Source: an uncultured Gammaproteobacteria bacterium (GTDB taxonomy: Bacteria > Patescibacteriota > Microgenomatia > UBA12405 > JAHJSD01). From it: a DNA stretch of 58,351 nt. Shown here one piece after another: positions 1 to 58,351 of this stretch. Within the stretch, counting starts at the first letter, position 1. Each line of letters begins with the position of its first letter. The stretch is taken from NCBI GenBank assembly GCA_964468355.1, contig CAYXSV010000036.1, positions 1-58,351 on the forward strand. The letters run 5' to 3'. Made by a program: the position numbers and the translations under genes. The notes beneath the pieces are model-generated. The model was not told the DNA's origin. It made no database searches and saw only the letters and a program-made list of their open reading frames with translations.

Positions 1-408
1 TTAGAATTTAAAAAGAAAAAATGGATAAAAGGCAGCGCCTGGTTTAAACCAAGAACCGACAGCTGGGACAGCCGAAAAATAGGCATAGCCGGACCGCCGA
101 TTAAAACCGATGCCGGCTGGCTTCTTTTATACCACGGTATTTCTGAAAAAGACCGTCATTACCGGGTAGGGGCAATGCTTCTTGATTTGGAAAACCCAAC
201 CCATGTTTTAGCCCGGTCAAAAGACCCACTGCTGGAACCACGTCTAAAACTTGAAATGCAAGGAGACGTTAACAATGTTGTTTATCCTTGCGGTGCAGTT
301 GTAAAAGAAGGAACACTTTATGTTTACTACGGCGGGGCGGATATTGCCTCAGGAGTCGCCGCCGTAAAGCTAGACAAATTAATCTATGACCTCCTCAACC
401 AAGACTGA
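1..408 (+). CDS. GH130-like glycoside hydrolase/phosphorylase, C-terminal fragment (5' end outside window)
   Basis: Frame 1 is open from nt 1 to TGA at 406-408. GWLLLYHG...YRVGAMLLDLENP...LYVYYGGAD pattern resembles GH130/DUF377 beta-propeller enzymes. Confidence 0.6.
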   Translation, partial: LEFKKKKWIKGSAWFKPRTDSWDSRKIGIAGPPIKTDAGWLLLYHGISEKDRHYRVGAMLLDLENPTHVLARSKDPLLEPRLKLEMQGDVNNVVYPCGAVVKEGTLYVYYGGADIASGVAAVKLDKLIYDLLNQD

Positions 409-414
409 ATCTTC

Positions 415-443
415 ATTTTAAAATAGAGTAGGGAAGTGGTAAA
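415..443 (+). repeat. 29-nt direct repeat copy 1 (ATTTTAAAATAGAGTAGGGAAGTGGTAAA), followed by a 4-codon mini-ORF ATG ACT TTG CAG TAA
   Basis: Differs at 1 of 29 positions from 555-583. Contains an SD-like GGGAAGTGG. Confidence 0.9.
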
Positions 444-554
444 TATGACTTTGCAGTAATACAAACAGTTAGTGGTTTAAAATCAAACCACTGTCAACTT
501 TTGTTTACGATCGTGGGAAAATAACGTACAAGTTATAGGATAACAAGATTGGTT

Positions 555-583
555 ATTTTAAAATAGAGTAGGGGAGTGGTAAA
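555..583 (+). repeat. 29-nt direct repeat copy 2, directly abutting the tyrS ATG
   Basis: ATTTTAAAATAGAGTAGGGGAGTGGTAAA followed by ATG at 584. Confidence 0.9.
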
Positions 584-1729
584 ATGAAAAAAATGGATGT
601 TGATGAAAAATTGAATTTGATCACCAGAAACTGCGAAGAAATAATGACCGAAGAAGATCTTCGGCAATTAATTAAATCCAACACTAAACTAAATCATTAC
701 ATCGGGTTTGAAATTTCCGGCATGGTTCATCTGGGTACCGGCCTAATGAGTATGGGCAAAATCGCTGATTTTTTACAAGCCGGTGTCAAATGTAATGTTT
801 TATTGGCTGACTTTCACTCATATTTAAATAATAAACTTAGCGGTAATTGGCATAATATACGCCGGGCAACCGACTCTTATTTTAAGCAAGGCCTAATTGC
901 GTCTTTAAAATGTTTTGACATTAATGTTGACCAGGAAATATCAAAAGGCAATTTGAAGTTTATCATTGGCAAAGATCTGTACAAAGAAAATCTTATCCAC
1001 TGGGAAACATTTATGGAAGTCGGTAAACATATTACTTTAGCTAGAAATTTAAGGTCAATTTCTATAATGGGAAAAAAAGAAGGAAAAAGCGTTGACATGG
1101 CAACTCTTTTTTATCCGCCGTTACAAGTTGCCGACATTTTTACTTTGCAGGCAAATTTAGTCCACGCCGGAATTGATCAACGTAAAGCCCACGCCAACGC
1201 CCGCGATATTAGTCAAAAATTAACAATTAATCCTCTTAAAAACAACCAAGGACAAGTCATTTCACCGGTTGCCGCTCATCATAATACTATCGCCGGTTTA
1301 GAAGGACCGAAAACCAAGAAAGAAACCGGCGACGAGTTAAAAATGAGTAAATCAAAACCTAAATCAGCTATATTTGTACATGACACACCGAAAGAAGTAA
1401 AAGAAAAAATCAAATCAGCTTATTGTCCGCCTAAAGAAATCGAGTTTAATCCGATAATCAATTGGGTGGAAACTTTGATCTTTTGGGGAGCGGAGAAGGT
1501 GGAAAAGGGATTAAAAATTAGTAGAGACAAAAAATACGGCGGAAACCTCGAATATCAGAAAATTAACCAGTTGAAAAAAGATTATCAAGCCGGAAACTTG
1601 CACCCTTTGGACTTAAAACACGGCGTAGCCGACTGGCTGATTAATAAACTGAAACCGGCCAGAGAACATTTTCAAAAAGGAGAAGCAAAAGAAGGACTAG
1701 AATTAATGAGAAAATTAGTTAATGGTTAA
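584..1729 (+). CDS. tyrS: Tyrosyl-tRNA synthetase, archaeal/eukaryotic-type
   Basis: YIGFEISGMVHLGTG (HIGH-like) and KMSKSKP (KMSKS) motifs. KIKSAYCPP...NPI...KYGGNL...LHPLDLKHGVA resembles my recollection of the Methanocaldococcus-type TyrRS layout. Confidence 0.88.
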   Translation: MKKMDVDEKLNLITRNCEEIMTEEDLRQLIKSNTKLNHYIGFEISGMVHLGTGLMSMGKIADFLQAGVKCNVLLADFHSYLNNKLSGNWHNIRRATDSYFKQGLIASLKCFDINVDQEISKGNLKFIIGKDLYKENLIHWETFMEVGKHITLARNLRSISIMGKKEGKSVDMATLFYPPLQVADIFTLQANLVHAGIDQRKAHANARDISQKLTINPLKNNQGQVISPVAAHHNTIAGLEGPKTKKETGDELKMSKSKPKSAIFVHDTPKEVKEKIKSAYCPPKEIEFNPIINWVETLIFWGAEKVEKGLKISRDKKYGGNLEYQKINQLKKDYQAGNLHPLDLKHGVADWLINKLKPAREHFQKGEAKEGLELMRKLVNG

Positions 1730-1750
1730 CAGCAAACAGTGAATAGTGAT
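1723..1750. repeat. Heptad array (TGGTTAA CAGCAAA CAGTGAA TAGTGAT), solo arm
   Basis: 7-nt periodicity. 1725-1749 is near-identical to 40609-40633. Covers the tyrS stop codon and the next gene's GTG start. Confidence 0.75.
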
Positions 1751-2075
1751 TAAAAAGATAAAATCAAAAATTGAAAAATTACCCAAGACAATATTTTACA
1801 GCGGTATTGTTACAATCATTTGGGAAATTATCTTAATCTGGCGAGACACTCATTGGACAAATTATTTTTTATTAATTTCCGGAGCAGTTGTTGGATATTT
1901 AATTATGGAAATTGATTGGGTTTTCCCTAAAAAAGAAATACGCAAGTTTCTACCAATTATTATTCTACCCTTAACAATTTTTATACTTACTTCAACCAGC
2001 GGAATTTTAGGAAAATCAATAATTATTTTTCTTAATATTAGATTAATTATTGAAGAATTCAATTTACTACCATGA
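1746..2075 (+). CDS. Small integral membrane protein, unknown function (GTG start)
   Basis: 109-aa ORF with about three hydrophobic segments, tightly packed between neighbouring genes. Confidence 0.45.
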   Translation: MIKKIKSKIEKLPKTIFYSGIVTIIWEIILIWRDTHWTNYFLLISGAVVGYLIMEIDWVFPKKEIRKFLPIIILPLTIFILTSTSGILGKSIIIFLNIRLIIEEFNLLP

Positions 2076-2272
2076 ATCCACACCTAAAAATTGATAAACA
2101 AAAATGTATCGGCTGTGGACTTTGCCCGTCAATGGATTCGGAAACATTTGAGATGGACTATGAAAAAGGAAAAGCAAAAATAAAAAAACAACCATTAAAA
2201 ATTACTGAAAAAATTAGTAGAGCAATTAGGCATTGTCCGGTGTCAGCAATAGAAATTAAAAAAAATGAATAA
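2072..2272 (+). CDS. Small 4Fe-4S-type ferredoxin
   Basis: CIGCGLCP cluster motif plus a distal C-P (HCPVSAI). 66 aa. 4-nt overlap with the upstream ORF. Confidence 0.7.
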   Translation: MNPHLKIDKQKCIGCGLCPSMDSETFEMDYEKGKAKIKKQPLKITEKISRAIRHCPVSAIEIKKNE

Positions 2273-3050
2273 ACAAAACCTGTCAGGATTATTTTTATTA
2301 CTTGCTGCCTGCAGTGGATTTTTAGCTGGAGTTATCTGGCAAAAATCAACTGCTCAACCAACAGCTCAACAAAACTACACTAAACAGCAAGAAAAAAATA
2401 TCCGGTTTAAACCGTCAAAGTCTGAACAACCAACGGTAAAAATTTATCTTAAAGGACGGCAAACAAACGAGGAAAATTTTAAAAAAAACATTAAAAAAGC
2501 AGCTGTTTTTTTTGGCGACAAAGTTAAATGGACACCTTACTATTATTTTTATTCAGATAATAATCCTAATGACCCAGGCAGATGCATCCAGACAGAAAAC
2601 AATTATCTATGTTCTTTAGAAAACCGATTTCAACTTAACCAAAACATTAGAGAAATATGCGCCTGGGAGTTAAGTGAAAATCGCCAAAACTGGTGGCAGT
2701 TTATTATTGAAACAGAAGAAAAGTGCCCGCTTTCAGAAATAGATCAATGTTGGCAAGCTGTAGCTAAGAATCTCAATCTGCCGGTTAATGAAATCCAGAA
2801 TTGTTTTAGCACCAGAGGAATAGATATTATTAAAAACCAAATAACAAATTTAAACAAAACAAAAATTGACCGCTTTCCAAAGATTGAAATTAATAATACT
2901 AATTTGCCTCTTTTAGCCGACGGTCACCAAATTACAACAAGTGTAAAAATTAATGAAAAATATTTTCGAAGCCAAGAAATTAACTCTGCCCAGTATTTTA
3001 TTTCGGCAATTTGCTCCTCTTTTGAACAAACACCGGAAATTTGCCAATAA
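2265..3050 (+). CDS. Hypothetical secreted/lipoprotein-like protein
   Basis: N-terminal LLLAAC lipobox-like signal. Several paired Cys. No recognisable catalytic motif. Confidence 0.45.
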   Translation: MNKQNLSGLFLLLAACSGFLAGVIWQKSTAQPTAQQNYTKQQEKNIRFKPSKSEQPTVKIYLKGRQTNEENFKKNIKKAAVFFGDKVKWTPYYYFYSDNNPNDPGRCIQTENNYLCSLENRFQLNQNIREICAWELSENRQNWWQFIIETEEKCPLSEIDQCWQAVAKNLNLPVNEIQNCFSTRGIDIIKNQITNLNKTKIDRFPKIEINNTNLPLLADGHQITTSVKINEKYFRSQEINSAQYFISAICSSFEQTPEICQ

Positions 3051-3068
3051 TTAGGGAGTAAATTATCC

Positions 3069-3097
3069 TTGAATACTCAAGCTAAATAGATTATAAT
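3069..3097 (+). promoter_or_regulatory. Sigma70-like promoter TTGAAT-17-TATAAT upstream of the gyrB leader
   Basis: -35 at 3069-3074, exact 17-nt spacer, -10 at 3092-3097. Confidence 0.45.
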
Positions 3098-3141
3098 TTT
3101 ATTAGTAGAAATGAGCTGACCTGCTTAAAAATACTGCAGGA

Positions 3142-3167
3142 AATTCTGCTTAGCAGAATTTTTTTTT
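3142..3167 (+). terminator. Intrinsic terminator-like hairpin (8-bp stem AATTCTGC/GCAGAATT, 3-nt loop, T7 tract), 20 nt before the gyrB ATG
   Basis: Perfect stem 3142-3149/3153-3160 followed by TTTTTTT at 3161-3167. Confidence 0.6.
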
Positions 3168-3187
3168 GCTCCAAAAATGAAATAAAT

Positions 3188-5155
3188 ATGGCAAATCAGA
3201 AAAATAAAAACGATTTTATTGAAAAATACACCGGCGACCAAATTGTTGTTCTTGAAGGTTTAGCACCGGTCAGAAAACGACCGGCGATGTATATCGGCTC
3301 AACAAATGAGAGCGGCTTACATCATTGTCTTTACGAAATAGTTGATAACGCTATTGACGAAGCATTAGCCGGAGCGGCTGAAAACGTCTGGACTATTCTT
3401 AATGAAGACCAATCAATAACTGTTATTGACGACGGCCGTGGAATACCGGTTGACGAACACCCGAAATACAAAAAATCAACCTTGGAAATAGTAATGACAA
3501 AGCTTCATGCCGGAGGTAAATTCGAAGGCGAGGCCTACAAAATTTCAGGAGGACTTCACGGTGTCGGCTCAAGTGTTGTTAACGCGTTATCAGTTTCAAT
3601 GGAAGTAGAAGTCCATCGCGAGGGAAAAATTTATTACCAAGCTTATAAAAGAGGTCAGCCGAAAAACAAAGTAAAAGAAATTGACCAATCTAAATTTTCT
3701 GAAGCAAAAAAGTTTTTATCTAATAATAAAACTGGAACAATTGTTAATTTTAAACCGGATCCGGAAATTTTTACCGAAACAACCGAATTTAAACCAAAGA
3801 CCATAAAAGATTCTCTTCGAGATAGAGCATTTTTAATCTCCGGCCTCTTTTTTCATTTTCATAATAACATAAGAAAAAGCGAATACCATTTTTATTTTGA
3901 AGGTGGAATCCGGTCATTACTTAGCCAATTAAATGAAGGAAAAGACACTGTTCATGAACCAATTTATATTCAAGGAATTGAAGACGATGAAGAAGTAGAA
4001 ATTGCTCTACAATACACGGACAGTCAAAGAACAAATATTGTTTCTTTTGTCAACGTAATCAATACCCAGGAAGGAGGCACTCATGAATCCGGATTTAAAA
4101 GTGCCTTAACCAGAACAATTAAGAAATACGCTGAAAAAAACGATTTACTTAAGAAAATTAAAAACGGAACAATCCGCGGGAAAGACACCCGGGAGGGATT
4201 AACGGCTGTAATTTCCGTTAAAATGCCCTCTAAAGAGCTCCAGTTCGAAGGCCAAACTAAAGGCAAACTAGGCAACAGTGAAATTAGACCCCTGGTTGCA
4301 AAAATAGCTCGTCAAGGGTTAGAAACTCATTTTGAGGAGCACCCCGGAATTACCAACTCAATACTTGAAAAGATTATGCTCACTGTACGGGCCAGAAAGG
4401 CGGCAAAAGCAGCCCGTGATGCAATATCCAGAAAAGGCATCTTTGACTCACTTGGGCTGCCGGGTAAACTAGCTGACTGCCAATCAAAAGAACCGGGAAA
4501 ATCAGAACTATTTATAGTTGAGGGTGATTCTGCCGGCGGTTCAGCAAAACAAGGCAGAGATAGAAAATTTCAGGCAATACTTCCACTTAGAGGGAAAGTA
4601 CTCAACACTGAAAAAGCTCCACTGGATAAAATAGTAGAATTTCCGGAACTAAAAGATTTAATTGTCGCTTTAGGTGTCGGTATAGGCGAGGAAATTGACA
4701 TGACGAAACTCAGATATCACCGAATAATAATTATGACTGACGCTGATGTGGACGGAGCCCATATCGCCACTTTGCTGTTGACTTTCTTCTTCAGATATCT
4801 GCCTGAAATTATCAGACAAGGAAACCTGTATATTGCTCAACCGCCGCTGTTTAAAATAAAAGCCGGGAAAAACGAACAGTATATCTATACCGAAAAAGAT
4901 AAAGATAAATTAATTGCTAAGTTCAGCCAAAAATATAAGAAAATTAATATCCAGCGTTATAAAGGTTTAGGTGAAATGAACCCGGACCAACTCTGGAACA
5001 CAACAATGAATCCGAAAAACCGTATTTTAAAATTGGTTGAAATTGAAGATGCTGAAAGAGCAGATGAAACATTTTCAACTTTAATGGGAAAAAAAGTTCC
5101 GCCGAGAAGGCATTTTATCCAAACACATGCTAAAATGGCAACGTTGGATATATAG
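3188..5155 (+). CDS. gyrB: DNA gyrase subunit B
   Basis: GHKL ATPase motifs (YEIVDNAIDE, GLHGVG), Toprim EGDSAGG, DADVDGAHI, QRYKGLGEMNP. Confidence 0.97.
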   Translation: MANQKNKNDFIEKYTGDQIVVLEGLAPVRKRPAMYIGSTNESGLHHCLYEIVDNAIDEALAGAAENVWTILNEDQSITVIDDGRGIPVDEHPKYKKSTLEIVMTKLHAGGKFEGEAYKISGGLHGVGSSVVNALSVSMEVEVHREGKIYYQAYKRGQPKNKVKEIDQSKFSEAKKFLSNNKTGTIVNFKPDPEIFTETTEFKPKTIKDSLRDRAFLISGLFFHFHNNIRKSEYHFYFEGGIRSLLSQLNEGKDTVHEPIYIQGIEDDEEVEIALQYTDSQRTNIVSFVNVINTQEGGTHESGFKSALTRTIKKYAEKNDLLKKIKNGTIRGKDTREGLTAVISVKMPSKELQFEGQTKGKLGNSEIRPLVAKIARQGLETHFEEHPGITNSILEKIMLTVRARKAAKAARDAISRKGIFDSLGLPGKLADCQSKEPGKSELFIVEGDSAGGSAKQGRDRKFQAILPLRGKVLNTEKAPLDKIVEFPELKDLIVALGVGIGEEIDMTKLRYHRIIIMTDADVDGAHIATLLLTFFFRYLPEIIRQGNLYIAQPPLFKIKAGKNEQYIYTEKDKDKLIAKFSQKYKKINIQRYKGLGEMNPDQLWNTTMNPKNRILKLVEIEDAERADETFSTLMGKKVPPRRHFIQTHAKMATLDI

Positions 5156-5160
5156 GAAAC

Positions 5161-5222
5161 GCAAACTAAGGTTTGCTATTACAATATGCAAAGGATGTTT
5201 GTAATAGCAGGCTTTAGCCTGC
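5161..5222. repeat. REP-like element: inverted pair of the 22-nt hairpin motif GCAAACTAAGGTTTGCTATTAC / GTAATAGCAGGCTTTAGCCTGC
   Basis: Each copy is itself a 6-bp stem hairpin. Related copies lie at 17671-17784 and 42881-42931. Confidence 0.75.
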
Positions 5223-5255
5223 GTTACTTAAATTATTAATTTAAAAAAAAATATA

Positions 5256-5780
5256 ATGAATAAACCAATACCCAGCGGCCCAAAAACACCGGAAATAGTT
5301 TATTGCTTAGTAGAAATACCTAAACGTGGAACTAATAAATACGAGTTTGACCACGAACTGAATCAATTAATCTTGGACCGTGTTTTACCCGGGTCCGTAT
5401 TTTACCCAACCGAATACGGCTATATACCCTCTACCTTAGCCGAAGACAATGACCCGTTGGATATAATGGTCTTAGCTTCATCAACTACTATTCCGGGCTG
5501 TTTAATACGCTCACGGGTAATCGGCGGCCTTGATATTGAGGATACCGGGGAAAGAGACACGAAAATTATTGCAGCGGCAGAAAATGATGCAAGAATGTGT
5601 AATTATCAAAATCTTAATGATCTTAACCAAGCAATCAAAGAAGAAATTGTAGATTTTTGGCAAAGTTATGCAAAACTAGAACAAAACAAGGATATCAAGG
5701 TAGAGAAATGGATGAATAAAAATGAAGCTTATCAGGTAATAAAAGAAAGTGAAAAACGATGGCAAAAAGCAAACAAGTAA
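5256..5780 (+). CDS. ppa: Inorganic pyrophosphatase (family I)
   Basis: [39 protein letters not shown] motifs. Confidence 0.92.
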
Positions 5781-8389
5781 AAACCGGCGACCAAATAAAA
5801 CACGTAAACATAACCACTGAAATGCGTCAAGCATACCTAGATTATGCAATGAGCGTTATTGTTTCTCGTGCACTTCCGGATGTAAAAGACGGCTTAAAAC
5901 CGGTCCAAAGAAGAATTCTTTACGCCATGCATCAGATGGGCCTGAAAAGCGGCGGCAGTCACAGCAAATCAGCCAAAATTGTCGGAGAAGTCCTAGGAAA
6001 ATATCATCCACACGGTGACAGCTCCAGCTATGGAGCGCTAGTCCACATGGCTCAAGAATTTTCAATGCGCTATTGTTTAGTTAACGGACAAGGCAACTTT
6101 GGATCAATTGACGGAGATCCACCGGCGGCAATGCGTTATACGGAAGCCAAATTAGCTAAAATTTCACGCGAAATGCTTCGGGATATAAATAAAGAAACGG
6201 TAGATTTTGTAGATAATTTTGACAGAACTTTAAAAGAACCGGTTGTGCTGCCGACTAAAATACCTAATCTTCTTTTAAATGGAGGTGACGGTATTGCCGT
6301 TGGTATGGCAACTAAAATTCCCCCGCACAATTTAACCGAAGTAATAAATGCTTTAATTCATATGATAGAAAAAGGAAAACTCGAAAAAAAAGAAATAAAA
6401 GAGGAGATAGAATTTAAAAAACTAACTAAAGAAAAATGTAAAAGCGCCGAAGAAGTAATTATGGAAGAAGTAAACCAACTGGCATCGCAAAAATATGAAT
6501 TTGAATCAAAAACTTCCAGTACCGACCTGTTGGATTATATAAAAGGACCTGATTTTCCAACAGCAGGGGAAATTTATGATCAAGAATCAATTACAAAGGC
6601 CTACACAACCGGAAAAGGAAAAATAACCATGCGAGGTAAAGCGCTAATTGAAGAAGCAAGCATGGGAAAACACAATATTGTCATCAATGAGCTCCCTTAC
6701 CAGGTTAATAAAGCAAAACTGGTTTCTAAAATAGCAAAACTAGCAAGAGACGAGAAAATAATCGGAATATCAGATTTAAGGGACGAATCAGACCGAAGGG
6801 GAATCCGCGTCGTTGTAGAATTAAAACGGACAGGCCGGCCTAAATCAATTCTTAACAAACTCTATAAATACACTAATCTACAAAAGACGTATCCGGCTAA
6901 TCTTGTTGCCCTGGTTGACGGCGTTCCCCAAACATTAAATTTGCGCCAGATTTTACTTCTTTTTGTTCGTCATCGTCATGAAATTGTCCGGCGCCGGGCT
7001 TTATATGACTTTAGGGAAGCAAAGTTTAGAGCACACATTCTGGAAGGTCTTAAAATTGCGCTTGACAATCTTGACGAAGTAATTGAAACCATCAAAAAAT
7101 CAAAAGACGCCAATATTGCCAAAGAAAACTTGATGAATAAATTTGAACTAACTGATATTCAAGCCCAGGCAATTCTTGACATGCAGTTGAAAAGATTAGC
7201 CGCACTTGAACGCCAAAAAATTGAAGCAGAATATAAAGAAATAAAAAATACGCTTGATAAACTTAAAAACTTGCTTACTAAACCAGCTGTAATGATTAAA
7301 AAGATTAAAAATGAATTAATTGAAATTAAAGACGAGTACGGCGATGAAAGAAAAACTAAAGTTTATAAAAGAAAAATTGGTGAAATAAATGAAGAGGATT
7401 TAATCGCAAAAGAGGAAGTAATTGTTACGATAACTAAAACCGGTTACATAAAACGGGTTAACAGAGGAACTTATCGAAGCCAAAGAAGGGGCGGTAAAGG
7501 AGTTCAAGGAATGACAACTAAAGAAGAAGACACAATTGAAGATTTATTTTCCTGCACAACACACGACTTAATCTACTTTTTCACCGACCAAGGCAAGGTT
7601 TATGAAAAGCGAGTCTGGGAAATTGAGGAGGGATCAAGAAAATCAAAAGGACAAGCGATTATAAATTTAATTAATATCGAGCAAGGTGAAAAAGTACAGG
7701 CCTTTTTAAAGCGCTCGGCTAAAAAAACTCCCGAAGAAAAATACGTTTTTTTGGCTACAGCAAAAGGCCAAGTAAAACGGATAAAATTAGAAAGATTTGA
7801 TAACATCAGAAAAACAGGAATAATTGCTATTGGATTGAAAAAAAATGACGAACTAGTTGATGCCAAGATAACCGACGGGAAAAAACATGTTTTTCTAATT
7901 ACTAAAAAAGGTAAAAGTATCCGTTTTAAAGAAACTGATGCCCGGGCGATGGGGAGAAACGCTCAAGGGGTAAAAGGCATCAATTTAAAAAAAGACGATC
8001 AAGTTATCTCTTTAGATATCATACCCGAAAAAAAACCCATTCCAGACGATAAAAGAAGAAAGATTTTCCGACATCTTTTAATGGTAACCGAAAAGGGTCT
8101 TGGTAAAAGAACTGATGCCTATAAATATCCAGTTCAAAAACGAGCTGGAGTAGGCGTTAAAGTAGCTAAAATAAATAAAAAAACCGGTCTTGTTGCTACT
8201 GCACAAATCGTTAACCAAGATACAGAAAAGATAGTCCTAACCTCTAAAAAAGGAAAAATTATCAAACTTCCTTTAAAGAACATTCCCGTGTTAGGAAGAA
8301 CAACCCAAGGAGTTATTTTAATGCGGTTTAAAAACAAAGCTGAATCCATCTCCGCCATGGCCTGCCTCGACGCTATTACTAACGAATAA
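5759..8389 (+). CDS. gyrA: DNA gyrase subunit A
   Basis: [36 protein letters not shown], catalytic AAMRYTE, and C-terminal beta-pinwheel repeats. 22-nt overlap with ppa. Confidence 0.97.
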
Positions 8390-8411
8390 CCTTGAATAAA
8401 ATCAAAGGTGG

Positions 8412-9365
8412 TTATTTATTGCCGGAGTGATACTTATTATGTGTCTCCTGAAGATGGCGGTCGGTAACATGTGTATAAATCTGGGTTGTAGAAATATTCT
8501 TGTGACCAAGCAATTCCTGAACGGCACGTAGGTCCGCGCCTTGTCTTAAAAGATCGGTAGCAAATGAATGACGCAAAACATGCGGAGTAACTTTAATCGG
8601 TATCTTTGCCTTCTTACGATACTTTTCTACCAACCGTTGGACCGAACGATCTGATAAACGCATTTCCTCATCATCCATTGAGGGATCCATTTTACCTGAA
8701 TACCTTATAAAAAGTGGATCGTAATGATCATCTCTGGCGGCCAAATATCGATCAAGCCATTTTACGGCTCTATCGGAAAGAAAGACTACCCTTCCTTTTT
8801 GTCCTTTACCAATCACTCCGACTTCACGAGTTTTTAAATTTATTTCATCCCTGTCCAACCCAACCAATTCGCTTACCCGCAAGCCAGTTGAAAACAGAGT
8901 TTCTAAAATTGCTTTATCTCTTAAACCAATTTTTGTTGATATTTTTGGTTGATTTAAAAATTTTAATAATTGTTCCGATTTAAGGAATTTTACCTGCCTT
9001 TCGTCTGTTTTAGGTAAATCAACTTTATCAGGAGTAACTTTTACGTTGTAATCATTCTTAATCAACCAACTTAGAAAGGATCTTAAGGCAATTATATGGT
9101 ATCCCTGGGTTTTTTTCTTTAAATAAGTCCCCTTACGAGTTTCAATTCTAGCCAGCCAAATACGGAATTTCCGCACATTTTTTGCGCTAAGATCGGATAG
9201 AGTAGGGGAGGATTCACTTTTTTTTGACTTCAAAAACTCATAAAAGCGTTTTAAATAATGGCGGTAATTTCTAATTGTTAACGGTGAACAGTTTCGCTCA
9301 ATTTCTAGAGAATCTAAAAATTTAGTTACTAAAGTCCATAAGTTTTTATTTTTAAAATTCGGCAT
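8412..9365 (-). CDS. Tyrosine site-specific recombinase, XerC/XerD-like
   Basis: C-terminal HVLRHSFATDLL...LLGHKNISTTQIYTHV (R-H-R-Y family motifs) and an N-terminal SAM-like core-binding domain. Confidence 0.88.
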   Translation of the reverse strand: MPNFKNKNLWTLVTKFLDSLEIERNCSPLTIRNYRHYLKRFYEFLKSKKSESSPTLSDLSAKNVRKFRIWLARIETRKGTYLKKKTQGYHIIALRSFLSWLIKNDYNVKVTPDKVDLPKTDERQVKFLKSEQLLKFLNQPKISTKIGLRDKAILETLFSTGLRVSELVGLDRDEINLKTREVGVIGKGQKGRVVFLSDRAVKWLDRYLAARDDHYDPLFIRYSGKMDPSMDDEEMRLSDRSVQRLVEKYRKKAKIPIKVTPHVLRHSFATDLLRQGADLRAVQELLGHKNISTTQIYTHVTDRHLQETHNKYHSGNK

Positions 9366-9372
9366 TATTTTT

Positions 9373-9401
9373 AAGTTAACATCATTTTAATTTAATGTCA
9401 A
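9373..9401 (-). promoter_or_regulatory. Candidate promoter TTGACA-17-TAACTT (TGT-extended), 7 nt from the recombinase ATG
   Basis: The minus strand reads TTGACA ttaaattaaaatgatgt TAACTT aaaaata ATG. No SD sequence. Confidence 0.35.
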
Positions 9402-9422
9402 GATTGTGCGACGTAGAAAAAA

Positions 9423-9486
9423 AGTAATCAGTAATTAGTAATTGGTAATTAGTAATTATTTCAAAATAGTTAGTAATTTAGTAATT
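9423..9486. repeat. Heptad array AGTAATC AGTAATT AGTAATT GGTAATT AGTAATT ... AGTAATT TAGTAATT
   Basis: 7-nt tandem periodicity. Same word family (reverse complement) as 43578-43612. Confidence 0.85.
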
Positions 9487-10228
9487 TAACAATGTAATAA
9501 TAACCACTTTACCCTATCTATAGATATAAAATCATTAGAGCCATTCTAAGCGGCTTTTTAAAATATAGCTGTGTAATCGGTCTTCAGTCAATCACCTCTT
9601 TTAAAAAATTAACTAAAAAACATGAATTTCTGACTAATTTTTTGTTTAGAGTAGTGGTTGAGTGGTTAAGTAGAAAAGTTTAATTAAGAAACCGAAATTA
9701 AAAGAAGTATAAAACTGCAAATTAAATAAATCTACTTTTTATTTTTATTTTTTTATATTTTAATTTTAATTTATTTAATTTATTTTTTTGTTTAAAACCA
9801 ATTTCCTAGCCCACCATTATTTATCGCGTCGCAAAAGAAATATTGTGCGACATATAAGAAAAGTGCTTTAAAAAAAGATGAATAATCACCTATTAAGAGA
9901 AGGTCACTAAATTACTTAATAATTATAATAAAATTAGAACTTTAATTCCATTTAGGATTAATTTATAGAGATTAGTGGCTAAAGAAGCAAATGCCTTTTA
10001 AGAAGGGGTTAATAATTAGTTATCCACAATAAAGTAAAACTTTTTCGCGTCCTACTCAGTTTTCGCTTATCATTAGATAGACTAGCAATCAAATTTAATG
10101 ACTGCTATTTGTGAAAAGTATCCTATAATTTTCACAGATGGGATATTATATTATAGGATAATAGAAGGTTTTATTATAGGTTAATTTTTAACCCCTCTCC
10201 CCTACCTCGACTAGTTATAAGAAAAATA

Positions 10229-11026
10229 TTATCGCCAGCTGGTAACAAAAAATAAAGCTAGAAATGTTCCTAAGCCAACTAAAATAAACTCCCTTATTGT
10301 TTCCTTAAATAATTTTTCTTGACAGTGCGCCTGAGCTAAACCTAGAAAAACATATGAAACACTAGTTAGGTACAAGGCGGATTTTGTTGTTTCAAGAGGC
10401 CATAAAGAGATAGCAAGCGCTATTTCACCCAAAATTAAGGAGAAAATTGATGACGAAACTAAATTATCAACACAAAATATTTTACCAAGATTTGTTTTCC
10501 AAAAAAAATGCAGCAGAAGAAGAAAATTTATTACAAAAACTAATAATGCATTTTGCCAGCCGGCCAAACGGAATGAAAAAATAATTTCGTACGCAAAGAA
10601 CGCGGTTATTAAAGTAATTAAAAAACCAACTGTACTGGCCGCCCGATATAAAGGAACCGTTTTTACCTCAATAGAGACTAAAAAAACGTTTTCGATCAAA
10701 AAAAGAGTGTAAATCCCAAAAAAATAAACTATTAATAAAATTATTTGCCAAACCCAATTAACAGCGAACAAAAAGCGGAATAAACCAGCAGTCAATGAAA
10801 AAAAACCGGGCAAAATTGTACTGACTAAAAGGTTTTCTTTTTTTACCGACATGGTATAAAAAAGTAAACTTTGATATATCATTACACCGACCGAAAAACC
10901 AATAATTCCGGCGTACTTCCATTGAAATGAAATTTTGCTTAAAAAGAAAAAAACCCCCGTAAGAAAAAAACTGGAAATTAAAAAATAGGCACGTTTACTC
11001 ATTAGTAAAAACTCCTTCAACGTCAT
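10229..11026 (-). CDS. Polytopic integral membrane protein, unknown function
   Basis: 265 aa, about 8 hydrophobic helices, no recognised motif. Confidence 0.45.
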   Translation of the reverse strand: MTLKEFLLMSKRAYFLISSFFLTGVFFFLSKISFQWKYAGIIGFSVGVMIYQSLLFYTMSVKKENLLVSTILPGFFSLTAGLFRFLFAVNWVWQIILLIVYFFGIYTLFLIENVFLVSIEVKTVPLYRAASTVGFLITLITAFFAYEIIFSFRLAGWQNALLVFVINFLLLLHFFWKTNLGKIFCVDNLVSSSIFSLILGEIALAISLWPLETTKSALYLTSVSYVFLGLAQAHCQEKLFKETIREFILVGLGTFLALFFVTSWR

Positions 11027-11693
11027 TAAGCTCTTCTAATTTTTCAACAAATTGTTGAACAGTTTTTTTTTGATTTTGGTCTAAATGTAATTTTTGATTA
11101 GCACTCAAATTAATTTCACGTTTAATTATTTTATACTTATTTTTAATTTGATTGATAAAGTCATTCATTTTTTCAGGTTTAACAAAAATTTCAATCTTTC
11201 CATTAATTGAGTTTATTTCATCAACACCAAGATCAATAAGGTCCAAAACCATATTTTCATCAGAATTTTCCACTACTACTCTACCTTGTCGTTCAAATTT
11301 ATAACTTACCGAACCCGGCTCTGCTAAACTTCCACCATTTGTTTCAAAAACGTTTTTGACCTGCTGAACGGTTCTCTGTCTGTTATCGGTAAAGGCCCTA
11401 ATTAAAACGGCCAAACCATAAGGTCCATATCCTTCTAATACAATTTCCTTGCCTGTTTCCGCCTGTTTAACGGCATTTTCTATAGCTCTTTTAATGTTGT
11501 CTTTGGGCATATCCTCTTTTTTTGCCCGCTCAATTGCTTGACGCAATTGTACATTTTTTTCAGGATCACTGGATTTTCCTTCTCTAACACTAATGGTTAT
11601 CTGCTTAGACAATTTGCTGAATATTTTTGCCCGCTCTTTATCTTGTGCATTTTTTTGACGCTTTATATTCGCCCATTTTGAGTGTCCTGACAT
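10995..11693 (-). CDS. YebC/PmpR-family DNA-binding regulator
   Basis: MSGHSKWANIKRQK N-terminus. The start is moved to the internal Met that precedes this conserved motif. Confidence 0.88.
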   Translation of the reverse strand: MSGHSKWANIKRQKNAQDKERAKIFSKLSKQITISVREGKSSDPEKNVQLRQAIERAKKEDMPKDNIKRAIENAVKQAETGKEIVLEGYGPYGLAVLIRAFTDNRQRTVQQVKNVFETNGGSLAEPGSVSYKFERQGRVVVENSDENMVLDLIDLGVDEINSINGKIEIFVKPEKMNDFINQIKNKYKIIKREINLSANQKLHLDQNQKKTVQQFVEKLEELNDVEGVFTNE

Positions 11694-11694
11694 A

Positions 11695-12606
11695 TCATAT
11701 TTTAACATTTTCAATTAATAATTTAACTTTCCCAATGCTGCTTAATTTTTTCAACTTAATTTCACACCCTAAAACACGCCCCAAACGCATAACCGATTTA
11801 GATGTAATTAATTCTTTTTCATCAGCTAAAATTAAACAGCCGTCAATTTTTTCATCATAGTCCCCTATTTCAACAACCCTCATCCCCATATTCTCGGCAA
11901 TCAAACTAATTTTATTAGCCAAGCCCTCCCTATGACCGGCGTTAAAAATTGACAAAGTTATATTTTCTTTTTTAATCACCGGATCTGAAAAATATTCACT
12001 AAATTGTCGATTAATTATTAAAGGATCAATTCTTAAAACTTCAGTTCCGTCAACAAGATAATTTTTTTCACTAAACTCCTCAACCTCGATAAACTGCCAA
12101 ACTATTTCTTTTTTTGATAAATATCGCCAAATGCGCCAATATGTAATCCCTTTTGGCGGCCAAAAGGATCCGCTTAATTCACTTCTTAAAGAGGCCTCAG
12201 TCTGTTTATTTAAATCTAAACCAGAGTTTAAAATCGGCAAATCAATCGGAATACCAAAATAATAACTTAAACTACGATTATAAATATTTTTTTCTTTCTC
12301 TTGTTCAACTAGAATAGGTATTTTTCCCACTTGGTATTCACCAAACCAGGGCGTATAGACCAATGTTTTAGCGGGGATTCGAAAAACAACGGCAATATTT
12401 TTAGCCGGAGTTAAAGTTAATATCAGTGCGTCTCTTTCCTTTGTTTCCAATACAACGGAAAACTGTTCTTCTCCTGACCAGGACTTTTTCATTATTAACC
12501 TAAGTTGAGGATAAAGCCAAACAGCCCCAATAATAGACAGAAATAAAATTAAAATTAAAAACCAATATCGACTTTTTCTATTCTTTTTTTTCTTGCGCAT
12601 TTTCAA
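11695..12606 (-). CDS. Membrane-anchored hypothetical protein with a LytR_C-like C-terminal domain
   Basis: N-terminal K/R-rich region plus a TM helix. C-terminal ITLSIFNAGHREGLANKIS...MGMRVVEIGD resembles the LytR C-terminal domain. Confidence 0.4.
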   Translation of the reverse strand: MKMRKKKKNRKSRYWFLILILFLSIIGAVWLYPQLRLIMKKSWSGEEQFSVVLETKERDALILTLTPAKNIAVVFRIPAKTLVYTPWFGEYQVGKIPILVEQEKEKNIYNRSLSYYFGIPIDLPILNSGLDLNKQTEASLRSELSGSFWPPKGITYWRIWRYLSKKEIVWQFIEVEEFSEKNYLVDGTEVLRIDPLIINRQFSEYFSDPVIKKENITLSIFNAGHREGLANKISLIAENMGMRVVEIGDYDEKIDGCLILADEKELITSKSVMRLGRVLGCEIKLKKLSSIGKVKLLIENVKI

Positions 12607-13303
12607 TTATCCCTGTTAATTTTTTCGGCAAATCTATTTCAAACTCAATTCTTTTTTTTGACTCAGGGTGATTAAAATTTATTTTTTTGGCTACCAAAAA
12701 CATTGGCTTTTCTTGACTAGTTTTACCACCGTAAATAGAGTCCCCATAAACAGGGTGACCGAGATATTTAAAGTGCACCCTTATCTGGTGAGTTCGCCCT
12801 GTTTTAGGCCATACTCTAATCAGGGAATATTTGTTTTGGCCGATTTCATAACCGCTTATTGAATTAAACTTAGTCTCTGCCTTTTTACCCCCCGGCGTTA
12901 CTCCGTACTTTAATCTATCATAAGACAAACGCCCAACAGGAGCAACTATTTTGCCTTCTGTTTTTAAAAGACCCTCTACCAAAACCAAATATTCCTTTTC
13001 AACCTGTCTTTTCTTAAACTGGGCTTGTAAATCTAAAAAACTCTTTTTGTCTTTTGCGCCGATAACCAAACCCCAAGTATCTTTATCCAGCCGGTGTACA
13101 ATTCCATAACGCTGACTAAAAGGACAGCTTTTTGAATTAAATTCCGAAATTTGAAGCTTTTTTTCAACCCAAGCTTGAAGCGTCTTACCTTGATATGTTT
13201 TAACTTTTAAAGTAACCCAACCGGCCGGTTTATTAACAACAAAAATAAAATTATCCTCATAAATTATTTCCGGCTTAAGATTCTTTTTCTTGGCATTTAA
13301 CAC
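12578..13303 (-). CDS. RluA-family pseudouridine synthase
   Basis: Catalytic HRLDKDTWGL motif and RTHQIRVH motif. Confidence 0.85.
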   Translation of the reverse strand: MLNAKKKNLKPEIIYEDNFIFVVNKPAGWVTLKVKTYQGKTLQAWVEKKLQISEFNSKSCPFSQRYGIVHRLDKDTWGLVIGAKDKKSFLDLQAQFKKRQVEKEYLVLVEGLLKTEGKIVAPVGRLSYDRLKYGVTPGGKKAETKFNSISGYEIGQNKYSLIRVWPKTGRTHQIRVHFKYLGHPVYGDSIYGGKTSQEKPMFLVAKKINFNHPESKKRIEFEIDLPKKLTGIIENAQEKKE

Positions 13304-13652
13304 ATTTAGTTGTTTCTGGATAAACCATCAATCTTTTTGTATTAATAAATTCACCGCATTCTTCACAAAGTCCATATTGACCGATTTTAATTCTTGATAA
13401 TGCTTTTTTAATCTGAATCATTCGTTTGTTTAGCTGGCCAGAAATTGCTTTTGCCCTGGCATGTCCAAACTGCTCATCGGCCTCCATATCCGGTTTAGCG
13501 TTATCATTTACCCGGTCTTCATTGGCAAAAGGGTCATCTTTTTCAACCTTTTCTACTTGACTCTTAATCTTTTTTAACTCTCCGGTTAAAAAAGTTTTTA
13601 CCGGTTCAAGAACACTTTGTGGAAATTTGAAATTTTGATTTTTGTTGGTCAT
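13275..13652 (-). CDS. DksA/TraR-family C4 zinc-finger protein
   Basis: CEECGEFI...CVKCQ four-Cys finger at the C-terminus, coiled-coil-like N-terminal part. Confidence 0.7.
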   Translation of the reverse strand: MTNKNQNFKFPQSVLEPVKTFLTGELKKIKSQVEKVEKDDPFANEDRVNDNAKPDMEADEQFGHARAKAISGQLNKRMIQIKKALSRIKIGQYGLCEECGEFINTKRLMVYPETTKCVKCQEKES

Positions 13653-13670
13653 TTTTTTAATTTAATTTAA

Positions 13671-14231
13671 TTAATAATTTTTTTCCCGTCCGGAAAGTAA
13701 AATAATTCCGCTTATGCCGGCAACCAAAATCACTGACCAGACGAACAATTCTACCAACCGCCGGTACCAAAAATCAAGTCCAATACTAAATAAGGCAACA
13801 AAAATTAAATTTATTAAAAAGAAAAAACCAACTTTACCGCTAGGATACCACCGAAAACTTCGGTAATTTCTCCAAAAAAAGTTCGCCAAAACAGCTGCCA
13901 AATAAATTATTCCGTGTAATTGGCCGGCATAAATAATAGATAAAGAAACTAAACCCGGCCAAGTTAGTTTTTCCATAACCGTCCAAAAACGCCAATCGGC
14001 AAATAAACTTAAGATATAAACAACGCCGGTAGTAGATAAAATTAAACCTAAAACATTTGACTCTAAATTTAATAAGCCGGTTAAACGGTCAGAACCAAAA
14101 CTCAGTATTATACCTAATAATGACGCCTTGATTATTTGTTCTTCCGAATAATCCTCTTTAAGCAGTCGAAAAGATTGGAACAAAAAAATAAAACCGGCGA
14201 GAATTTTCAACCCCAAATATAGCTTTTCCAT
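13671..14231 (-). CDS. Integral membrane protein, unknown function
   Basis: 186 aa, 5-6 hydrophobic segments. Confidence 0.45.
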   Translation of the reverse strand: MEKLYLGLKILAGFIFLFQSFRLLKEDYSEEQIIKASLLGIILSFGSDRLTGLLNLESNVLGLILSTTGVVYILSLFADWRFWTVMEKLTWPGLVSLSIIYAGQLHGIIYLAAVLANFFWRNYRSFRWYPSGKVGFFFLINLIFVALFSIGLDFWYRRLVELFVWSVILVAGISGIILLSGREKNY

Positions 14232-14276
14232 TTGCTGATTATAACACGCAGAGGTATATGTTAAAATTATATAAAG

Positions 14277-14362
14277 GCCGCGATGGTGGAATTGGCAGAC
14301 ACGCAGGTCTCAAAAACCTGTGAGGTTTACCCCTCGTGCCGGTTCGACTCCGGCTCGCGGCA
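14277..14362 (+). tRNA. tRNA-Leu (anticodon CAA), type II with long variable arm, no encoded CCA
   Basis: Folded by hand. Acceptor GCCGCGA/TCGCGGC, 3-bp D stem, anticodon stem CAGGT/ACCTG with loop CTCAAAA, variable stem GAGG/CCTC, T arm GCCGG-TTCGACT-CCGGC, discriminator A. Confidence 0.9.
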
Positions 14363-14365
14363 CAA

Positions 14366-15688
14366 TTACTTGCTGACTCCGAAGAAACTAACTTTTTTGG
14401 GATTAAAATAAAGCTCAAACTGGCCAACCGGGCCATTACGATGCTTTGAAATGTCACAATTAACCAATTCCCTATTTTCATCGTCATCTCTATAAAGGAA
14501 CATAACTACGTCCGCATCTTGTTCAATACTGCCGCTTTCTCTCAAGTCCGCTAACCTCGGCCGATTCTCTCCCCTTTTTTCAACCGCTCTTGATAATTGT
14601 GACAGCGCTAACACCGGCACTTTTAACTCTCTAGCTAAGTTTTTCAATCCCTGAGAAATATCGGAAACCTCCTGCACCCGGCTGTCCCAACGACGGCGAG
14701 AATGCATCAATTGTAAATAATCTACAATTATCAAGTCCAAACCTCTTTCAATTTGAAGCCGTCTTGCTTTTGTTCTAATCTGTAAAATATTTAAACCAGG
14801 AGTATCATCTATATACAAAGGTGCCTCGGCTAAAACACCCATTGCTTCAGATAAATTTGACAAATCCTTATCATCAAGCTGGCCAGTTTTCATTTTCCAG
14901 GCATCTATATCGGCCTGTCTAACCAGCAGTCGGTCAACCAACTCCTCTTTACTCATTTCTAAGGAGAAAAAACAAGCCGGCATTTTATTTTCAACAGTTA
15001 CATGCCTGGCAATATTCAATGCCCAGGCCGTTTTACCTATACCTGGACGAGCAGCCAAAATAATTAAATTGCTGTCCTGAAATCCGGCTAAATAATTATC
15101 TAAATCCTTGAAACCGCTGGGCACCCCTCTTAGGCCGTCAGCTCTTTTTTGCAATTCGTCAAGACGGTCAAAACTTTCAGCCAATGCTTCACGAAGTGAA
15201 GTAGGAATTTTCTTTAAATGCTGCTGGCTCAACGAAAAAATTTCCTGTTCCGCTTCATCCAGGGCTTCATCAGCGCTTATTTCATCGTTAAAGGCAACTT
15301 GATTGATTTGAGCTGAAGCCGCCGCCAGTTCACGCTTAGTATGTAAATCCTTAACAATTTGGGCATAAGAAACCGCATGAGCTGATGTTGGAACGGAATT
15401 AGCTAATTCTGATAAATAAGAACGACCGCCAACCGATTCAAGCTTTTTTTTCTCTTTTAGCCGCTGAGATAAAGTTACCAAATCTATCGGCACTCTCTCT
15501 TCATAAAGTTCCAACCCCGCTTCAAATATATATTGATGCGAAGATTGATAAAAACATTCCGGTGATAAAACATCGGCTACTTCAACTACCGCGTCTTTAT
15601 CAATTAAAATTGAACCTAAAACCGATGTTTCAGCTTCTTTTGAATGGGGCGGAATTTTCAATTGCTGAGGTGAATTTCTTTGGGCCAT
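14366..15688 (-). CDS. dnaB: Replicative DNA helicase DnaB
   Basis: N-terminal PPHSKEAETSVLGSIL, Walker A ARPGIGKT, SLEMS, IIVDYLQLM, and RNGPVG near the C-terminus. Confidence 0.95.
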   Translation of the reverse strand: MAQRNSPQQLKIPPHSKEAETSVLGSILIDKDAVVEVADVLSPECFYQSSHQYIFEAGLELYEERVPIDLVTLSQRLKEKKKLESVGGRSYLSELANSVPTSAHAVSYAQIVKDLHTKRELAAASAQINQVAFNDEISADEALDEAEQEIFSLSQQHLKKIPTSLREALAESFDRLDELQKRADGLRGVPSGFKDLDNYLAGFQDSNLIILAARPGIGKTAWALNIARHVTVENKMPACFFSLEMSKEELVDRLLVRQADIDAWKMKTGQLDDKDLSNLSEAMGVLAEAPLYIDDTPGLNILQIRTKARRLQIERGLDLIIVDYLQLMHSRRRWDSRVQEVSDISQGLKNLARELKVPVLALSQLSRAVEKRGENRPRLADLRESGSIEQDADVVMFLYRDDDENRELVNCDISKHRNGPVGQFELYFNPKKVSFFGVSK

Positions 15689-15697
15689 AAATTTTTT

Positions 15698-16252
15698 TTA
15701 CTTTGGTGACAAAGCAAAATAATCAGTTCCTTCTTCAGTTATATCCGCTTGTTTTACTTTAATTTTGGAAACCGGATTAATATCTTCTCGGTCTATTTTA
15801 TCCAAAAGATCTTTACCTAATTTATAGCTAAAAACAACCCCATCCGGAGAAATTCTTTTTACTGTCTCTTCTGCTTTCTTGGCCTCTTTTTTATCTCCTT
15901 CAAGGTGTATGAAAATTAAATCCAGCTGTCCGAGTTTTTCCACCATTTTTGTTGACGGCTTTTCCCATTCGTCTAAAAGATAAGCCAGCTTCCAACCTTC
16001 CGTAGTTATTCTCCAATAGCCCTTATCTAAGCTGACAATCTGAGTTCCGGATACTTCATATTCACCAGGACCGGGAATAATAAAAGGTTCTTCTCTCTTC
16101 ATCGGCTCAATCTTCCCTAAATCTATTTTTTGTCCCTTACCCGGAATAATAATATCCAATTTAGTATTTTTTTCAGGAACGCCGAAACCCAAATATGAAC
16201 GATTAACTCGAAGTCGGAAAAAATTTTCGTTTGGATATTTGACGGTTAACAT
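15698..16252 (-). CDS. Hypothetical protein
   Basis: 184-aa ORF in an operon-like position after dnaB. No motif recognised. Confidence 0.4.
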   Translation of the reverse strand: MLTVKYPNENFFRLRVNRSYLGFGVPEKNTKLDIIIPGKGQKIDLGKIEPMKREEPFIIPGPGEYEVSGTQIVSLDKGYWRITTEGWKLAYLLDEWEKPSTKMVEKLGQLDLIFIHLEGDKKEAKKAEETVKRISPDGVVFSYKLGKDLLDKIDREDINPVSKIKVKQADITEEGTDYFALSPK

Positions 16253-16313
16253 AGTGAATAAATATTAACATTAATAACTTGCCAAAACAAGGTACAGCTG
16301 AATGCTAGTTTTC

Positions 16314-16355
16314 AAATGTTAAATGATAAATGTTAAATGTTAAATATTAAATAAT
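16314..16355. repeat. Heptad array AAATGTT AAATGAT AAATGTT AAATGTT AAATATT AAATAAT
   Basis: Six tandem 7-mers in the divergent intergenic region. Confidence 0.85.
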
Positions 16356-16381
16356 ATATCAAAATATATCAAAACTCCTGC

Positions 16382-16410
16382 TTGACACAAGGCAAAGGTT
16401 TTCATATTAT
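16382..16410 (+). promoter_or_regulatory. Promoter TTGACA-17-TATTAT, 10 nt from the ATG at 16421 (leaderless-type)
   Basis: Exact -35, 17-nt spacer, and no SD before the start codon. Confidence 0.5.
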
Positions 16411-16420
16411 ATAGTTAAGA

Positions 16421-16876
16421 ATGAAAAAGGAATTAGGCATAGCAATTTTTATCGGAGTTTTGTTCGGCTTCGGCCTCAGCGCTTTTTTTTGGATGAGAGA
16501 TAAAGGCAAGCCAACCGTAAACAACTTAATTTCAAAAAATGAAACAACGCCAACAGAAATCGCTCAGGTTTCACCGGCTTTAAACGACAAAACATCCGAT
16601 GATAATGAAATTTCACTAGATATTTCATCTCCAGACAACGAAATAATTTCTCAAAACGAAAACTTAACCATTAAGGGCAAAACCTTACCCAAAGCAACGG
16701 TTGTAATAATCTGGGAAGAAGGGGCGGACATTATAGTAGCCGATAAATCCGGGCTTTTTGAAACGGAAATTGATTTAATCGGTGGTGAAAACAATATTAA
16801 TATTTCCGCCTATGACGATCAAGGAAACAAAGCTGCCCAAACCTTGACAGTAACCTATTCTACTGCTAAATTTTAA
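16421..16876 (+). CDS. Secreted/membrane-anchored protein with an Ig-like beta-sandwich C-terminal domain
   Basis: N-terminal TM helix. The C-terminal LTIKGKT...ATVVI...GLFETEIDL..GENNINISAYD pattern is typical of bacterial Ig-like domains. Confidence 0.4.
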   Translation: MKKELGIAIFIGVLFGFGLSAFFWMRDKGKPTVNNLISKNETTPTEIAQVSPALNDKTSDDNEISLDISSPDNEIISQNENLTIKGKTLPKATVVIIWEEGADIIVADKSGLFETEIDLIGGENNINISAYDDQGNKAAQTLTVTYSTAKF

Positions 16877-16889
16877 ATAATAAACACAA

Positions 16890-17657
16890 ATGAAAAAAAT
16901 ATTTATTATCATCGTTCTCGGACTATTTTTTGTTTCACCGCTGTCATTAACATCCAACGCCCAAGAAAATGCAACTGACACGGCTGAAACCGAAATGAAT
17001 TTCGAAGACGTAAAAGGAATCAGGGAAGAAGTTGAGAAAAAAGTCCGGGACAAAATAGACGAAATTGTCAGTAAACAAGAAAAACGCGGTTGGATAGGAA
17101 CAATAACCGAAATAACTTCTACCGGTTTTGTTATAGAAACCGACCAAGAAACTAGAACAGTAACACTAAATGATGAGGCAACAATTATTAATAGAAACCG
17201 CCAGCAAATAACTTTCGGAGACCTTGAGGAAAGTCAGCGAGTTATTGCCATGGGATATCTCCAAATCGATAATACTCTTGATGCCCGCCGGGTTGTAATT
17301 GTTGAGCAAAAGGATAAAATTCAAAAAATGTCTATTTTCGGAACAATTACTGAAAAAGCTGACCAGGACCAAATAATGCTGGTAAAAAACAGCGAAGAAA
17401 GTTATGAGTTAGTATTCGGCGAAGATGCAACAATAGAAATACGCCAAGACAATACCACTGAAGAAGCTGATTATGAAGACCTGTCAACCGAACAAAAAAT
17501 AATCGCGGTAATTGTTCCGATTGACGGAAGCACCGCCACTTACCAAGTAGAAAACTTATTGGCTGTTTCTTCACCGGAGCCAACTCCGGAACCAGAAACG
17601 ACAGAATCAACTGAATCCGCTGACCTATCCCCTACTGCAAAACCAACTACAGACTAA
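16890..17657 (+). CDS. Secreted hypothetical protein with an internally duplicated beta-rich module and a P/T/E-rich tail
   Basis: Signal peptide. GTITEITSTGFVIETDQETRTV is repeated as GTITEKADQDQIMLV. Confidence 0.4.
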   Translation: MKKIFIIIVLGLFFVSPLSLTSNAQENATDTAETEMNFEDVKGIREEVEKKVRDKIDEIVSKQEKRGWIGTITEITSTGFVIETDQETRTVTLNDEATIINRNRQQITFGDLEESQRVIAMGYLQIDNTLDARRVVIVEQKDKIQKMSIFGTITEKADQDQIMLVKNSEESYELVFGEDATIEIRQDNTTEEADYEDLSTEQKIIAVIVPIDGSTATYQVENLLAVSSPEPTPEPETTESTESADLSPTAKPTTD

Positions 17658-17670
17658 ACCATTTTTTATC

Positions 17671-17784
17671 GCAAGCTAAAGCTTGCTACTACGTTTAAGT
17701 TGCAACAATCAGACTCGTGCAGTGTATCTCTTGTGTGGACTGCGAACCAGCACTTTTAGGCCGTAATAGCAGACTTTAGTCTGC
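17671..17784. repeat. REP-like element: GCAAGCTAAAGCTTGCTACTAC ... GTAATAGCAGACTTTAGTCTGC (inverted pair, 70-nt spacer)
   Basis: Same 22-nt motif family as 5161-5222. Confidence 0.75.
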
Positions 17785-17802
17785 GCCACTCAAGCTAAAA
17801 AG

Positions 17803-17811
17803 TGTTATAAT
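17803..17811 (+). promoter_or_regulatory. Extended -10 promoter TGTTATAAT, 6 nt from the hisS ATG (leaderless-type)
   Basis: TGTTATAAT aaaaaa ATG. No SD sequence. Confidence 0.4.
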
Positions 17812-17817
17812 AAAAAA

Positions 17818-19062
17818 ATGGCCAATAAATTACAGCCGATTAAAGGGTTTAGAGATTTCTATCCTCAAGATTGGTCGTTTCAAAACTGGCTTAAAGAAAA
17901 ATGGTTGAACCTTGGTCAATCTTATGGTTATCAGGAATACGAAGGTCCGATATTGGAGCGATTGGAGTTGTATCAATCTAAAACCAGCCGGGAATTAATT
18001 GAAAAACAAACTTTTAAATTTAATGATAATGATAAAAATTATGTTCTCCGGCCCGAGCTTACTCCTACCTTAGCCAGAATGATTGCCCAAAAACAATATC
18101 AGATCCAATTACCGGCTAAATGGCAGTCTTACGGACGTTTTTTTCGATACGAATCTCCTCAAAAAGGCCGCGGCCGTTCTTTTTTCCAGTGGAATATTGA
18201 TCTTTTAGGCCTAAATAAAATTCAAGCCGACATAGAAATAATCAAACTTGCCTGCTTGGCTTTAAAAACTCTCGGCTTAACCAGCAAAGAAGTTAAAATT
18301 AAAATCAACGATCGGAAATTTTTAGAAAAATCAATTGATAAAAAATTCTATCCATACATTGACAAATTAGATAAAATGACTGAAACTGAATGGAAAAAAT
18401 GGTTGAAAGAAGAAAATATTAATGAAAGCAAAGCTGATGAACTTCTGGCCCTTGTTAAAAATAATGACTATTCCGACTCTATGCGTCTAACTGCAATTCT
18501 TAATCAAATGGAAAAACAAGGTCTAAGTGAATACATTGAGTTTGATAAAAGCTTAGTCCGCGGTTTGGATTACTACACCGGAACGGTTTTTGAGGCCTGG
18601 AGCACCGGTTCTTCTTTAAACCGGGCTTTATTCGGGGGCGGACGATACGATAATCTAACCCAACAGGTCGGCGGTAGAAAAAAAATATCCGGCGTCGGCT
18701 TTGCCGTTGGAGACATGCCGATTTATGAACTACTTAAAGAATTAAACAAACTACCCAACCTTTCCTCTACTCCAACCAAAATACTAGTAACTATTTTTTC
18801 ACCGCAATTAGCAGAGGAATCTATTCAAGCAGCACAAAAACTAAGAAAAAAAAACATCAACACTGAATTATATTTAGATCCCGATGAACGACTGGATAAA
18901 CAGTTAGCTTACGCCAACAAGAAAAACATCCCCTGGGTGGCAGTCATCGGCCCGGACGAAGCTAAAAACAACACCGTTACCCTCAAAAACATGAAATCCG
19001 GCAAACAAGAAAAACTTACTCAAAAAAAAGCCGTCCAAAAACTCACCTCACCCCAAAATTAA
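17818..19062 (+). CDS. hisS: Histidyl-tRNA synthetase
   Basis: Class II motifs: LRPELTP, RFFRYESPQKGRGRSFFQW, GGGRYDNL, and GFAVG plus a C-terminal anticodon-binding domain. Confidence 0.93.
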   Translation: MANKLQPIKGFRDFYPQDWSFQNWLKEKWLNLGQSYGYQEYEGPILERLELYQSKTSRELIEKQTFKFNDNDKNYVLRPELTPTLARMIAQKQYQIQLPAKWQSYGRFFRYESPQKGRGRSFFQWNIDLLGLNKIQADIEIIKLACLALKTLGLTSKEVKIKINDRKFLEKSIDKKFYPYIDKLDKMTETEWKKWLKEENINESKADELLALVKNNDYSDSMRLTAILNQMEKQGLSEYIEFDKSLVRGLDYYTGTVFEAWSTGSSLNRALFGGGRYDNLTQQVGGRKKISGVGFAVGDMPIYELLKELNKLPNLSSTPTKILVTIFSPQLAEESIQAAQKLRKKNINTELYLDPDERLDKQLAYANKKNIPWVAVIGPDEAKNNTVTLKNMKSGKQEKLTQKKAVQKLTSPQN

Positions 19063-19093
19063 AATTTAAGTGTGCGATCGCATAGATAAATTT
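19061..19093 (+). repeat. 33-nt perfect direct repeat copy 1 (AAAATTTAAGTGTGCGATCGCATAGATAAATTT) containing the palindrome TGCGATCGCA
   Basis: Identical to 19796-19828. Confidence 0.95.
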
Positions 19094-19120
19094 GACTATT
19101 ATGGGGTTTTGAGGTATGAA
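19092..19120 (+). promoter_or_regulatory. Candidate promoter TTGACT-17-TATGAA, 6 nt from the ATG at 19127
   Basis: The -35 overlaps the end of repeat copy 1. No SD sequence. Confidence 0.3.
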
Positions 19121-19126
19121 TAAAGT

Positions 19127-19804
19127 ATGAGAAAAAGGGAATCTAAACTTCTTAAAACTCTTCGTTTAATAGAAGACCTGTTAATTTTATCGTCTGATTA
19201 TTTTGATAAAGATATAAGAAATTTTCCTGATTTAGAAGACTGGCTTTACGCCGGAGTCAAATCAACTTCCAACTACTTTGTTCAAAAAGGCGTACTTAAC
19301 CCAGATTTATCTTTTCGCAAAAAACCAAAATCGGTCTTAAGATTAATTGAAAACCCATGGGACGGTAAATGGAGGTTTATCGTTTATGATGTCCCCCAAG
19401 AACATAAAGTAATTAGAAGCTTAATCCGCAGACGGCTTAAAGAGTGGGATTTTAAGCTTTTTCAAAAATCTATTTGGTTTTCTCCGCTACCGCTAACTAC
19501 CGAGATTTTAAAACTAGATAAACAAATTGATGATACCGATTATCTAAGCGTTATAGAAGGGAAAATACACAGAGACAACCCGCGAAAATTGATTAAAGAA
19601 AAATGGGCAGTTGACCAATGGAAAAACAACGCCCTATACTGGATGGAAGAAAACAGAAAAATCTCAAAAATGGATGCTAAAAATCAAGAAGCTTTTTGGA
19701 CACTAATTTCTGAACATCCAAAAATACCTTTAGAGCTATTACCAAAAAATTGGCCTTTAAAAGATATCTTTGAAACTTTCACTAAAAGAAAATTCAAAAT
19801 TTAA
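19127..19804 (+). CDS. PaaX-like / Cas2-fold domain regulator-like protein
   Basis: WDGKWRFIVYDVPQEHKVIRSLIRRRLKEWDFKLFQKSIWFSP matches the W-x-G-x-W...YD[IV]P...R..L...GF..LQ.S[VI]W pattern of PaaX/Cas2-like domains. Confidence 0.55.
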   Translation: MRKRESKLLKTLRLIEDLLILSSDYFDKDIRNFPDLEDWLYAGVKSTSNYFVQKGVLNPDLSFRKKPKSVLRLIENPWDGKWRFIVYDVPQEHKVIRSLIRRRLKEWDFKLFQKSIWFSPLPLTTEILKLDKQIDDTDYLSVIEGKIHRDNPRKLIKEKWAVDQWKNNALYWMEENRKISKMDAKNQEAFWTLISEHPKIPLELLPKNWPLKDIFETFTKRKFKI

Positions 19805-19828
19805 GTGTGCGATCGCATAGATAAATTT
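19796..19828 (+). repeat. 33-nt perfect direct repeat copy 2
   Basis: Identical to 19061-19093. Contains the stop codon of the 19127-19804 ORF. Confidence 0.95.
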
Positions 19829-19859
19829 AGATGTTATAGGATGTGGGGATCGATTTATA

Positions 19860-20603
19860 TTATTTAATTAAATCTAAGTCGCCGTCGAGGATTTCTTCAA
19901 GCTGGCGGGTTTTTTTACCGTTGCGGTGATCCGTAACCCGATTTTGTTGAAAATTATATGTCCGGATTTTATCAGATCTTTTACCGGAACCGGCATTTTT
20001 CCTTACTTGACCAATATAGCCCTTTTTTTGCTTCTGGGCCTTTTGCCATAACTTAGAAGCGAGTAAACTTAAAGCAACATGACGGTTTTTTTGCTGACTT
20101 CTCTCCTTTTGACACTCGACCGTAATCCCGGTTGGCTTATGAGTTAATCTTACTGCGGTTGAGACCTTATTAACATTCTGGCCTCCATGACCGCCTGCTC
20201 TAAAAAAATCCCATTCCAAATCTTCTTCCTTAATTTCTTTTGGGCTGACTGAAACTTTAGGCAAAACAATTACAACCGCCGTTGAAGTATGAATACGGCC
20301 GTGTTTTTCCGTTTCCGGAATTCTTTGGACGCGGTGCGTCCCGGTCTCGGCTTCAAGTTTCGGAAAAGCATTTCGGCCAACAATTTGAAGCTTATTGTCA
20401 TCAATTTTACCAACTTTCCAACCTTTACCGTTGGCATAACGCAAATACATTCGAAAAAGATCTTTAGCCCAAATTTTGGCTTCCGTTCCACCAGCACCCG
20501 GCTGTATTTCTAGTATGGCTACATTGGGGTTAATTTTCATTAGAAGATTTTTTGCCTTTAGTATTTGGCTTTTTAGCTTTAGCCGCCTTTCTCTTTCTCT
20601 CAA
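19860..20603 (-). CDS. prfA: Peptide chain release factor 1, short form lacking the N-terminal domain 1 (start ambiguous; alternative Met at 20540)
   Basis: [18 protein letters not shown] (P-x-T codon-recognition type), [19 protein letters not shown] (GGQ), and RSQQKNR. Confidence 0.85.
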
Positions 20604-20781
20604 ACTTCTCTATCCGACCTTCGGTATCGATATATTTAGTCTCTCCGGTATAAAAAGGATGGCAGGCGGAACAAATTTCCACTTCAATTTCAGGCACTGT
20701 TGATCCGGTAATAAATGTATTACCGCAAGTACAAGTAACTTTTACTTGATCATGGTATTTCGGATGTATTTTCTTTTTCAT
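20530..20781 (-). CDS. rpmE: Ribosomal protein L31 with a Lys-rich C-terminal extension
   Basis: [10 protein letters not shown]...CTCG...[10 protein letters not shown]. The ATG at 20781 is preferred over the upstream TTG. Confidence 0.9.
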
Positions 20782-20790
20782 CGTCAAGAA

Positions 20791-20799
20791 ATTATAACA
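20791..20799 (-). promoter_or_regulatory. Extended -10 promoter TGTTATAAT (with TTGGGT 17 nt upstream), 9 nt from the rpmE ATG
   Basis: The minus strand reads TTGGGT-17-TATAAT ttcttgacg ATG. Confidence 0.4.
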
Positions 20800-20801
20800 T
20801 A

Positions 20802-21950
20802 TTATTCTCTTTCACCCAATTTTACCCTGGAAGTTTCTTCTTCTCCTTTACGCCAATATTTAATTTCAATCTCATCGCCTACTTTCTTTTTATTAATAAT
20901 TTCGGCTAATTTATTTTCTTCCTCAGCTACCCTCTTACCATCCAAATGGGTTATTATATCGCCTTCTTGAAGACCGGCCCGGTCAGCGGAAGAACCCTCT
21001 ACTACATTGCCGACATAAGCACCTTGAGGAACCTCGTTAAGCAAGGCCGCCCTTTCAGAAATCATTTGGTATTCTACTCCTAAAAATGCCCGTTTAAACT
21101 CACCTGTTTCTTCAAATATTTCCAAGCTTTCTTTAACAACATCAATCGGTATTGCGAACCCAATATTTTCCGCCTGGCCGGCAACGGCTACATTTACACC
21201 AATAACCTGTCCCACTGAATTTATTAAAGGGCCACCGGAATTACCCGGATTAATCGCCGCATCAGTCTGAATAACATCGTCCAGCCGTTCGACATAACCT
21301 TCATAAACAGAACCAGCGGTTATCCCTCGACCTAAACCGGAAATAACACCGGTGGTAACCGTATGCCTGAATTCACCAAGGGCCGTACCAATAGCAACAA
21401 CTAATTGTCCGACTTGTAAATTTTCGGAACTGCCTAAATCTATCGGCTGTAAATCTGAATCCACTTTTAAAATCGCCAAATCATTTACCGGATCACGGTA
21501 TATGTCGCTAACTTCATAAACTTCTCCATTCTGATCTATTACCCGGTATTCGGCTGATAAATCATTAACTACATGTTTATTAGTTATTACTAAACCTTTC
21601 CTGGGTACAAATCCCGAGCCGATATTTCTTTCAATTCGGCGTTCCTCCGTTTCAAAATTAAAAAAACCAAAAGGGTCAAAATTGGGCTGGGGAATATTCT
21701 GGGCTTTGCTTATCGATACAGTAACTACTGAAGGAGCTGATTTTTCAACCACATCGATAACTACCGATTCTTCTTTAAGAACCTTGATTTCCGTATACGC
21801 TTCGCCCGGCCGCTCATTACCGGGGAAATATTGATTTAGAAATTCCAACCACCCTAACCTGTCAGCTACACCACCAAAAATTACAGCCACCAAAACCAAA
21901 AAACCAATACCAAAACCAGCCAAGAAAAAACGTAATTTTTTCATCGTCAT
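20802..21950 (-). CDS. HtrA/DegP-family serine protease with a PDZ domain
   Basis: N-terminal TM helix, His region ITNKHVV, DLAILKV, catalytic GNSGGPL, and a C-terminal PDZ ([13 protein letters not shown]). Confidence 0.9.
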
Positions 21951-23194
21951 TCGCTATTGACTATTAATTGTTCTACGCCCTTTTCCAGAAATAAATCTTC
22001 ATCTGATTTTAACTCATCCTCTTCCGGTATTTCAACTTTAACATCCGGTTCCAAACCACTGTCATCAATAGTTTTTTCATTAGGCAAAAGCCATCTGGCG
22101 GTAGTAATATGCAAACCTGCATTGCCGGGCAGTTGTTCAGGTTCTTGAATCGTTCCCTTGCCAAACGAGGTTTGCCCCACAATTTCAGCGCGTTGATGTT
22201 GGCTTAAAGCGCCGGCTAAAATTTCTGAAGCGGAAGCGGATCCATTATTGATTAAAACCACTAAAGGAACATTAACAAGTTTTCCTGACCGCTGAACGGA
22301 AAACTCTTTTTTTGTCCCAAGATACGACTCTTGCCAAACTATTGTTTTTCCCCTTTGCAAAAACTCTTCAGCTACATAAGTTGCTCCGTGCAAATAACCG
22401 CCGGGATTATTTCTAACATCTAAAACTACCCCGCCAAAATTCGGATCATTTAATTTTTGTTCAACTTCTTTAACCCATTCATCCCACTCCTGAATCATTA
22501 TTTGACTAAAATGGAGTAAGTGCACATGGGCATAACTTTTTCCGTCCCTTGACTCCCAACTAGTTTCTATAGCCGGGATTTCAATTTCTCCACGGGTTAT
22601 CTCAACATCAAACGGCTCCGGCCTGGATTCTCTAGATAATGTTAAAATGACTTTATTTCCAATTTCTCCACGGATTAGCTTAACTGCTTCCGGTAAAGAA
22701 ATATCCTCGGTAGTTTTTTCTACATCTTTATTATTATCAGTTATTTTTAAAATATAATCTCCTGCTTCAACTCCGGCTTTTTCTGCCGGTGTATTTTTAA
22801 GAGGTGAAAGCACAGCAAGCTGTTTATCTTTATACCCCAGCTGAATACCAACTCCGCCAAAACTACCGCTTAGGTTCTCCTGGCTTATCTCATTGTCCTC
22901 AGAAGGTAAATATACGGTATATGGATCACCCAAAGAATTAACCATACCGGAAATTGCTCCTTCAACCATTTTATCCGACTGTAAATCGTCTTTATCCAGA
23001 TATTTTTCCTCAAGTTTAGACCAAACTAACCAAAACTCGGATAAATCAATTTTTTCAGTAGAGTTTTGTCTGGAAGTAGCCTTGAAATCGGCTTTTTTTA
23101 AACCATATCGATAACCACCGTATCCAACCAAACCGGCTATTAATAAAATTAAAACTATCTGGCGTATTTTTTTATATAAATTTTTCTTGGTCAT
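21947..23194 (-). CDS. Carboxy-terminal processing (S41, tail-specific) protease
   Basis: PDZ (PAEKAGVEAGDYILKI), LDVRNNPGG, and catalytic GSASASEI...GKG. Confidence 0.88.
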   Translation of the reverse strand: MTKKNLYKKIRQIVLILLIAGLVGYGGYRYGLKKADFKATSRQNSTEKIDLSEFWLVWSKLEEKYLDKDDLQSDKMVEGAISGMVNSLGDPYTVYLPSEDNEISQENLSGSFGGVGIQLGYKDKQLAVLSPLKNTPAEKAGVEAGDYILKITDNNKDVEKTTEDISLPEAVKLIRGEIGNKVILTLSRESRPEPFDVEITRGEIEIPAIETSWESRDGKSYAHVHLLHFSQIMIQEWDEWVKEVEQKLNDPNFGGVVLDVRNNPGGYLHGATYVAEEFLQRGKTIVWQESYLGTKKEFSVQRSGKLVNVPLVVLINNGSASASEILAGALSQHQRAEIVGQTSFGKGTIQEPEQLPGNAGLHITTARWLLPNEKTIDDSGLEPDVKVEIPEEDELKSDEDLFLEKGVEQLIVNSE

Positions 23195-23210
23195 TTTATA
23201 ATTACAAATT

Positions 23211-23735
23211 CTAACTCGTATCAGGAACCAATAAGCAATTCTTACCGGCGTTCAATAAACATTTTACTCCATCTTTATTTTTTATCAAATTTTTATTTTT
23301 TTTATCAACCACTAAAATTGGAATTAATGCCTTTTTTAGAGATTTTACCTCTTTTTCTTCTTCAGAAAAAGCAATAATTCCGCTGACACCTAAAGTTCTT
23401 GCCTTAGAAAGAAAATGGGAAGTTAAATTTTCTCTACCGGTAGCAATAATTTTCTGTTGATATTGGCTGTTAAGCTGACTGTAGTTAATCTTTGGAGACC
23501 AGATTAATCTTCCCCATACATGTTTGTCTATTAAACTTTGACCAGAGATTTTTAGGGTTTCAAACTCAAATTTTATTTTTCCATCAGAAACTTCAATTAT
23601 CTTGCCGTCTGCCGGAGCATTGATTTCTTTTTGATCATTTTCAGCCAAAACTTCATCCGCTGAAACAATCTGATTTTCTTTTACTCTAACTTTTGTACTC
23701 TCAGGCAGATTAATTATCCAAACAGCTTTACTCAT
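23211..23735 (-). CDS. Hypothetical protein (possible N-terminal barrel-sandwich/lipoyl-like motif)
   Basis: VKENQIVSADEVLAEN...INAPADGKIIEV resembles the hybrid-barrel motif. It occupies the position after rpsR where rplI often sits, but it is not L9-like. Confidence 0.35.
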   Translation of the reverse strand: MSKAVWIINLPESTKVRVKENQIVSADEVLAENDQKEINAPADGKIIEVSDGKIKFEFETLKISGQSLIDKHVWGRLIWSPKINYSQLNSQYQQKIIATGRENLTSHFLSKARTLGVSGIIAFSEEEKEVKSLKKALIPILVVDKKNKNLIKNKDGVKCLLNAGKNCLLVPDTS

Positions 23736-23740
23736 CGGGT

Positions 23741-23977
23741 CTAACCTACGCGGGTAATAAACGGAAGTAAACCAAGGTGGCGGGCATGTTTTACGGCTTT
23801 AGCTAACCGCCGCTGATGTTTAGAACAAACACCGGTTTTTTCTCGAGACAAAATTCTCATTCTTGGGGAAAGAAAATTTTTCAAAACCTGGTAGTCACGC
23901 CAATATGGTTCCTTGCCGGTTTTACAAAACTGGCAGTCCCGCTTAATTGGCTCATCTTTTTTTCTTTTTCTTGCCAT
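23741..23977 (-). CDS. rpsR: Ribosomal protein S18
   Basis: C-x-FC...Y.D...L..F......I..R..TG.C.K.QR.L..A.K.AR.L.LLPF pattern. Confidence 0.92.
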   Translation of the reverse strand: MARKRKKDEPIKRDCQFCKTGKEPYWRDYQVLKNFLSPRMRILSREKTGVCSKHQRRLAKAVKHARHLGLLPFITRVG

Positions 23978-24008
23978 TTATTTATAATAAATCAAATCAA
24001 TAATAACT

Positions 24009-24533
24009 TTAAAAAGGAATATCTTTGTCATCCTCACTCTCTTTTTCTTTTTCGGTTTCTTTTTGATGGTCTTCAAAATCTTCCTCTATACTTTTTTCTT
24101 TTTTATCAGTTCCTTCTTCCTCATCTTCTTCTACCGGGGGTTCGGGCTCTGATAAATTTTCTTCTTCCTGGTGGACCGTATCTTGATCCGCGTCGTCCCG
24201 GGAAGACAAAAGAATCATATCGTCAATAACTATTTCCGTAGTTTGGCGTTTAACATTGTCATCGCCTGTCCACTCGCGGTATTGAATACGGCCGCCGACA
24301 TAAGCTTTTGCTCCCTTGTAAAGTAATTGGGCACAAAGCTCAGCTAGCTGAGCCCAGGCAACAATCCGGTGGAACTGCGCTGCTTCTTTTTCATCTCCGT
24401 CGCTTGTCGTCCACCGCCGATTAGTAGCTAAACCAAAATTACAAACAGCCGTACCGTTGGGTGTATATCTCAACTCCGGATCTCGGGTTAAATTACCTAA
24501 AAGCATAATCCGGTTAAGGCATCTCGTTGACAT
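24009..24533 (-). CDS. ssb: Single-stranded DNA-binding protein
   Basis: OB-fold N-terminus (LNRIMLLGNLTRDPELRYTPNG), an acidic tail, and a terminal DDKDIPF. Confidence 0.93.
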   Translation of the reverse strand: MSTRCLNRIMLLGNLTRDPELRYTPNGTAVCNFGLATNRRWTTSDGDEKEAAQFHRIVAWAQLAELCAQLLYKGAKAYVGGRIQYREWTGDDNVKRQTTEIVIDDMILLSSRDDADQDTVHQEEENLSEPEPPVEEDEEEGTDKKEKSIEEDFEDHQKETEKEKESEDDKDIPF

Positions 24534-24546
24534 TTTAAATCCTCCT

Positions 24547-24837
24547 TTAGTCCTTTTTCAAAAATAAATAACGGATAATAGTGTCATTGCGGTTTAAATA
24601 AGTGTTAAAACTTTCAATTTTTGTATCTTCCGGAAATTGCAAGTGCCAAACTAGAAAAACCGCCTGATCTTCACCTTTTATTTGATAAGCAAGTGCTTTT
24701 CTTCCAATCTTTTCTTTATCATTAATTTTTCCATTTATTTGTTTAATCTCTTTTTCCAACCCGGATAAGGTTTTTTTCAAAACTTCCTCCTCCACTTCCG
24801 CCGGAGTTAAAAAAACAAATTCATATTCGACTGCCAT
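24547..24837 (-). CDS. rpsF: Ribosomal protein S6
   Basis: The start is moved to the internal MAVEYEFVFL, giving 96 aa. The longer ORF would overlap cysS. Confidence 0.85.
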   Translation of the reverse strand: MAVEYEFVFLTPAEVEEEVLKKTLSGLEKEIKQINGKINDKEKIGRKALAYQIKGEDQAVFLVWHLQFPEDTKIESFNTYLNRNDTIIRYLFLKKD

Positions 24838-24868
24838 TTGGATATTATTATACTTATTGACTAACCGT

Positions 24869-26233
24869 TTAGTCAAGGGGCTTAATTTTATAACCGGACT
24901 TGTTATCCTTAACTGAATAACCGAATTGTTCAATTTGACGCCTGATTTGATCGGCTTTTTCCCATTCTTTATTATTGCGTAAGTTTTTTCTTTTTTCGGC
25001 TAGTTCTAAAACTTGAGACGGAATTTCACTTGTTTTTACACTTTGTCCTAAATCCAGTCCCAAAATTTTATCAAAATCCAACGCTAAACTAAGTTTTTCC
25101 GGATTTTTCAATCCGGGATCCTCAATAACTTCCCAAAGTAAAGCAAGCGCTTGAGGAACAGCCAGATTATCGTTTATTAATTCAATAAAGTCCGAGCGGT
25201 ATTTCTGATAATTATTGGAAATAGAAATATTCTCCTTTTCTTCAAAATTACTTATCTTATATCTAAGCTTTTTTAAGCCATTTTGAGCTGACCGCAAACC
25301 TCTCCAGGTAAAATTCAATCTTGATCGGTAATGAGTCATTAAAAAAAGATAACGCAAATCCAAGGGGTCAAAACCCTTTTTTAAAACATCGTTTATCTCC
25401 AAAAAATTACCCAGTGATTTGCTCATTTTTTGACCTTCAATTTTTAAAAGCCCGGCATGCACCCAATAATTAACAAACTTTTGATTATTAGCTGATTCTG
25501 ATTGGGCTACTTCATTTTCATGGTGGGGAAATTTTAAATCCATTGCTCCGGCATGAATATCGATTGTTTTTCCTAAATATTTTTCCGCCATCACTGAGCA
25601 TTCAATATGCCAACCCGGCCTTCCTTTACCCCAAGGACTTTTCCAAAAGGGCTCGCCTTTTTTATGACCTTTCCACAAGGCGAAATCGGCTGCGTTTTCT
25701 TTATCATATTTATCATTTTCCACCCGAGTCCCTGATTTTGCTTCCTCCGGCTTAATTCCCGACAACTTACCGTAATCATCAATTTTACCAATATCAAAGT
25801 AAACCGACCCATCTTCTTTAACATAGGCGTAACCTTTATCGATTAACTTTTTAACCATGGAAATAATATCATCAATATGTTCGGTAACCCGGGGATATTT
25901 ATCAGCCGGAATAATATTTAAATCCTTTAAATCTTTTTTAAACATCGGAATATAACGTTCAGCTAGTTTTTCAATAGAAGTATTTTCTTTATCAGCTGTT
26001 TTGATCATATCGTCGTGAATATCAGTAATATTCAAAACATGGTTAACCTGATAACCGTTATAAAGAAAAACGCGTTTTAGTAAATCAAACGAAGTGTAAG
26101 TTCGGGCATGGCCTAAATGGCCCGGCCCGTAAACTGTCGGACCGCAAGTATACATTCTAACCTCGCCTTTTTTAATCGGCGAAAACTTCTCTTTTTTATC
26201 ACTAAGAGTATTAAACAGCTTAATTTTTGCCAC
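24869..26233 (-). CDS. cysS: Cysteinyl-tRNA synthetase
   Basis: MYTCGPTVYGPGHLGHAR (HIGH), WHIECS, and KMSKSLGN. Confidence 0.95.
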   Translation of the reverse strand: MAKIKLFNTLSDKKEKFSPIKKGEVRMYTCGPTVYGPGHLGHARTYTSFDLLKRVFLYNGYQVNHVLNITDIHDDMIKTADKENTSIEKLAERYIPMFKKDLKDLNIIPADKYPRVTEHIDDIISMVKKLIDKGYAYVKEDGSVYFDIGKIDDYGKLSGIKPEEAKSGTRVENDKYDKENAADFALWKGHKKGEPFWKSPWGKGRPGWHIECSVMAEKYLGKTIDIHAGAMDLKFPHHENEVAQSESANNQKFVNYWVHAGLLKIEGQKMSKSLGNFLEINDVLKKGFDPLDLRYLFLMTHYRSRLNFTWRGLRSAQNGLKKLRYKISNFEEKENISISNNYQKYRSDFIELINDNLAVPQALALLWEVIEDPGLKNPEKLSLALDFDKILGLDLGQSVKTSEIPSQVLELAEKRKNLRNNKEWEKADQIRRQIEQFGYSVKDNKSGYKIKPLD

Positions 26234-26693
26234 TTTTTATTTCCCTCCCTTTTCCCCTCTGCTGAATTAATGCTGTTCCCCGTTTCTTTTTAGTTCCGGT
26301 AGCCTCCAGGGGTGAGCCGGTCATTTTGGCTTCCTTCCTGGCTTGCTCCTTTTCTTCCTGCCGCTGTTTTTTCATTTCCTCAAGAAACCGCTCCTCTTGA
26401 GCATCTCTCTCTTTTTTTTCTTTTCTTACTTGCTGAATTTCTTGATCAACATTGCGGCCACCTGCTTGAGGAGATTTCTTTATACTTTCCTGTAAATCAG
26501 CAATTTCTTTTTCTTCTTTCTTTTTAACATCAGGGTCAACTTGTCCTTGATCTGATCCGCCGCCGCCAATAATTTCCCTACTCGCCTCTTCAGCCGCTTG
26601 CTCGGTCTGGTTTGCCACTTCTTTAATCGTTTCTCCGGCAAGTTGGCCCAAACCTTTTGCCGTATTCGATAAAATTTTTGGTTCTTTTACCAT
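26220..26693 (-). CDS. Hypothetical highly charged (E/K-rich) protein
   Basis: Low-complexity coiled-coil-like ORF in an operon context. Confidence 0.35.
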   Translation of the reverse strand: MVKEPKILSNTAKGLGQLAGETIKEVANQTEQAAEEASREIIGGGGSDQGQVDPDVKKKEEKEIADLQESIKKSPQAGGRNVDQEIQQVRKEKKERDAQEERFLEEMKKQRQEEKEQARKEAKMTGSPLEATGTKKKRGTALIQQRGKGREIKSGKN

Positions 26694-26695
26694 AT

Positions 26696-26977
26696 TTATA
26701 GACCTAAATCTCCCAGCGGTCCTTCACCCATTTCCTGCATCTTTTTAGCCGCTACTTTTTGAGATTTTTTAATTGCCTTATTGATCGCCTCAACAAGATT
26801 CTTATTCTCTTCGTTATTTATCAAAACCTCTTTTAGTTTTTGAGTTCCATCCATAACTACTTTTATCCCCTTTTCTTCAACAGTAACCTCTTCCTTACCA
26901 AGTACTTTTTTCATCTTTACCGCTTGATCTCTGAGCTGTTTTAATTTACCTAGTTTTTTAAATTTATCTAATGCCAT
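26696..26977 (-). CDS. ybaB: YbaB/EbfC-family nucleoid-associated protein
   Basis: 93 aa immediately downstream of dnaX (conserved synteny). MKK...L....V...E.G.V.V...G.....V.I pattern. Confidence 0.8.
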   Translation of the reverse strand: MALDKFKKLGKLKQLRDQAVKMKKVLGKEEVTVEEKGIKVVMDGTQKLKEVLINNEENKNLVEAINKAIKKSQKVAAKKMQEMGEGPLGDLGL

Positions 26978-26980
26978 AAT

Positions 26981-28438
26981 TCACCTCCCTTCAAATATAT
27001 CCTTAGCTGTATTATACAAATTATTTTTTTTCTTACCAAGCTTGCATTTTATCTTAACACACGAATCAAAAACTTCCTCAATTCCCTTTTCAACAATACG
27101 GCGATTACGATGTTCTTCCAACTTGTCTTTATGAAACTGATAAAAAACTTGCAAAATGAGGGCGTCACCTTCAATTTTAGACGGTTGAGCCGCTTTTAAA
27201 AAAGCGGCAACCGAATGATTCATCGGCTTAACCGCCTCCAGCAATTCCTCCCATTTTTCTTTAATTTCATTCATTTCTAAGTTTACACTGCCTAACTTAT
27301 TCCTGGTATCTTTTAATTTTCTTTTCTTACCTTGCTTACTTTTCTTCTTATTATCATTACTCTCACTGCTCGCCGTTTGCTGTTCACTATCCGTTTTATT
27401 TTCTAAAAACTTTATCACTGCTAATTGAAAAGGAAGCTGAGGAATTAAAGAGTTTTTCTGGCGGTAGGCCGCTTCCGAAAAAAGATCAGATAATTTTACC
27501 AACTGACTGAGAGTGAATTTCCCAGTCAACGCGTCAAAATTAGAGCTTTTTTTGGCACCTGTTTTGGCTAAAATTAAATCCCGAATTAAGTTAAGCAGTT
27601 CTTTTAAATAATCACTAAACCCGGCCCCTTCGGCAGACAATTCTTCACCAATAGTCATCAATTGATCAAGCCGACTTTCAGCTATCAATTCTAAGACCGT
27701 CTCCGGCTTTCTTTTTTCCCAATGTCCCAACATTTCTTTAGCTTCTTTCCACTTGATTTTATCACCAAGGTTTAAAACTAAACTTTCCACCATTTTTTGT
27801 GCATCGCGAAATCCGCCCTCCGAAAGCTTAATTATTTTTTCAACAACTTTATCATCAATGTTTAAATTCTCTCCTTGAATAACTTTTTTTAAACTTCGTT
27901 TCACTTCATCAGGCGTTCCTCTCCTAAAATCTATTCTTAATAGCCGGGACATAACCGTTGGAATAATTTTATCCGGATCAGTAGTGCATAAAATAAAGAT
28001 AACGTGAGCCGGCGGTTCCTCTAAAGTCTTTAAAAGCGCGTTAAACGCTTGATTGGTTAACATATGAACTTCGTCAATAATGTAAACCTTGTATTTTGCT
28101 TTTATCGGTGCAAGACCGATTTTCTCTTTTAACTGCCGGATATCATCAATACCGCGGTTAGAAGCGGCGTCAATTTCAATAACATCCAAGCTTGTTCCCC
28201 GCGTAATTTCCTGACAAACTTCACAACGGTTGCAGGGTTCAATACCTTTTTTATCGGAGCAATTAACAACTTTAGCAACTATGCGAGCAGCCGAAGTTTT
28301 ACCGGTACCTTTCGGACCGGCAAATAAAAAAGCATGAGGAATACTTTTTTTGGTCAATATTTTTTTAAGTTCCCGGCGGACATTTTTTAAATCCAGGTCC
28401 TCAATAGTTTGCGGTCGATATTTTAAAAAATACATCAC
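26981..28438 (-). CDS. dnaX: DNA polymerase III subunit gamma/tau
   Basis: Walker A GPKGTGKTS, Zn module CNRCEVC, DEVHML, SRLLRIDF. Confidence 0.93.
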   Translation of the reverse strand: MMYFLKYRPQTIEDLDLKNVRRELKKILTKKSIPHAFLFAGPKGTGKTSAARIVAKVVNCSDKKGIEPCNRCEVCQEITRGTSLDVIEIDAASNRGIDDIRQLKEKIGLAPIKAKYKVYIIDEVHMLTNQAFNALLKTLEEPPAHVIFILCTTDPDKIIPTVMSRLLRIDFRRGTPDEVKRSLKKVIQGENLNIDDKVVEKIIKLSEGGFRDAQKMVESLVLNLGDKIKWKEAKEMLGHWEKRKPETVLELIAESRLDQLMTIGEELSAEGAGFSDYLKELLNLIRDLILAKTGAKKSSNFDALTGKFTLSQLVKLSDLFSEAAYRQKNSLIPQLPFQLAVIKFLENKTDSEQQTASSESNDNKKKSKQGKKRKLKDTRNKLGSVNLEMNEIKEKWEELLEAVKPMNHSVAAFLKAAQPSKIEGDALILQVFYQFHKDKLEEHRNRRIVEKGIEEVFDSCVKIKCKLGKKKNNLYNTAKDIFEGR

Positions 28439-28791
28439 TTTGCAACTAAATTTCCTATTCCGTGTTCTAGTAATTCCTCAATAATTTCACTAACCATTCT
28501 CTGCCTTTGTCTAGCTTCTTTTCTGGCTAAAGGAAAACAAACAACAATATCCCCAATCCTTAAAACATTATCCGGACCTTTTTCGTGAAGTGGAAAGGCC
28601 AAAACCTTAGGAATATATTCTTTATTACGATAATCTTCGTTTAATTCTTTGGCTTTTCTTTTACCAACAAAATTCAAGCTTAATTCAACTTCGTCGGGAA
28701 ATTGATATTTATCTAAAATGTCTTGAGCAATTTTCCTGATTTCCTTAATATCCAAAGGATAACGCGGGTCTTTTTTAATTAATATCTTCAT
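28435..28791 (-). CDS. ybeY: YbeY-like protein (rRNA maturation endoribonuclease family) lacking the C-terminal His triad
   Basis: LNEDYRNKEYIPKVLAFPL and GDIVVCFPLARKEA align with YbeY. The protein ends ...EHGIGNLVAK, so only the first His is retained. Confidence 0.65.
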   Translation of the reverse strand: MKILIKKDPRYPLDIKEIRKIAQDILDKYQFPDEVELSLNFVGKRKAKELNEDYRNKEYIPKVLAFPLHEKGPDNVLRIGDIVVCFPLARKEARQRQRMVSEIIEELLEHGIGNLVAK

Positions 28792-29219
28792 TGGCTGTTA
28801 AGGTGACGTTTAACAACTTTCGAAACTTTTGAACCGTCAGCTCTTCCTTTAACTTTACTCATAACTTGACCCATAATTTTTCCAAAGTCCGGCTGGTCAA
28901 CCTTGTCAGCAACATCCGATACTATATTTTCAATTTCTTTTTCTGAAAGCATTTCAGGTAAATAACGTTGTAAAATTTTAATATCTTTTTTTTCTTTATC
29001 AGCCAAATCTTGACGGCCGCCTTTTTTAAACATTTTTAAGGCCTCTTTTTTGTTTTTTAATTCTTTTTGAAGGACCCTTAGGCCGTCAAAATCACTATCT
29101 CTTGCTTCTTCTGCCTGTAAAAGTGAGTAAAGATATTTCAAACTGTCTGACAAGTCTTTCTCACCGGATTTCATTGCTTTTTGGGCATCGTTTTTAATTT
29201 TTTTCATTAAATTGTTCAT
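28788..29219 (-). CDS. yqeY: GatB/YqeY-domain protein
   Basis: Typical YqeY sequence (AMKSGEK...LQRYLP..LSE.EI...V......DFGKIMG.VM) and rpsU-yqeY synteny. Confidence 0.85.
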   Translation of the reverse strand: MNNLMKKIKNDAQKAMKSGEKDLSDSLKYLYSLLQAEEARDSDFDGLRVLQKELKNKKEALKMFKKGGRQDLADKEKKDIKILQRYLPEMLSEKEIENIVSDVADKVDQPDFGKIMGQVMSKVKGRADGSKVSKVVKRHLNSQ

Positions 29220-29220
29220 A

Positions 29221-29394
29221 TCAGTTTCCTTTTTTTAATGCTTTCTTTTTCTCATATCTTTTCTGAGACGGTTTGACAAACTCCTGTCTATCCCGGATAT
29301 CGTCAATTATATTAGTCTGTTTGATAAGTTGATAAAACCGGTTAAGCATATCATGTATTGATTCTCCTTTTTTTCTTTTAACCACAATTGGCAT
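29221..29394 (-). CDS. rpsU: Ribosomal protein S21 (57 aa; below the ORF-track cutoff)
   Basis: Hand translation: MPIVVKRKKGESIHDMLNRFYQLIKQTNIIDDIRDRQEFVKPSQKRYEKKKALKKGN, with a TGA stop. S21-like pattern and position upstream of yqeY. Confidence 0.85.
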   Translation of the reverse strand: MPIVVKRKKGESIHDMLNRFYQLIKQTNIIDDIRDRQEFVKPSQKRYEKKKALKKGN

Positions 29395-29424
29395 TGCATA
29401 TCAACACCTCCCTTCATATTATTT

Positions 29425-29506
29425 CGTAACATGAAACACGTAACCCGTAACACGAAATCCCAAAAAATATTATATGTTACATGTTACTTGTTATTTGTCA
29501 CGTTAC
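29425..29506. repeat. Empty heptad hairpin unit 1: left arm CGTAACA TGAAACA CGTAACC CGTAACA CGAAAT, 15-nt loop, right arm ATGTTAC ATGTTAC TTGTTAT TTGTCAC GTTAC
   Basis: The arms are imperfect reverse complements. The left arm (29425-29458) is repeated exactly at 29553-29586. Confidence 0.85.
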
Positions 29507-29552
29507 TTTTAGTTTAACAAAGAATTATGTGAAGGACAATAGTTAAAAAAAA

Positions 29553-29621
29553 CGTAACATGAAACACGTAACCCGTAACACGAAATAAAAAAAGATTTTG
29601 CATGTTACTTATTACGTTAAC
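29553..29621. repeat. Empty heptad hairpin unit 2 (identical 34-nt left arm; shorter right arm ATGTTACTTATTACGTTAAC overlapping the stop codon of the 29617 gene)
   Basis: Perfect 34-nt direct repeat of 29425-29458. Confidence 0.85.
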
Positions 29622-30246
29622 TATTCTCGTCTAAACAAAGAATCCAATCTCTTGTATTTACCGTCCCATTGTCATCAAAATCATACCTGGTATCACTTGT
29701 CCCAAATTTTTCTTTAAATTCACTTTTATCACAACTGGTTACTTTTTCAGACGGTTCAGACGGTTCAACCGGTTGTGTAGTAGCTTGCGGCTTCGGGCTC
29801 GGTTCAGCTGCCGGCATGTCCGTCGGCTCGACAACCGGCTCCGGCTCTTGAGATGCTGCCCCTTCTTCCTCTTTAGTTTTAAAAGAATAAGGAATACCGT
29901 TATTATCAAAAATCTCATCGTCTATTCTTAACCTAAAATAATAAGTCGTCTCTGATTTAAGCGGTGATAAAACCACCCGATGAGTTGTCCCCGGCTGATT
30001 TTCCAAAGCTCTTAAAAGCAAGCTGGCTGGAGTTGTACCATACTCGACAGTACCTTGGACTTCATTATCAGTCTGCCAGCTGACGGTCGCTGATTTAACA
30101 TCGGCCTCAACCCGGACATTCTGCGGTTCTTTTCCACCGGAAGCACCACTTAAATAAGTTTTAGCAGTTCTTACTCCAACTGCAGCTAAAACTCCGGTTA
30201 ATAACAAAATTACAATTATAATGACTGATTTTACCTTTTTCTTCAT
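29617..30246 (-). CDS. Membrane-anchored FN3-like domain protein with a C-terminal single dockerin-like Ca-loop
   Basis: Start set at MKKKVKS (ATGA overlap with the upstream stop). FN3/PAP-N-like PQNVRVEADVKSATVSWQTDNEVQGTVEYG...TTYYFRLR. P/E-rich linker. C...YDFDDNGTVNTRDWILC. Confidence 0.6.
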   Translation of the reverse strand: MKKKVKSVIIIVILLLTGVLAAVGVRTAKTYLSGASGGKEPQNVRVEADVKSATVSWQTDNEVQGTVEYGTTPASLLLRALENQPGTTHRVVLSPLKSETTYYFRLRIDDEIFDNNGIPYSFKTKEEEGAASQEPEPVVEPTDMPAAEPSPKPQATTQPVEPSEPSEKVTSCDKSEFKEKFGTSDTRYDFDDNGTVNTRDWILCLDENS

Positions 30247-30914
30247 AATGCTAACACCCAACTAAATAATAACATAATTCCTCCACCCAATGCAGCGATA
30301 AGTAAAGGAGTTTCTATACCTGTTTCCGGAAGCTCGCTCGGTGTAGGTGTTGGTTCTTCAGGAGCAGAAGTCGGCTGGGGTTCTTCTGTTGGTTCCGGTT
30401 CTCCGGCCCCGATTACGTAACTGCCGCTGCCGCAAGCAGCACAGTCAATTAAATCATTTCCCTGTTGATCCCAAATTGCAGAGTCAGTATCAACCCCGGA
30501 TTCACATAAAAAAGAAACTGAAGCTGTCCCTTCGGCAGTTGCTTCAAAACTAATAGTTGCAATTTCACCAACTCCGCTGTTGGTTACCAAGGCCTGTTCA
30601 GAAAAAGAATAAATCGTCAGCTTACCATTAGCGTTTTCAATATTATAATCAAACCCGGAAAAGAAATCACCTGCTGAAACCTGGTTAACTTTTAATTTAT
30701 TCTGGTCAAAACTAATTAAAGCGTCAGCGGCCATTGCTTCCTTATCTCCGGTGTCAATCTGAACAACCACATCAAAATTATCGCCAACATTATAATTACC
30801 TTCCGAGGGTTCAAAATACAAACGCGGACCGGCCTTAGCACCTACGGCAGATGCATGCCATATAAAAACAAAAACGATTATTGGTAATCCTAACCATTTT
30901 AATATTTTGTTCAT
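30243..30914 (-). CDS. Cohesin-domain protein with a C-terminal LPETG sortase sorting signal
   Basis: Signal peptide. Cohesin-like YFEPSEGNYNVGDNFDVVVQIDTG...ALISFDQNKLKV...GEIATISFEATAEGTASVSF. PT linker. LPETG (nt 30318-30332) followed by a hydrophobic tail. Confidence 0.7.
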   Translation of the reverse strand: MNKILKWLGLPIIVFVFIWHASAVGAKAGPRLYFEPSEGNYNVGDNFDVVVQIDTGDKEAMAADALISFDQNKLKVNQVSAGDFFSGFDYNIENANGKLTIYSFSEQALVTNSGVGEIATISFEATAEGTASVSFLCESGVDTDSAIWDQQGNDLIDCAACGSGSYVIGAGEPEPTEEPQPTSAPEEPTPTPSELPETGIETPLLIAALGGGIMLLFSWVLAL

Positions 30915-30921
30915 TTAAACC

Positions 30922-31506
30922 TTATTCAATATTCAAAACTAAATCTTCTTTAGTAAAACCGAACTCTTCTCCTCCGCCGGCAAGTACAGTACCTTCACTT
31001 CCTACAGGGGCGTAAACTTCAATCTTAGTTTGACCGGCAGCTAAACCCACCAATTTTATAGTCGATAAATTGGTTTGACTTCCTGCCTCAAAAACTACCC
31101 CTTCCGGAGCGTCGGTTTCAACCATAGAAATTAATACCCTTTCTTTTTCCGGCTCAACCCAATTACGGCCGACAAAAGAAAATTCGTCGGTAGGATCAGC
31201 CCCGATAATTTCAACTACATCCGGGTCATATTTAAGATAAATATCAACCCCGTCCAGATTTATCGTTTTTAAAGCAGTTAAAACTACTTTAAACGACTCC
31301 TCTTCTCCAGCACTTATTTGATTTTCACCTTCCAAGCTTATTATCGCCGGTTCTTGAACTTCGTTTATCTCATTCGGTGATGAAAAACGTTCTTTTACCG
31401 AGCCGGTTTTTAACTGTAATCGATTTACTACAATTACACTTTCTAAAATAATTAGTAAAGCCAAGGCCGGAATCAACCATTTCGTTTTTTCTATATTAAA
31501 ATTCAT
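30922..31506 (-). CDS. Membrane-anchored cohesin-like domain protein
   Basis: N-terminal TM helix. FKVVLTALKTINLDGVDIYLKYDPDVVEI...LSTIKLVGLAAGQTKIEVY. Confidence 0.55.
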   Translation of the reverse strand: MNFNIEKTKWLIPALALLIILESVIVVNRLQLKTGSVKERFSSPNEINEVQEPAIISLEGENQISAGEEESFKVVLTALKTINLDGVDIYLKYDPDVVEIIGADPTDEFSFVGRNWVEPEKERVLISMVETDAPEGVVFEAGSQTNLSTIKLVGLAAGQTKIEVYAPVGSEGTVLAGGGEEFGFTKEDLVLNIE

Positions 31507-31562
31507 TTTATTTATTTCACCCCTTATTAATTAATAACATTTAATTAATCTATTTTCAAGAT

Positions 31563-32687
31563 TTAAAGTTCGTCTTCGTATTTTGTACTCAGTGTTTCCA
31601 GGAAAAAGACAACATCCTGTGAATTGACAATCCCGTTAAAATTAATATCTTCTTCGATTTCACCTTCAACCATTAATGCTTGTTTCAAAGTGGTAAAATC
31701 AGCGCTGTTAACTACACCGTTTTGGTCAATATCCCCGGGCTCCAAATTAAGAGCAGTCCAATCAAACTCGTTTTCGCCGGCATTCAAAGTAATACCTTCC
31801 TCGCCGAGCCAGCAGTGTTCCACCTGCTCATCCTCACAAAAACGGCGGGCTAAATGGACCGGACCTTTTATTAAAACTGCATAGTTGTCCCCCGGCTCAA
31901 CCCCGACTAATTCTAAACTACCTGTCCCCACGGCTTGGTTATCAAATTCAACCATTACATCTTTATACCTTTGACTGATTCCATTACCTTTCACAATTAC
32001 GTCAACCGGCTGTGTTCCAATATCTTCAACAATTTTTTCCTGATTATTAACCAAATATTTTGTTCCTCCAAATGTAATTTGAAAAGACAATTCCGGCCAG
32101 CCGGCAGGCGGTTCAGTAGGAATTGGCGTCGGTTCGCCCCCTAAAACATCAATCTCCGCGTCGGAAAATGAACCAATATCCAAAACTCTATCATCAACTC
32201 CTTCAACCCCCTTTGACCCGACAAATGAAACAGCTGCTGTTTTAGACAGAGTACTACTGCCTTCATTTAATAATTTAAATTTAAAACCAGCTAAATTGAA
32301 CGGTTCAGCCGGAATTTGGCCGTCTGATTTTAAATATGAAACGGTTTCAACTACCCCCTCGTCAACTACCTGAGAAACGCCGTTATAATTCTCATTTAAT
32401 TCCACCGATTGAAATTCCAGAATATTAGGGTCATAACTAATACTGAAATGACCGCCGCTGACTAAATATTCTTCAGGCAGTACCTGCAATTGAACATTAG
32501 CTGTTTCTTGATCAAGGTCAACTTCTTGAACATCCGGAAGAAGCTGTAAGTTAATTTCTCCATAGGCAGCTTCTCTTCTTACTTCCTGGGTCTGCTTTAC
32601 CAAAATTAAACCGGCAAAGACGGATATAAAAGGAATTAAAAGTAACAAAACCAATATCCTATTTTTATAATCTTTTTGATTAGTCAT
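31563..32687 (-). CDS. Cohesin-like, beta-sandwich and canonical type-I-like dockerin protein
   Basis: N-terminal TM helix plus QTQEVRREAA. HFSISYDPNILEF cohesin-like region. C-terminal DIDQNGVVNSADFTTLKQAL...DINFNGIVNSQDVVFFLETL (two Ca-loop/helix repeats). Confidence 0.7.
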   Translation of the reverse strand: MTNQKDYKNRILVLLLLIPFISVFAGLILVKQTQEVRREAAYGEINLQLLPDVQEVDLDQETANVQLQVLPEEYLVSGGHFSISYDPNILEFQSVELNENYNGVSQVVDEGVVETVSYLKSDGQIPAEPFNLAGFKFKLLNEGSSTLSKTAAVSFVGSKGVEGVDDRVLDIGSFSDAEIDVLGGEPTPIPTEPPAGWPELSFQITFGGTKYLVNNQEKIVEDIGTQPVDVIVKGNGISQRYKDVMVEFDNQAVGTGSLELVGVEPGDNYAVLIKGPVHLARRFCEDEQVEHCWLGEEGITLNAGENEFDWTALNLEPGDIDQNGVVNSADFTTLKQALMVEGEIEEDINFNGIVNSQDVVFFLETLSTKYEDEL

Positions 32688-32689
32688 TT

Positions 32690-33994
32690 TTAAAATTTAG
32701 GCAACTCACTATACCACTGTTCAACATCATCTTCACTTAAAATACCGTCGCAATTAAAGTCACCGTATAAATTATCACTGCCTAACTTATAATCATCGTA
32801 CCAGCCGGCAAAATCTTCCATATTAACTGTTCCGTCACAGTCGTAATCGGCTTTAGACTCAATTTTAGTTCCGTCCGGACACGGCTTGCACCCGGTTTGG
32901 GGCTCCGTCGTGGCTGTCGGCTCCGGTGTATTAGTTGCACTCGGCGGCATCGTGGCTGTCGGTTCCGGCGTATTGGTTGCACTTGGCGGCATCGTGGCTG
33001 TCGGCTCCGGTGTATTGGTTGCACTCGGCGGTCTTGTGTTTGTCGGTGTCGGCGTACTTTCCGTACAATCCTGGACAAATACCGCTGTCCCTCCGGTATA
33101 ATCAATATCAACCGACTTTCCGTCTTCAGTAGTCCCGGCAACAATAGATTTACTCTCATTCAGATTAAAATTAAACCGCCCCGGTTCAGTGCCGGTAATC
33201 TCAACACCAATTCTAAAGCTCCTCGGCGGGTTACCACCGGCATAAAGCGAAGTTACAAGCAGCTCATTATTTCTGGCATCATAACCTCCCTCCCCCCACT
33301 TACTATCAAAAGTTACATTTTTAATTGTGCTTCTGGTCGAATCATAATCAAAATACAACTGCAAACCGGACATGCTTTTTCCTGAATCGCCTGAAACGGT
33401 TATTGTTCCCGTTTCTTGTGTGCAAAGATGCAAACTGCTCGGCTGGGAAATTGTAATTGTCTCACCTGCCGGACTGTCCGTCGGAGTGGAAGCCGGTGTA
33501 TTAGTATTAACCGGACTATCACAATCAACCACCTTTACCGTGGTATCACCGGATGCACTAATATTCATACTGTCATCTTCAAGTCCACTCATAAAACTTT
33601 TCCCGGTTAATAACCTAAAACTTGAATTGCCTAAACTTTTACCCCTTAAAGTAACATTAAATTGAATATTTTTTTGAGGATTTGCAAACATATGAGAACT
33701 AACACTTAAATCACCCTCAAAAATACTCCAAGTTTTGTTGACATCTTCAATCTCGACTTTACTATCATCAAATCCAAAGTCGAAAGCATAACTGGTTATT
33801 TTCTGGTTTGAACTGCCGCTTACCGCAAAAGTCTCCGTATCTCCCAAACACACTTCAACTTCTGAGGGAAGCTGAATATTCCCACCGCCTGCCGCCCCTC
33901 TTCTTGTTTCTAAATTTTCTCGAACAACATAACCGGCGAAGACAAGACTTAGCAAGCCAACTATACTGATAAAAGCTAATTTTAAGTTATTCAT
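32690..33994 (-). CDS. Protein with two Cys-stapled cohesin-like modules, a PT-repeat linker and a Cys-framed dockerin-like C-terminus
   Basis: N-terminal TM helix plus ENLETRRGAAGG. Modules VEVCLG...VVDC and HLCTQ...VQDC. Three copies of PPSATNTPEPTATM. CKPCPDG...DYDCDGTVNMEDF...DFNCDGILSEDDV. Confidence 0.65.
   Translation of the reverse strand: MNNLKLAFISIVGLLSLVFAGYVVRENLETRRGAAGGGNIQLPSEVEVCLGDTETFAVSGSSNQKITSYAFDFGFDDSKVEIEDVNKTWSIFEGDLSVSSHMFANPQKNIQFNVTLRGKSLGNSSFRLLTGKSFMSGLEDDSMNISASGDTTVKVVDCDSPVNTNTPASTPTDSPAGETITISQPSSLHLCTQETGTITVSGDSGKSMSGLQLYFDYDSTRSTIKNVTFDSKWGEGGYDARNNELLVTSLYAGGNPPRSFRIGVEITGTEPGRFNFNLNESKSIVAGTTEDGKSVDIDYTGGTAVFVQDCTESTPTPTNTRPPSATNTPEPTATMPPSATNTPEPTATMPPSATNTPEPTATTEPQTGCKPCPDGTKIESKADYDCDGTVNMEDFAGWYDDYKLGSDNLYGDFNCDGILSEDDVEQWYSELPKF
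32910..33031. repeat. 42-bp tandem repeat, about 2.9 copies (encodes the PPSATNTPEPTATM linker)
   Basis: Units at 32910-32951, 32952-32993 and 32994-33031 with a few substitutions. Confidence 0.9.
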
Positions 33995-34050
33995 ATACGT
34001 ATATTAATTAAACAATACAACATTTTTAAAAAAAATAAAAGTCCCAATTT

Positions 34051-36006
34051 TTAATCACAATTAGAATGTTCCGTTGGACACCATCGGGCATACCATATTT
34101 GATGATCCGAAACAGTAATATCCCCGTCGCAATCATAATCTCCATATAATTCATCTTTATCTACTCTCTGTCCGTCTAATTTAACTTTAGAATACTGCTG
34201 TGCCCATCGGCCGTAATCGACATTTTGTTTACCGTCGGTATCACAATTAAAACTAGATGTTCTAACAGGAGCAAAACTGCCGTCCGGACACGGCTTGCAT
34301 CTTTCTTCCCCACCCCCGACAACAATTTTCTGACTCAATAGGTTATTTTCTTCGTTAACTTCCTCAATCTGGTCTTCACGATCAACCCATACATAAACAT
34401 CGTGTTCGCCGGCTTCATCAAAGACATAATCATACGACCAGTCAAACTTTTTATCCGGTATCAACCAAACATGATGACCGTAATATGAAGTTTCCGGTGT
34501 TGCTTGCGTCGGGGGCTGTTGCTCCGGGTCTATATATAAATAAGTAGTAAAATCCCTAGTTGCCATTTGACCAATATTTTTAATCTCGGCCGTTATACTT
34601 ACTTCATCTCCGGGCTGCGGATTAGACGGGCTGTAACTAATACTAGAAATTGTCAAATCCGGCATTCTGTCATCCTCCACACAGGCCGAATCCGGGGCCT
34701 CAAATTCTATTAAATAAGAACCCTCGGGTAGTTCGCTTCTGCTCCATCTAGCATTGGGAATATAAGGATTCCAATACTCGCCGTAGGTTATCGCCGAATG
34801 CGGCGGATTGCCCCTTAATTGCAAAAATTCATCATTTTCACATTTTTCTCTTTCACACAACCCAACATATAATCCATTTCTTTCATCTGTACTAATTATG
34901 GTAGTCATTTTAGCTCCTATTCTTGAATCTTCTAAAACCGGCTCAAAAGGGTTTGGCGGCCAAGCTACATACCAGGTACTTACTTCAATATCCGCTATAC
35001 TTCCGTCCTCACATACCGCCGCTGTCTCTATATCCCACGATAAACTCTCTGAAACTATTGATACTACCCGGTTACAGTTACTACACTCAGCCGTAGCATT
35101 ATTACAAGTTCCAACTGGATTACCTGTACACCAATTATCCATTTCGTCATATACATTAGCTACAACATAATATTTACCCTGGGAAACACCTGAAACATCC
35201 CACTCTGCTTCCCAACCGTCACTGCCATTATTATCAGTGTCAATTACCGTCCAATTATTACTGTCACAGTAATAACTCTCAGTAGCATTCTCCTTGTATT
35301 CTGCGTAGGCAAATGTTACTTCTTTTAAATCGCCGTCCTCATCACTCGCTGTTGCCTTCACCAATGTCTTATCCTCACTAATAACGGAATTTACGGATAA
35401 ATTAGTGCATTCAGGTACATTTTCGCCTCCTGAGGCCGGCGTATTGGTTGGGTCAACCGGTGGAGCAGGCGTAGGCGTTGGGTCAACCGGCGGTGCAGGT
35501 GTGCTTGTCGGCTCTTCACCACAAATACAATCGGTGTCAGTTAAACAATCCGGGTTTCTGCAAACACCTGAACTTGATATTATTTCTCTTTCAAAATCAG
35601 TTGTTTCAATTAACTCTTGTGCTAACTGATCACTTTCTCCCATCACAACTCCGCCGCTGACCGTCTGACAGTTTCCATCTGGGCCACATACGCAATCCTC
35701 TCCTTCCGGAGGCATCACATCCGGACAGTAAACACCAGTATTCCTTGGTACACAATCTTGTCCGCACCACATACAATCCCTGTCTGAACTACAGCCCTCT
35801 TTATAACAAACTAAACCGCTTCCACACTGTGAATCGTCTGAGCAAGGTTGATTACAATCACTGACAGCGGCCTTGCGGGTTTCCTGCCTTTGCTGAACTA
35901 AGTTGATTGCCGCCGGTAAAGCAATTCCTAAAATTAGTAAACCCAAAATTATCGGCAATTGAGACATGCCCTTTTGCTGATATTTTTTATTTTTGATTAA
36001 ATTCAT
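34051..36006 (-). CDS. Large secreted cysteine-rich modular protein (Cys-knot modules, Ig-like, CARDB-like, Cys-framed dockerin-like C-terminus)
   Basis: N-terminal TM helix plus QQRQETRKAA. CNQPCSDDSQCGSGLVCYKEGC... modules. CARDB-like PDLTISSISYSPSNPQPGDEVSITAEIKNIG. The C-terminal 82 aa CKPCPDG...WCPTEHSNCD is a paralog of the 36546 gene's C-terminus. Confidence 0.65.
   Translation of the reverse strand: MNLIKNKKYQQKGMSQLPIILGLLILGIALPAAINLVQQRQETRKAAVSDCNQPCSDDSQCGSGLVCYKEGCSSDRDCMWCGQDCVPRNTGVYCPDVMPPEGEDCVCGPDGNCQTVSGGVVMGESDQLAQELIETTDFEREIISSSGVCRNPDCLTDTDCICGEEPTSTPAPPVDPTPTPAPPVDPTNTPASGGENVPECTNLSVNSVISEDKTLVKATASDEDGDLKEVTFAYAEYKENATESYYCDSNNWTVIDTDNNGSDGWEAEWDVSGVSQGKYYVVANVYDEMDNWCTGNPVGTCNNATAECSNCNRVVSIVSESLSWDIETAAVCEDGSIADIEVSTWYVAWPPNPFEPVLEDSRIGAKMTTIISTDERNGLYVGLCEREKCENDEFLQLRGNPPHSAITYGEYWNPYIPNARWSRSELPEGSYLIEFEAPDSACVEDDRMPDLTISSISYSPSNPQPGDEVSITAEIKNIGQMATRDFTTYLYIDPEQQPPTQATPETSYYGHHVWLIPDKKFDWSYDYVFDEAGEHDVYVWVDREDQIEEVNEENNLLSQKIVVGGGEERCKPCPDGSFAPVRTSSFNCDTDGKQNVDYGRWAQQYSKVKLDGQRVDKDELYGDYDCDGDITVSDHQIWYARWCPTEHSNCD
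35447..35506. repeat. 30-bp tandem duplication encoding the TPAPPVDPT(P/N) linker
   Basis: GTTGGGTCAACCGGTGGAGCAGGCGTAGGC / GTTGGGTCAACCGGCGGTGCAGGTGTGCTT. Confidence 0.85.
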
Positions 36007-36521
36007 TTAAATATACTCATTATCCATTTCCATAACTTTAAAAACTCACTATTTTTTTCACAGTTAATTACTTTAACATCACTTTCTCCGGAAACACTGA
36101 TGTTTATGTCTTCGTCTTCTATTCCTCCCATCCAGCTGTCAGTTTCTAGAAATTTAAATTTTGAATTTCCAATTTTGGCACCTTTTAAGTTAACATTAAT
36201 CTGGAAATCTTTTTGGGGGTTGTTAAATATATGAGAACTCACTTTTAAATCACCATCTTTAATGCTCCACGTGCGATCAACATCTTCTATCTCCACCATA
36301 TTTTGATCAAAATCAAAAGCAAACACGTAACCGGTTATTTCTTGATCAGCCCGGCTTGTAACAGTTAATTTTTTAATTTCACCTAAACAGACTTCGACCT
36401 GAGGAGGAAGAATAATTTTTCCCTCAGCTTTAACCGGTCTTACAAAAAATAAATCTTGTTTAATAATAAGGTGAAGAAATATCAAAACTATTAAGAAAGA
36501 ACCGTATTTGAGTTTTTTCAT
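36003..36521 (-). CDS. Secreted Cys-stapled cohesin-like single-module protein (paralog of the N-terminal module of the 32690 gene)
   Basis: PPQVEVCLGEIKKLTVTSRADQEITGYVFAFDFDQNMVEIEDVDRTWSI...VKVINC aligns with PSEVEVCLGDTETFAVSGSSNQKITSYAFDFGFDDSKVEIEDVNKTWSI...VKVVDC. ATGA overlap with the next gene. Confidence 0.55.
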   Translation of the reverse strand: MKKLKYGSFLIVLIFLHLIIKQDLFFVRPVKAEGKIILPPQVEVCLGEIKKLTVTSRADQEITGYVFAFDFDQNMVEIEDVDRTWSIKDGDLKVSSHIFNNPQKDFQINVNLKGAKIGNSKFKFLETDSWMGGIEDEDINISVSGESDVKVINCEKNSEFLKLWKWIMSIFK

Positions 36522-36545
36522 AAAATATAAAGTAGCTTAAATATG

Positions 36546-38873
36546 TTAATCACAATTTGAATGTTCTGTCGGACACCATCTGGCATACCATATTTGATGA
36601 TCAGAAACATTTATTTCTCCGTCACAATTGTAATCTCCGTATAATTGGTTACTAGGCACTTGTTTACGTTCAATTACAACCGCGTAATACTGCTGAGCCC
36701 ACCGACCGTAGTCAACATTCTCTTTACCATTCGTATTGCATTTAAAACTGGATGTATTTTGAGAAGCGAAACTACCATCCGGACACGGTTTACAACCTTT
36801 TCCGGGTCCCGGCGGTACAGTTGTCGGCTCAGATTCAGAAATACATTTACTATAATCGCTTGCCCATTTATAGCCGGTCGGCGGATAAAGCTCACAATTT
36901 ACAGCTCCGGAAGTGCCCTCTGTCTTTCCGCACCCTGAATGTCCCGGGCAATAATCAGATACACATTGAACAGCACAATTATCTTTTGTTGGACTACCAC
37001 AATCTGCATCTGTTTGACAAGTTTGTCCTGGTCTTACCGTTGGCGAAAGAGTATTTGTCGCCCGCGGCGCTCTTGTCGGAGTATTTGTCGGTGTTTCTTC
37101 ACATGCACTATCAGGACATTGACGATAACCACCGGGATTACTCGTATACCAATCACAACCATAACCACAAGTTGACGTTACACAATAGCAAATTTCTTCT
37201 GGTGGTGTTGGTGTATTTTCCGGATTTTCACATCTATCCGCCCAGCAAACTTCAATCGGGAAATAGGAATGCGGACCACAAGTTAAACCCTCCTTACACT
37301 CGTTATTTTGTAAGCATGTATCGCCACAATCTTTATTCCCGGCAGACGGCGTATTTGTCGGTGTTTCTTCCGGGATACAACATACCTCATTGTGGCCGCG
37401 GCAATCAGTAGGATCCACTGCCTTTTCACCAGTTTTACACCCTCCTACTCGACAAACCCCAGCATCAGAATCTCCCAGATAACCGCAAGTTTGTAATTTT
37501 GGTTCAGGCGTATTCGTTGGTTCAGGTTCACAACAATATTTATATCCTCCACCAAAATCTACTCCACACTTTTTAGCATACCAAACTTGACCTCCACAAT
37601 TTGCCGGTGGCACACATGACTCCTCTGGATCACAATCTACAAATTCCGGTTCACAAGCACATCCACCACCCACCATCTCACAACTCTCACCTGAAGGACA
37701 ATCCCCTACACACTCATTGCCATTCGGTGTCGACATCATACGGCATACACTTGGTGTATTTGTTGGAGCTCTAGGTGTATTTGTTGGCCGTGGCCCACAA
37801 TAACAGACAGTACCAACACAGTAATAACTGTTCTTGCAACGACTGCAATTAGGGAGAACAGGGTCAGTATATGTTTGACACCTGGTTCCATCTTGCAAGC
37901 CGGCTGACGGTGTAGGCGTAAAATTATAACAAGTACAACATGAGTCAACATCTCGACTTGTCGGGCTTGAACAGTGTCCGCCATCAACACCATGAACTTT
38001 TTGGCATGCTTCTGTACATGAAGAATATTCACCTAAACAACAAATACAATTATCGCAGGCCCGACATGTACCAGGCATTCCTTGCCTTAAATCACAATAT
38101 TTTGATTGACATTCGGAATTAGAACTACATTGCCAGCCATTTGGCTTCGGCGTACTTGTCGGCTGTGGTTTTGTTCGGCATGTACCAGGCATCCCCTGAC
38201 TTAAATCACAATAACTAGAACAACATTCCGAGTTGCTACCACACTGCGAACCATTGGATTTACAACTTGGTGTATTTGTTGCTCGCGGTCTTGTTGTATT
38301 TGTCGGTTGAGGTTTTGGGGTATTGGTCGGATAAGGTGAACAATTTGCATTACATGTACCTTCACTGGAATAAGTTCCGTCATAACCTTGGACACAATAC
38401 CCCAGAGAACGAGAACACTTCCATTTTAAATCAACTTCTCCATAACACTCACATTCTCCGTCAATAGTTGGATGGGGTTTACATTCCCTACCCGAAGCAC
38501 AGGTACCTACACATTGAAATCCTGCCGGAGTAAATTCTCCTCTGCACGTTTCTTCATAAGGCGTTGCCGTCGCTGGCGGTGGAGCTGTCTTACATTCGGC
38601 ACATATACTTGAATGCTGAGTACATTTTGGGCCACAATAACCTCTATCTACCCAATTACCGTCAACACACTCATAATCATGGCAATCACCTTGATTACAA
38701 TGTGTGCCCGTCAAGCCACCACATGTACTTGCCGCTTCTTTTCTTGTTTCCTGGCTTTGCTGGGTTAATCTTAATGCCGCCGGTAAAGCGACTCCCAAAA
38801 GTAGCAAACCAATTATAATCGGAACCTGCGCACTTCCGCGTTGATTAAAAATATTTTTAATTCTTGTTAACAT
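36546..38873 (-). CDS. Hyper-cysteine-rich (about 88 Cys in 775 aa by hand count) modular secreted protein with PTNTP linkers and a Cys-framed dockerin-like C-terminus
   Basis: N-terminal TM helix plus QQSQETRKEAA. About 10 Cys modules, each with an even Cys count, separated by P/T-rich linkers. Internal tandem module NG[SW]QC[GS]SNSEC.S.YCDL.QGMPGTCR x2. C-terminal CKPCPDG...WCPTEHSNCD. Confidence 0.65.
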   Translation of the reverse strand: MLTRIKNIFNQRGSAQVPIIIGLLLLGVALPAALRLTQQSQETRKEAASTCGGLTGTHCNQGDCHDYECVDGNWVDRGYCGPKCTQHSSICAECKTAPPPATATPYEETCRGEFTPAGFQCVGTCASGRECKPHPTIDGECECYGEVDLKWKCSRSLGYCVQGYDGTYSSEGTCNANCSPYPTNTPKPQPTNTTRPRATNTPSCKSNGSQCGSNSECCSSYCDLSQGMPGTCRTKPQPTSTPKPNGWQCSSNSECQSKYCDLRQGMPGTCRACDNCICCLGEYSSCTEACQKVHGVDGGHCSSPTSRDVDSCCTCYNFTPTPSAGLQDGTRCQTYTDPVLPNCSRCKNSYYCVGTVCYCGPRPTNTPRAPTNTPSVCRMMSTPNGNECVGDCPSGESCEMVGGGCACEPEFVDCDPEESCVPPANCGGQVWYAKKCGVDFGGGYKYCCEPEPTNTPEPKLQTCGYLGDSDAGVCRVGGCKTGEKAVDPTDCRGHNEVCCIPEETPTNTPSAGNKDCGDTCLQNNECKEGLTCGPHSYFPIEVCWADRCENPENTPTPPEEICYCVTSTCGYGCDWYTSNPGGYRQCPDSACEETPTNTPTRAPRATNTLSPTVRPGQTCQTDADCGSPTKDNCAVQCVSDYCPGHSGCGKTEGTSGAVNCELYPPTGYKWASDYSKCISESEPTTVPPGPGKGCKPCPDGSFASQNTSSFKCNTNGKENVDYGRWAQQYYAVVIERKQVPSNQLYGDYNCDGEINVSDHQIWYARWCPTEHSNCD

Positions 38874-38882
38874 TTTTATTTT

Positions 38883-39125
38883 TTATTGACAGCAATAAGG
38901 CGTCTCACTTGGACAATCGCCTTTGTTCCATTTCATATTTAATAAGTGACAATACTGCTCTTTACATTCTGTTTGGCAGGGATAACCAACCTGAGGCATC
39001 GAACTGCCGGCCGCCCCGCGCCGTGTTTCTTGAGTCTGCCTAACCAAAGCAACCACACCAGTCAATATAATTAAAACGAAAAGTATTAATAGAAGTTTTA
39101 AAATTTTCTGTTTACTTTGATCCAT
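38883..39125 (-). CDS. Small (80 aa) precursor: TM helix plus RQTQETRRGAAG motif plus a 6-Cys C-terminal peptide
   Basis: First gene of the operon. The C-terminal PCQTECKEQYCHLLNMKWNKGDCPSETPYCCQ has six Cys. Confidence 0.5.
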   Translation of the reverse strand: MDQSKQKILKLLLILFVLIILTGVVALVRQTQETRRGAAGSSMPQVGYPCQTECKEQYCHLLNMKWNKGDCPSETPYCCQ

Positions 39126-39153
39126 AAATAGATATAATTTTCTAACTATTTAC

Positions 39154-39183
39154 ACTTTAGACGAATATACTCTCGTTTGTCAA
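39154..39183 (-). promoter_or_regulatory. Candidate promoter for the surface operon (TTGACA-18-TAAAGT on the minus strand)
   Basis: Exact -35 hexamer but a weak -10. This is the only intergenic gap longer than 60 nt at the 5' end of the operon. Confidence 0.3.
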
Positions 39184-39194
39184 GGTCTAGTTTC

Positions 39195-39223
39195 TGGACA
39201 AGGAACAAAATTTACTATATATA
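39195..39223 (+). promoter_or_regulatory. Candidate promoter TGGACA-17-TATATA, 7 nt from the ATG at 39231 (leaderless-type)
   Basis: Divergent from the surface operon. No SD sequence. Confidence 0.35.
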
Positions 39224-39230
39224 ATAGTAT

Positions 39231-40598
39231 ATGGGAAAATTGCCGACGATACTAGCCATGCTTCTCATTATCCCTATTGGTTTATACGCCGTATTTCAAA
39301 ACCATGATTTGCGGCGGTCTGCGTTCGGTAAAAAAGCAGACATTAAAATCGACGTCTCCAAACCCGGGGGTTTAATTTCAAAATCTCTCTGGCAAAACTT
39401 TTCTCAAGGCGGAGAAGAACCAAAAGACATGATCGCTCCGGTCAAAAACGAGGTTGCCAATCTTCAGCCGGAAATCATCCGCATTGACCATATTTTTGAC
39501 TATTATGTTGGCATTAACGGTCGGGTTTATGACTTTTCAAAATTAGACCAAATAGTCCAAACTATTCTTGATACCGGTGCTAAACCAATGTTTTCTTTAT
39601 CTTACATGCCGCCGGAAATTGCTGTTGACGGCCAAAAGACTTCTCCGCCCCAAAACTGGAATCAATGGAATGAACTGGTTAAAGCGACTATTTCGCGTTA
39701 TTCAGGACAAAACAATTTTAATTTAAACAATATTTATTATGAAGTCTGGAACGAGCCGGATTTATTCGGCGGCTGGCACTATGGCCGGGAACCGAACTAT
39801 TTAACACTTTATTATCATACGGTTAAATCCGCCCAAGAAATAGAAAACGTCAACAATTTTAAAATCGGCGGCCCGGCAACCACCGGTTTCTACCCTAATT
39901 GGATCAAGGCCCTATTTGATTATTGCTACAAAAACAAGTTGAGAATTGATTTTGTTTCCTGGCACCATTATTCTAAAAATATTAATGAATATTTAAGAGA
40001 TTTTGAAAAATTAAATCAAATTTTGACCGATTACGGCGATTACTTTAATGTCGAGCGCTTAATTACCGAATACGGACCCGACTCGGAAAATTCCCCCTGG
40101 TATGACAATCATTTGGGTGCTGTTCACAGTTTAGCCGGAGTAACTAAATTAATGGGAAAAGTCCATCGCATTTTTGCTTTTCAGCTTAAAGACGGTCCTT
40201 CACCGGAAAGTAAAAAATATTGGGGACGGTGGGGTTTAATAAGCCACGAAAACCACGAAATAAGTTTAAAGCCGAGATATTACGCTTATCAATTTTTAAA
40301 TCAACTAGAAGGTCAACAGCTTCCTCTGGAAGGCGAGGGTTCCTGGGTATCGGCAGCAGCAGTTAAAAAAGATAATAAAATTCAAGTTTTAGTTGTTAAT
40401 TACGACCCGTCAAACAACCATTACGAATCCCCGCCGATTACATTAGAAAATATTGAGCCGGGCAACTATATTTTCCGCCAAATTAGATTCCAGGGACAAG
40501 CGGTTGCCTCAAGAGAAAAAATTGAAAAAACAACAATAACTAAAAAGTTTATTCTTCAACCCAATTCAGCAATTTTACTGGAATGGATTAAATTGTAA
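39231..40598 (+). CDS. Membrane-anchored clan GH-A glycoside hydrolase, GH39-like
   Basis: N-terminal TM helix. YYEVWNEPDLFGGW (acid/base NEP) and LITEYGPD (nucleophile E) in a (beta/alpha)8-like spacing. Confidence 0.6.
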   Translation: MGKLPTILAMLLIIPIGLYAVFQNHDLRRSAFGKKADIKIDVSKPGGLISKSLWQNFSQGGEEPKDMIAPVKNEVANLQPEIIRIDHIFDYYVGINGRVYDFSKLDQIVQTILDTGAKPMFSLSYMPPEIAVDGQKTSPPQNWNQWNELVKATISRYSGQNNFNLNNIYYEVWNEPDLFGGWHYGREPNYLTLYYHTVKSAQEIENVNNFKIGGPATTGFYPNWIKALFDYCYKNKLRIDFVSWHHYSKNINEYLRDFEKLNQILTDYGDYFNVERLITEYGPDSENSPWYDNHLGAVHSLAGVTKLMGKVHRIFAFQLKDGPSPESKKYWGRWGLISHENHEISLKPRYYAYQFLNQLEGQQLPLEGEGSWVSAAAVKKDNKIQVLVVNYDPSNNHYESPPITLENIEPGNYIFRQIRFQGQAVASREKIEKTTITKKFILQPNSAILLEWIKL

Positions 40599-40599
40599 G

Positions 40600-40634
40600 T
40601 AGTTAATAGTTAACAGCAAACAGTTAATAGCGAA
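40600..40634. repeat. Heptad array, left arm: TAGTTAA TAGTTAA CAGCAAA CAGTTAA TAGCGAA
   Basis: 7-nt periodicity. Imperfect reverse complement of 41023-41057. Confidence 0.85.
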
Positions 40635-40644
40635 ATATAAATAT

Positions 40645-41022
40645 ATGGGAAAAATAAATTATTTTACCGACTTAAAAGCTTGGCAAATAAATCACCAAGT
40701 AGCTTTAAAAATATATAAATTAACGGAAAATTTTCCATCAAATGAAAAATACGGCCTAACTGATCAGCTACGAAGAGCAGCATCTTCTGTTACTGCTAAC
40801 ATTGCAGAAGGTTGGGGACATTACCATTTTGCTAATCGCTTAAGATTTTATTACAACGCCCGTGGGTCAAATTGTGAGGTGCAAAACTTTCTTATTTTAG
40901 GAAAAGATTTGGAATATATCGATAAATCTAAGTACAAAAAAATTGTAGAAGAAGTTTTCGAAGGATTTAGAGTATTAAACGGTTTGATTAAATCAGTCAA
41001 AAAACTCAATAAAAACAAGTAA
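40645..41022 (+). CDS. Four-helix-bundle protein (23S rRNA intervening-sequence protein / Avd-like family)
   Basis: FTDLKAWQ...ALKIYKLT..FP..EKYGLTDQLRRAASSVTANIAEG...F..RL.FYY.ARGS..EV matches the family pattern. Confidence 0.85.
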   Translation: MGKINYFTDLKAWQINHQVALKIYKLTENFPSNEKYGLTDQLRRAASSVTANIAEGWGHYHFANRLRFYYNARGSNCEVQNFLILGKDLEYIDKSKYKKIVEEVFEGFRVLNGLIKSVKKLNKNK

Positions 41023-41057
41023 TCACTGTTCGCTGCTCGCTATTTGCTTTTAACTTT
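41023..41057. repeat. Heptad array, right arm: TCACTGT TCGCTGC TCGCTAT TTGCTTT TAACTTT
   Basis: The reverse complement reads AAAGTTA AAAGCAA ATAGCGA GCAGCGA ACAGTGA, the same word family as the left arm. Confidence 0.8.
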
Positions 41058-41061
41058 TATT

Positions 41062-42120
41062 TTACAAAATAAATCGTTTTACGTCCGAGGCGATTATCAA
41101 TGCGGACAAAAGAAGAATAAAAATCATTGCCGCCTGATTAATTTTCTGTTTGGTCTTTTCAGTAATCGGCTCTCCTCTGATTGCTTCAAATCCCAAAATA
41201 GAAGCATGCCATCCGTCAGTTCCCGGTATAGGAACAATATTAACAACCGCTAGGTTAACCGAAACAATGGCAAAAAAATGAATTACAGCCAGCAAGCCGC
41301 TTTCTTCAAATATGCCGCTTGACGCCTTATAAATCCCAATTGGACCGGCAAATTCTTCCGGCGCCTTTCCTTTAACCAAATCACCGATAATAATACTTAG
41401 CCCCCTAACTATTTCCCATCCCCACATTAATCCGCTTTTCAACCCCAGCCAAGCGCCTTCCGGAATCCGTAAATACAAGGGGGTTTTAACCAATTTTTTA
41501 TCACTGATAATTACTCCCAACGGACCTTGATTTTCAGGCGGTTCTTTTCTAGGAATTATTTTAAACTCTTCATCCTTTTCAGTAACTAATATTATTTCTT
41601 CCCCCGCCCACTTATTGACTGTTTCAATAAACTGAATATCGGTCTCTATTTTAATCTTCTCACCGCTCTTTTCAACTGCTACAATAAAGCTCTCTTCGGG
41701 TAAGCCCGCTTTTTCTGCCGGGCTGTCTTCCACTACATAAACAATCTCAACTTTTCCCATTTTTCTCGGAACTCCCTTAATTCCGTAAATTACACTAAAT
41801 ACACCAATAGCCAAAACAAAATTCATAATCACGCCGGCGGAAAGAATTAAAAATTGAACAATCTTATTTTGATGATAAAAAGCCCGTTGTTTATCTTTTT
41901 TAACCGCTGACTCCATACCCCAAATGCGGACGAAACCGCCCATCGGAATTAAATTCAAAGAATAGATTGTTTCACCAATTTTTTTGCTGACTATTCTCGG
42001 CGGATAACCCAAACCAAACTCCTCTACTTTCAACCCTTTCCATTTAGCCACTAAAAAATGCCCCATCTCGTGGATGAGGATCATTACTGAAATGGCAACG
42101 ATAAAAATAATAAATGACAT
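41062..42120 (-). CDS. rseP: RIP metalloprotease RseP (site-2 protease, M50) with a PDZ domain
   Basis: HEMGHF zinc motif in TM1, PDZ (PAEKAGLPEESFIVAV), and a C-terminal NLAVVNIVPIPGTDG motif. Confidence 0.9.
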   Translation of the reverse strand: MSFIIFIVAISVMILIHEMGHFLVAKWKGLKVEEFGLGYPPRIVSKKIGETIYSLNLIPMGGFVRIWGMESAVKKDKQRAFYHQNKIVQFLILSAGVIMNFVLAIGVFSVIYGIKGVPRKMGKVEIVYVVEDSPAEKAGLPEESFIVAVEKSGEKIKIETDIQFIETVNKWAGEEIILVTEKDEEFKIIPRKEPPENQGPLGVIISDKKLVKTPLYLRIPEGAWLGLKSGLMWGWEIVRGLSIIIGDLVKGKAPEEFAGPIGIYKASSGIFEESGLLAVIHFFAIVSVNLAVVNIVPIPGTDGWHASILGFEAIRGEPITEKTKQKINQAAMIFILLLSALIIASDVKRFIL

Positions 42121-42130
42121 TTAAAAAATC

Positions 42131-42194
42131 AATGTTCAAATATTCGAATGTTCAAAAAACTTTTGAGTATTGAAGTTTTGAACTTTTGAACATT
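42131..42194. repeat. Empty imperfect hairpin built from TGTTCAA/TTGAACA-type words (terminal 10-bp perfect IR AATGTTCAAA/TTTGAACATT)
   Basis: Left arm 42131-42160, right arm 42161-42194, lying between the rseP start and the frr stop. Confidence 0.8.
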
Positions 42195-42197
42195 TTA

Positions 42198-42749
42198 TTA
42201 TCCTTTTATCTCCAATCTTTTTTGCTCAGCTAATTTCTCTAATTTATCTATATATTCATCGGTTAAACCCTGAAGTCCTTTTTCCCATTGGTGGAATTCG
42301 TCTTCACTTATTTCATCTTCTTGAAGCATGTCCTGATATTCGTAGCGGTAATCCGACCTGACATTACGAATCATCACCCTTGCCGCCTCCAGTTTTTTAT
42401 TCAGCAAACTTATATAATTCTGACGCTGTTCAGCAGTCAATGTCGGCAGTTTAATCCTGATTTTTTCTCCGTCAACAACTGCCTGAAGGTTAGAACTATT
42501 TGACAAAATCTCATTTTTAACTTCTTTAATAATCGATTTATCCCAGGGTTGAAAAACCATTGATCTTGCCTCCTCCACTCCAACTGTTCCCAATTCCTTT
42601 AACTGCATTGTCTGGTTTCCGTCATAAACCGACACTTTCATGTCCTCAATTAATGAAGGGTTAGCCCGGCCGGTCCTGATTGTTGCTAATTCGTCCTTGA
42701 AAATATCAACAACCTTTTCCATTTCGGAAGAAATTTTTTGTTTATCCAT
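42198..42749 (-). CDS. frr: Ribosome recycling factor
   Basis: LATIRTGRANPSLIEDMKV..YG....L.ELG.V.....R......WDKS....V..I pattern, 183 aa. Confidence 0.95.
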   Translation of the reverse strand: MDKQKISSEMEKVVDIFKDELATIRTGRANPSLIEDMKVSVYDGNQTMQLKELGTVGVEEARSMVFQPWDKSIIKEVKNEILSNSSNLQAVVDGEKIRIKLPTLTAEQRQNYISLLNKKLEAARVMIRNVRSDYRYEYQDMLQEDEISEDEFHQWEKGLQGLTDEYIDKLEKLAEQKRLEIKG

Positions 42750-42769
42750 GAATAAATTATAACACAGAA

Positions 42770-42818
42770 TGGCTGAGGGCTGAATGCTAAAGGCTAAAGG
42801 CTAAAGGCTAAATGCAAA
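42770..42818. repeat. Heptad array GGCTGAG GGCTGAA TGCTAAA GGCTAAA GGCTAAA GGCTAAA TGCAAAT
   Basis: Seven tandem 7-mers. Confidence 0.9.
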
Positions 42819-42880
42819 TAAAAACAAGTTTTGCGAATTAAAAGGATGCTTTTCGGATATAGTCTCGAGCAAGCCACTTT

Positions 42881-42931
42881 GTAGTAGACTTTAGCCTGCG
42901 CATTTCAACACAACCTAAAGGTTGCTAATAC
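42881..42931. repeat. REP-like element pair: GTAGTAGACTTTAGCCTGC ... CAACCTAAAGGTTGCTAATAC
   Basis: Same motif family as 5161-5222 and 17671-17784, with the opposite order of orientations. Confidence 0.7.
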
Positions 42932-42957
42932 AAAAAGGTCGCTTACTACAAAGAATA

Positions 42958-43112
42958 ATTTTGGCAAATTAAAATTGTATTTTCTGGATGGTTCTCGAAA
43001 CACACTACTATGCGTTTAAAGTCAAAAAGAATTTTTTGTGTGTTGAGAGTGCAGCGAGCATTGATTGGCGAGCGTCATCCCTAGAAAATACATTTTAAGC
43101 ATGCCACAATAA
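42958..43112. repeat. Long imperfect inverted repeat of a ~45-nt unit (TTTTGGCAAATTAAAATTGTATTTTCTGGATGGTTCTCG...); a third, direct copy lies at 42829-42885
   Basis: By-eye alignment gives about 70-75% identity between the three copies. Confidence 0.55.
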
Positions 43113-43120
43113 GCTAATTT

Positions 43121-43576
43121 TTAGATTTCAAACCGGGTGAAGTCGCCGATTTTAATATTTTCTCTAAACTTAGCAATATTTATCTTAATTATTTCCTCAA
43201 TTGTTTTCTCCGGCTCCCGGATGAAATTCTGTTTTAAAAGTTCATCAACGTCTTTAGGATTCATTGAAGCTACCTGTAAACAAATATCTTTGGCTAATGT
43301 GCGAAAATCCGGGTTTCTGGCCGTAAAATCAGTTTCCGACTCCAATTTAACAATTGCACCGATTTTACCTGTTGTATGAGTATAAGTAGCAATATAACCA
43401 TGACAGGTTTTTTGATTTTCTTTTTTCGCTGCTTCACTAATACCCTTCTCCGCCAAAACCTCCTTAGCTTTCTTTAAATCACCGTTAGTTTCTTCCAAGG
43501 CCTTTTTACAATCCATAATACTAATCCCGGTTTCTTCTCTTAATTGTTTAACCTGGTCTATTAGTTTAGTTCCCAT
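43121..43576 (-). CDS. tsf: Elongation factor Ts, short form (151 aa)
   Basis: N-terminal UBA-like VKQLREETGISIMDCKKALEETNGDLKKAKEVLAEKG. rpsB-tsf synteny. Confidence 0.85.
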   Translation of the reverse strand: MGTKLIDQVKQLREETGISIMDCKKALEETNGDLKKAKEVLAEKGISEAAKKENQKTCHGYIATYTHTTGKIGAIVKLESETDFTARNPDFRTLAKDICLQVASMNPKDVDELLKQNFIREPEKTIEEIIKINIAKFRENIKIGDFTRFEI

Positions 43577-43577
43577 T

Positions 43578-43612
43578 TTACTTATTACCTATTACTTATT
43601 ACTAATTACTGA
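43578..43612. repeat. Heptad array TTACTTA TTACCTA TTACTTA TTACTAA TTACTGA spanning the tsf-rpsB spacer and the last codons of rpsB
   Basis: Reverse complement of the AGTAATT word family seen at 9423-9486. Confidence 0.85.
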
Positions 43613-44392
43613 ATCCGCTATTTCCCGAACTAATAATTGTATCGACCGGGTTGCGTCATCATTAGCCGGTATCGGATAATCAACCAAATCCGGATTACTG
43701 TTGCTGTCAACAATTGCTACAACCGGCATATTCATTTGACGGGCTTCTTGGACAGCCGTTGATTCCTCTTCAATATCAACAATAAAAAGTGCTCCAAAAA
43801 GTTCTTCCAGGTCAGCAATTCCGCCGACTAGCCGGTCTAAACGGGTTATTTCTCTTCTAACAACTGCCTGTTCTTTTTTAGGCCGGTCTTCATACTTACC
43901 TTCTTTCCATTCTTTTCTTAACTCATTTAGCTTATCAATACTGTTTTCTTTAATCTGGTCCCAATTAGTAATTGTTCCTCCCAACCAGCGATTGGTAATA
44001 AACGGCACCCCTACCCTTTTTGCTTCTTCTCTTATAATTTCAGACGCTTGACGTTTAGTACCGACAAAAACTATTTTCTTTCCTTTTTCAGTTAAGTCAG
44101 AGACAAACTTTTTTGCTTCATCTAATTTTTCTTTTGTCTTGGCCAAATCAAAAACAGCAATACCATCTTTAATAGCATAAATATTTTTTTTAGCATTAGG
44201 ATGAACCTTTGACCTTTTGTGGCCAAAATGGCACCCCGCTTCAAGAAGATCTTTTAAAGTTGCTTCCTTTGGTTTCTGGCTGTTTTTAGCCTTAGGCCTT
44301 GAGCCCTTTACTTTTTTTTGTTTTTCACTTTTGACTTTGGTTTTTTTACCTTCAGCCTTTTTTTTCTTCTTTGCCATCCTTTTTTCCTCCAC
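43592..44392 (-). CDS. rpsB: Ribosomal protein S2 with a Lys-rich N-terminal extension
   Basis: LLEAGCHFGHKRSKVHPNAKK.IY, FVGTKRQA, and RWLGGTITNW motifs. Confidence 0.93.
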   Translation of the reverse strand: MEEKRMAKKKKKAEGKKTKVKSEKQKKVKGSRPKAKNSQKPKEATLKDLLEAGCHFGHKRSKVHPNAKKNIYAIKDGIAVFDLAKTKEKLDEAKKFVSDLTEKGKKIVFVGTKRQASEIIREEAKRVGVPFITNRWLGGTITNWDQIKENSIDKLNELRKEWKEGKYEDRPKKEQAVVRREITRLDRLVGGIADLEELFGALFIVDIEEESTAVQEARQMNMPVVAIVDSNSNPDLVDYPIPANDDATRSIQLLVREIADSVISNK

Positions 44393-44466
44393 CGGACAAT
44401 TTTTAAATACTACCCCCGAATCAAATCGAGAGAGAATGGTCCCATCCGATGTGTGTAATGTTTTGA

Positions 44467-44475
44467 ATTATAACA
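44467..44475 (-). promoter_or_regulatory. Extended -10 promoter TGTTATAAT about 70 nt upstream of rpsB
   Basis: The minus strand reads ttggtt TGTTATAAT. The same 9-mer occurs before hisS and rpmE. Confidence 0.35.
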
Positions 44476-44524
44476 AACCAACCTTAATTTAACAACTAAT
44501 AATTAAAAACTGCTTTAAATTTAC

Positions 44525-44547
44525 GATGCATCGATACATCAATGCAT
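44525..44547. repeat. Inverted repeat, left copy (GATGCATCGATACATCAATGCAT)
   Basis: 16 nt are perfect and 21 of 23 nt match the reverse complement of 45064-45086. Confidence 0.9.
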
Positions 44548-44555
44548 CATAATTA

Positions 44556-45005
44556 TTACCTAAGCGGATTTTCAATATCTTTAAGCCATTTATTTTTGGC
44601 CTTTCTCCACTCAGTCCAATTACGATACTTAGGCGGCAGCGGACCATACTGAAAGGTATTCACCATATCAATAAAAAGATTTTTGACTTCATTTCTTAGC
44701 ATTATTTTATTCATCGCTTCTTTATGTGCTTTGCTCAAACTTTTCCACTTGTAATTAAGGCGTGTAATAGATGATGTACTCATTTTCAAAATTCCAGCTA
44801 TCTCGTCCTGAGGTATATTTTTTTCAAGCAAATAAAAAACTGCAAATCTTTTTGCCAACATCTTTCTTTCCGAATCAGTAAAAATTGCTTCAAAAAAATA
44901 CTTTGCTTTATCTTTAGATTTAACTTGAGCGAGCCCGGCTAAAAACAAAGAAATGATTTTATCTTGAAGTTCCCTTTTTAAATATCTCCCTGATACCGGC
45001 GGCAT
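44556..45005 (-). CDS. TrpR-like YerC/YecD-family helix-turn-helix protein
   Basis: FTDSERKMLAKRFAVFYLLEKNIPQDEIAGILKMSTSSITRLN resembles the YerC/YecD HTH region. Confidence 0.6.
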   Translation of the reverse strand: MPPVSGRYLKRELQDKIISLFLAGLAQVKSKDKAKYFFEAIFTDSERKMLAKRFAVFYLLEKNIPQDEIAGILKMSTSSITRLNYKWKSLSKAHKEAMNKIMLRNEVKNLFIDMVNTFQYGPLPPKYRNWTEWRKAKNKWLKDIENPLR

Positions 45006-45063
45006 ATTAATTTCACCCTAACCAAACTAAACAAAAATGTCAACTTTATTTCTCCAAAACAGA

Positions 45064-45086
45064 ATACATCGATGTATCGATGCATC
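45064..45086. repeat. Inverted repeat, right copy (ATACATCGATGTATCGATGCATC)
   Basis: Partner of 44525-44547. Together they bracket the YerC-like gene. Confidence 0.9.
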
Positions 45087-45103
45087 ATATTTTAGAAAGA
45101 TTG

Positions 45104-46234
45104 TTAATGAATTATCCTTTCCACTACCTCAATTACTTTCGCATGTATTTCCTCTTTTGAAAGTAAATTTCCGTTATCATCAAGGCAGTCAATTCTTACC
45201 CAATGGTCAAATCGTTCAATAAGGTCAAGATATTTCTGCTCCACTTTTTTTAAAAAAATCAAATCTTCCTCGTGAATATCTCTTTTGTTACCCTTTACAT
45301 ATTCTCTATTTCCCTTTTTATCTACTAATTGCTGGCCAACTTCAACAGGAACATGAAGAATAACCACTAAATCTTCCTTAGGCAGTTTATGAACTTTGTA
45401 TTCCATCTCCATCAGCCAGTTTAAAAATTCTTCCTGATTTTCTTTAGCCAGACGGGCTGTTTGAAACCCCATATTTGAAGAGGTGTAGCGGTTGGCAACA
45501 ACGTAACAGCCACCGGTCAGCCAATCGTCAAGCTCTTTTTTGGCAGTTAATCGATCAAGGGCAAAAAAAGAAGAGGCCAAATAAGGATTCACTTCCCGCA
45601 AACCGCCAAATTCTCCTTTTAAATAACGTCCAACCATTTTACCGTGAAAAGAAGAATAATACCTGGGAAACTCAATATACTTTACCGGCCGGTTTTTCTT
45701 TTCCAAATATTTAACTAATAGTTTCGACTGAGTGGTTTTCCCCGACCCGTCAGTTCCGTCAACAACAATCAACTTCCCCCATTGGCGCTGACGTTTTTTA
45801 ATAAATTTTATGAAATCTCTTAAAACCGACCGGACATTTTCTTTATTAAACCAATCAAAATAAAACAATTCTTTTTCTTTCCACTCGCCCAGATTGCTGT
45901 TTTCCGCTGCCGCACTTTTTTCACCCTGTTCCCGCCAGTAAAGGCCGAATACGGGAATATTCATCGATAATGCCCGAGAAATCAAAAAGCCCATTTTAAA
46001 ATCCGGCTGAGTCAAATCGGCAATAACCAATTCCGACTCTGTAAGAAGTTGAGAATTTTGCTGATAAAACATCTGGGGAAATAATGACGGATAAATTTGT
46101 TTGGTATCAGGCGGTCGTCCAGGCATTGGGTTGAGAAGTTCCGTGCCTAAACCTTCCAGACCGCGAACAATCATCTGCCGCCTCTTACGGCTGGCTTTAT
46201 CTTTTTTCTCCGGAGACAAGACCAATACCTTCAT
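45104..46234 (-). CDS. tmk: Fusion protein: N-terminal nucleoside 2-deoxyribosyltransferase-like domain plus C-terminal thymidylate (dTMP) kinase
   Basis: C-terminal half: LIVVDGTDGSGKTTQSKLL (P-loop), EFPRY, DRL. N-terminal ~150 aa: VLVLSP...ELVIADLTQPDFKMGFLISRALSMNIPVFGLY, resembling NDT-like Rossmannoid domains. Confidence 0.75.
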   Translation of the reverse strand: MKVLVLSPEKKDKASRKRRQMIVRGLEGLGTELLNPMPGRPPDTKQIYPSLFPQMFYQQNSQLLTESELVIADLTQPDFKMGFLISRALSMNIPVFGLYWREQGEKSAAAENSNLGEWKEKELFYFDWFNKENVRSVLRDFIKFIKKRQRQWGKLIVVDGTDGSGKTTQSKLLVKYLEKKNRPVKYIEFPRYYSSFHGKMVGRYLKGEFGGLREVNPYLASSFFALDRLTAKKELDDWLTGGCYVVANRYTSSNMGFQTARLAKENQEEFLNWLMEMEYKVHKLPKEDLVVILHVPVEVGQQLVDKKGNREYVKGNKRDIHEEDLIFLKKVEQKYLDLIERFDHWVRIDCLDDNGNLLSKEEIHAKVIEVVERIIH

Positions 46235-46259
46235 GCCTTATTTTAACACTTTAGAAAAG

Positions 46260-47228
46260 CTATCGCATTCCAAAAATTAGTTCATCATGAGGATACGAAT
46301 CACCAGGTTTCAGTTGATCAAAAACCTCTGCCAAAGATCCCTCTAACGGAACATGACAGCTGCGCTTACCTTGATCACATTTTCCTAATGAACAGGCAGG
46401 GCCGACTTCTTCAACAAAAACTCGTTCATTTTCCCAAATTTGCTTAGCAATTTCAGTGGTAGTAATATCAATTTCCCATTGAGCTCTGGCACAAGTCCGT
46501 TGAGTAATTACTTCTCTCCAAGCCCTGGGATTAGCCGAGATAACTATTCTAGTCGCTGCTGCATTTGGAAATAAAAATCGTGAATCTTCCGGAAAAACAC
46601 CATCAGCTCTTAAACCATAATATCCCCTAATACTTTCGCTAATAGTATGTAGGTACATATCAAGTTTTTTTTGATCAACCCGTATTCGTGGAGGAATAAT
46701 AAATGAAAATTCTGCTTCACCCTGCTCAAAAAAATCTGGCCTAGCAAAGTCCAAATACCTCTGACTTTGCTGACTATAACCGCGATGACGGTGTCTAACT
46801 TCCTGATGGCTTTCTACTCGCGAAATCCCGTCAACAATAAAACAAGGAGAAACATGTTCCATAACTGAACCATGACCGGTTGATAAAATTTGTTTCTCTA
46901 AAAAATTGTCAATCAAGTGGTCTGGTTTTTCTTTTGCTGTTTCTATTAAATCTTCGGTGGAACTTCCGGTATAACAGTTTAATGCTCCTAAATAAATATA
47001 TCGTTTTTGGTCTAGAATAGTATCCAACCTTGTTACACTAGAAGTCACTGGTTTTAAATTAACAATACCTCGATCCTTTTCACCCTGTCTATTTTTATAA
47101 TCTACTTCTAGAGTTAATTGTTCCCTATCAACTTGATTTTCAATTATGTCATTTTGTCGATTTCTTGCTCGAACCAAAACGTTTCCGTCTTCTAGATAAG
47201 TATATGTGTTAGGAAGTTCACTTCTCAT
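46260..47228 (-). CDS. thyX: FAD-dependent thymidylate synthase ThyX with an N-terminal extension
   Basis: ThyX signature RHRHRGYSQQSQRY (RHR..S....S.R). 322 aa, which is longer than I recall for typical ThyX proteins. Confidence 0.85.
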   Translation of the reverse strand: MRSELPNTYTYLEDGNVLVRARNRQNDIIENQVDREQLTLEVDYKNRQGEKDRGIVNLKPVTSSVTRLDTILDQKRYIYLGALNCYTGSSTEDLIETAKEKPDHLIDNFLEKQILSTGHGSVMEHVSPCFIVDGISRVESHQEVRHRHRGYSQQSQRYLDFARPDFFEQGEAEFSFIIPPRIRVDQKKLDMYLHTISESIRGYYGLRADGVFPEDSRFLFPNAAATRIVISANPRAWREVITQRTCARAQWEIDITTTEIAKQIWENERVFVEEVGPACSLGKCDQGKRSCHVPLEGSLAEVFDQLKPGDSYPHDELIFGMR

Positions 47229-47262
47229 TTTAATTTTTTCTATATTAAACTATAAATTTAAA

Positions 47263-47820
47263 TTAGTCAAAATCAACCCAGTGTTTGGAGGCAGTCGGGC
47301 CCTTTTGACCTTGATATTTACTTTTTAATTTTTTACTTCCATAAGCATTTTCAACTTTGCTGGTCATTTTATAAAAGACTATCTGCGCAATCCGCATACC
47401 GGCATACATTCGAATCGGCAGGCGTGAAATATTGGCAATTTCAAAAGTAAGCCAGCCGGAAAAACCGGGGTCAACATAACCGGCGGTAGCATGAACAATC
47501 AATCCCAGCCGGCCCAAAGAGCTTCTACCCTCCAGTTTTGCCGCTACACTTAACGGCAAAGTCACTTTTTCCGCAGTCGAGCCAAGAATAAACTCTCCGG
47601 GATGCAAAACAAATCCAGCTTCTTTAATTTTAACCACCCGTGAAACATCCTCCTTTTTCCGAACGTCTATTTCGCCTTGATTCCAGTTATCAAATACACG
47701 CACCTCTTCGCTTAACTCTAAATCCAAACTGGAAGGTTGAAGATTTTCCGGTTTAAAAGGGTCAATTTTAATCTTTCCGCTCTTAATCTTATTTTTAATA
47801 TCTTTATCTGAAATAATCAT
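47263..47820 (-). CDS. dcd: dCTP deaminase (dUTPase superfamily)
   Basis: MIISDKDI...I.P......QP.S.DL.L, GRSSLGRLGL, and GFSGWLTFEI motifs. Confidence 0.88.
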   Translation of the reverse strand: MIISDKDIKNKIKSGKIKIDPFKPENLQPSSLDLELSEEVRVFDNWNQGEIDVRKKEDVSRVVKIKEAGFVLHPGEFILGSTAEKVTLPLSVAAKLEGRSSLGRLGLIVHATAGYVDPGFSGWLTFEIANISRLPIRMYAGMRIAQIVFYKMTSKVENAYGSKKLKSKYQGQKGPTASKHWVDFD

Positions 47821-48581
47821 TCCTTTAATTTACCAAAGACTAATAACCGTTTCAATATTGTCCCCGGCGGCCAGCAGGTCTGAAGAATTATCTCCTCACG
47901 TCCCGGCTGATAATCAGTTAAGTAAGAAATATCTTTGGCTCCGACAATCTTCTTATCAAAAATTTGATAAGTATAAGGCCGGTTTTGGTAAACCAAGTGA
48001 ACTTCATCACCCGGCTCCAGCTTATTTAACAAAAAGAAAACCGCATTATAACGGACCACATTCCATTCGGCATTAGTTGAATGAGCAAAAAGAAAAACCG
48101 GCTTAGTTGACCCGGGTAAACCGCTTCCGGCTGCATGAGCGACACCGTCTTTTAAAACTTCCTGATAAATTTCAGGTTTGCCGGGATCAATGTTGGGAAA
48201 TACTTGAGCACTGGACTCTAATTTGGGAATATAAACTGAAAAATCCTTGTTTATAACCGGCCAGTCATCCGGAACTTCTGGTATCGGCATTGGAGTCGGT
48301 GTTAGGGTCGGAGTCGGATTACCTCGTAGGGACAAGTCGCGACTTGTCCCTACATCCACTCTCTGCCAATGATATCCAGCCATTGCTCTGGCCAACGGCA
48401 GCCAAAGATAAGTTAAATACCCTAAACACAAAATAACCGCTCCCGTTCCCAAACCAAAAACAAATGTTCTTATTTTTGACGGGTTATAAAAAATAAGCTG
48501 TTTTTTACCTTTCTTTGGTTTAACTGCCTTCTTTAATTTCGGATCAAAAAAATCTTTCATGGTTGCTTTCTTATTATACAT
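47817..48581 (-). CDS. Sortase-family transpeptidase (membrane-anchored)
   Basis: N-terminal TM helix, PT linker, VFLFAHST (His), ILQTCWPPG (TLxTC-type Cys), and a downstream Arg (KRLLVFG). Confidence 0.8.
   Translation of the reverse strand: MYNKKATMKDFFDPKLKKAVKPKKGKKQLIFYNPSKIRTFVFGLGTGAVILCLGYLTYLWLPLARAMAGYHWQRVDVGTSRDLSLRGNPTPTLTPTPMPIPEVPDDWPVINKDFSVYIPKLESSAQVFPNIDPGKPEIYQEVLKDGVAHAAGSGLPGSTKPVFLFAHSTNAEWNVVRYNAVFFLLNKLEPGDEVHLVYQNRPYTYQIFDKKIVGAKDISYLTDYQPGREEIILQTCWPPGTILKRLLVFGKLKE
48326..48353. repeat. Perfect 28-nt palindrome GTAGGGACAAGTCG|CGACTTGTCCCTAC inside the sortase linker coding region
   Basis: 14+14 nt self-complementary. Encodes ..GTSRDLSLRG.. between the TM helix and the PT linker. 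Confidence 0.95.
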
Positions 48582-48721
48582 TTATAATACACTCTACGGT
48601 GTAATTATTTTCCGAAGTTAAATATTCGTTTTAAAAATAAAATCTAAATCTAATTTTAATGAAGTAACACAAAGTCAAGAAAGGGATCCCTCGACAAGCT
48701 CGGGATTTCGCTACGTTCAAC

Positions 48722-48750
48722 TTGACAACCCCATAATATACCAATATAAT
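48722..48750 (+). promoter_or_regulatory. Consensus promoter TTGACA-17-TATAAT, 8 nt from the ATG at 48759 (leaderless-type)
   Basis: Both hexamers are perfect with an exact 17-nt spacer. No SD sequence. Confidence 0.6.
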
Positions 48751-48758
48751 ACAGTAAT

Positions 48759-49445
48759 ATGGAAAACGTCATTCCGGGCAAGGCCATAATTACTGGTATT
48801 ACTACTATCTTAATTGGTATTGCAGCTATCGTGGCTGGAGTTGCTTTTCTTCTCAGTTTAAGTTTAAGTTTGGCAAGTCCTGTCGGCGCTTATATGTATG
48901 GTGAAGAACAACCGACTTCCCAACTTATAGTTGACAAACAAATCACTACTTCGGAAAACATAAATTGGCAGGATAATCTACCTGCTACCCAAGAAGTGCT
49001 CCGAGAAGGTGATTTAGTAAAATTTAAAATTACTATAAAAAACAGCGGAGACAAAGATTTAATAAATATAGAAGTAATTGATTCTCTGCCTGAATACTTA
49101 ACTCCTGTTTTTAATCCCGGAGAATATGATCAGGAAAATAATAAAATAAAGTGGAAAATTGAAAAATTAAACGCCGGTGACCAAAAAACATTTGAGATTC
49201 GGGCCCATATTGATTCAAGCAACCAAGAATTAATTGAAGGGACGCAGTGCTTGATTAACAAAGTAGAAGCAGTTGCTGAAACCGGCGAATCCGACCAGGA
49301 CACTTCTTCTTTTTGTATTACTACTCCTCAGGTGCTTCCTGAAGCCGGCAGCGGCGTCAGCGAAATATTAGTCGGAACAGGATTTGCGGCAATGATCGGC
49401 CTAGCCGGTGTAATTTTAAGAAAATTCGGCCGCGGCCAAATTTAA
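48759..49445 (+). CDS. Surface protein with a DUF11/CARDB-like beta-sandwich and an LPEAG sortase sorting signal
   Basis: GDLVKFKITIKNSGDKDLINIEVIDSLPEYL. LPEAG (49335-49349) followed by a TM segment and an RKFGRGQI tail. Lies next to the sortase gene. Confidence 0.65.
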   Translation: MENVIPGKAIITGITTILIGIAAIVAGVAFLLSLSLSLASPVGAYMYGEEQPTSQLIVDKQITTSENINWQDNLPATQEVLREGDLVKFKITIKNSGDKDLINIEVIDSLPEYLTPVFNPGEYDQENNKIKWKIEKLNAGDQKTFEIRAHIDSSNQELIEGTQCLINKVEAVAETGESDQDTSSFCITTPQVLPEAGSGVSEILVGTGFAAMIGLAGVILRKFGRGQI

Positions 49446-49452
49446 ATCGTTA

Positions 49453-49480
49453 ATTTAACATTTGACATTTAATATTTAAT
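49453..49480. repeat. Heptad array ATTTAAC ATTTGAC ATTTAAT ATTTAAT
   Basis: Same word family as 55282-55316. Confidence 0.8.
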
Positions 49481-49495
49481 TCCGAGGAAATAAAA

Positions 49496-49768
49496 ATGAA
49501 TAATAAAGAAAAAATAATCAGAACAGGTTTAGCAATTGGAATTGCTGGTATGTTAACCACTGCCTGCAACAGAACTACCTGTGAATTTAGAGGAAAAAAA
49601 TCCAGTCCGGGAGTAACCTTGGAGCTTAGAAGCATTGATGAAGAAAGCAGACAAATTACCAACCGTTCTATTTATAAATGCCAATCTGACGGTAATTGGG
49701 GTAAAAGTGATGCTTTATACGGCCAAAGGGTTGTAATATTAGAACCCGGCGAAAGCTTTGGTCAATAA
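49496..49768 (+). CDS. Small hypothetical secreted/lipoprotein-like protein
   Basis: SD GAGGA upstream, hydrophobic N-terminus ending ..TTAC. Confidence 0.35.
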   Translation: MNNKEKIIRTGLAIGIAGMLTTACNRTTCEFRGKKSSPGVTLELRSIDEESRQITNRSIYKCQSDGNWGKSDALYGQRVVILEPGESFGQ

Positions 49769-49877
49769 AACAGATTTTAGAATAAACTCTAAAGATAGTA
49801 ATACGATCGTGTTGCTATCTTTACAAAATAATAATTATTAAATATTACAAAAATAAGACGGAAGGAGGTGAAATAAA

Positions 49878-50534
49878 ATGAAAAACTCAATAGAAAATAT
49901 CGGAAGAGCTGCAGCTGCAGGCGCAATTGCCTTTGGATTAGCCGGATGCGGTAGCAAAGATAAAGAAGTCCAAGAGGCGGTTAAAGCAACTGTTGATGCT
50001 CAAGAAAAGTTTGAAAGTGAAGTAGAGGCAGCTGTTTCTACAAGAACAGCTGAACTCGGAATTGCTGAACAAGGCAAAGGAGAAGTTTTTACACCGACAC
50101 CAAGGACAGAAACTACCCAAACAGTCACCCAAGAAGACCAAGAAGAAGTAAACACTGAGGAAGAACTTAGAATAACATTGGATGAATTTGGCCAAGAAAC
50201 ACGTTACGACGACCGTTTTCCTACAAACGGAATGATTTGGGACCAAAGTTATAACGCCGGAGAAATTTTTGTAGCTAACGCTTTTGCAATACACGACCAT
50301 GACTTTAGAAGTCAGGAAGGATGTGTTGTCGCTTATTATCAAGCTCCTGAAAAAGGAGGTAGAATTAGATTCACCGGCTGGGACGGTATGGGATTTGAGC
50401 TAAATGCTGAATCAGACATTAGCTTAAACCAAGCGATTGGAGCAATGCGTGAAACCTTAACAAGAGCACATGAGTGCGATGTTGAGGATATTCAATTCCA
50501 TGAATTAATTCCTCACGGCGACGCGGTTAAATAA
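49878..50534 (+). CDS. Hypothetical lipoprotein
   Basis: Strong SD GGAGGTG. Lipobox LAGC after the signal peptide. Confidence 0.5.
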   Translation: MKNSIENIGRAAAAGAIAFGLAGCGSKDKEVQEAVKATVDAQEKFESEVEAAVSTRTAELGIAEQGKGEVFTPTPRTETTQTVTQEDQEEVNTEEELRITLDEFGQETRYDDRFPTNGMIWDQSYNAGEIFVANAFAIHDHDFRSQEGCVVAYYQAPEKGGRIRFTGWDGMGFELNAESDISLNQAIGAMRETLTRAHECDVEDIQFHELIPHGDAVK

Positions 50535-50542
50535 TTTCTATT

Positions 50543-50580
50543 AACCAAGGGTTGGACAAATTTTAGTCCCGCCCTTGGTT
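50543..50580 (+). terminator. Terminator-like long hairpin (9-bp outer stem AACCAAGGG/CCCTTGGTT plus a 4-bp inner stem)
   Basis: Located 9 nt after the stop codon of the lipoprotein gene and followed by a short T run. Confidence 0.45.
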
Positions 50581-50593
50581 TAAGAATAAAATT

Positions 50594-51487
50594 ATGATAA
50601 AAGAGAAAAGAAATATGCCATTAATTTCAGTTATAATGCCAGTTTATAATGCCGGTAATTTTTTAGTAGATTCCATTGAAAGCATTCTCAAACAAACTTA
50701 CGACAACTTTGAATTTATCATTGTTGATGACGGATCGACAGATAATTCATGGCAAATTATTAAAGATTACGCTAAAGAAGATAGTCGAATAAAAAGCTTT
50801 AAAAATAAAAAAAATTTAGGAGTTAGCGTAACATCAAATTTTGCCATCAGTAAAACTAAAGGAAAATACATTGCACGGATGGATGCCGATGATGTTTCGT
50901 TTCCAACTAGGTTTAAAAAACAGTTAAATTTTCTCCAAAAAAATAAGGATACTATTGCTGTCGGCGGCCAATGCATTGTAATTGACGAACAAAACCAAAT
51001 TATAGGCCGAAAAAGATTTCCTACAAAACACGAAAAACTTAAAAAAATGATTTTTAAGGCAGTTCCAATTCAACAACCGAGTTTGATGATTAACACTTCT
51101 CTACTCCCCAACGACTTTAATTGGTATTCGCCAGCATGCACTTCCGCCGAAGAAATCGATGTTTTATTCAAGCTTATGAAATTCGGACAAATTGCCAACT
51201 TAAACGACTGGGTTCTTTTTTACCGCTATCGTCCAAATAGTCTATCTCATATAAATCCCAAACGAACTTTTTGGTTAACTATAAAAAGTAGATTTAAAGC
51301 CGTCCAGCAAGGTTTTAGACCAACACCGGCGGCAATCTTTATAAACTTAGCTCAAATTATAATTATCAGTTTATTACCCAACAAAATAATAACTAAGCTC
51401 TGGTATTTACTAAGGGGAATTAACCAACTGCAATTTGACCTGCCCCTTACAGAAAAAAACATTAAATCTTCTCCCGCAGTAAGTTAA
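50594..51487 (+). CDS. Family 2 glycosyltransferase
   Basis: ISVIMPVYNAGNFL...SIL.QTY.NFEFIIVDDGSTD...ARMDADD (DxD). Confidence 0.88.
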   Translation: MIKEKRNMPLISVIMPVYNAGNFLVDSIESILKQTYDNFEFIIVDDGSTDNSWQIIKDYAKEDSRIKSFKNKKNLGVSVTSNFAISKTKGKYIARMDADDVSFPTRFKKQLNFLQKNKDTIAVGGQCIVIDEQNQIIGRKRFPTKHEKLKKMIFKAVPIQQPSLMINTSLLPNDFNWYSPACTSAEEIDVLFKLMKFGQIANLNDWVLFYRYRPNSLSHINPKRTFWLTIKSRFKAVQQGFRPTPAAIFINLAQIIIISLLPNKIITKLWYLLRGINQLQFDLPLTEKNIKSSPAVS

Positions 51488-51497
51488 AATTAATTAA

Positions 51498-54400
51498 ATG
51501 GTTAATAAAAAGCTGAAAAATTGGCTTGGCCCTTTAACTCTAAGTTTAATTTTGATCATTATCTTTGCCGCCAATTTTTCTCTCCGCACTTATTTAATCG
51601 GTTGGGACAACCTCATGCCGGAGTTGAATATTTGGATGAATATCAAGCGAAGTTTGTTTGCTGTTTGGCAGGAATACCAAGGTTTGGGACTAGTCGGCGG
51701 CATGGGCCATGCAACCGATTTAATCCGGCAGATTATTTTACTCCCCTTTGTCTTAATCCTTCCCAACAACTGGATTCGCTATTTATGGCACTTTGGTATG
51801 CTGGCGCTGGGAACTTTTGGAGTTTACTTTGGAGTGAAAAAAAACTCGGAGGTTTTTGGTCGCTCTGCTCTCATTGCAGCATTATTCTACTTACTAAACT
51901 TTGGCACGATACAAATCTTTTGGGTGCCGTTTGAGGCGTTTACCACTTTTTGGGGTTTTTTTCCCTGGCTGATTTTCAGTTTTTTATCCATTTTTAAAAA
52001 GCCGAACAAAAAAAATTGGATAAAATTCGCTGTTTGGAATATTTTGGCAATTCCAAGTTTTTATATCCAAACTCTATTTGTCGTTTATGGACTGTGTTTG
52101 GGAGTGATTTCTATACCTTGGATCCTGAAACAAGTTCAGGATGACAAGAGGCAGGAAAATTTGATTAAAGCTGGAGTAGTCATTCTTTTTGTCAATTCTT
52201 TCTGGCTGCTGCCTTTTGGTTATTTTTTGCTCACTAACAGCCATCATCCAACTGAAGTACTCATCAACCGAATGTCAACTGAAGAAACTTTTCTCCGCAA
52301 CCAGAGACGCGGTTATCTCGGTGATTTTTTAACTCTCAAGGACTACTACTACGATTTTCCTGATGCCGGCCAGCCGTTAATGGCGCCCTGGCAAAATCAT
52401 TTCTCCTCTACTCCAATAATAATCATTGGATATGTTTTTGGTGCAATTGTAATTTTAGGTTTAATTAAAGCGCCAAATTGGCTAAGAGGCATTTTTTTAC
52501 TTTCAGCAATTGCTTTACTTTCCGCCACTCCCCCATTTTCTTGGCTAAACTACTTATTACGCCTGTCACCGTTTTTAAATCAAGTTTTCAGGTCGCCTTT
52601 CACTAAATTTATCATCCCCGCCGGCTTTAGTTTTGCCGTGCTTTTTAGTTACGGAATTAATTTTATTATTAACCAATTAAAATTTAAAAAACTAATTCTT
52701 GGTATTACCATTTTAGGTCTGATTACTTATACCTGGCCGGTTTTTCAAGGCAATTTAATTTACTCAAAAATGCGCAAACAATTACCCGAAAAATATTTAC
52801 AGTTGATTGATTATTTTAAAAACCAGCCAAAAACCGGCCGGATTGCCAACCTACCCCAAAGCAGTTTTTGGGGATGGACTTTCTATCGCTTCGGCTCCAG
52901 AGGTTCAGGTTTTATTTGGTACGGTATTGAGCAACCGATTGCTGACCGTGCTTTTGACGTCTGGAATTTGAAAAATGAACGTTATTATTGGGAACTAACT
53001 TACGCACTTCAAAATCAGGATTTAAATTTACTAGAATCAATTTTTAATAAATATTCAATAGAATATATTGTTTTTGATGACGAGATAATTTTTCCGGAAA
53101 ATAAAAACTGGGCTAAATTAGCGTTAAAAACAAAAGATTTAATTCAACAAGCGGAATTTTTGGAACACCAAACAACTTTTGATAATATTTTTGTCTATAA
53201 AAAAGTCAAAAAGAGCCAAACTAAGCCCTATCTGACTGCCAACAAAAATTATTATTCTGCTCTCGATCAAATACCTGATTATCAATTAAAAGAAACAGCG
53301 GATTTTCAGCCGCCGGCAAATCAAGAAATTAATCCTGGCCAACTTGAAAAAATAGATGAGATCAATCTCGGTCCTGAAGATTTTATTAATCCTCATCACT
53401 GCGCCGCAATTTTGGATGAAAGCGAAATCAATTACCAAACTAAAAATAACGAAATGATTTTAACCGCAAACCAAACGGCCCTCTGCCTTGACTGGGAAAA
53501 CTACGACTACTTCAACCAATTCCAATCGCCCAAATTAATTGTTATTGAATTTGAATATAAGACGTCGACAGATGAATGGCCGCAATACTGCCTATGGGAC
53601 ATCACCAATAGTGAATGTAAAAATAGAAAAGATTTTCCTAAACAAGGATTCAGTCAGGAGTGGAACACATATTCCGAAACAATAATTTTTAACCCTGAGA
53701 ATGAAAAAATTACTAATTTTTCGCTCATTGCCGATGCTCATCAAAAGGAAAACCAAGAAATAAAATACCGCAATATAAGCATGAAAATATATCAAGCTCC
53801 ACCGGAAATAAAACTGCCGATGACAATTGAAAACCCGATTGAAACAAACCTAGTCCGGCTTCAACCCCAAACCTGCAATGAGTATCAACAAGGCGGATAT
53901 GACTTAGACTTTAATCCGAATAAATATCTGCGGCTTTCATCAGTAAATAATAATTCTTGTTATACTTGGGCTTTCAACCACTTGCCTTTAAATCAATCAT
54001 ATCAGGTAAAAATTAAATATCGTAATGTCAATGGACATCCTTTGACTATTGCTGCCAGTAGTCTAGACGGCCAATACCAAATTTATCAAAATATTCTCAG
54101 TGATAAAAAAGACTGGCAAACAAAATACTTTGTCTTGCCCCCATATAATACTGAACAAAAAGGAATCCAAATTCGGTTCAATAACAACTCTTTTAGCTAT
54201 CAAGAATCAATTAACGACATTGGCTCAATTGAAATCCATCCGGCTGATATTAAATATCCGAATCCACAACCACCAACCGAAAAGTCTTATCTAAAATCAA
54301 AATCAAGCATTTGGAAATATTCTGTTTCTTTAAATGATCAAATGTTAAATAATAAACCTGCCTCGTCAAGTCAAGGCGGGTGGGAAAATAAATACCTGGT

Positions 54401-54659
54401 TCTGCCGCAAGCATATGACAGCGGTTGGACGGCAATTTACTTTGACGGCTGGCGGCCTCGGATCTTAAAAAATCACGTGCTGATTAATAATTGGGCCAAC
54501 GGTTGGTCAGTAGGCCAGTTAAAAGTTCAAAATGAAAAGTTCAAAGTCTATTTAGTATTTTGGCCTCAATTGCTTCAATTCGTCGGCTTTTGCCTGCTAG
54601 CCGGAACAATAGTGTATATTAGTATTAAGTGGTCAAAAAAAAGAAATACATCACTCTGA
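51498..54659 (+). CDS. Large (1053 aa) polytopic membrane protein with a big extracytoplasmic C-terminal region; possible GT-C-type glycosyltransferase
   Basis: About 12 N-terminal TM helices, a long soluble region and a terminal TM helix. Adjacent to the GT2 gene. The function is inferred from architecture only. Confidence 0.45.
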   Translation: MVNKKLKNWLGPLTLSLILIIIFAANFSLRTYLIGWDNLMPELNIWMNIKRSLFAVWQEYQGLGLVGGMGHATDLIRQIILLPFVLILPNNWIRYLWHFGMLALGTFGVYFGVKKNSEVFGRSALIAALFYLLNFGTIQIFWVPFEAFTTFWGFFPWLIFSFLSIFKKPNKKNWIKFAVWNILAIPSFYIQTLFVVYGLCLGVISIPWILKQVQDDKRQENLIKAGVVILFVNSFWLLPFGYFLLTNSHHPTEVLINRMSTEETFLRNQRRGYLGDFLTLKDYYYDFPDAGQPLMAPWQNHFSSTPIIIIGYVFGAIVILGLIKAPNWLRGIFLLSAIALLSATPPFSWLNYLLRLSPFLNQVFRSPFTKFIIPAGFSFAVLFSYGINFIINQLKFKKLILGITILGLITYTWPVFQGNLIYSKMRKQLPEKYLQLIDYFKNQPKTGRIANLPQSSFWGWTFYRFGSRGSGFIWYGIEQPIADRAFDVWNLKNERYYWELTYALQNQDLNLLESIFNKYSIEYIVFDDEIIFPENKNWAKLALKTKDLIQQAEFLEHQTTFDNIFVYKKVKKSQTKPYLTANKNYYSALDQIPDYQLKETADFQPPANQEINPGQLEKIDEINLGPEDFINPHHCAAILDESEINYQTKNNEMILTANQTALCLDWENYDYFNQFQSPKLIVIEFEYKTSTDEWPQYCLWDITNSECKNRKDFPKQGFSQEWNTYSETIIFNPENEKITNFSLIADAHQKENQEIKYRNISMKIYQAPPEIKLPMTIENPIETNLVRLQPQTCNEYQQGGYDLDFNPNKYLRLSSVNNNSCYTWAFNHLPLNQSYQVKIKYRNVNGHPLTIAASSLDGQYQIYQNILSDKKDWQTKYFVLPPYNTEQKGIQIRFNNNSFSYQESINDIGSIEIHPADIKYPNPQPPTEKSYLKSKSSIWKYSVSLNDQMLNNKPASSSQGGWENKYLVLPQAYDSGWTAIYFDGWRPRILKNHVLINNWANGWSVGQLKVQNEKFKVYLVFWPQLLQFVGFCLLAGTIVYISIKWSKKRNTSL
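52122..52142. repeat. Perfect hairpin ATCCTGAA-ACAAG-TTCAGGAT inside the coding sequence (encodes ILKQVQDD)
   Basis: 8-bp perfect stem and 5-nt loop, in a predicted loop between TM helices. Confidence 0.9.
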
Positions 54660-55279
54660 CTCCATTAGAAAAAAAATACCCATATCGCTTGCAATTTATC
54701 CCTAATCCCCCACCAAACTTGTGGATCAAAGGCGATAATTTAGATTTGTTTAATCAACCCACTTTGGCAGTTGTCGGCAGCCGTAAACCGTCAAAATACG
54801 GGCAAAAAGTAACTCAAAAAATTGTTAGTCAATTGGTTAAACGCGGGTTTGTAATTGTATCTGGAATGGCTAGAGGCATTGACTCTATTGCCCACCGATC
54901 AACACTTAAAAATAAAGGTCAAACAATTGCTGTTCTCGGCAGCGGACTTAACGTTATTTACCCTCCCGAAAACAAAAAACTATTTAATCAGATACAACTG
55001 GTTGTTTCTGAATTTCCTCCGTCAACAAAGCCAAAAGGAAATAATTTTCTTTCACGAAACCGGATTATCTCCGGATTGTCTGACGGAGTAGTTGTTATTG
55101 AAGCCGCCCGCAGGTCGGGGACATTAAACACCGCCCGGCACGCCGCTGAACAAGGCAAGGAAGTTTTTGCTGTTCCCGGACCAATAACTTTGCCAACTTC
55201 CGAAGGAACCGCCTGGCTGATTAAACAAGGAGCGAAACTTATATATGACATAGAGGACATTCTTAACGAATTGCCTTAG
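54629..55279 (+). CDS. dprA: DNA-processing protein DprA (short form; GTG start)
   Basis: LAVVGSRKPSKYG, VSGMARGIDSIAHR, AVLGSGL..IYP, and SEFPP...P....F..RNRIISGLS motifs. Confidence 0.85.
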   Translation: MVKKKKYITLTPLEKKYPYRLQFIPNPPPNLWIKGDNLDLFNQPTLAVVGSRKPSKYGQKVTQKIVSQLVKRGFVIVSGMARGIDSIAHRSTLKNKGQTIAVLGSGLNVIYPPENKKLFNQIQLVVSEFPPSTKPKGNNFLSRNRIISGLSDGVVVIEAARRSGTLNTARHAAEQGKEVFAVPGPITLPTSEGTAWLIKQGAKLIYDIEDILNELP

Positions 55280-55281
55280 TT

Positions 55282-55316
55282 ATTTAACATTTACCATTTA
55301 TCAATTAACATTTGAA
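55282..55316. repeat. Heptad array, left arm: ATTTAAC ATTTACC ATTTATC AATTAAC ATTTGAA
   Basis: Abuts the start of the second four-helix-bundle gene. Complementary words occur at 55680-55707. Confidence 0.85.
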
Positions 55317-55317
55317 T

Positions 55318-55667
55318 ATGAAAGAAATAATAATAAAAAGAACTTTTGATCTCTCTTGTCAAACAATAGACCTAATAAAATTACTACCGAAAAACACAAC
55401 TAACTATGTACTAAGAAAACAATTGATCCGATCAGCTTCATCAATTGGAGCTAATTATCGTGAGGCGTTAGAGGCGGAAAGCAAAAGAGATTTTATTCAT
55501 AAATTGGCAATAAGTAAAAAAGAAGCACGTGAAACACTTTACTGGTTAGGACTTATACTCTACAATAATAAATCATTGGAAAAAATATTAGACCCTTAGT
55601 AAAAGAAGTCAAAGAGTTAGTCAAAATTTTCGCCAGCTCAATCAAAACAGGTAAAAAAAATAAATAA
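55318..55667 (+). pseudogene. Four-helix-bundle (IVS protein/Avd-like) gene interrupted by an apparent 1-nt deletion at about 55597
   Basis: Frame A (55318-55599) ends ...EKILDP*. A family-like C-terminus VKEVKELVKIFASSIKTGKKNK* continues in the next frame to 55667. The two parts together give a typical ~115-aa length. Confidence 0.55.
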
Positions 55668-55679
55668 AAATGATTTTCT

Positions 55680-55707
55680 TAAATGTAAAATATAAAATGA
55701 ACAAATG
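55680..55707. repeat. Heptad array, right arm: TAAATGT AAAATAT AAAATGA ACAAATG (runs into the topA ATG)
   Basis: The reverse complement gives CATTTGT TCATTTT ATATTTT ACATTTA, which matches the left-arm word family. Confidence 0.75.
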
Positions 55708-57711
55708 ACCAAATTAATAATCGTTGAATCGCCAACCAAAGCAAAAACAATCGGCCGATATGTTGACAAACAATTTAATATCGTTGCCACTATGGGTCAT
55801 CTGCGTGATTTGCCGAAAAGTAAATTCGGCGTAGAAATTGAAAAGAAAAACGGCGGCTTTCAGTTTGAACCAAACTATACCGTTGGTAAAAACAAACAAA
55901 AATATGCAGCTAAACTAAAAAAAGCGGCTGAAAAAGCAAGTGAAATTTATCTTGCTCCCGACCCCGACCGCGAAGGTGAAGCAATAGCGTATCACACTCA
56001 AAAAATACTCGAAGGTTCAAAAGCTCAAAAGTTCAAAAAAGATGCCTTTAAGAGAGTGACTTTTCATGAAATAACTAAAACTGCAATTCAAAAAGCAATG
56101 GATAACCCGGGAAAAATCGATATGGACTTGGTCGATGCACAACAAGCAAGAAGAATTTTAGACCGCTTGGTTGGATACACTCTTTCTCCGCTTCTGTGGA
56201 AAAAGATACGTCGAGGCTTGTCAGCCGGCCGGGTACAATCAGTTGCCGTCCGTTTAATTGTTGAACGAGAAAGGGAAATCGAAAAGTTTAAAGAAGAGAA
56301 ATTTTACAAAGTTTGGGCCAGTTTTGATAAAAAATTTGTTGCCAATCTGGTTAAAGTCAACGGTGATTCAGTTTCCGTCCGCAAAAAAACAGACCTTTTC
56401 GCCGGCACACATATTTCAACGAAAACAATCCACGACACACCTGAAAAAACTGAAAAAGTTATCAAGGACCTTAAACCCGAGTTTAAAATCACAAAAATTA
56501 GTAAAAAAGACAAGCTTCGTTATCCATTCGCCCCCTACACCACTTCTACTCTAACTCAAGATGCCGCTTATAAATTCCATTGGTCAGCTAAATACACAAT
56601 GAGTATTGCTCAGTCCTTATTTGAAAACGGCCATATTACTTACCACCGAACCGATTCAACAAACTTAAGCAAAGATGCTATTTTTAAGGCCAGAGATATT
56701 ATTAAGGATAAATACGGCAGTAAATACCTTCCTGAGAAACCTAAATTCTATAAAACTAAATCCAAAATCGCTCAGGAGGCACATGAGGCCATCCGACCTA
56801 CGGATGTAAGTGAAAAGTTAAAAGTGAAAAGTGAAAAGTTAAATGAGAAAGAAAAAAAATTATATGATTTAATTTGGAAAAGAACCATTTCTTGCCAAAT
56901 GGCACCAGCGAAATTAGCTAAAACCCGGGTTGATTTAGAAAATGGCAAATATCTCTTTCGCGTTCGCGGCAGTCAAATTAAGTTTGACGGATTTACTAAA
57001 GTTTATCCAGTTACTTTAACAGAAAACTTACTCCCTAAACTTGAAGAAGGTCAAAAAATATCTTCTGATACTTTCGGCATCACCGAGCACGAAACTAGAC
57101 CGCCGGCCCGTTATTCTGAAGCAAGCTTAATCGCTGAACTTGAGGATTACGGTATCGGACGACCGTCAACTTATGCTCCAATTATTTCTACTATCCGCAG
57201 TCGTAACTATGTTGACAAAGAAAAACGACAGTTTAAACCAACGGTTATCGGCACGGTTACCAGTGATTTTCTAGTTAAACACTTTAAGGACATTATGAGC
57301 TTGGAATTTACAGCAGAAATGGAAGATTCTTTGGATGATATTGCCGCCGGTGAAAAAAAATGGCAACCGGTGCTCTCTGAATTCTGGGGACCTTTTCATC
57401 AAAAAACCGAAAAGGTCGAAGAAGAAGCTGACCGGGTTAAAATGCCGGTAGAAAAAACCGATAAAAAATGTCCCGAATGCGAAAAAGGAAACCTGGTAAT
57501 CCGAGTCGGCAAATACGGCAAATTTTTGGCCTGCGACCGGTTTCCGGAATGTAAATATACCGCCGATTTTAATAAAAAAGCCGGATTTGAATGCCCGAAA
57601 TGCGAAGCCGACGTAATCATTAAAAAGACTAAAAAAGGAGCTAAATTTTTCTCCTGCTCCCGTTGGCCATCTTGCGACTGGTCTTCATGGAAAAAGCCGA
57701 AAAAAGCGTAA
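55705..57711 (+). CDS. topA: DNA topoisomerase I with C-terminal C4 zinc ribbons
   Basis: Toprim LIIVESPTKAKTI, DPDREGEAIA, active-site region GHITYHRTDS, and CPECEKG...C..FPEC / CPKCEAD...CSRWPSC. Confidence 0.96.
   Translation: MTKLIIVESPTKAKTIGRYVDKQFNIVATMGHLRDLPKSKFGVEIEKKNGGFQFEPNYTVGKNKQKYAAKLKKAAEKASEIYLAPDPDREGEAIAYHTQKILEGSKAQKFKKDAFKRVTFHEITKTAIQKAMDNPGKIDMDLVDAQQARRILDRLVGYTLSPLLWKKIRRGLSAGRVQSVAVRLIVEREREIEKFKEEKFYKVWASFDKKFVANLVKVNGDSVSVRKKTDLFAGTHISTKTIHDTPEKTEKVIKDLKPEFKITKISKKDKLRYPFAPYTTSTLTQDAAYKFHWSAKYTMSIAQSLFENGHITYHRTDSTNLSKDAIFKARDIIKDKYGSKYLPEKPKFYKTKSKIAQEAHEAIRPTDVSEKLKVKSEKLNEKEKKLYDLIWKRTISCQMAPAKLAKTRVDLENGKYLFRVRGSQIKFDGFTKVYPVTLTENLLPKLEEGQKISSDTFGITEHETRPPARYSEASLIAELEDYGIGRPSTYAPIISTIRSRNYVDKEKRQFKPTVIGTVTSDFLVKHFKDIMSLEFTAEMEDSLDDIAAGEKKWQPVLSEFWGPFHQKTEKVEEEADRVKMPVEKTDKKCPECEKGNLVIRVGKYGKFLACDRFPECKYTADFNKKAGFECPKCEADVIIKKTKKGAKFFSCSRWPSCDWSSWKKPKKA
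56810..56844. repeat. Heptad array GTGAAAA GTTAAAA GTGAAAA GTGAAAA GTTAAAT inside the topA coding sequence
   Basis: Encodes SEKLKVKSEKLN in a region that I recall being variable among TopA proteins. Confidence 0.85.
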
Positions 57712-57734
57712 CATGTAACATGTAAGACGAAATA
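57707..57734. repeat. Heptad array CGTAACA TGTAACA TGTAAGA CGAAATA (solo arm; overlaps the topA stop codon)
   Basis: Same word family and same CGAAAT terminus as the 29425 and 29553 left arms. Confidence 0.85.
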
Positions 57735-57796
57735 TAATCAAAAATTAATTAAATTCAAGTCGGGGATACTATTTCCCGCCAAATTACACTTAAACC

Positions 57797-58048
57797 TTAA
57801 CTCTTATCTCCAAATCTCGCTCTAATTTGTTCCTTTAAATTTTCATTACCAAATCTGCTTACCACACGTCTTGAAATTTCATAACGGTGATCAGCTAGTG
57901 CATGACTTGAGGGTCTTTCTAACAATATTGCTTTGGCACTATTCAAAGCTTGTTTTTCACTAGCCCCACGCCAACCAGAAGGAATTTTTCCCCAATCATT
58001 ATAATTTATCTTTTCAGGCATTAATCTTTCAGTATTATTTGACGCCAT
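57797..58048 (-). CDS. Hypothetical small protein
   Basis: 83-aa ORF, no motif recognised. Confidence 0.3.
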   Translation of the reverse strand: MASNNTERLMPEKINYNDWGKIPSGWRGASEKQALNSAKAILLERPSSHALADHRYEISRRVVSRFGNENLKEQIRARFGDKS

Positions 58049-58081
58049 AGTTTCAAATTATAACATAACCAATATTGACTT

Positions 58082-58351
58082 TCATCTTCTGGGCTGCCTT
58101 GCCATAATTTGTGAACCGCGATGCCATGATTCAACCGATCTCCCCCCTACTGCTTTTGCCACTTCACGTGTTGTTGTATCAAACGAATGTAATTCTTCTG
58201 GAACCGATCTGAGGCCAAGATTTCCTACAACGCGTCTTACTTTTCTCCTAAACCGATAAACCGGGGCACAATATGGAGTTTTCTGCTCGGCAACTTCACA
58301 AAGAGCTTTTCTAACTACAGGCGAAAGACTTTCTTTATTCTTACATCTAGC
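58082..58351 (-). CDS. Hypothetical protein, C-terminal fragment (5' end outside window)
   Basis: The hand-translated minus frame is open from the window edge to TGA (58082-58084): ...CAPVYRFRRKVRRVVGNLGLRSVPEELHSFDTTTREVAKAVGGRSVESWHRG... Confidence 0.3.
   Translation of the reverse strand, partial: ARCKNKESLSPVVRKALCEVAEQKTPYCAPVYRFRRKVRRVVGNLGLRSVPEELHSFDTTTREVAKAVGGRSVESWHRGSQIMARQPRR

Follow-up and report, generated by a model that had tools for sequence, protein, structure and literature searches.

A cysteine-rich modular protein of an uncultivated bacterium, most likely displayed as cargo on a cellulosome-like assembly

An uncultivated bacterium, probably of the CPR, most likely displays a very Cys-rich protein as cargo of a cellulosome-like assembly. 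The protein (the target, 775 aa) is encoded at 36546..38873 on the minus strand of the window, the whole 58,351-nucleotide stretch of DNA that was analysed, and consists of a leader, about 13 Cys-rich modules on Pro/Thr linkers and a dockerin-like C-terminus. We assign it the role of displayed cargo because it has a dockerin-like end and its gene lies in a cluster of cohesins, one of them wall-anchored. It seems to us reasonably probable that it is a binding protein of "beads on a string" type, stabilised by disulfides and docked on a surface scaffold. The locus offers a testable three-part model, made up of a wall-anchored cohesin scaffold, dockerin-bearing cargo and tiny disulfide-locked cargo modules, and would extend the use of cohesin–dockerin pairs past enzyme display. 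To our knowledge, little has been learnt of the means by which CPR/Patescibacteria hold on to their hosts and exploit them, and the majority of their surface proteins lack annotation.

Results and Discussion

Cysteine content and integrity of the gene

The ORF starts with ATG and encodes exactly 88 Cys, as against the "about 88" of a preliminary description. This is 11.35% of its residues; the mean of the other 52 ORFs of the window is 0.70%. PTNTP occurs six times in the target, its linkers are 58% Pro+Thr, and cuts at these P/T-rich linkers give ten segments with 8, 10, 20, 6, 12, 6, 6, 6, 8 and 6 Cys, the same counts as reported before. None is odd; when 88 Cys were placed at random, all ten counts were even in 0.2% of 200,000 trials (P = 0.002). 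A finer, homology-guided split into 14 modules (8, 6, 4, 6, 4, 10, 6, 6, 6, 6, 6, 6, 8 and 6 Cys) likewise leaves every count even, and the Cys total is even in 39 of 48 related proteins (binomial P = 8e-6).

So high a Cys content, with seven CxxC motifs, could also indicate metal binding (metallothionein-like, zinc-ribbon or Fe–S), with metal sequestration or sensing under anoxia as its role; the habitat is likely anoxic and the window has no disulfide oxidoreductase. We regard this as very improbable. The CxxC motifs are scattered among the 88 Cys, a paired CxxC...CxxC is missing from most modules, and the target has only 11 His. Most modules have 6 Cys, which is no multiple of 4 (the count is 6 or 10 in ten of the 14), and the target resembles neither metallothioneins nor zinc ribbons. 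Its Cys are moreover gained and lost in pairs, as for disulfides, and one module is modelled confidently as a cystine-knot fold (see below).

The target sequence is not an assembly artefact. It is covered by contigs of two independent metagenome runs with zero differences and zero indels, and a single 17.9-kb metagenome contig spans the ORF. A decaying or spurious ORF, or a chimera assembled from repeats common to the target and a paralogue, is practically inconceivable: the case of a degenerating gene, which the preliminary description had raised against its own reading, is contradicted by the intact 2.3-kb frame, the two identical metagenomes and the intact syntenic relatives, and the Cys are invariant across homologues. 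A search for RNA-seq runs containing the target gene found none.

Shuffled Cys-rich modules

The target family is very rare. A homolog search gave 49 matches among 1.84 billion representative proteins; whole-protein searches of GTDB genomes and JGI contigs gave no relative of the target, nor did tblastn give a phage relative. Against Pfam and NCBIfam the target had no match at E ≤ 1, and phmmer with the whole target against the PDB returned a single match, to one dockerin (E = 1.1). Modules recur among the few relatives in other orders and copy numbers with their Cys invariant, and extra Cys appear or vanish in pairs only; in the E module, two further Cys pairs were gained or lost together. 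The modules are therefore real evolutionary units, and the shuffling, the invariant Cys and the paired gain and loss bear out the earlier proposal of independently folding mini-domains that are, presumably, disulfide-bonded.

The modules follow one another on the minus strand. Module A (residues 50-95, 8 Cys; 38589..38726) has homologous copies in P0014 and P0026. Modules B1 (residues 106-146, 6 Cys) and B2 (residues 147-181, 4 Cys), lie at 38331..38558, and B1 is an internal paralogue of F (it matches target residues 376-409 with E = 4e-17). Beyond the pair C1 and C2, treated below, lies module D (residues 272-318, 10 Cys; 37920..38060), with a homologous copy in P0048. Modules E (residues 326-361), F (375-410) and G (411-450), with 6 Cys each (37524..37898), form a block collinear with residues 237-364 of P0002. 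Modules H (residues 460-501), I (513-551) and J (559-593) also have 6 Cys each (37095..37496), and module K (residues 612-682; 36828..37040) has 8 invariant Cys.

Known families did not account for these modules. Pfam scans of ten Cys-rich relatives matched dockerin or cohesin only and left the Cys modules unmatched, the profiles of modules G and J had no relative in the PDB, and no CBM or adhesin family was matched in Pfam or by the G and J profiles against the PDB. Pfam Pacifastin had no match at E ≤ 1 in the target or its paralogue at 34051, and by eye the Cys spacings of B1, E and F are unlike the pacifastin consensus. With the target, the repertoire of bacteria would grow by roughly ten disulfide-rich domain families that lack annotation, one or more of which are knottin-like.

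Module K is the most conserved module, with 62-68% identity among otherwise divergent proteins and many invariant non-Cys residues; among about 185,000 species genomes, 4 contained it, as did one JGI contig. Its conservation bears on whether the array might be an inert, rigid, protease-resistant spacer or stalk, a part of a surface layer or matrix that fixes spacing or lends mechanical strength and has no specific ligand. The beads-on-a-string layout with its Pro- and Thr-rich linkers would suit such a spacer, as would the large differences in module content among relatives, which a spacer could tolerate, and rigidity has been proposed from the high Cys content of Peribacteria proteins (PMC4736985). 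A spacer would have no need of about 12 different module families, however, and the conservation of module K points to a specific interaction, so that we consider this reading improbable.

Elsewhere the modules are attached to other proteins. Cys modules occur on P0012 and P0014, which carry Pfam-significant cohesin or dockerin, and on the subtilase P0019; on all three they behave like accessory binding modules.

Module C1 has a knottin-like predicted fold

Structure prediction was applied to single modules rather than to the full-length protein. Module C1 (residues 203-233, 6 Cys; 38175..38267, minus strand) has the spacing C204-x6-C211-x5-C217-C218-x3-C222-x9-C232, that is, the C-C-CC-C-C framework of knottins (inhibitor cystine knots). 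AlphaFold2 (AF2) modelled it with a pLDDT of 87.5-89.4 over five models (best mean 89.4). All 22 Foldseek matches of the C1 model in the PDB were of knottin type (knottins or colipase), with TM scores of 0.55-0.78 in 21 cases and of 0.37 in the remaining one, a fragment of 15 columns, and an rmsd of about 2-3 Å for most; their E-values (≥ 0.09) are by themselves non-significant for a 34-residue query. The top fold match was the trypsin inhibitor SOTI-III (probability 0.97), and the profile of the C module against the PDB found maurocalcine (E = 0.0025). By these models, C1 has a knottin-like fold.

Variation among copies agrees with this fold. In the C module, 5 copies have Cys I together with Cys IV, 14 lack the two, and none has one without the other (19/19; Fisher P = 9e-5), as would be expected from the I–IV bond of a cystine knot. 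Most C-family copies are not true knots, because the four-Cys versions lack the I–IV bond. Module C2 (residues 244-271; 38061..38144, minus strand) is such a four-Cys copy of C1. The tandem duplication of about 114-nt period described earlier was recovered: 22 of 27 residues are shared between 207-233 and 245-271, and a pairwise repeat finder aligned the DNA copies at 38062-38141 and 38176-38255 with 76% identity and a 114-nt spacing. Tandem Repeats Finder did not list this duplication.

The description of the modules as "knottin/EGF-like" therefore divides. The first half holds for C1, with its high-confidence model and knottin matches. The second half is not supported: module K was modelled with a pLDDT of 69, its profile found no significant relative in the PDB (best E = 0.38), Foldseek with its model gave nothing significant (best E = 1.3), and the weak matches, all to EGF, TNFR-CRD or TIL domains, thus do not place it in any of these families, to none of which Pfam assigned it. 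"EGF-like" is unproven for the modules, because a known fold is tied to only 1 of about 13.

C1 resembles maurocalcine (1c6w), SOTI-III (4aoq), conotoxins, spider toxins and bleogen pB1 (5xbd) in its framework, its length of about 31 aa and its model. Unlike these knottins, it is bacterial and one bead in a 775-aa mosaic, and it has no functional residues in common with them. Its fold is uninformative on function, because ion-channel toxins and colipase match equally well.

This weakens the reading of the target as a protease-inhibitor array, still tethered by its dockerin and directed against peptidases of the host or against docked peptidases of its own, with inhibition in place of adhesion as its task. 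That the closest fold to C1 is a knottin trypsin inhibitor would favour such an array, as would the occurrence of the module type on the subtilase P0019 and of the target-type dockerin on the clostripain-family peptidases P0020 and P0022, and pacifastin-like inhibitor folds have been reported from the CPR (PMC13388995). Yet Pfam matched no inhibitor family, and what is conserved across the C copies is the Cys, one Ser and N-G, with no reactive-site loop beyond these. We judge an inhibitor array unlikely.

A dockerin-like C-terminus

Residues 690-775 (36549..36806, minus strand) form a dockerin-like domain that begins with GCKPCPDG and ends in an extra CPTEHSNC pair. Its second loop, DYNCDGEINVSD (D-Y-N-C-D-G-E-I-N-V-S-D), is a canonical F-hand. 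The first, CNTNGKENVD, is degenerate: N-T-N-G-K-E-N-V-D is one residue short and lacks the acidic positions. First loops nearer the canonical form occur in relatives (DYDCDGTVNMED), and four Cys (CxxC and one per loop) are invariant in the family. The profile of the C-terminal family matched almost exclusively dockerins in the PDB (about 20, best E = 1e-3), and 10 of 22 aligned homologous C-termini matched Pfam Dockerin_1 (PF00404; best E = 3.9e-5), the target's own C-terminus having no Pfam match at E ≤ 1. Sequence comparison thus establishes the dockerin homology at the level of the family, as it does that of the cohesins below, which by Pfam and PDB profile are encoded in the same genome.

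The dockerin-like C-terminus, the cohesin/dockerin/sortase cluster and the conserved leader were absent from the preliminary description, and these features indicate the purpose of the protein.

The domain also bears on whether the target is a polyprotein precursor, whose linkers would be cleaved to free knotted peptides as diffusible toxins, antimicrobials or signals. Plant cyclotide and knottin multi-domain precursors provide an analogue. The numerous different small knotted modules with uniform linkers between them are in keeping with this, as are the likeness of C1 to venom and antifungal knottins and the stand-alone one-module protein encoded directly upstream (38883). A C-terminal dockerin, by contrast, is sensible only on an intact tethered protein; similar PT linkers occur in the neighbouring scaffoldins, where release is unexpected; module borders have no dibasic or other recognisable processing sites; and the modules are also appended to enzymes. 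A precursor of this kind appears distinctly unlikely.

A nine-gene cohesin/dockerin cluster

Nine genes on the minus strand, the target gene among them, form a cohesin/dockerin cluster; one encodes a cohesin with an LPETG anchor, and a sortase gene lies 9 kb away. The first gene (38883..39125) encodes a secreted protein of 80 aa, in which a short leader (QETRRGAA) accompanies a single module of 6 Cys; its product is 67.5% identical in L001 and was also found in L002, its position unchanged. Directly downstream of the target is a 172-aa cohesin-like protein (36003..36521). Its Pfam Cohesin match is weak (E = 0.035), and a profile with it as first sequence matched only cohesins in the PDB (best E = 5.8e-5). 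It is a candidate docking partner of the target. There follows a paralogue of 651 aa and 32 Cys (34051..36006), with a target-type leader, an I-type Cys module, a CARDB domain and a target-type dockerin. The similarity reported for its start was confirmed, its first module having the spacing C-x3-C-x5-C-x5-C as in target module I. Over the leader and the C-terminus, its DNA matches that of the target with 73-87% identity.

Further cluster genes encode likely scaffold components. An adaptor scaffoldin-like protein (32690..33994) has two cohesin-like modules, again with weak Pfam Cohesin matches, a PT linker and a CKPC-type dockerin, and its neighbour (31563..32687) combines a cohesin (E = 3.3e-5) with a canonical type I dockerin (Pfam Dockerin_1, E = 1e-6). 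The anchoring cohesin (30243..30914; Pfam Cohesin E = 3.6e-12) carries LPETG at residue 195 followed by a hydrophobic tail, a sortase signal, and a sortase gene lies at 47817..48581 (minus strand; Pfam Sortase E = 9e-19), so that the features of a surface-anchored scaffoldin are present; this sortase presumably anchors the LPETG cohesin. A DUF11 protein adjoining the sortase gene ends in LPEAG and a TM segment. The last cluster gene (29617..30261) encodes an FN3-like protein (Pur_ac_phosph_N) with a short dockerin-like tail. With 30922, the genes counted as encoding cohesins are thus 36003, 32690, 31563, 30922 and 30243.

Gene order in the cluster is repeated in two other genomes. In this syntenic comparison the scaffold genes are 66-72% identical, and the target is about 28% identical with its modules shuffled.

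The cluster's dockerin-bearing proteins contain Cys modules, cohesin or cohesin-like modules, CARDB and the FN3-like domain, and Pfam recognised no catalytic domain in them. No dockerin-bearing glycoside hydrolase was found in the neighbourhood, where the sole glycoside hydrolase is a GH39 (39231-40598) without a dockerin.

Comparison with known cohesin–dockerin systems

Cohesins and dockerins build the assemblies of Clostridium thermocellum scaffoldins and of Ruminococcus flavefaciens ScaB/ScaC, the latter with a sortase-anchored scaffoldin. The locus shares with cellulosomes a C-terminal, two-loop dockerin-like domain on the cargo, cohesin scaffoldins, an adaptor with cohesin and dockerin, Pro/Thr linkers, and a cohesin with an LPXTG signal near a sortase gene. 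It differs in that the target cargo is an array of Cys-knot mini-domains, the adjacent GH39 having no dockerin, and in its host, apparently a small-genome CPR bacterium. Unlike cellulosomal dockerins, those of the target family have four invariant Cys, and the first loop of the target is degenerate.

In the PDB, the cohesin-like profile of the cluster matched the Clostridium perfringens NagJ cohesin (2jh2/2ozn) best. The C. perfringens cohesin–dockerin system assembles secreted glycosidase toxins. The pairs of our cluster would resemble these non-cellulosomal pairs in serving protein assembly, not cellulose breakdown, and differ from them in joining Cys-rich modular proteins and scaffoldins.

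Display, folding and binding

In the mechanism that we propose, the leader would export the target, and folding outside the cytoplasm would give about 13 mini-domains with 2-5 disulfide bonds each, kept apart by the flexible Pro/Thr linkers. The dockerin-like end would plug into the cluster cohesins, and the sortase would attach the one with the LPETG signal to the cell wall. The outcome would be a surface assembly carrying multivalent, small, protease-resistant binding modules, one of them a knottin, instead of a glycoside hydrolase. From the domain content of the cluster we infer both the cohesin–dockerin pairing and the surface display, and the most likely job of the array would be binding to a host cell surface, glycan or protein, in keeping with the epibiotic way of life of the CPR. 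A cultivated Saccharibacterium has an essential dockerin protein, for which host glycans have been proposed as the target (PMC10633639).

Most CPR bacteria are anaerobes. Neither Pfam scans, which covered 55 ORFs of the window, nor a CxxC scan found a DsbA, DsbB, VKOR or CxxC-thioredoxin, in accord with the earlier remark that the window has no DsbA/DsbB-like gene, and the sole thioredoxin-like protein of the window (2265-3050) has no CxxC. Oxidative folding is an assumption, because there is no disulfide-forming enzyme in the window and because of this anaerobic habit; that disulfides form in the target is what we infer from its Cys. The locus raises the question of how a bacterium with a small genome, and probably an anaerobe, would make about 44 disulfide bonds per protein. 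The CPR are enriched in an MdbA-like oxidoreductase with VKOR (bioRxiv 10.1101/335083).

The claim that knottin/EGF-like arrays are uncommon in bacteria was overstated. Extracellular proteins rich in Cys are on record from the CPR (PMC4736985), domains of pacifastin-like type with six Cys have been reported from both CPR and myxobacteria (PMC13388995), and the KNOTTIN database lists "bacterial knottins" (PMC5753296). The large Cys-rich proteins of CPR Peribacteria and the pacifastin-like ones have eukaryotic-type domains and are thought to mediate attachment (PMC4736985, PMC13388995). Like these, the target is multi-domain, very Cys-rich and presumably secreted, with small disulfide-rich domains. 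It belongs to another lineage and other sequence families, with no Pfam or sequence link, and its Cys content is 11.4% as against about 7%; the main texts of PMC4736985 and PMC13388995 do not mention dockerins or cohesins.

Tandem, independent disulfide-rich domains on linkers, with the multivalency they confer, are also seen in secreted cysteine-rich repeat proteins (SCREPs), the double-knot toxin DkTx, mucins and VWF with TIL/EGF modules. Unlike SCREPs and eukaryotic mosaics, the target has modules of about 12 families and no single repeated domain, and the fold matches of module K to such domains are non-significant. We can imagine, as a possibility that we rate as doubtful, that the cellulosome-like, sortase-anchored scaffold of a CPR lineage displays a library, combinatorially shuffled and fast to evolve, of about a dozen undescribed disulfide-knot families, true bacterial knottins among them, with which to recognise or attack its host, and that a dedicated, undescribed leader of about 46 residues exports it. 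Disulfide-rich mini-proteins are valued as stable binding scaffolds. If it were true, such a host-recognition library would be a bacterial counterpart to the mosaic receptors of eukaryotes and the knottin repertoires of venoms, and new ultrastable scaffolds for binding could be drawn from it as a natural source.

Leader and promoter-like site

The leader (residues 1-49; 38727..38873, minus strand) has a basic n-region, then QRG, the hydrophobic SAQVPIIIGLLLLGVALPAAL and RLTQQSQETRKEAA. Across 29 proteins it aligns without gaps over 46 positions; inside the window it is found on cluster proteins only, and no Pfam or NCBIfam model matches it. It is presumably a secretion or sorting signal. Together with the dockerin, it argues for the extracytoplasmic location that had been proposed for the target. 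On the same strand, 5' of the first cluster gene, lies the best sigma-70-like site (39154..39183; TTGACA-18-TAAAGT), a putative promoter by consensus match, at 10 of 12 positions.

Composition and integrity of the cysteine-rich ORF

The ORF at 36546-38873 (-) has an ATG start codon and a product of 775 residues, 88 of which are Cys (11.35%, compared with a mean of 0.70% in the window's other 52 ORFs). The hand count of about 88 in the preliminary description was thus exact, and cutting at the Pro/Thr-rich linkers (Pro + Thr = 58%, with PTNTP occurring six times) reproduced its series of 8, 10, 20, 6, 12, 6, 6, 6, 8 and 6 Cys per segment. When 88 Cys were placed at random over the same segments, all ten counts were even in 0.2% of 200,000 trials. 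The proposed tandem duplication is also present, as 22 of 27 residues are identical between residues 207-233 and 245-271, and its 114-nt period is visible in the DNA (38062-38141 vs 38176-38255, 76% identity). The ORF might have been degenerating, as the same description allowed. The gene is covered, free of substitutions and indels, by contigs of two independent metagenome runs, labelled aquatic and freshwater. It is therefore not an assembly artefact and shows no visible decay. The GC content of the window is ~37%, and its housekeeping genes are dense.

The Cys-rich segments behave as modules

When 1.84 billion representative proteins were scanned with HMMER (E <= 0.001), only 49 relatives were returned, the majority of which match the protein solely at its N-terminal leader or its C-terminal domain. 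Iterative searches with every segment against this set found segments A, B1/F, C, D, E, G, I, J and K in other proteins, with the order and copy number changed and the Cys conserved; one relative, P0002, carries four copies of module J and three of module G. The invariant columns of the module alignments are Cys. Among 19 copies of module C, Cys I and IV were both present in five, both absent in 14 and never found singly (Fisher P = 9e-5), and two further pairs of Cys are each gained or lost together in copies of the E-type module. Total Cys is even in 39 of 48 family proteins (P = 8e-6). The segments are therefore best described as real modules, with the Cys pattern expected for disulfide-bonded mini-domains, which is how they had been read at the outset. 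An alternative is that the Cys form metal-binding clusters. This is argued against by the gain and loss of Cys in pairs, the pattern expected of disulfides, and by the composition of the modules, which for the most part contain six Cys and no paired CxxC motifs.

One module is knottin-like and others have no known relative

The preliminary description had proposed arrays of knottin/EGF-like modules. This holds for C1, the six-Cys copy of module C at residues 203-233, which has the framework C-x6-C-x5-CC-x3-C-x9-C. The best PDB match to the module C profile was the scorpion knottin maurocalcine (E = 0.0025), with bleogen pB1 and Dickkopf ranking next. AlphaFold2, run with a 19-sequence alignment, gave C1 a mean pLDDT of 87.5-89.4 across five models, and all 22 Foldseek matches in the PDB were knottin-type (SOTI-III trypsin inhibitor, conotoxin, maurocalcine, spider toxins and colipase). 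The TM-score was 0.55-0.78 for 21 of these, the remaining match being a 15-column fragment (0.37). Foldseek E-values were weak (>= 0.09), as expected for a query of only 34 residues. The knottin-only match list, the Cys framework and the covariation of Cys I and IV agree in pointing to a knottin-like C1, which is placed among the knottins by its sequence and, in the predicted model, by its fold.

The proposal found no support for modules K, G and J. Module K is the most conserved (62-68% identity among otherwise divergent proteins), but it had no significant PDB match by sequence or fold and an AlphaFold2 pLDDT of only 69, and the profiles of modules G and J found no PDB relatives. No Pfam family matched the Cys modules of the protein or of ten Cys-rich relatives. 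K-module proteins also occur on three GTDB contigs of ~39% GC (L003, L004 and L005), whose MAG labels, Gammaproteobacteria/Pseudomonadales, look doubtful. The dockerin-like end described below is found on the K-module proteins of L003 and L004, and on that of L006, a Candidatus Shapirobacteria locus. The window itself is likely to come from a CPR bacterium of the Microgenomates type.

The C-terminus is dockerin-like

Over its last ~85 residues the protein can be aligned to the C-terminal ends of 37 others in the search set (38 in all). A profile of 22 of these C-termini matched dockerins almost exclusively in the PDB (best E = 1e-3), and ten of the 22 match Pfam Dockerin_1. The second Ca2+ loop of the protein (DYNCDGEINVSD) is canonical and the first is degenerate; the protein alone falls below the Pfam threshold for dockerin. 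For these two reasons we call the domain (36549-36806 (-)) dockerin-like, its family placement being made through its relatives. Four Cys are invariant in the 22-sequence alignment, two of them in an initial CxxC and the others one per loop, which suggests two disulfide staples. The loop Cys replaces the usual Gly or Asp-adjacent position (D-x-N-C-D-G). In the protein and its paralogue at 34051 a third Cys pair is added (CPTEHSNC).

A cohesin/dockerin gene cluster

Nine closely packed minus-strand genes run from 39125 down to 29617, and the second of them encodes the Cys-rich protein. Directly upstream of it, 38883-39125 (-) encodes a secreted 80-aa protein that has only one module, of six Cys (C-x3-C-x4-C-x12-C-x6-CC). 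This small protein is conserved far better than its large neighbour, with 67.5% identity in L001 and the same position in L002, two loci with the same gene order. Downstream follow a cohesin-like protein (36003-36521 (-)); the paralogue (34051-36006 (-)), which combines the leader and the dockerin type of the Cys-rich protein with a Cys module and CARDB; a protein carrying a dockerin besides two cohesin-like modules (32690-33994 (-)); a protein that has both cohesin and a canonical dockerin (31563-32687 (-)); a further cohesin-like protein (30922 (-)); a cohesin that terminates in LPETG and a hydrophobic tail (30243-30914 (-)); and an FN3-like protein (29617-30261 (-)). A sortase gene (47817-48581 (-)) lies 17 kb from the LPETG cohesin gene. 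Adjoining it is a DUF11 protein (48759-49445 (+)) with the C-terminus LPEAG, a TM segment and RKFGRGQI. From their C-termini, this protein and the LPETG cohesin are likely to be two substrates of the sortase. Within the 32690 gene, a 42-nt tandem repeat of three copies (32908-33031, 91% matches) encodes three linker units (PPSATNTPEPTATM).

In two other genomes the same arrangement is found beside YbeY and DnaX. The scaffold genes there are 66-72% identical to those of the window, comparable to DnaX (69%), whereas the Cys-rich protein is only ~28% identical overall, with its modules rearranged. Judged by sequence, a conserved scaffold is combined with highly variable cargo.

Several of the cluster proteins share an N-terminal leader of ~46 residues, QKG-xAQ(L/I)P-IIGLLLxG(V/I)A(L/I)PAA-xKLVQQxQETR(R/K)xAA, which is found at 38727-38873 (-) and 35860-36006 (-) and, shortened, at the 5' ends of 38883-39125, 32690-33994 and 31563-32687. 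Of 57 proteins examined, 29 have it in gap-free alignment, and within the window it occurs only on proteins of the cohesin/dockerin cluster. It matched no Pfam or NCBIfam model, and its start, G-x-A-Q-x-P, loosely resembles class III (prepilin-type) signals. The leader could be a dedicated sorting signal.

Proposed assembly and role

Most likely, the protein would be exported and folded oxidatively into ~13 disulfide-locked beads separated by flexible linkers; its C-terminus would dock onto the cohesins of the cluster, one of which would be attached to the wall by sortase. No enzyme for oxidative folding is present among the ORFs of the window, in line with the earlier failure to recognise a clear DsbA/DsbB-like gene there, so one would need to be encoded beyond it. 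CPR bacteria are enriched in MdbA-like oxidoreductases with VKOR (bioRxiv 10.1101/335083). The sole thioredoxin-fold candidate of the window, a secreted 261-aa protein at 2265-3050 (+), matches Pfam VSR_TRX, a thioredoxin-like domain (E = 5e-7), and contains nine Cys, none in a CxxC; it is probably not a classical oxidoreductase.

What might the modules do? The relative P0019 is a fusion of a subtilase (Peptidase_S8, E = 2e-51) with the knottin-like C module. P0020 and P0022, two proteins of the clostripain family (Peptidase_C11), have the CKPC-type dockerin, and one of the two contains a VWA domain as well. The presence of the modules on a subtilase, and of this dockerin type on clostripain-family peptidases, suggests that the modules are accessory binding domains rather than free toxins. 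The protein might otherwise be read as an array of protease inhibitors, as a peptide precursor or as an inert spacer. For the accessory binding domains, our best guess is host-surface adhesion, by analogy with a dockerin protein that is essential in a cultivated Saccharibacterium (PMC10633639) and with the Cys-rich surface proteins of Peribacteria (PMC4736985).

As known here from its genes, the system would work like cohesin-dockerin surface assemblies. It differs from the cellulosome proper, which we rejected as a match, in lacking a glycoside hydrolase with a dockerin. Separate precedents exist for Cys-rich CPR surface proteins, for bacterial knottins and for non-cellulosomal dockerins. In this system a Cys-stapled dockerin stands together with about ten module families that lack annotation and a putative dedicated leader, a combination for which we found no description in full-text literature on these themes.

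Other features of the window

A GH39-family glycosidase gene with a leader-like N-terminus (39231-40598 (+)) is divergent from the cluster, which it also adjoins in L002. The non-coding stretch that separates the cluster (ending at 29617) from a yqeY-like gene contains a 63-nt direct repeat (29425-29487 and 29553-29615, 86% identity, 128 nt apart) rich in GTAAC/GTTAC. The window also encodes a 23S rRNA intervening-sequence protein (40645-41022 (+)) and a XerC/D-type tyrosine recombinase (8412-9365 (-)).

Follow-up and report, generated by a model that had tools for sequence, protein, structure and literature searches.

The window, by which we mean the whole stretch of 58,351 nucleotides that was analysed, carries between a GH39 gene and rseP a short gene for a four-helix-bundle (4HB) protein. 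Both of the spacers that flank it are occupied by five-unit heptad arrays, inverted relative to each other:

40600..40634, unstranded: left (5') arm of cassette 1, five heptads TAGTTAA TAGTTAA CAGCAAA CAGTTAA TAGCGAA
40645..41022, plus strand: gene 1, 4HB protein of 125 amino acids, PF05635 / TIGR02436
41023..41057, unstranded: right (3') arm of cassette 1, five heptads that carry the word of the left arm as its inverted complement

The left arm starts 2 nt past the GH39 stop codon and ends 10 nt ahead of the ATG, while the right arm begins directly after the gene 1 stop codon and ends 4 nt short of the convergent rseP stop, giving a cassette of 458 nt in total. The arrays are as the first-pass annotation had described them, including the reverse complement of the right arm, and the imperfect inverted repeat that it had claimed is borne out by pairing: the arm duplex has an energy of -25.9 kcal/mol, against -10.3±2.9 kcal/mol with shuffled right arms (0/60 as good; z -5.4). 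Folding of the whole cassette RNA, which had been suggested as a check, gives the same answer, with the arms closing both the MFE and the centroid structures.

Gene 1 had been read as an IVS (intervening sequence)-protein type of 4HB gene, and it scores accordingly against PF05635 (117.5 bits, cut-off 33.8; E 3.9e-34) and TIGR02436 (114.6 bits, cut-off 24). To our knowledge, PF05635 (‘S23 ribosomal protein’, IVS protein) is represented by two crystal structures and has no known function beyond diversity-generating retroelements. The AlphaFold model of the gene 1 protein (pLDDT 94.3) contains four helices and superposes on 2GSC with a TM of 0.85-0.94 and an rmsd of 1.3 Å, and on 2RLD with a TM of 0.74-0.85; the predicted fold is a four-helix up-down bundle like that of XCC0516 and BT_0352. 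The R-x3-S-x3-N-x2-E motif reported for the family (PMC3936711) is present, and its residues R44, S48, N52 and E55 are invariant in a 32-sequence alignment. The closest solved homologues, 2GSC, 2RLD and the Avd structure 4DWL, have five chains per deposit, and the title under which Lin et al. (2006) is cited speaks of five bundles, so that by analogy the gene 1 protein may also assemble as a homopentamer. The dN/dS of gene 1 against its orthologues is 0.05-0.16, indicative of purifying selection on the 4HB open reading frame. Profile matches of the 4HB proteins are to PF05635/TIGR02436 and, weakly, to bAvd, with no nuclease or recombinase motif. The family is very abundant, homologue searches having returned 1,793 and 5,606 PF05635-type relatives.

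Gene 1 is vertically inherited at one locus across three species, and the cassette has the same orientation in all seven copies of the locus, which come from different samples. The left arm is kept at the same position in L007 and L008; its units number 5 in the window, 5 in L007 and 8 in L008, and those of the right arm 5, 5 and 4, respectively. Among the six near-identical contigs L001-L006 no variation in array copy number was seen, their differences lying elsewhere. The open reading frame has a mosaic build, the L007 gene matching the window in its 5' half (~90% identity) and L008 in its 3' half (95-98% identity). In this three-way comparison the flanks are 70-75% identical and the breakpoints fall at the arms, which gives the unit a history separate from that of its surroundings.

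A second cassette lies between dprA and topA:

55282..55316, unstranded: left arm of cassette 2, ATTTAAC ATTTACC ATTTATC AATTAAC ATTTGAA, flanked by the dprA stop (55279) and an ATG at 55318
55318..55667, plus strand: gene 2, 4HB, frameshifted; PF05635 E 4.8e-19, profile positions 4-80 of 106
55677..55704, unstranded: degenerate right arm of cassette 2, TCTTAAA TGTAAAA TATAAAA TGAACAA, abutting the topA ATG (55705)

The product of gene 2 also passes both cut-offs (PF05635 69 bits, TIGR02436 80.3 bits). Three-frame translation shows its frame to be open to 55599, with the C-terminal helix resuming in another frame to 55667; the orthologue in L089 is intact, and gene 2 is probably a pseudogene, unless the frameshift is a sequencing error. 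The L089 cassette has another word, GAGTTAT, in a pair of loci whose DprA proteins are 83% identical. The duplex energy of the cassette 2 arms is not above that of shuffles (z -0.9). Thus, of the ‘same arrangement’ that had been proposed for this second family member, the arrays on both sides hold good, but the gene is frameshifted and the arms are not significantly complementary. Cassette 2 is in decay.

Further arrays are scattered over the window:

1713..1749, unstranded: solo array of heptads, overlapping the Trp/Tyr-tRNA synthetase gene at the gene's 3' end
9423..9488, unstranded: AGTAATT x5 in direct array, followed by two 8-nt units, bordering an 860-nt ORF-free region
16314..16352, unstranded: solo array AAATGTT x5.6, 5' of the TTGACA-17-TATTAT promoter-like site of gene 16421
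29425..29621, unstranded: two gene-less hairpins in tandem, upstream of rpsU (29221-29394, minus strand) and made of CGTAACA-type heptads with the inverse of these
42131..42194, unstranded: gene-less hairpin in the frr-rseP spacer, with units of 7-8 nt
42771..42818, unstranded: solo array GGCTAAA x5-6, upstream of frr
43578..43610, unstranded: TTACTTA x4.7 array (on the minus strand, AGTAA-type), across the rpsB stop as far as the start of tsf
49453..49479, unstranded: solo array ATTTAAC x3.9, word identical to that of the cassette 2 left arm
56808..56850, plus strand: heptad array with 21-nt periodicity (AAGTGAA / AAGTTAA), within topA and in frame
57707..57734, unstranded: short array CGTAACA TGTAACA TGTAAGA CGAAAT at the topA stop, of the 29425 word family

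Period-7 arrays make up ~11% of the intergenic DNA of the window (13 arrays and 576 nt in the 35 spacers scanned, 11 of which contain one), against 0.4±0.5 arrays in shuffled spacers (maximum 2 in 100 shuffles), and their density is ~22x higher in spacers than in coding DNA. Other periods are close to expectation, except for four period-8 arrays. Their head-to-tail units, intergenic excess and variation in unit number between relatives place these arrays among the heptanucleotide SSRs (STRR / long SSR). Several distinct words coexist within the 58 kb. The array at 1713-1749 is a near-identical solo copy of the cassette 1 left arm at a distance of 39 kb (89% identity over 37 nt, with the exact 16-mer GTTAACAGCAAACAGT common to both). 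The hairpins at 29425-29621 fold with z -4.4 and -2.3, and the one between frr and rseP has the same build at the same site in L007 and L008, from unrelated unit sequences, remaining gene-less in all three species (fold z -3.4, -3.8 and -5.4). The first-pass annotation had counted heptad arrays at at least 12 sites; TRF gives period-7 arrays at every site that it named, but 42131-42194 is a hairpin of ~8-nt units and 56808-56850 is in-frame topA coding sequence with no insertion relative to homologues. An Rfam scan of the window found one tRNA only and no rRNA.

The link between arrays and PF05635 genes, another check that had been suggested, holds far beyond this window. In a sample of 80 loci from many phyla, period-7 arrays lie on both sides of 33 of 77 4HB genes, compared with 20 of the 796 other genes in the same loci (Fisher p 6e-25). 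With HMM-defined 4HB genes the counts are 38/88 and 34/1044 (p 8e-27), many of these 34 being neighbours that share a 4HB spacer, and the odds ratio is 23-29. In L013, L017, L053 and L079 the sole two arrays in 10-20 kb are those flanking the 4HB gene. No both-side enrichment at 4HB genes exists for periods 5, 6 or 9-12, and that for period 8 is slight. The bracket architecture is thus real and specific to the PF05635 family across phyla. It is not universal: ~28% of the sampled 4HB genes have no detectable array, and at some Bacteroidota loci the flanks are direct rather than inverted. Viral contigs, tried as a second sample, returned one locus.

The arms usually comprise 4-5 units, with a median of 13 nt from the end of the left array to the ATG, whereas the right array begins at or over the stop codon. 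Neighbouring genes are co-directional with the 4HB gene in 64/74 cases upstream and 63/75 downstream (84-86%, against a baseline of 69%), and the flanking gaps, with medians of 60 and 55 nt, leave no room for a promoter. The two arms of a cassette share a word that varies between cassettes. When same-cassette arm pairs are set against cross-cassette pairs, 50 of 83 exceed the 95th percentile and 27 of 83 the 99th, a direct-orientation control stays at background, and duplex energies concur. What is conserved between the arms is, however, the shared word on both sides and not a base-by-base stem. Permuting the order of the right-arm units does not lower complementarity (median p 0.53, Wilcoxon p 0.08), and an earlier, stricter mirrored-order test left only two cassettes. 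Nor is there an excess of G·U on the sense RNA: the 159 arm mismatches in 36 cassettes comprise 25 G·U, 44 A·C and 90 others, and a wobble signature, as selection on a sense-strand stem would leave, is therefore missing. The purine richness of the 5' arm (36/42 cassettes) was rejected as evidence for a sense RNA, because inverted repeats show that polarity on both strands. The sarcin-ricin loop motif occurs in 0/110 loci.

Comparison of presence and absence at orthologous loci, which had also been suggested, was possible at two sites. In L092, L102 and L104, dprA directly abuts topA where the window and L089 carry a cassette. The accB-accC spacer is empty and only 10 nt long in Stenotrophomonas, while in Xanthomonas it holds a 4HB cassette with inverted GGGAATC arms; XCC0516, the Xanthomonas homologue with a solved structure of five chains, sits here between accB and accC. 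The outgroup empty sites at both positions thus have spacers of 0-10 nt and no arrays, indicating that the arms arrive together with the gene as one inserted unit; no target-site duplication was seen. In X. albilineans the accB-accC spacer contains a gene-less 128-nt hairpin with remnants of the arms, which shows that a cassette can decay into a gene-less hairpin. The view of gene-less arrays as solo or decayed cassettes gains from this hairpin and from the resemblance of 1713-1749 to a cassette 1 arm. It does not extend readily to the remainder, since a six-frame HMM search of the window for 4HB remnants beside gene-less arrays found only genes 1 and 2, a 190-nt array-bracketed segment in L109 has no 4HB remnant, and the frr-rseP hairpin is gene-less in three species. 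The insertion of such cassettes accounts for the presence of PF05635 genes in operons as unrelated as accBC, dprA-topA and the cas operons of several types in which they have been reported (PMC3936711), and therefore their neighbours should not be taken as functional partners.

The closest known system is the 23S rRNA IVS that encodes an S23p/PF05635 protein, as in Coxiella burnetii and Leptospira. The Coxiella IVS is 428-444 nt long with a 28-bp terminal stem, carries tandem GACAGAT heptamers in strain-dependent number ahead of the S23p ATG, and is cleaved by RNase III in the stem at the first repeat; its ORF is reported to be decaying and untranslated, the protein not being made (PMC4990558). 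Cassette 1 encodes the same protein family in its loop, is of similar size (458 nt), has terminal inverted repeats of ~28-35 nt around the ORF and copy-variable heptamers before the ATG, lacks a promoter of its own and was acquired by insertion. It differs in that both arms are clearly entire heptad arrays, that its ORF is under purifying selection and that, like all of the 80+ related loci, it lies between protein-coding genes and not in a 23S rRNA helix; for cassette 2 no significant terminal stem is predicted. With the family-wide enrichment and the empty outgroup sites, this likeness upholds the central idea of the first-pass annotation, that these 4HB genes reside in IVS-like inverted-repeat cassettes. 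The relationship to Avd is more remote. The fold is the same, Avd is pentameric (as is inferred here) and it is nucleic-acid associated, but gene 1 scores well below the cut-offs of the Avd models (PF22296 20.5 bits, cut-off 40; NF033474 21.2 bits, cut-off 80), and the neighbours are GH39, RseP (an M50 protease), DprA and TopA, with no adjacent reverse transcriptase or template/variable repeat, so that these cassettes are not part of a diversity-generating retroelement.

Heptamer repeats as such have been described earlier: the cyanobacterial STRR, the GGGAATC / GGGGAYT arrays of Xanthomonas and Nostoc (Rehm 2015), with 186 published GGGAATC arrays in Xanthomonas that include 70 inverted pairs, and TAACTGA repeats in Beggiatoaceae, Cyanobacteria and Bacteroidetes (MacGregor 2015). 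Like these, the arrays described here consist of tandem 7-nt units, mostly in ~4 copies, with lineage-specific words and a length that varies between relatives, and are strongly intergenic, often abutting start or stop codons. Unlike the published repeats, to which no gene family has been tied, they specifically bracket PF05635 genes, and the published Xanthomonas word GGGAATC is exactly the word that flanks the XCC0516-type gene. Patescibacteria are not among the lineages in those descriptions. The heptad architecture had been thought undescribed; the Coxiella heptamers, the inverted GGGAATC pairs and TAACTGA are precedents for it, but a literature search found no paper stating a general link between heptad arrays and the PF05635 family.

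On balance, we think it probable that 40600-41057 is a promoter-less, inserted IVS-type PF05635 cassette with inverted heptad arms, residing outside rRNA in an operon spacer. Its arms, of 4-5 heptads each, and the ORF would form one inserted unit, placed co-directionally in transcribed spacers between host genes. In the read-through transcript the two arms may pair as a long-range stem of 28-35 bp, and RNase III may cleave this stem as it does for the family's 23S rRNA cassettes, which would release a cassette RNA of ~430 nt and split it from the host message. The arms would turn over quickly by slippage of whole units, their match within a cassette being upheld either because pairing is selected for or through concerted evolution. 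A role confined to RNase III cleavage leaves the 7-nt unit length and the conservation of the ORF unexplained.

The arms could alternatively be arrays of cognate sites for the encoded pentamer, with one heptad per subunit of a TRAP-like ring. In that case the protein would bind its own flanks, as RNA or as DNA, and regulate itself, gene-less arrays would be its regulon, and arm complementarity would be a by-product of having one word on both sides. Such binding is compatible with an inserted IVS-type cassette, and we regard it as possible, if rather unlikely. The usual 4-5 units per arm are suggestive beside the five chains of 2GSC, 2RLD and 4DWL, Avd has been found in an RNA-protein complex (8UB7), and purifying selection on the ORF, together with heptads that consist of a conserved core and free positions and whose mismatches between arms are neither compensated nor wobble-biased, also favours this reading. 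Protein similarity also tracks word similarity (Mantel p 0.003), but shared descent and host GC content act as confounders here, and the word has changed wholly between the orthologous cassettes of the window and L089. Similarly, a cassette word (with at most one mismatch) recurs in gene-less arrays of the same locus more frequently than in those of other loci (27% versus 7%), including in this window, yet many arrays in the same locus differ from the cassette word.

A broader reading makes PF05635 pentamers the trans-acting partner of heptanucleotide repeats in general. Arm, gene and arm would constitute an autonomous mobile or self-propagating element ranging from Patescibacteria to Xanthomonas, whose protein reads one heptad per subunit; gene-less arrays, including STRR, GGGAATC and TAACTGA, unexplained since 1990, would be its derivatives, and rRNA IVSs copies that landed in rRNA. 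Taken jointly, these propositions are speculative and unlikely to hold.

Mobility of the kind seen in REP/REPIN-RAYT systems, in which the 4HB cassette is the autonomous copy, arrays and hairpins are non-autonomous derivatives, and the protein aids their generation or spread, seems distinctly improbable. The parallels are a single gene between inverted copies of the dispersed short repeat of its genome, both in the window and in Xanthomonas (GGGAATC), vertical inheritance of the gene at one locus in three species, many gene-less spacer copies, empty sites without arrays, and near-identical solo copies of an arm 39 kb away. However, the 4HB protein, a small helical bundle, lacks the HUH/Y1 catalytic domain of a RAYT transposase; it matches PF05635 only and shows no motif of a nuclease or recombinase. 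The repeats consist of a degenerate word in tandem, not of one fixed palindrome. Slippage can make such arrays without a dedicated enzyme, several words occur in one 58-kb window, and no target-site duplication was seen.

Inverted repeats around a promoter-less gene are also the geometry of known invertible elements, but a switch in which the arms serve as recombination sites to toggle the gene was rejected as very improbable, given the constant orientation (7/7 copies of the locus, and 84-86% of cassettes co-directional with their neighbours), the absence of an adjacent recombinase gene and arm words that lack the conservation expected of a recombinase site. Least credible of all, and likewise rejected, is that the arrays are ordinary slippage-prone SSRs of AT-rich spacers, next to 4HB genes by coincidence: in many prokaryotes the long simple repeats are most commonly heptanucleotides (Mrazek 2007, as cited in PMC4679880), nearly a third of the window spacers (11/35) have one and copy number varies between species, but the enrichment within the same loci (p <1e-24), the four loci with only the two flanking arrays, and the inverted, matched arms contradict coincidence.

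The inserted IVS-type cassette thus suggests that two old puzzles, the function of PF05635 and the heptanucleotide repeats described without a mechanism in cyanobacteria, Xanthomonas, Beggiatoaceae and Bacteroidota, are perhaps one, the gene and its arrays together forming a compact, inserted cassette that is laid out like an rRNA IVS. For annotation, this defines a recognisable element of ~450 nt. The hypothesis is testable in Xanthomonas, which is culturable and offers genetics, a solved structure and public transcriptomes. A trpR-like gene within inverted period-8 arrays, also encountered here, was judged to be a separate phenomenon from the 4HB cassettes, because its units are palindromic, conserved in sequence across species and operator-like.

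The window (G+C 37%) comes from a member of the Patescibacteria (candidate phyla radiation); the nearest named relatives of its proteins belong to that group, and the top genome match is a Woesebacteria assembly. Its first four-helix-bundle (4HB) gene lies downstream of a GH39 gene and is convergent with rseP, in a cassette of three parts:

40600-40634: left arm, five 7-nt units ('heptads') filling nearly the whole spacer from GH39 to the ATG
40645-41022, plus strand: 4HB gene 1, a 125-aa ORF (PF05635, E 3.9e-34; TIGR02436, E 2.4e-33)
41023-41057: right arm, five heptads of the complementary word, filling nearly the whole spacer from the stop codon to the rseP stop codon

Every heptad quoted around this gene in the first-pass annotation is present, and its claim that the arms form an inverted repeat holds, their computed duplex (-25.9 kcal/mol) being stronger than that of any of 60 shuffled right arms (-10.3±2.9; 0/60 as good). 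The arm stem closes the MFE and centroid folds of the whole 481-nt RNA, and in the predicted fold it consists of 6-bp helices interrupted at every seventh position by a 1×1 mismatch. The whole cassette RNA does not fold significantly better than shuffles (z = -0.57), as expected since its interior is coding sequence. The ORF is under selection (dN/dS 0.05-0.16, similar to neighbouring genes), and its product is predicted, in a confident model (pLDDT 94), to be a four-helix bundle; the model superposes on XCC0516 (2GSC; TM 0.85-0.94) and on BT_0352 (2RLD), with the retroelement protein Avd a more distant match.

Association with heptad arrays is a specific property of the family. A profile of 32 relatives gave 80 loci, one genome per species, from Patescibacteria, Omnitrophota, Elusimicrobia, Bacteroidota, Gemmatimonadales, Acidiferrales and others (G+C 31-67%). 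Period-7 arrays within 80 nt of both gene ends were found for 33/77 4HB genes and 20/796 other genes of the same loci (Fisher p 6e-25), which is the association with PF05635 genes that the first-pass annotation had anticipated. With HMM-defined 4HB genes, the both/one/no side counts were 38/25/25 versus 34/212/798 for other genes (p 8e-27), and many of these 34 are mere neighbours sharing a 4HB spacer. Flanking enrichment was slight for period 8 and absent for periods 5, 6 and 9-12. At several loci the two gene-flanking arrays are the sole arrays within 10-20 kb.

The arms are inverted copies of a single word that varies from cassette to cassette: TAGTGAA/CAGTGAG (a perfect 28-nt inverted repeat), CGTAATT, CAGTAAC, GGGGCTA, ACTCGAA and TAGGACN, for example. 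When arms of one cassette were scored against a background of cross-cassette pairs, 50/83 exceeded its 95th percentile and 27/83 its 99th, the direct-orientation control remaining at background. An arm typically has 4-5 units; between the left array and the ATG lie a median 13 nt, and the right array begins at or over the stop codon. Neighbours of 4HB genes are co-directional in 86% and 84% of cases (baseline 69%) at median gaps of 60 and 55 nt, and there is therefore no promoter space at these cassettes. Protein similarity correlates with word similarity across cassettes (Mantel p 0.003; confounded by host relatedness), which fits co-inheritance or co-evolution. Five loci, mostly of Bacteroidota (L057, L065, L069, L077 and L084), have direct rather than inverted flanks, with direct scores of 37-67.

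Occupied, empty and decayed sites can be compared at two positions. Among solved structures, sequence comparison found a single homologue, Xanthomonas campestris XCC0516 (E 5e-14; five chains), whose orthologues sit between accB and accC inside inverted GGGAATC-type arrays. The word is the one already catalogued in Xanthomonas (186 copies, 70 inverted pairs), with no gene linked to it (PMC4692102). The accB-accC spacer is only 10 nt in Stenotrophomonas, where the array is absent; X. albilineans has a 128-nt hairpin there, which lacks the gene but retains heptad-like remnants of the arms. Similarly, dprA directly abuts topA in the window organism's more distant relatives, and a cassette is present there in the window and in a closer relative (L089). 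The arms thus arrive with the gene, and a cassette can decay to a hairpin. The dprA-topA copy in the window had been described as a second member with the same arrangement as cassette 1, which needs amending, as its gene appears frameshifted and its arms pair no better than shuffles; the L089 copy is intact, with a different word. In X. sacchari, a second inverted GGGAATC pair 3' of accC (L109, 4805-5057) encloses ~190 nt without similarity to the 4HB family, and could represent a cassette that has been emptied or that carries other cargo.

4HB gene 1 is a resident of its own locus. An identical 4HB protein is found on seven contigs from other samples; the six compared are 99.5-99.96% identical to the window and do not vary in array length. 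Two related species (4HB proteins 77% and 74% identical) retain the order GH39-4HB-rseP with arrays on both sides of the gene (5/5 and 8/4 units), the unit variants altered, so the gene is vertically inherited and the arms hold position but turn over. In each of the three species the frr-rseP spacer holds a hairpin without a gene, which folds significantly (z -3.4, -3.8, -5.4) but is made of wholly different units (AATGTTCA, CATTGCTC, ATATTGCT). Nucleotide similarity along the 4HB ORF is mosaic and does not follow that of the flanks: in one related species (L007) the 5' half is ~90% identical to the window and the 3' half 95-98% identical to the other (L008), while the flanks are only 70-75% identical and the breaks coincide with the arms. 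This pattern points to exchange or gene conversion limited to the cassette.

Across the 35 window spacers, 13 period-7 arrays occupy 576/5,027 nt, against 0.4±0.5 arrays in composition-matched shuffles; apart from a few arrays of period 8, the remaining periods do not depart from expectation. Both TRF and our own lag-7 scan recovered the window-wide arrays of the first-pass annotation, with two amendments: the array at 42131-42194 is real but is a hairpin of ~8-nt units, and that near 56810-56844 exists (56808-56850) but is in-frame topA coding sequence of 21-nt periodicity, encoding SEKLKVK SEKLNEK. It is not an insertion, since it occupies a variable loop of equal length in homologues. A solo array 39 kb from cassette 1 has 89% identity to its left arm, and gene-less arrays share a cassette word in 27% of cases within a locus versus 7% between loci; arrays are therefore copied around and not solely grown in place. 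The proposal that gene-less arrays are solo or decayed cassettes is supported by the X. albilineans hairpin, but otherwise only in part. Two small ORFs without Pfam or NCBIfam match, 1746-2075 (109 aa) and 49496-49768 (90 aa), adjoin heptad arrays, the second with weak arrays on both sides.

The PF05635 family takes its name from ORFs within 23S rRNA intervening sequences (IVSs). The Coxiella IVS is 428-444 nt long, has a 28-bp inverted repeat closing its ends, carries two or three tandem GACAGAT heptamers (strain-variable in number) before the S23p start, and has its stem cut by RNase III at the first repeat (PMC4990558). Cassette 1 has the same design, with 458 nt and 35-nt arms, but lies outside rRNA, and no 23S rRNA occurs in the surveyed loci. 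The earlier suggestion of IVS-like cassettes is thus largely right; by its location cassette 1 is no rRNA IVS, though it is built like one.

A promoter-less, inserted, IVS-type cassette is the best-supported and most likely reading. By analogy, the arms would pair on a read-through transcript to form an RNase III substrate, and cutting would free the RNA of the cassette from that of its host genes; we infer the stem in vivo, its cleavage and the mode of movement. Three results temper this RNA-stem view: G·U pairs on the sense strand are not in excess among the mismatches between arms (25 G·U, 44 A·C, 90 other), the arms are no less complementary once the order of units is permuted, and each heptad combines a conserved core with positions free to vary. 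All three fit an alternative in which what counts is the same word on both sides, for example as putative cognate sites of a pentameric protein, where one heptad per subunit would fit 4-5 units per arm.

Heptanucleotide repeats have been described before, as STRR, GGGAATC (PMC4692102), TAACTGA and in Mrazek's survey (the last as cited in PMC4679880), and PF05635 genes have been recorded inside cas operons (PMC3936711). No paper tying the family to heptamer arrays in general was found in open-access full text, and this tie between a large protein family of unassigned function and bacterial heptamer repeats appears to be undescribed. It is directly testable in Xanthomonas.

The window has other features of note. 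An 860-nt AT-rich stretch (9366-10228) adjoining a XerC/D-type recombinase gene (8412-9365) has no ORF of at least 30 aa and no Rfam match at gathering score. It contains a T-rich tract (9733-9794), a DnaA-box-like TTATCCACA (10020-10028) and two copies of TTGTGCGAC (9404-9412, 9843-9851); the stretch may serve as a replication origin or encode an unannotated RNA. A TrpR/YerC-like gene (44556-45005, minus strand) lies between two almost identical arrays whose unit is the palindromic 8-mer CGATGCAT (44524-44548, 45067-45086; duplex -31.6 versus -9.3±2.6 kcal/mol), which look like operator sites because their sequence, unlike that of the heptads, is conserved in L007. The window differs by a 30-nt indel at 44276-44306 (rpsB 5' end) from contigs of other samples (L001-L003) that are otherwise 99.7% identical to it. 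Direct repeats of 51 nt (19055-19105 and 19790-19840; 86% identical), with the palindrome GTGCGATCGCA inside, surround a gene at 19127-19804. Finally, 32690-38873 encodes a cluster of large secreted proteins, cysteine- and proline/threonine-rich, with internal repeats, including a 42-nt tandem repeat (32908-33031) and paralogous blocks (34051-34304 and 36546-36799).
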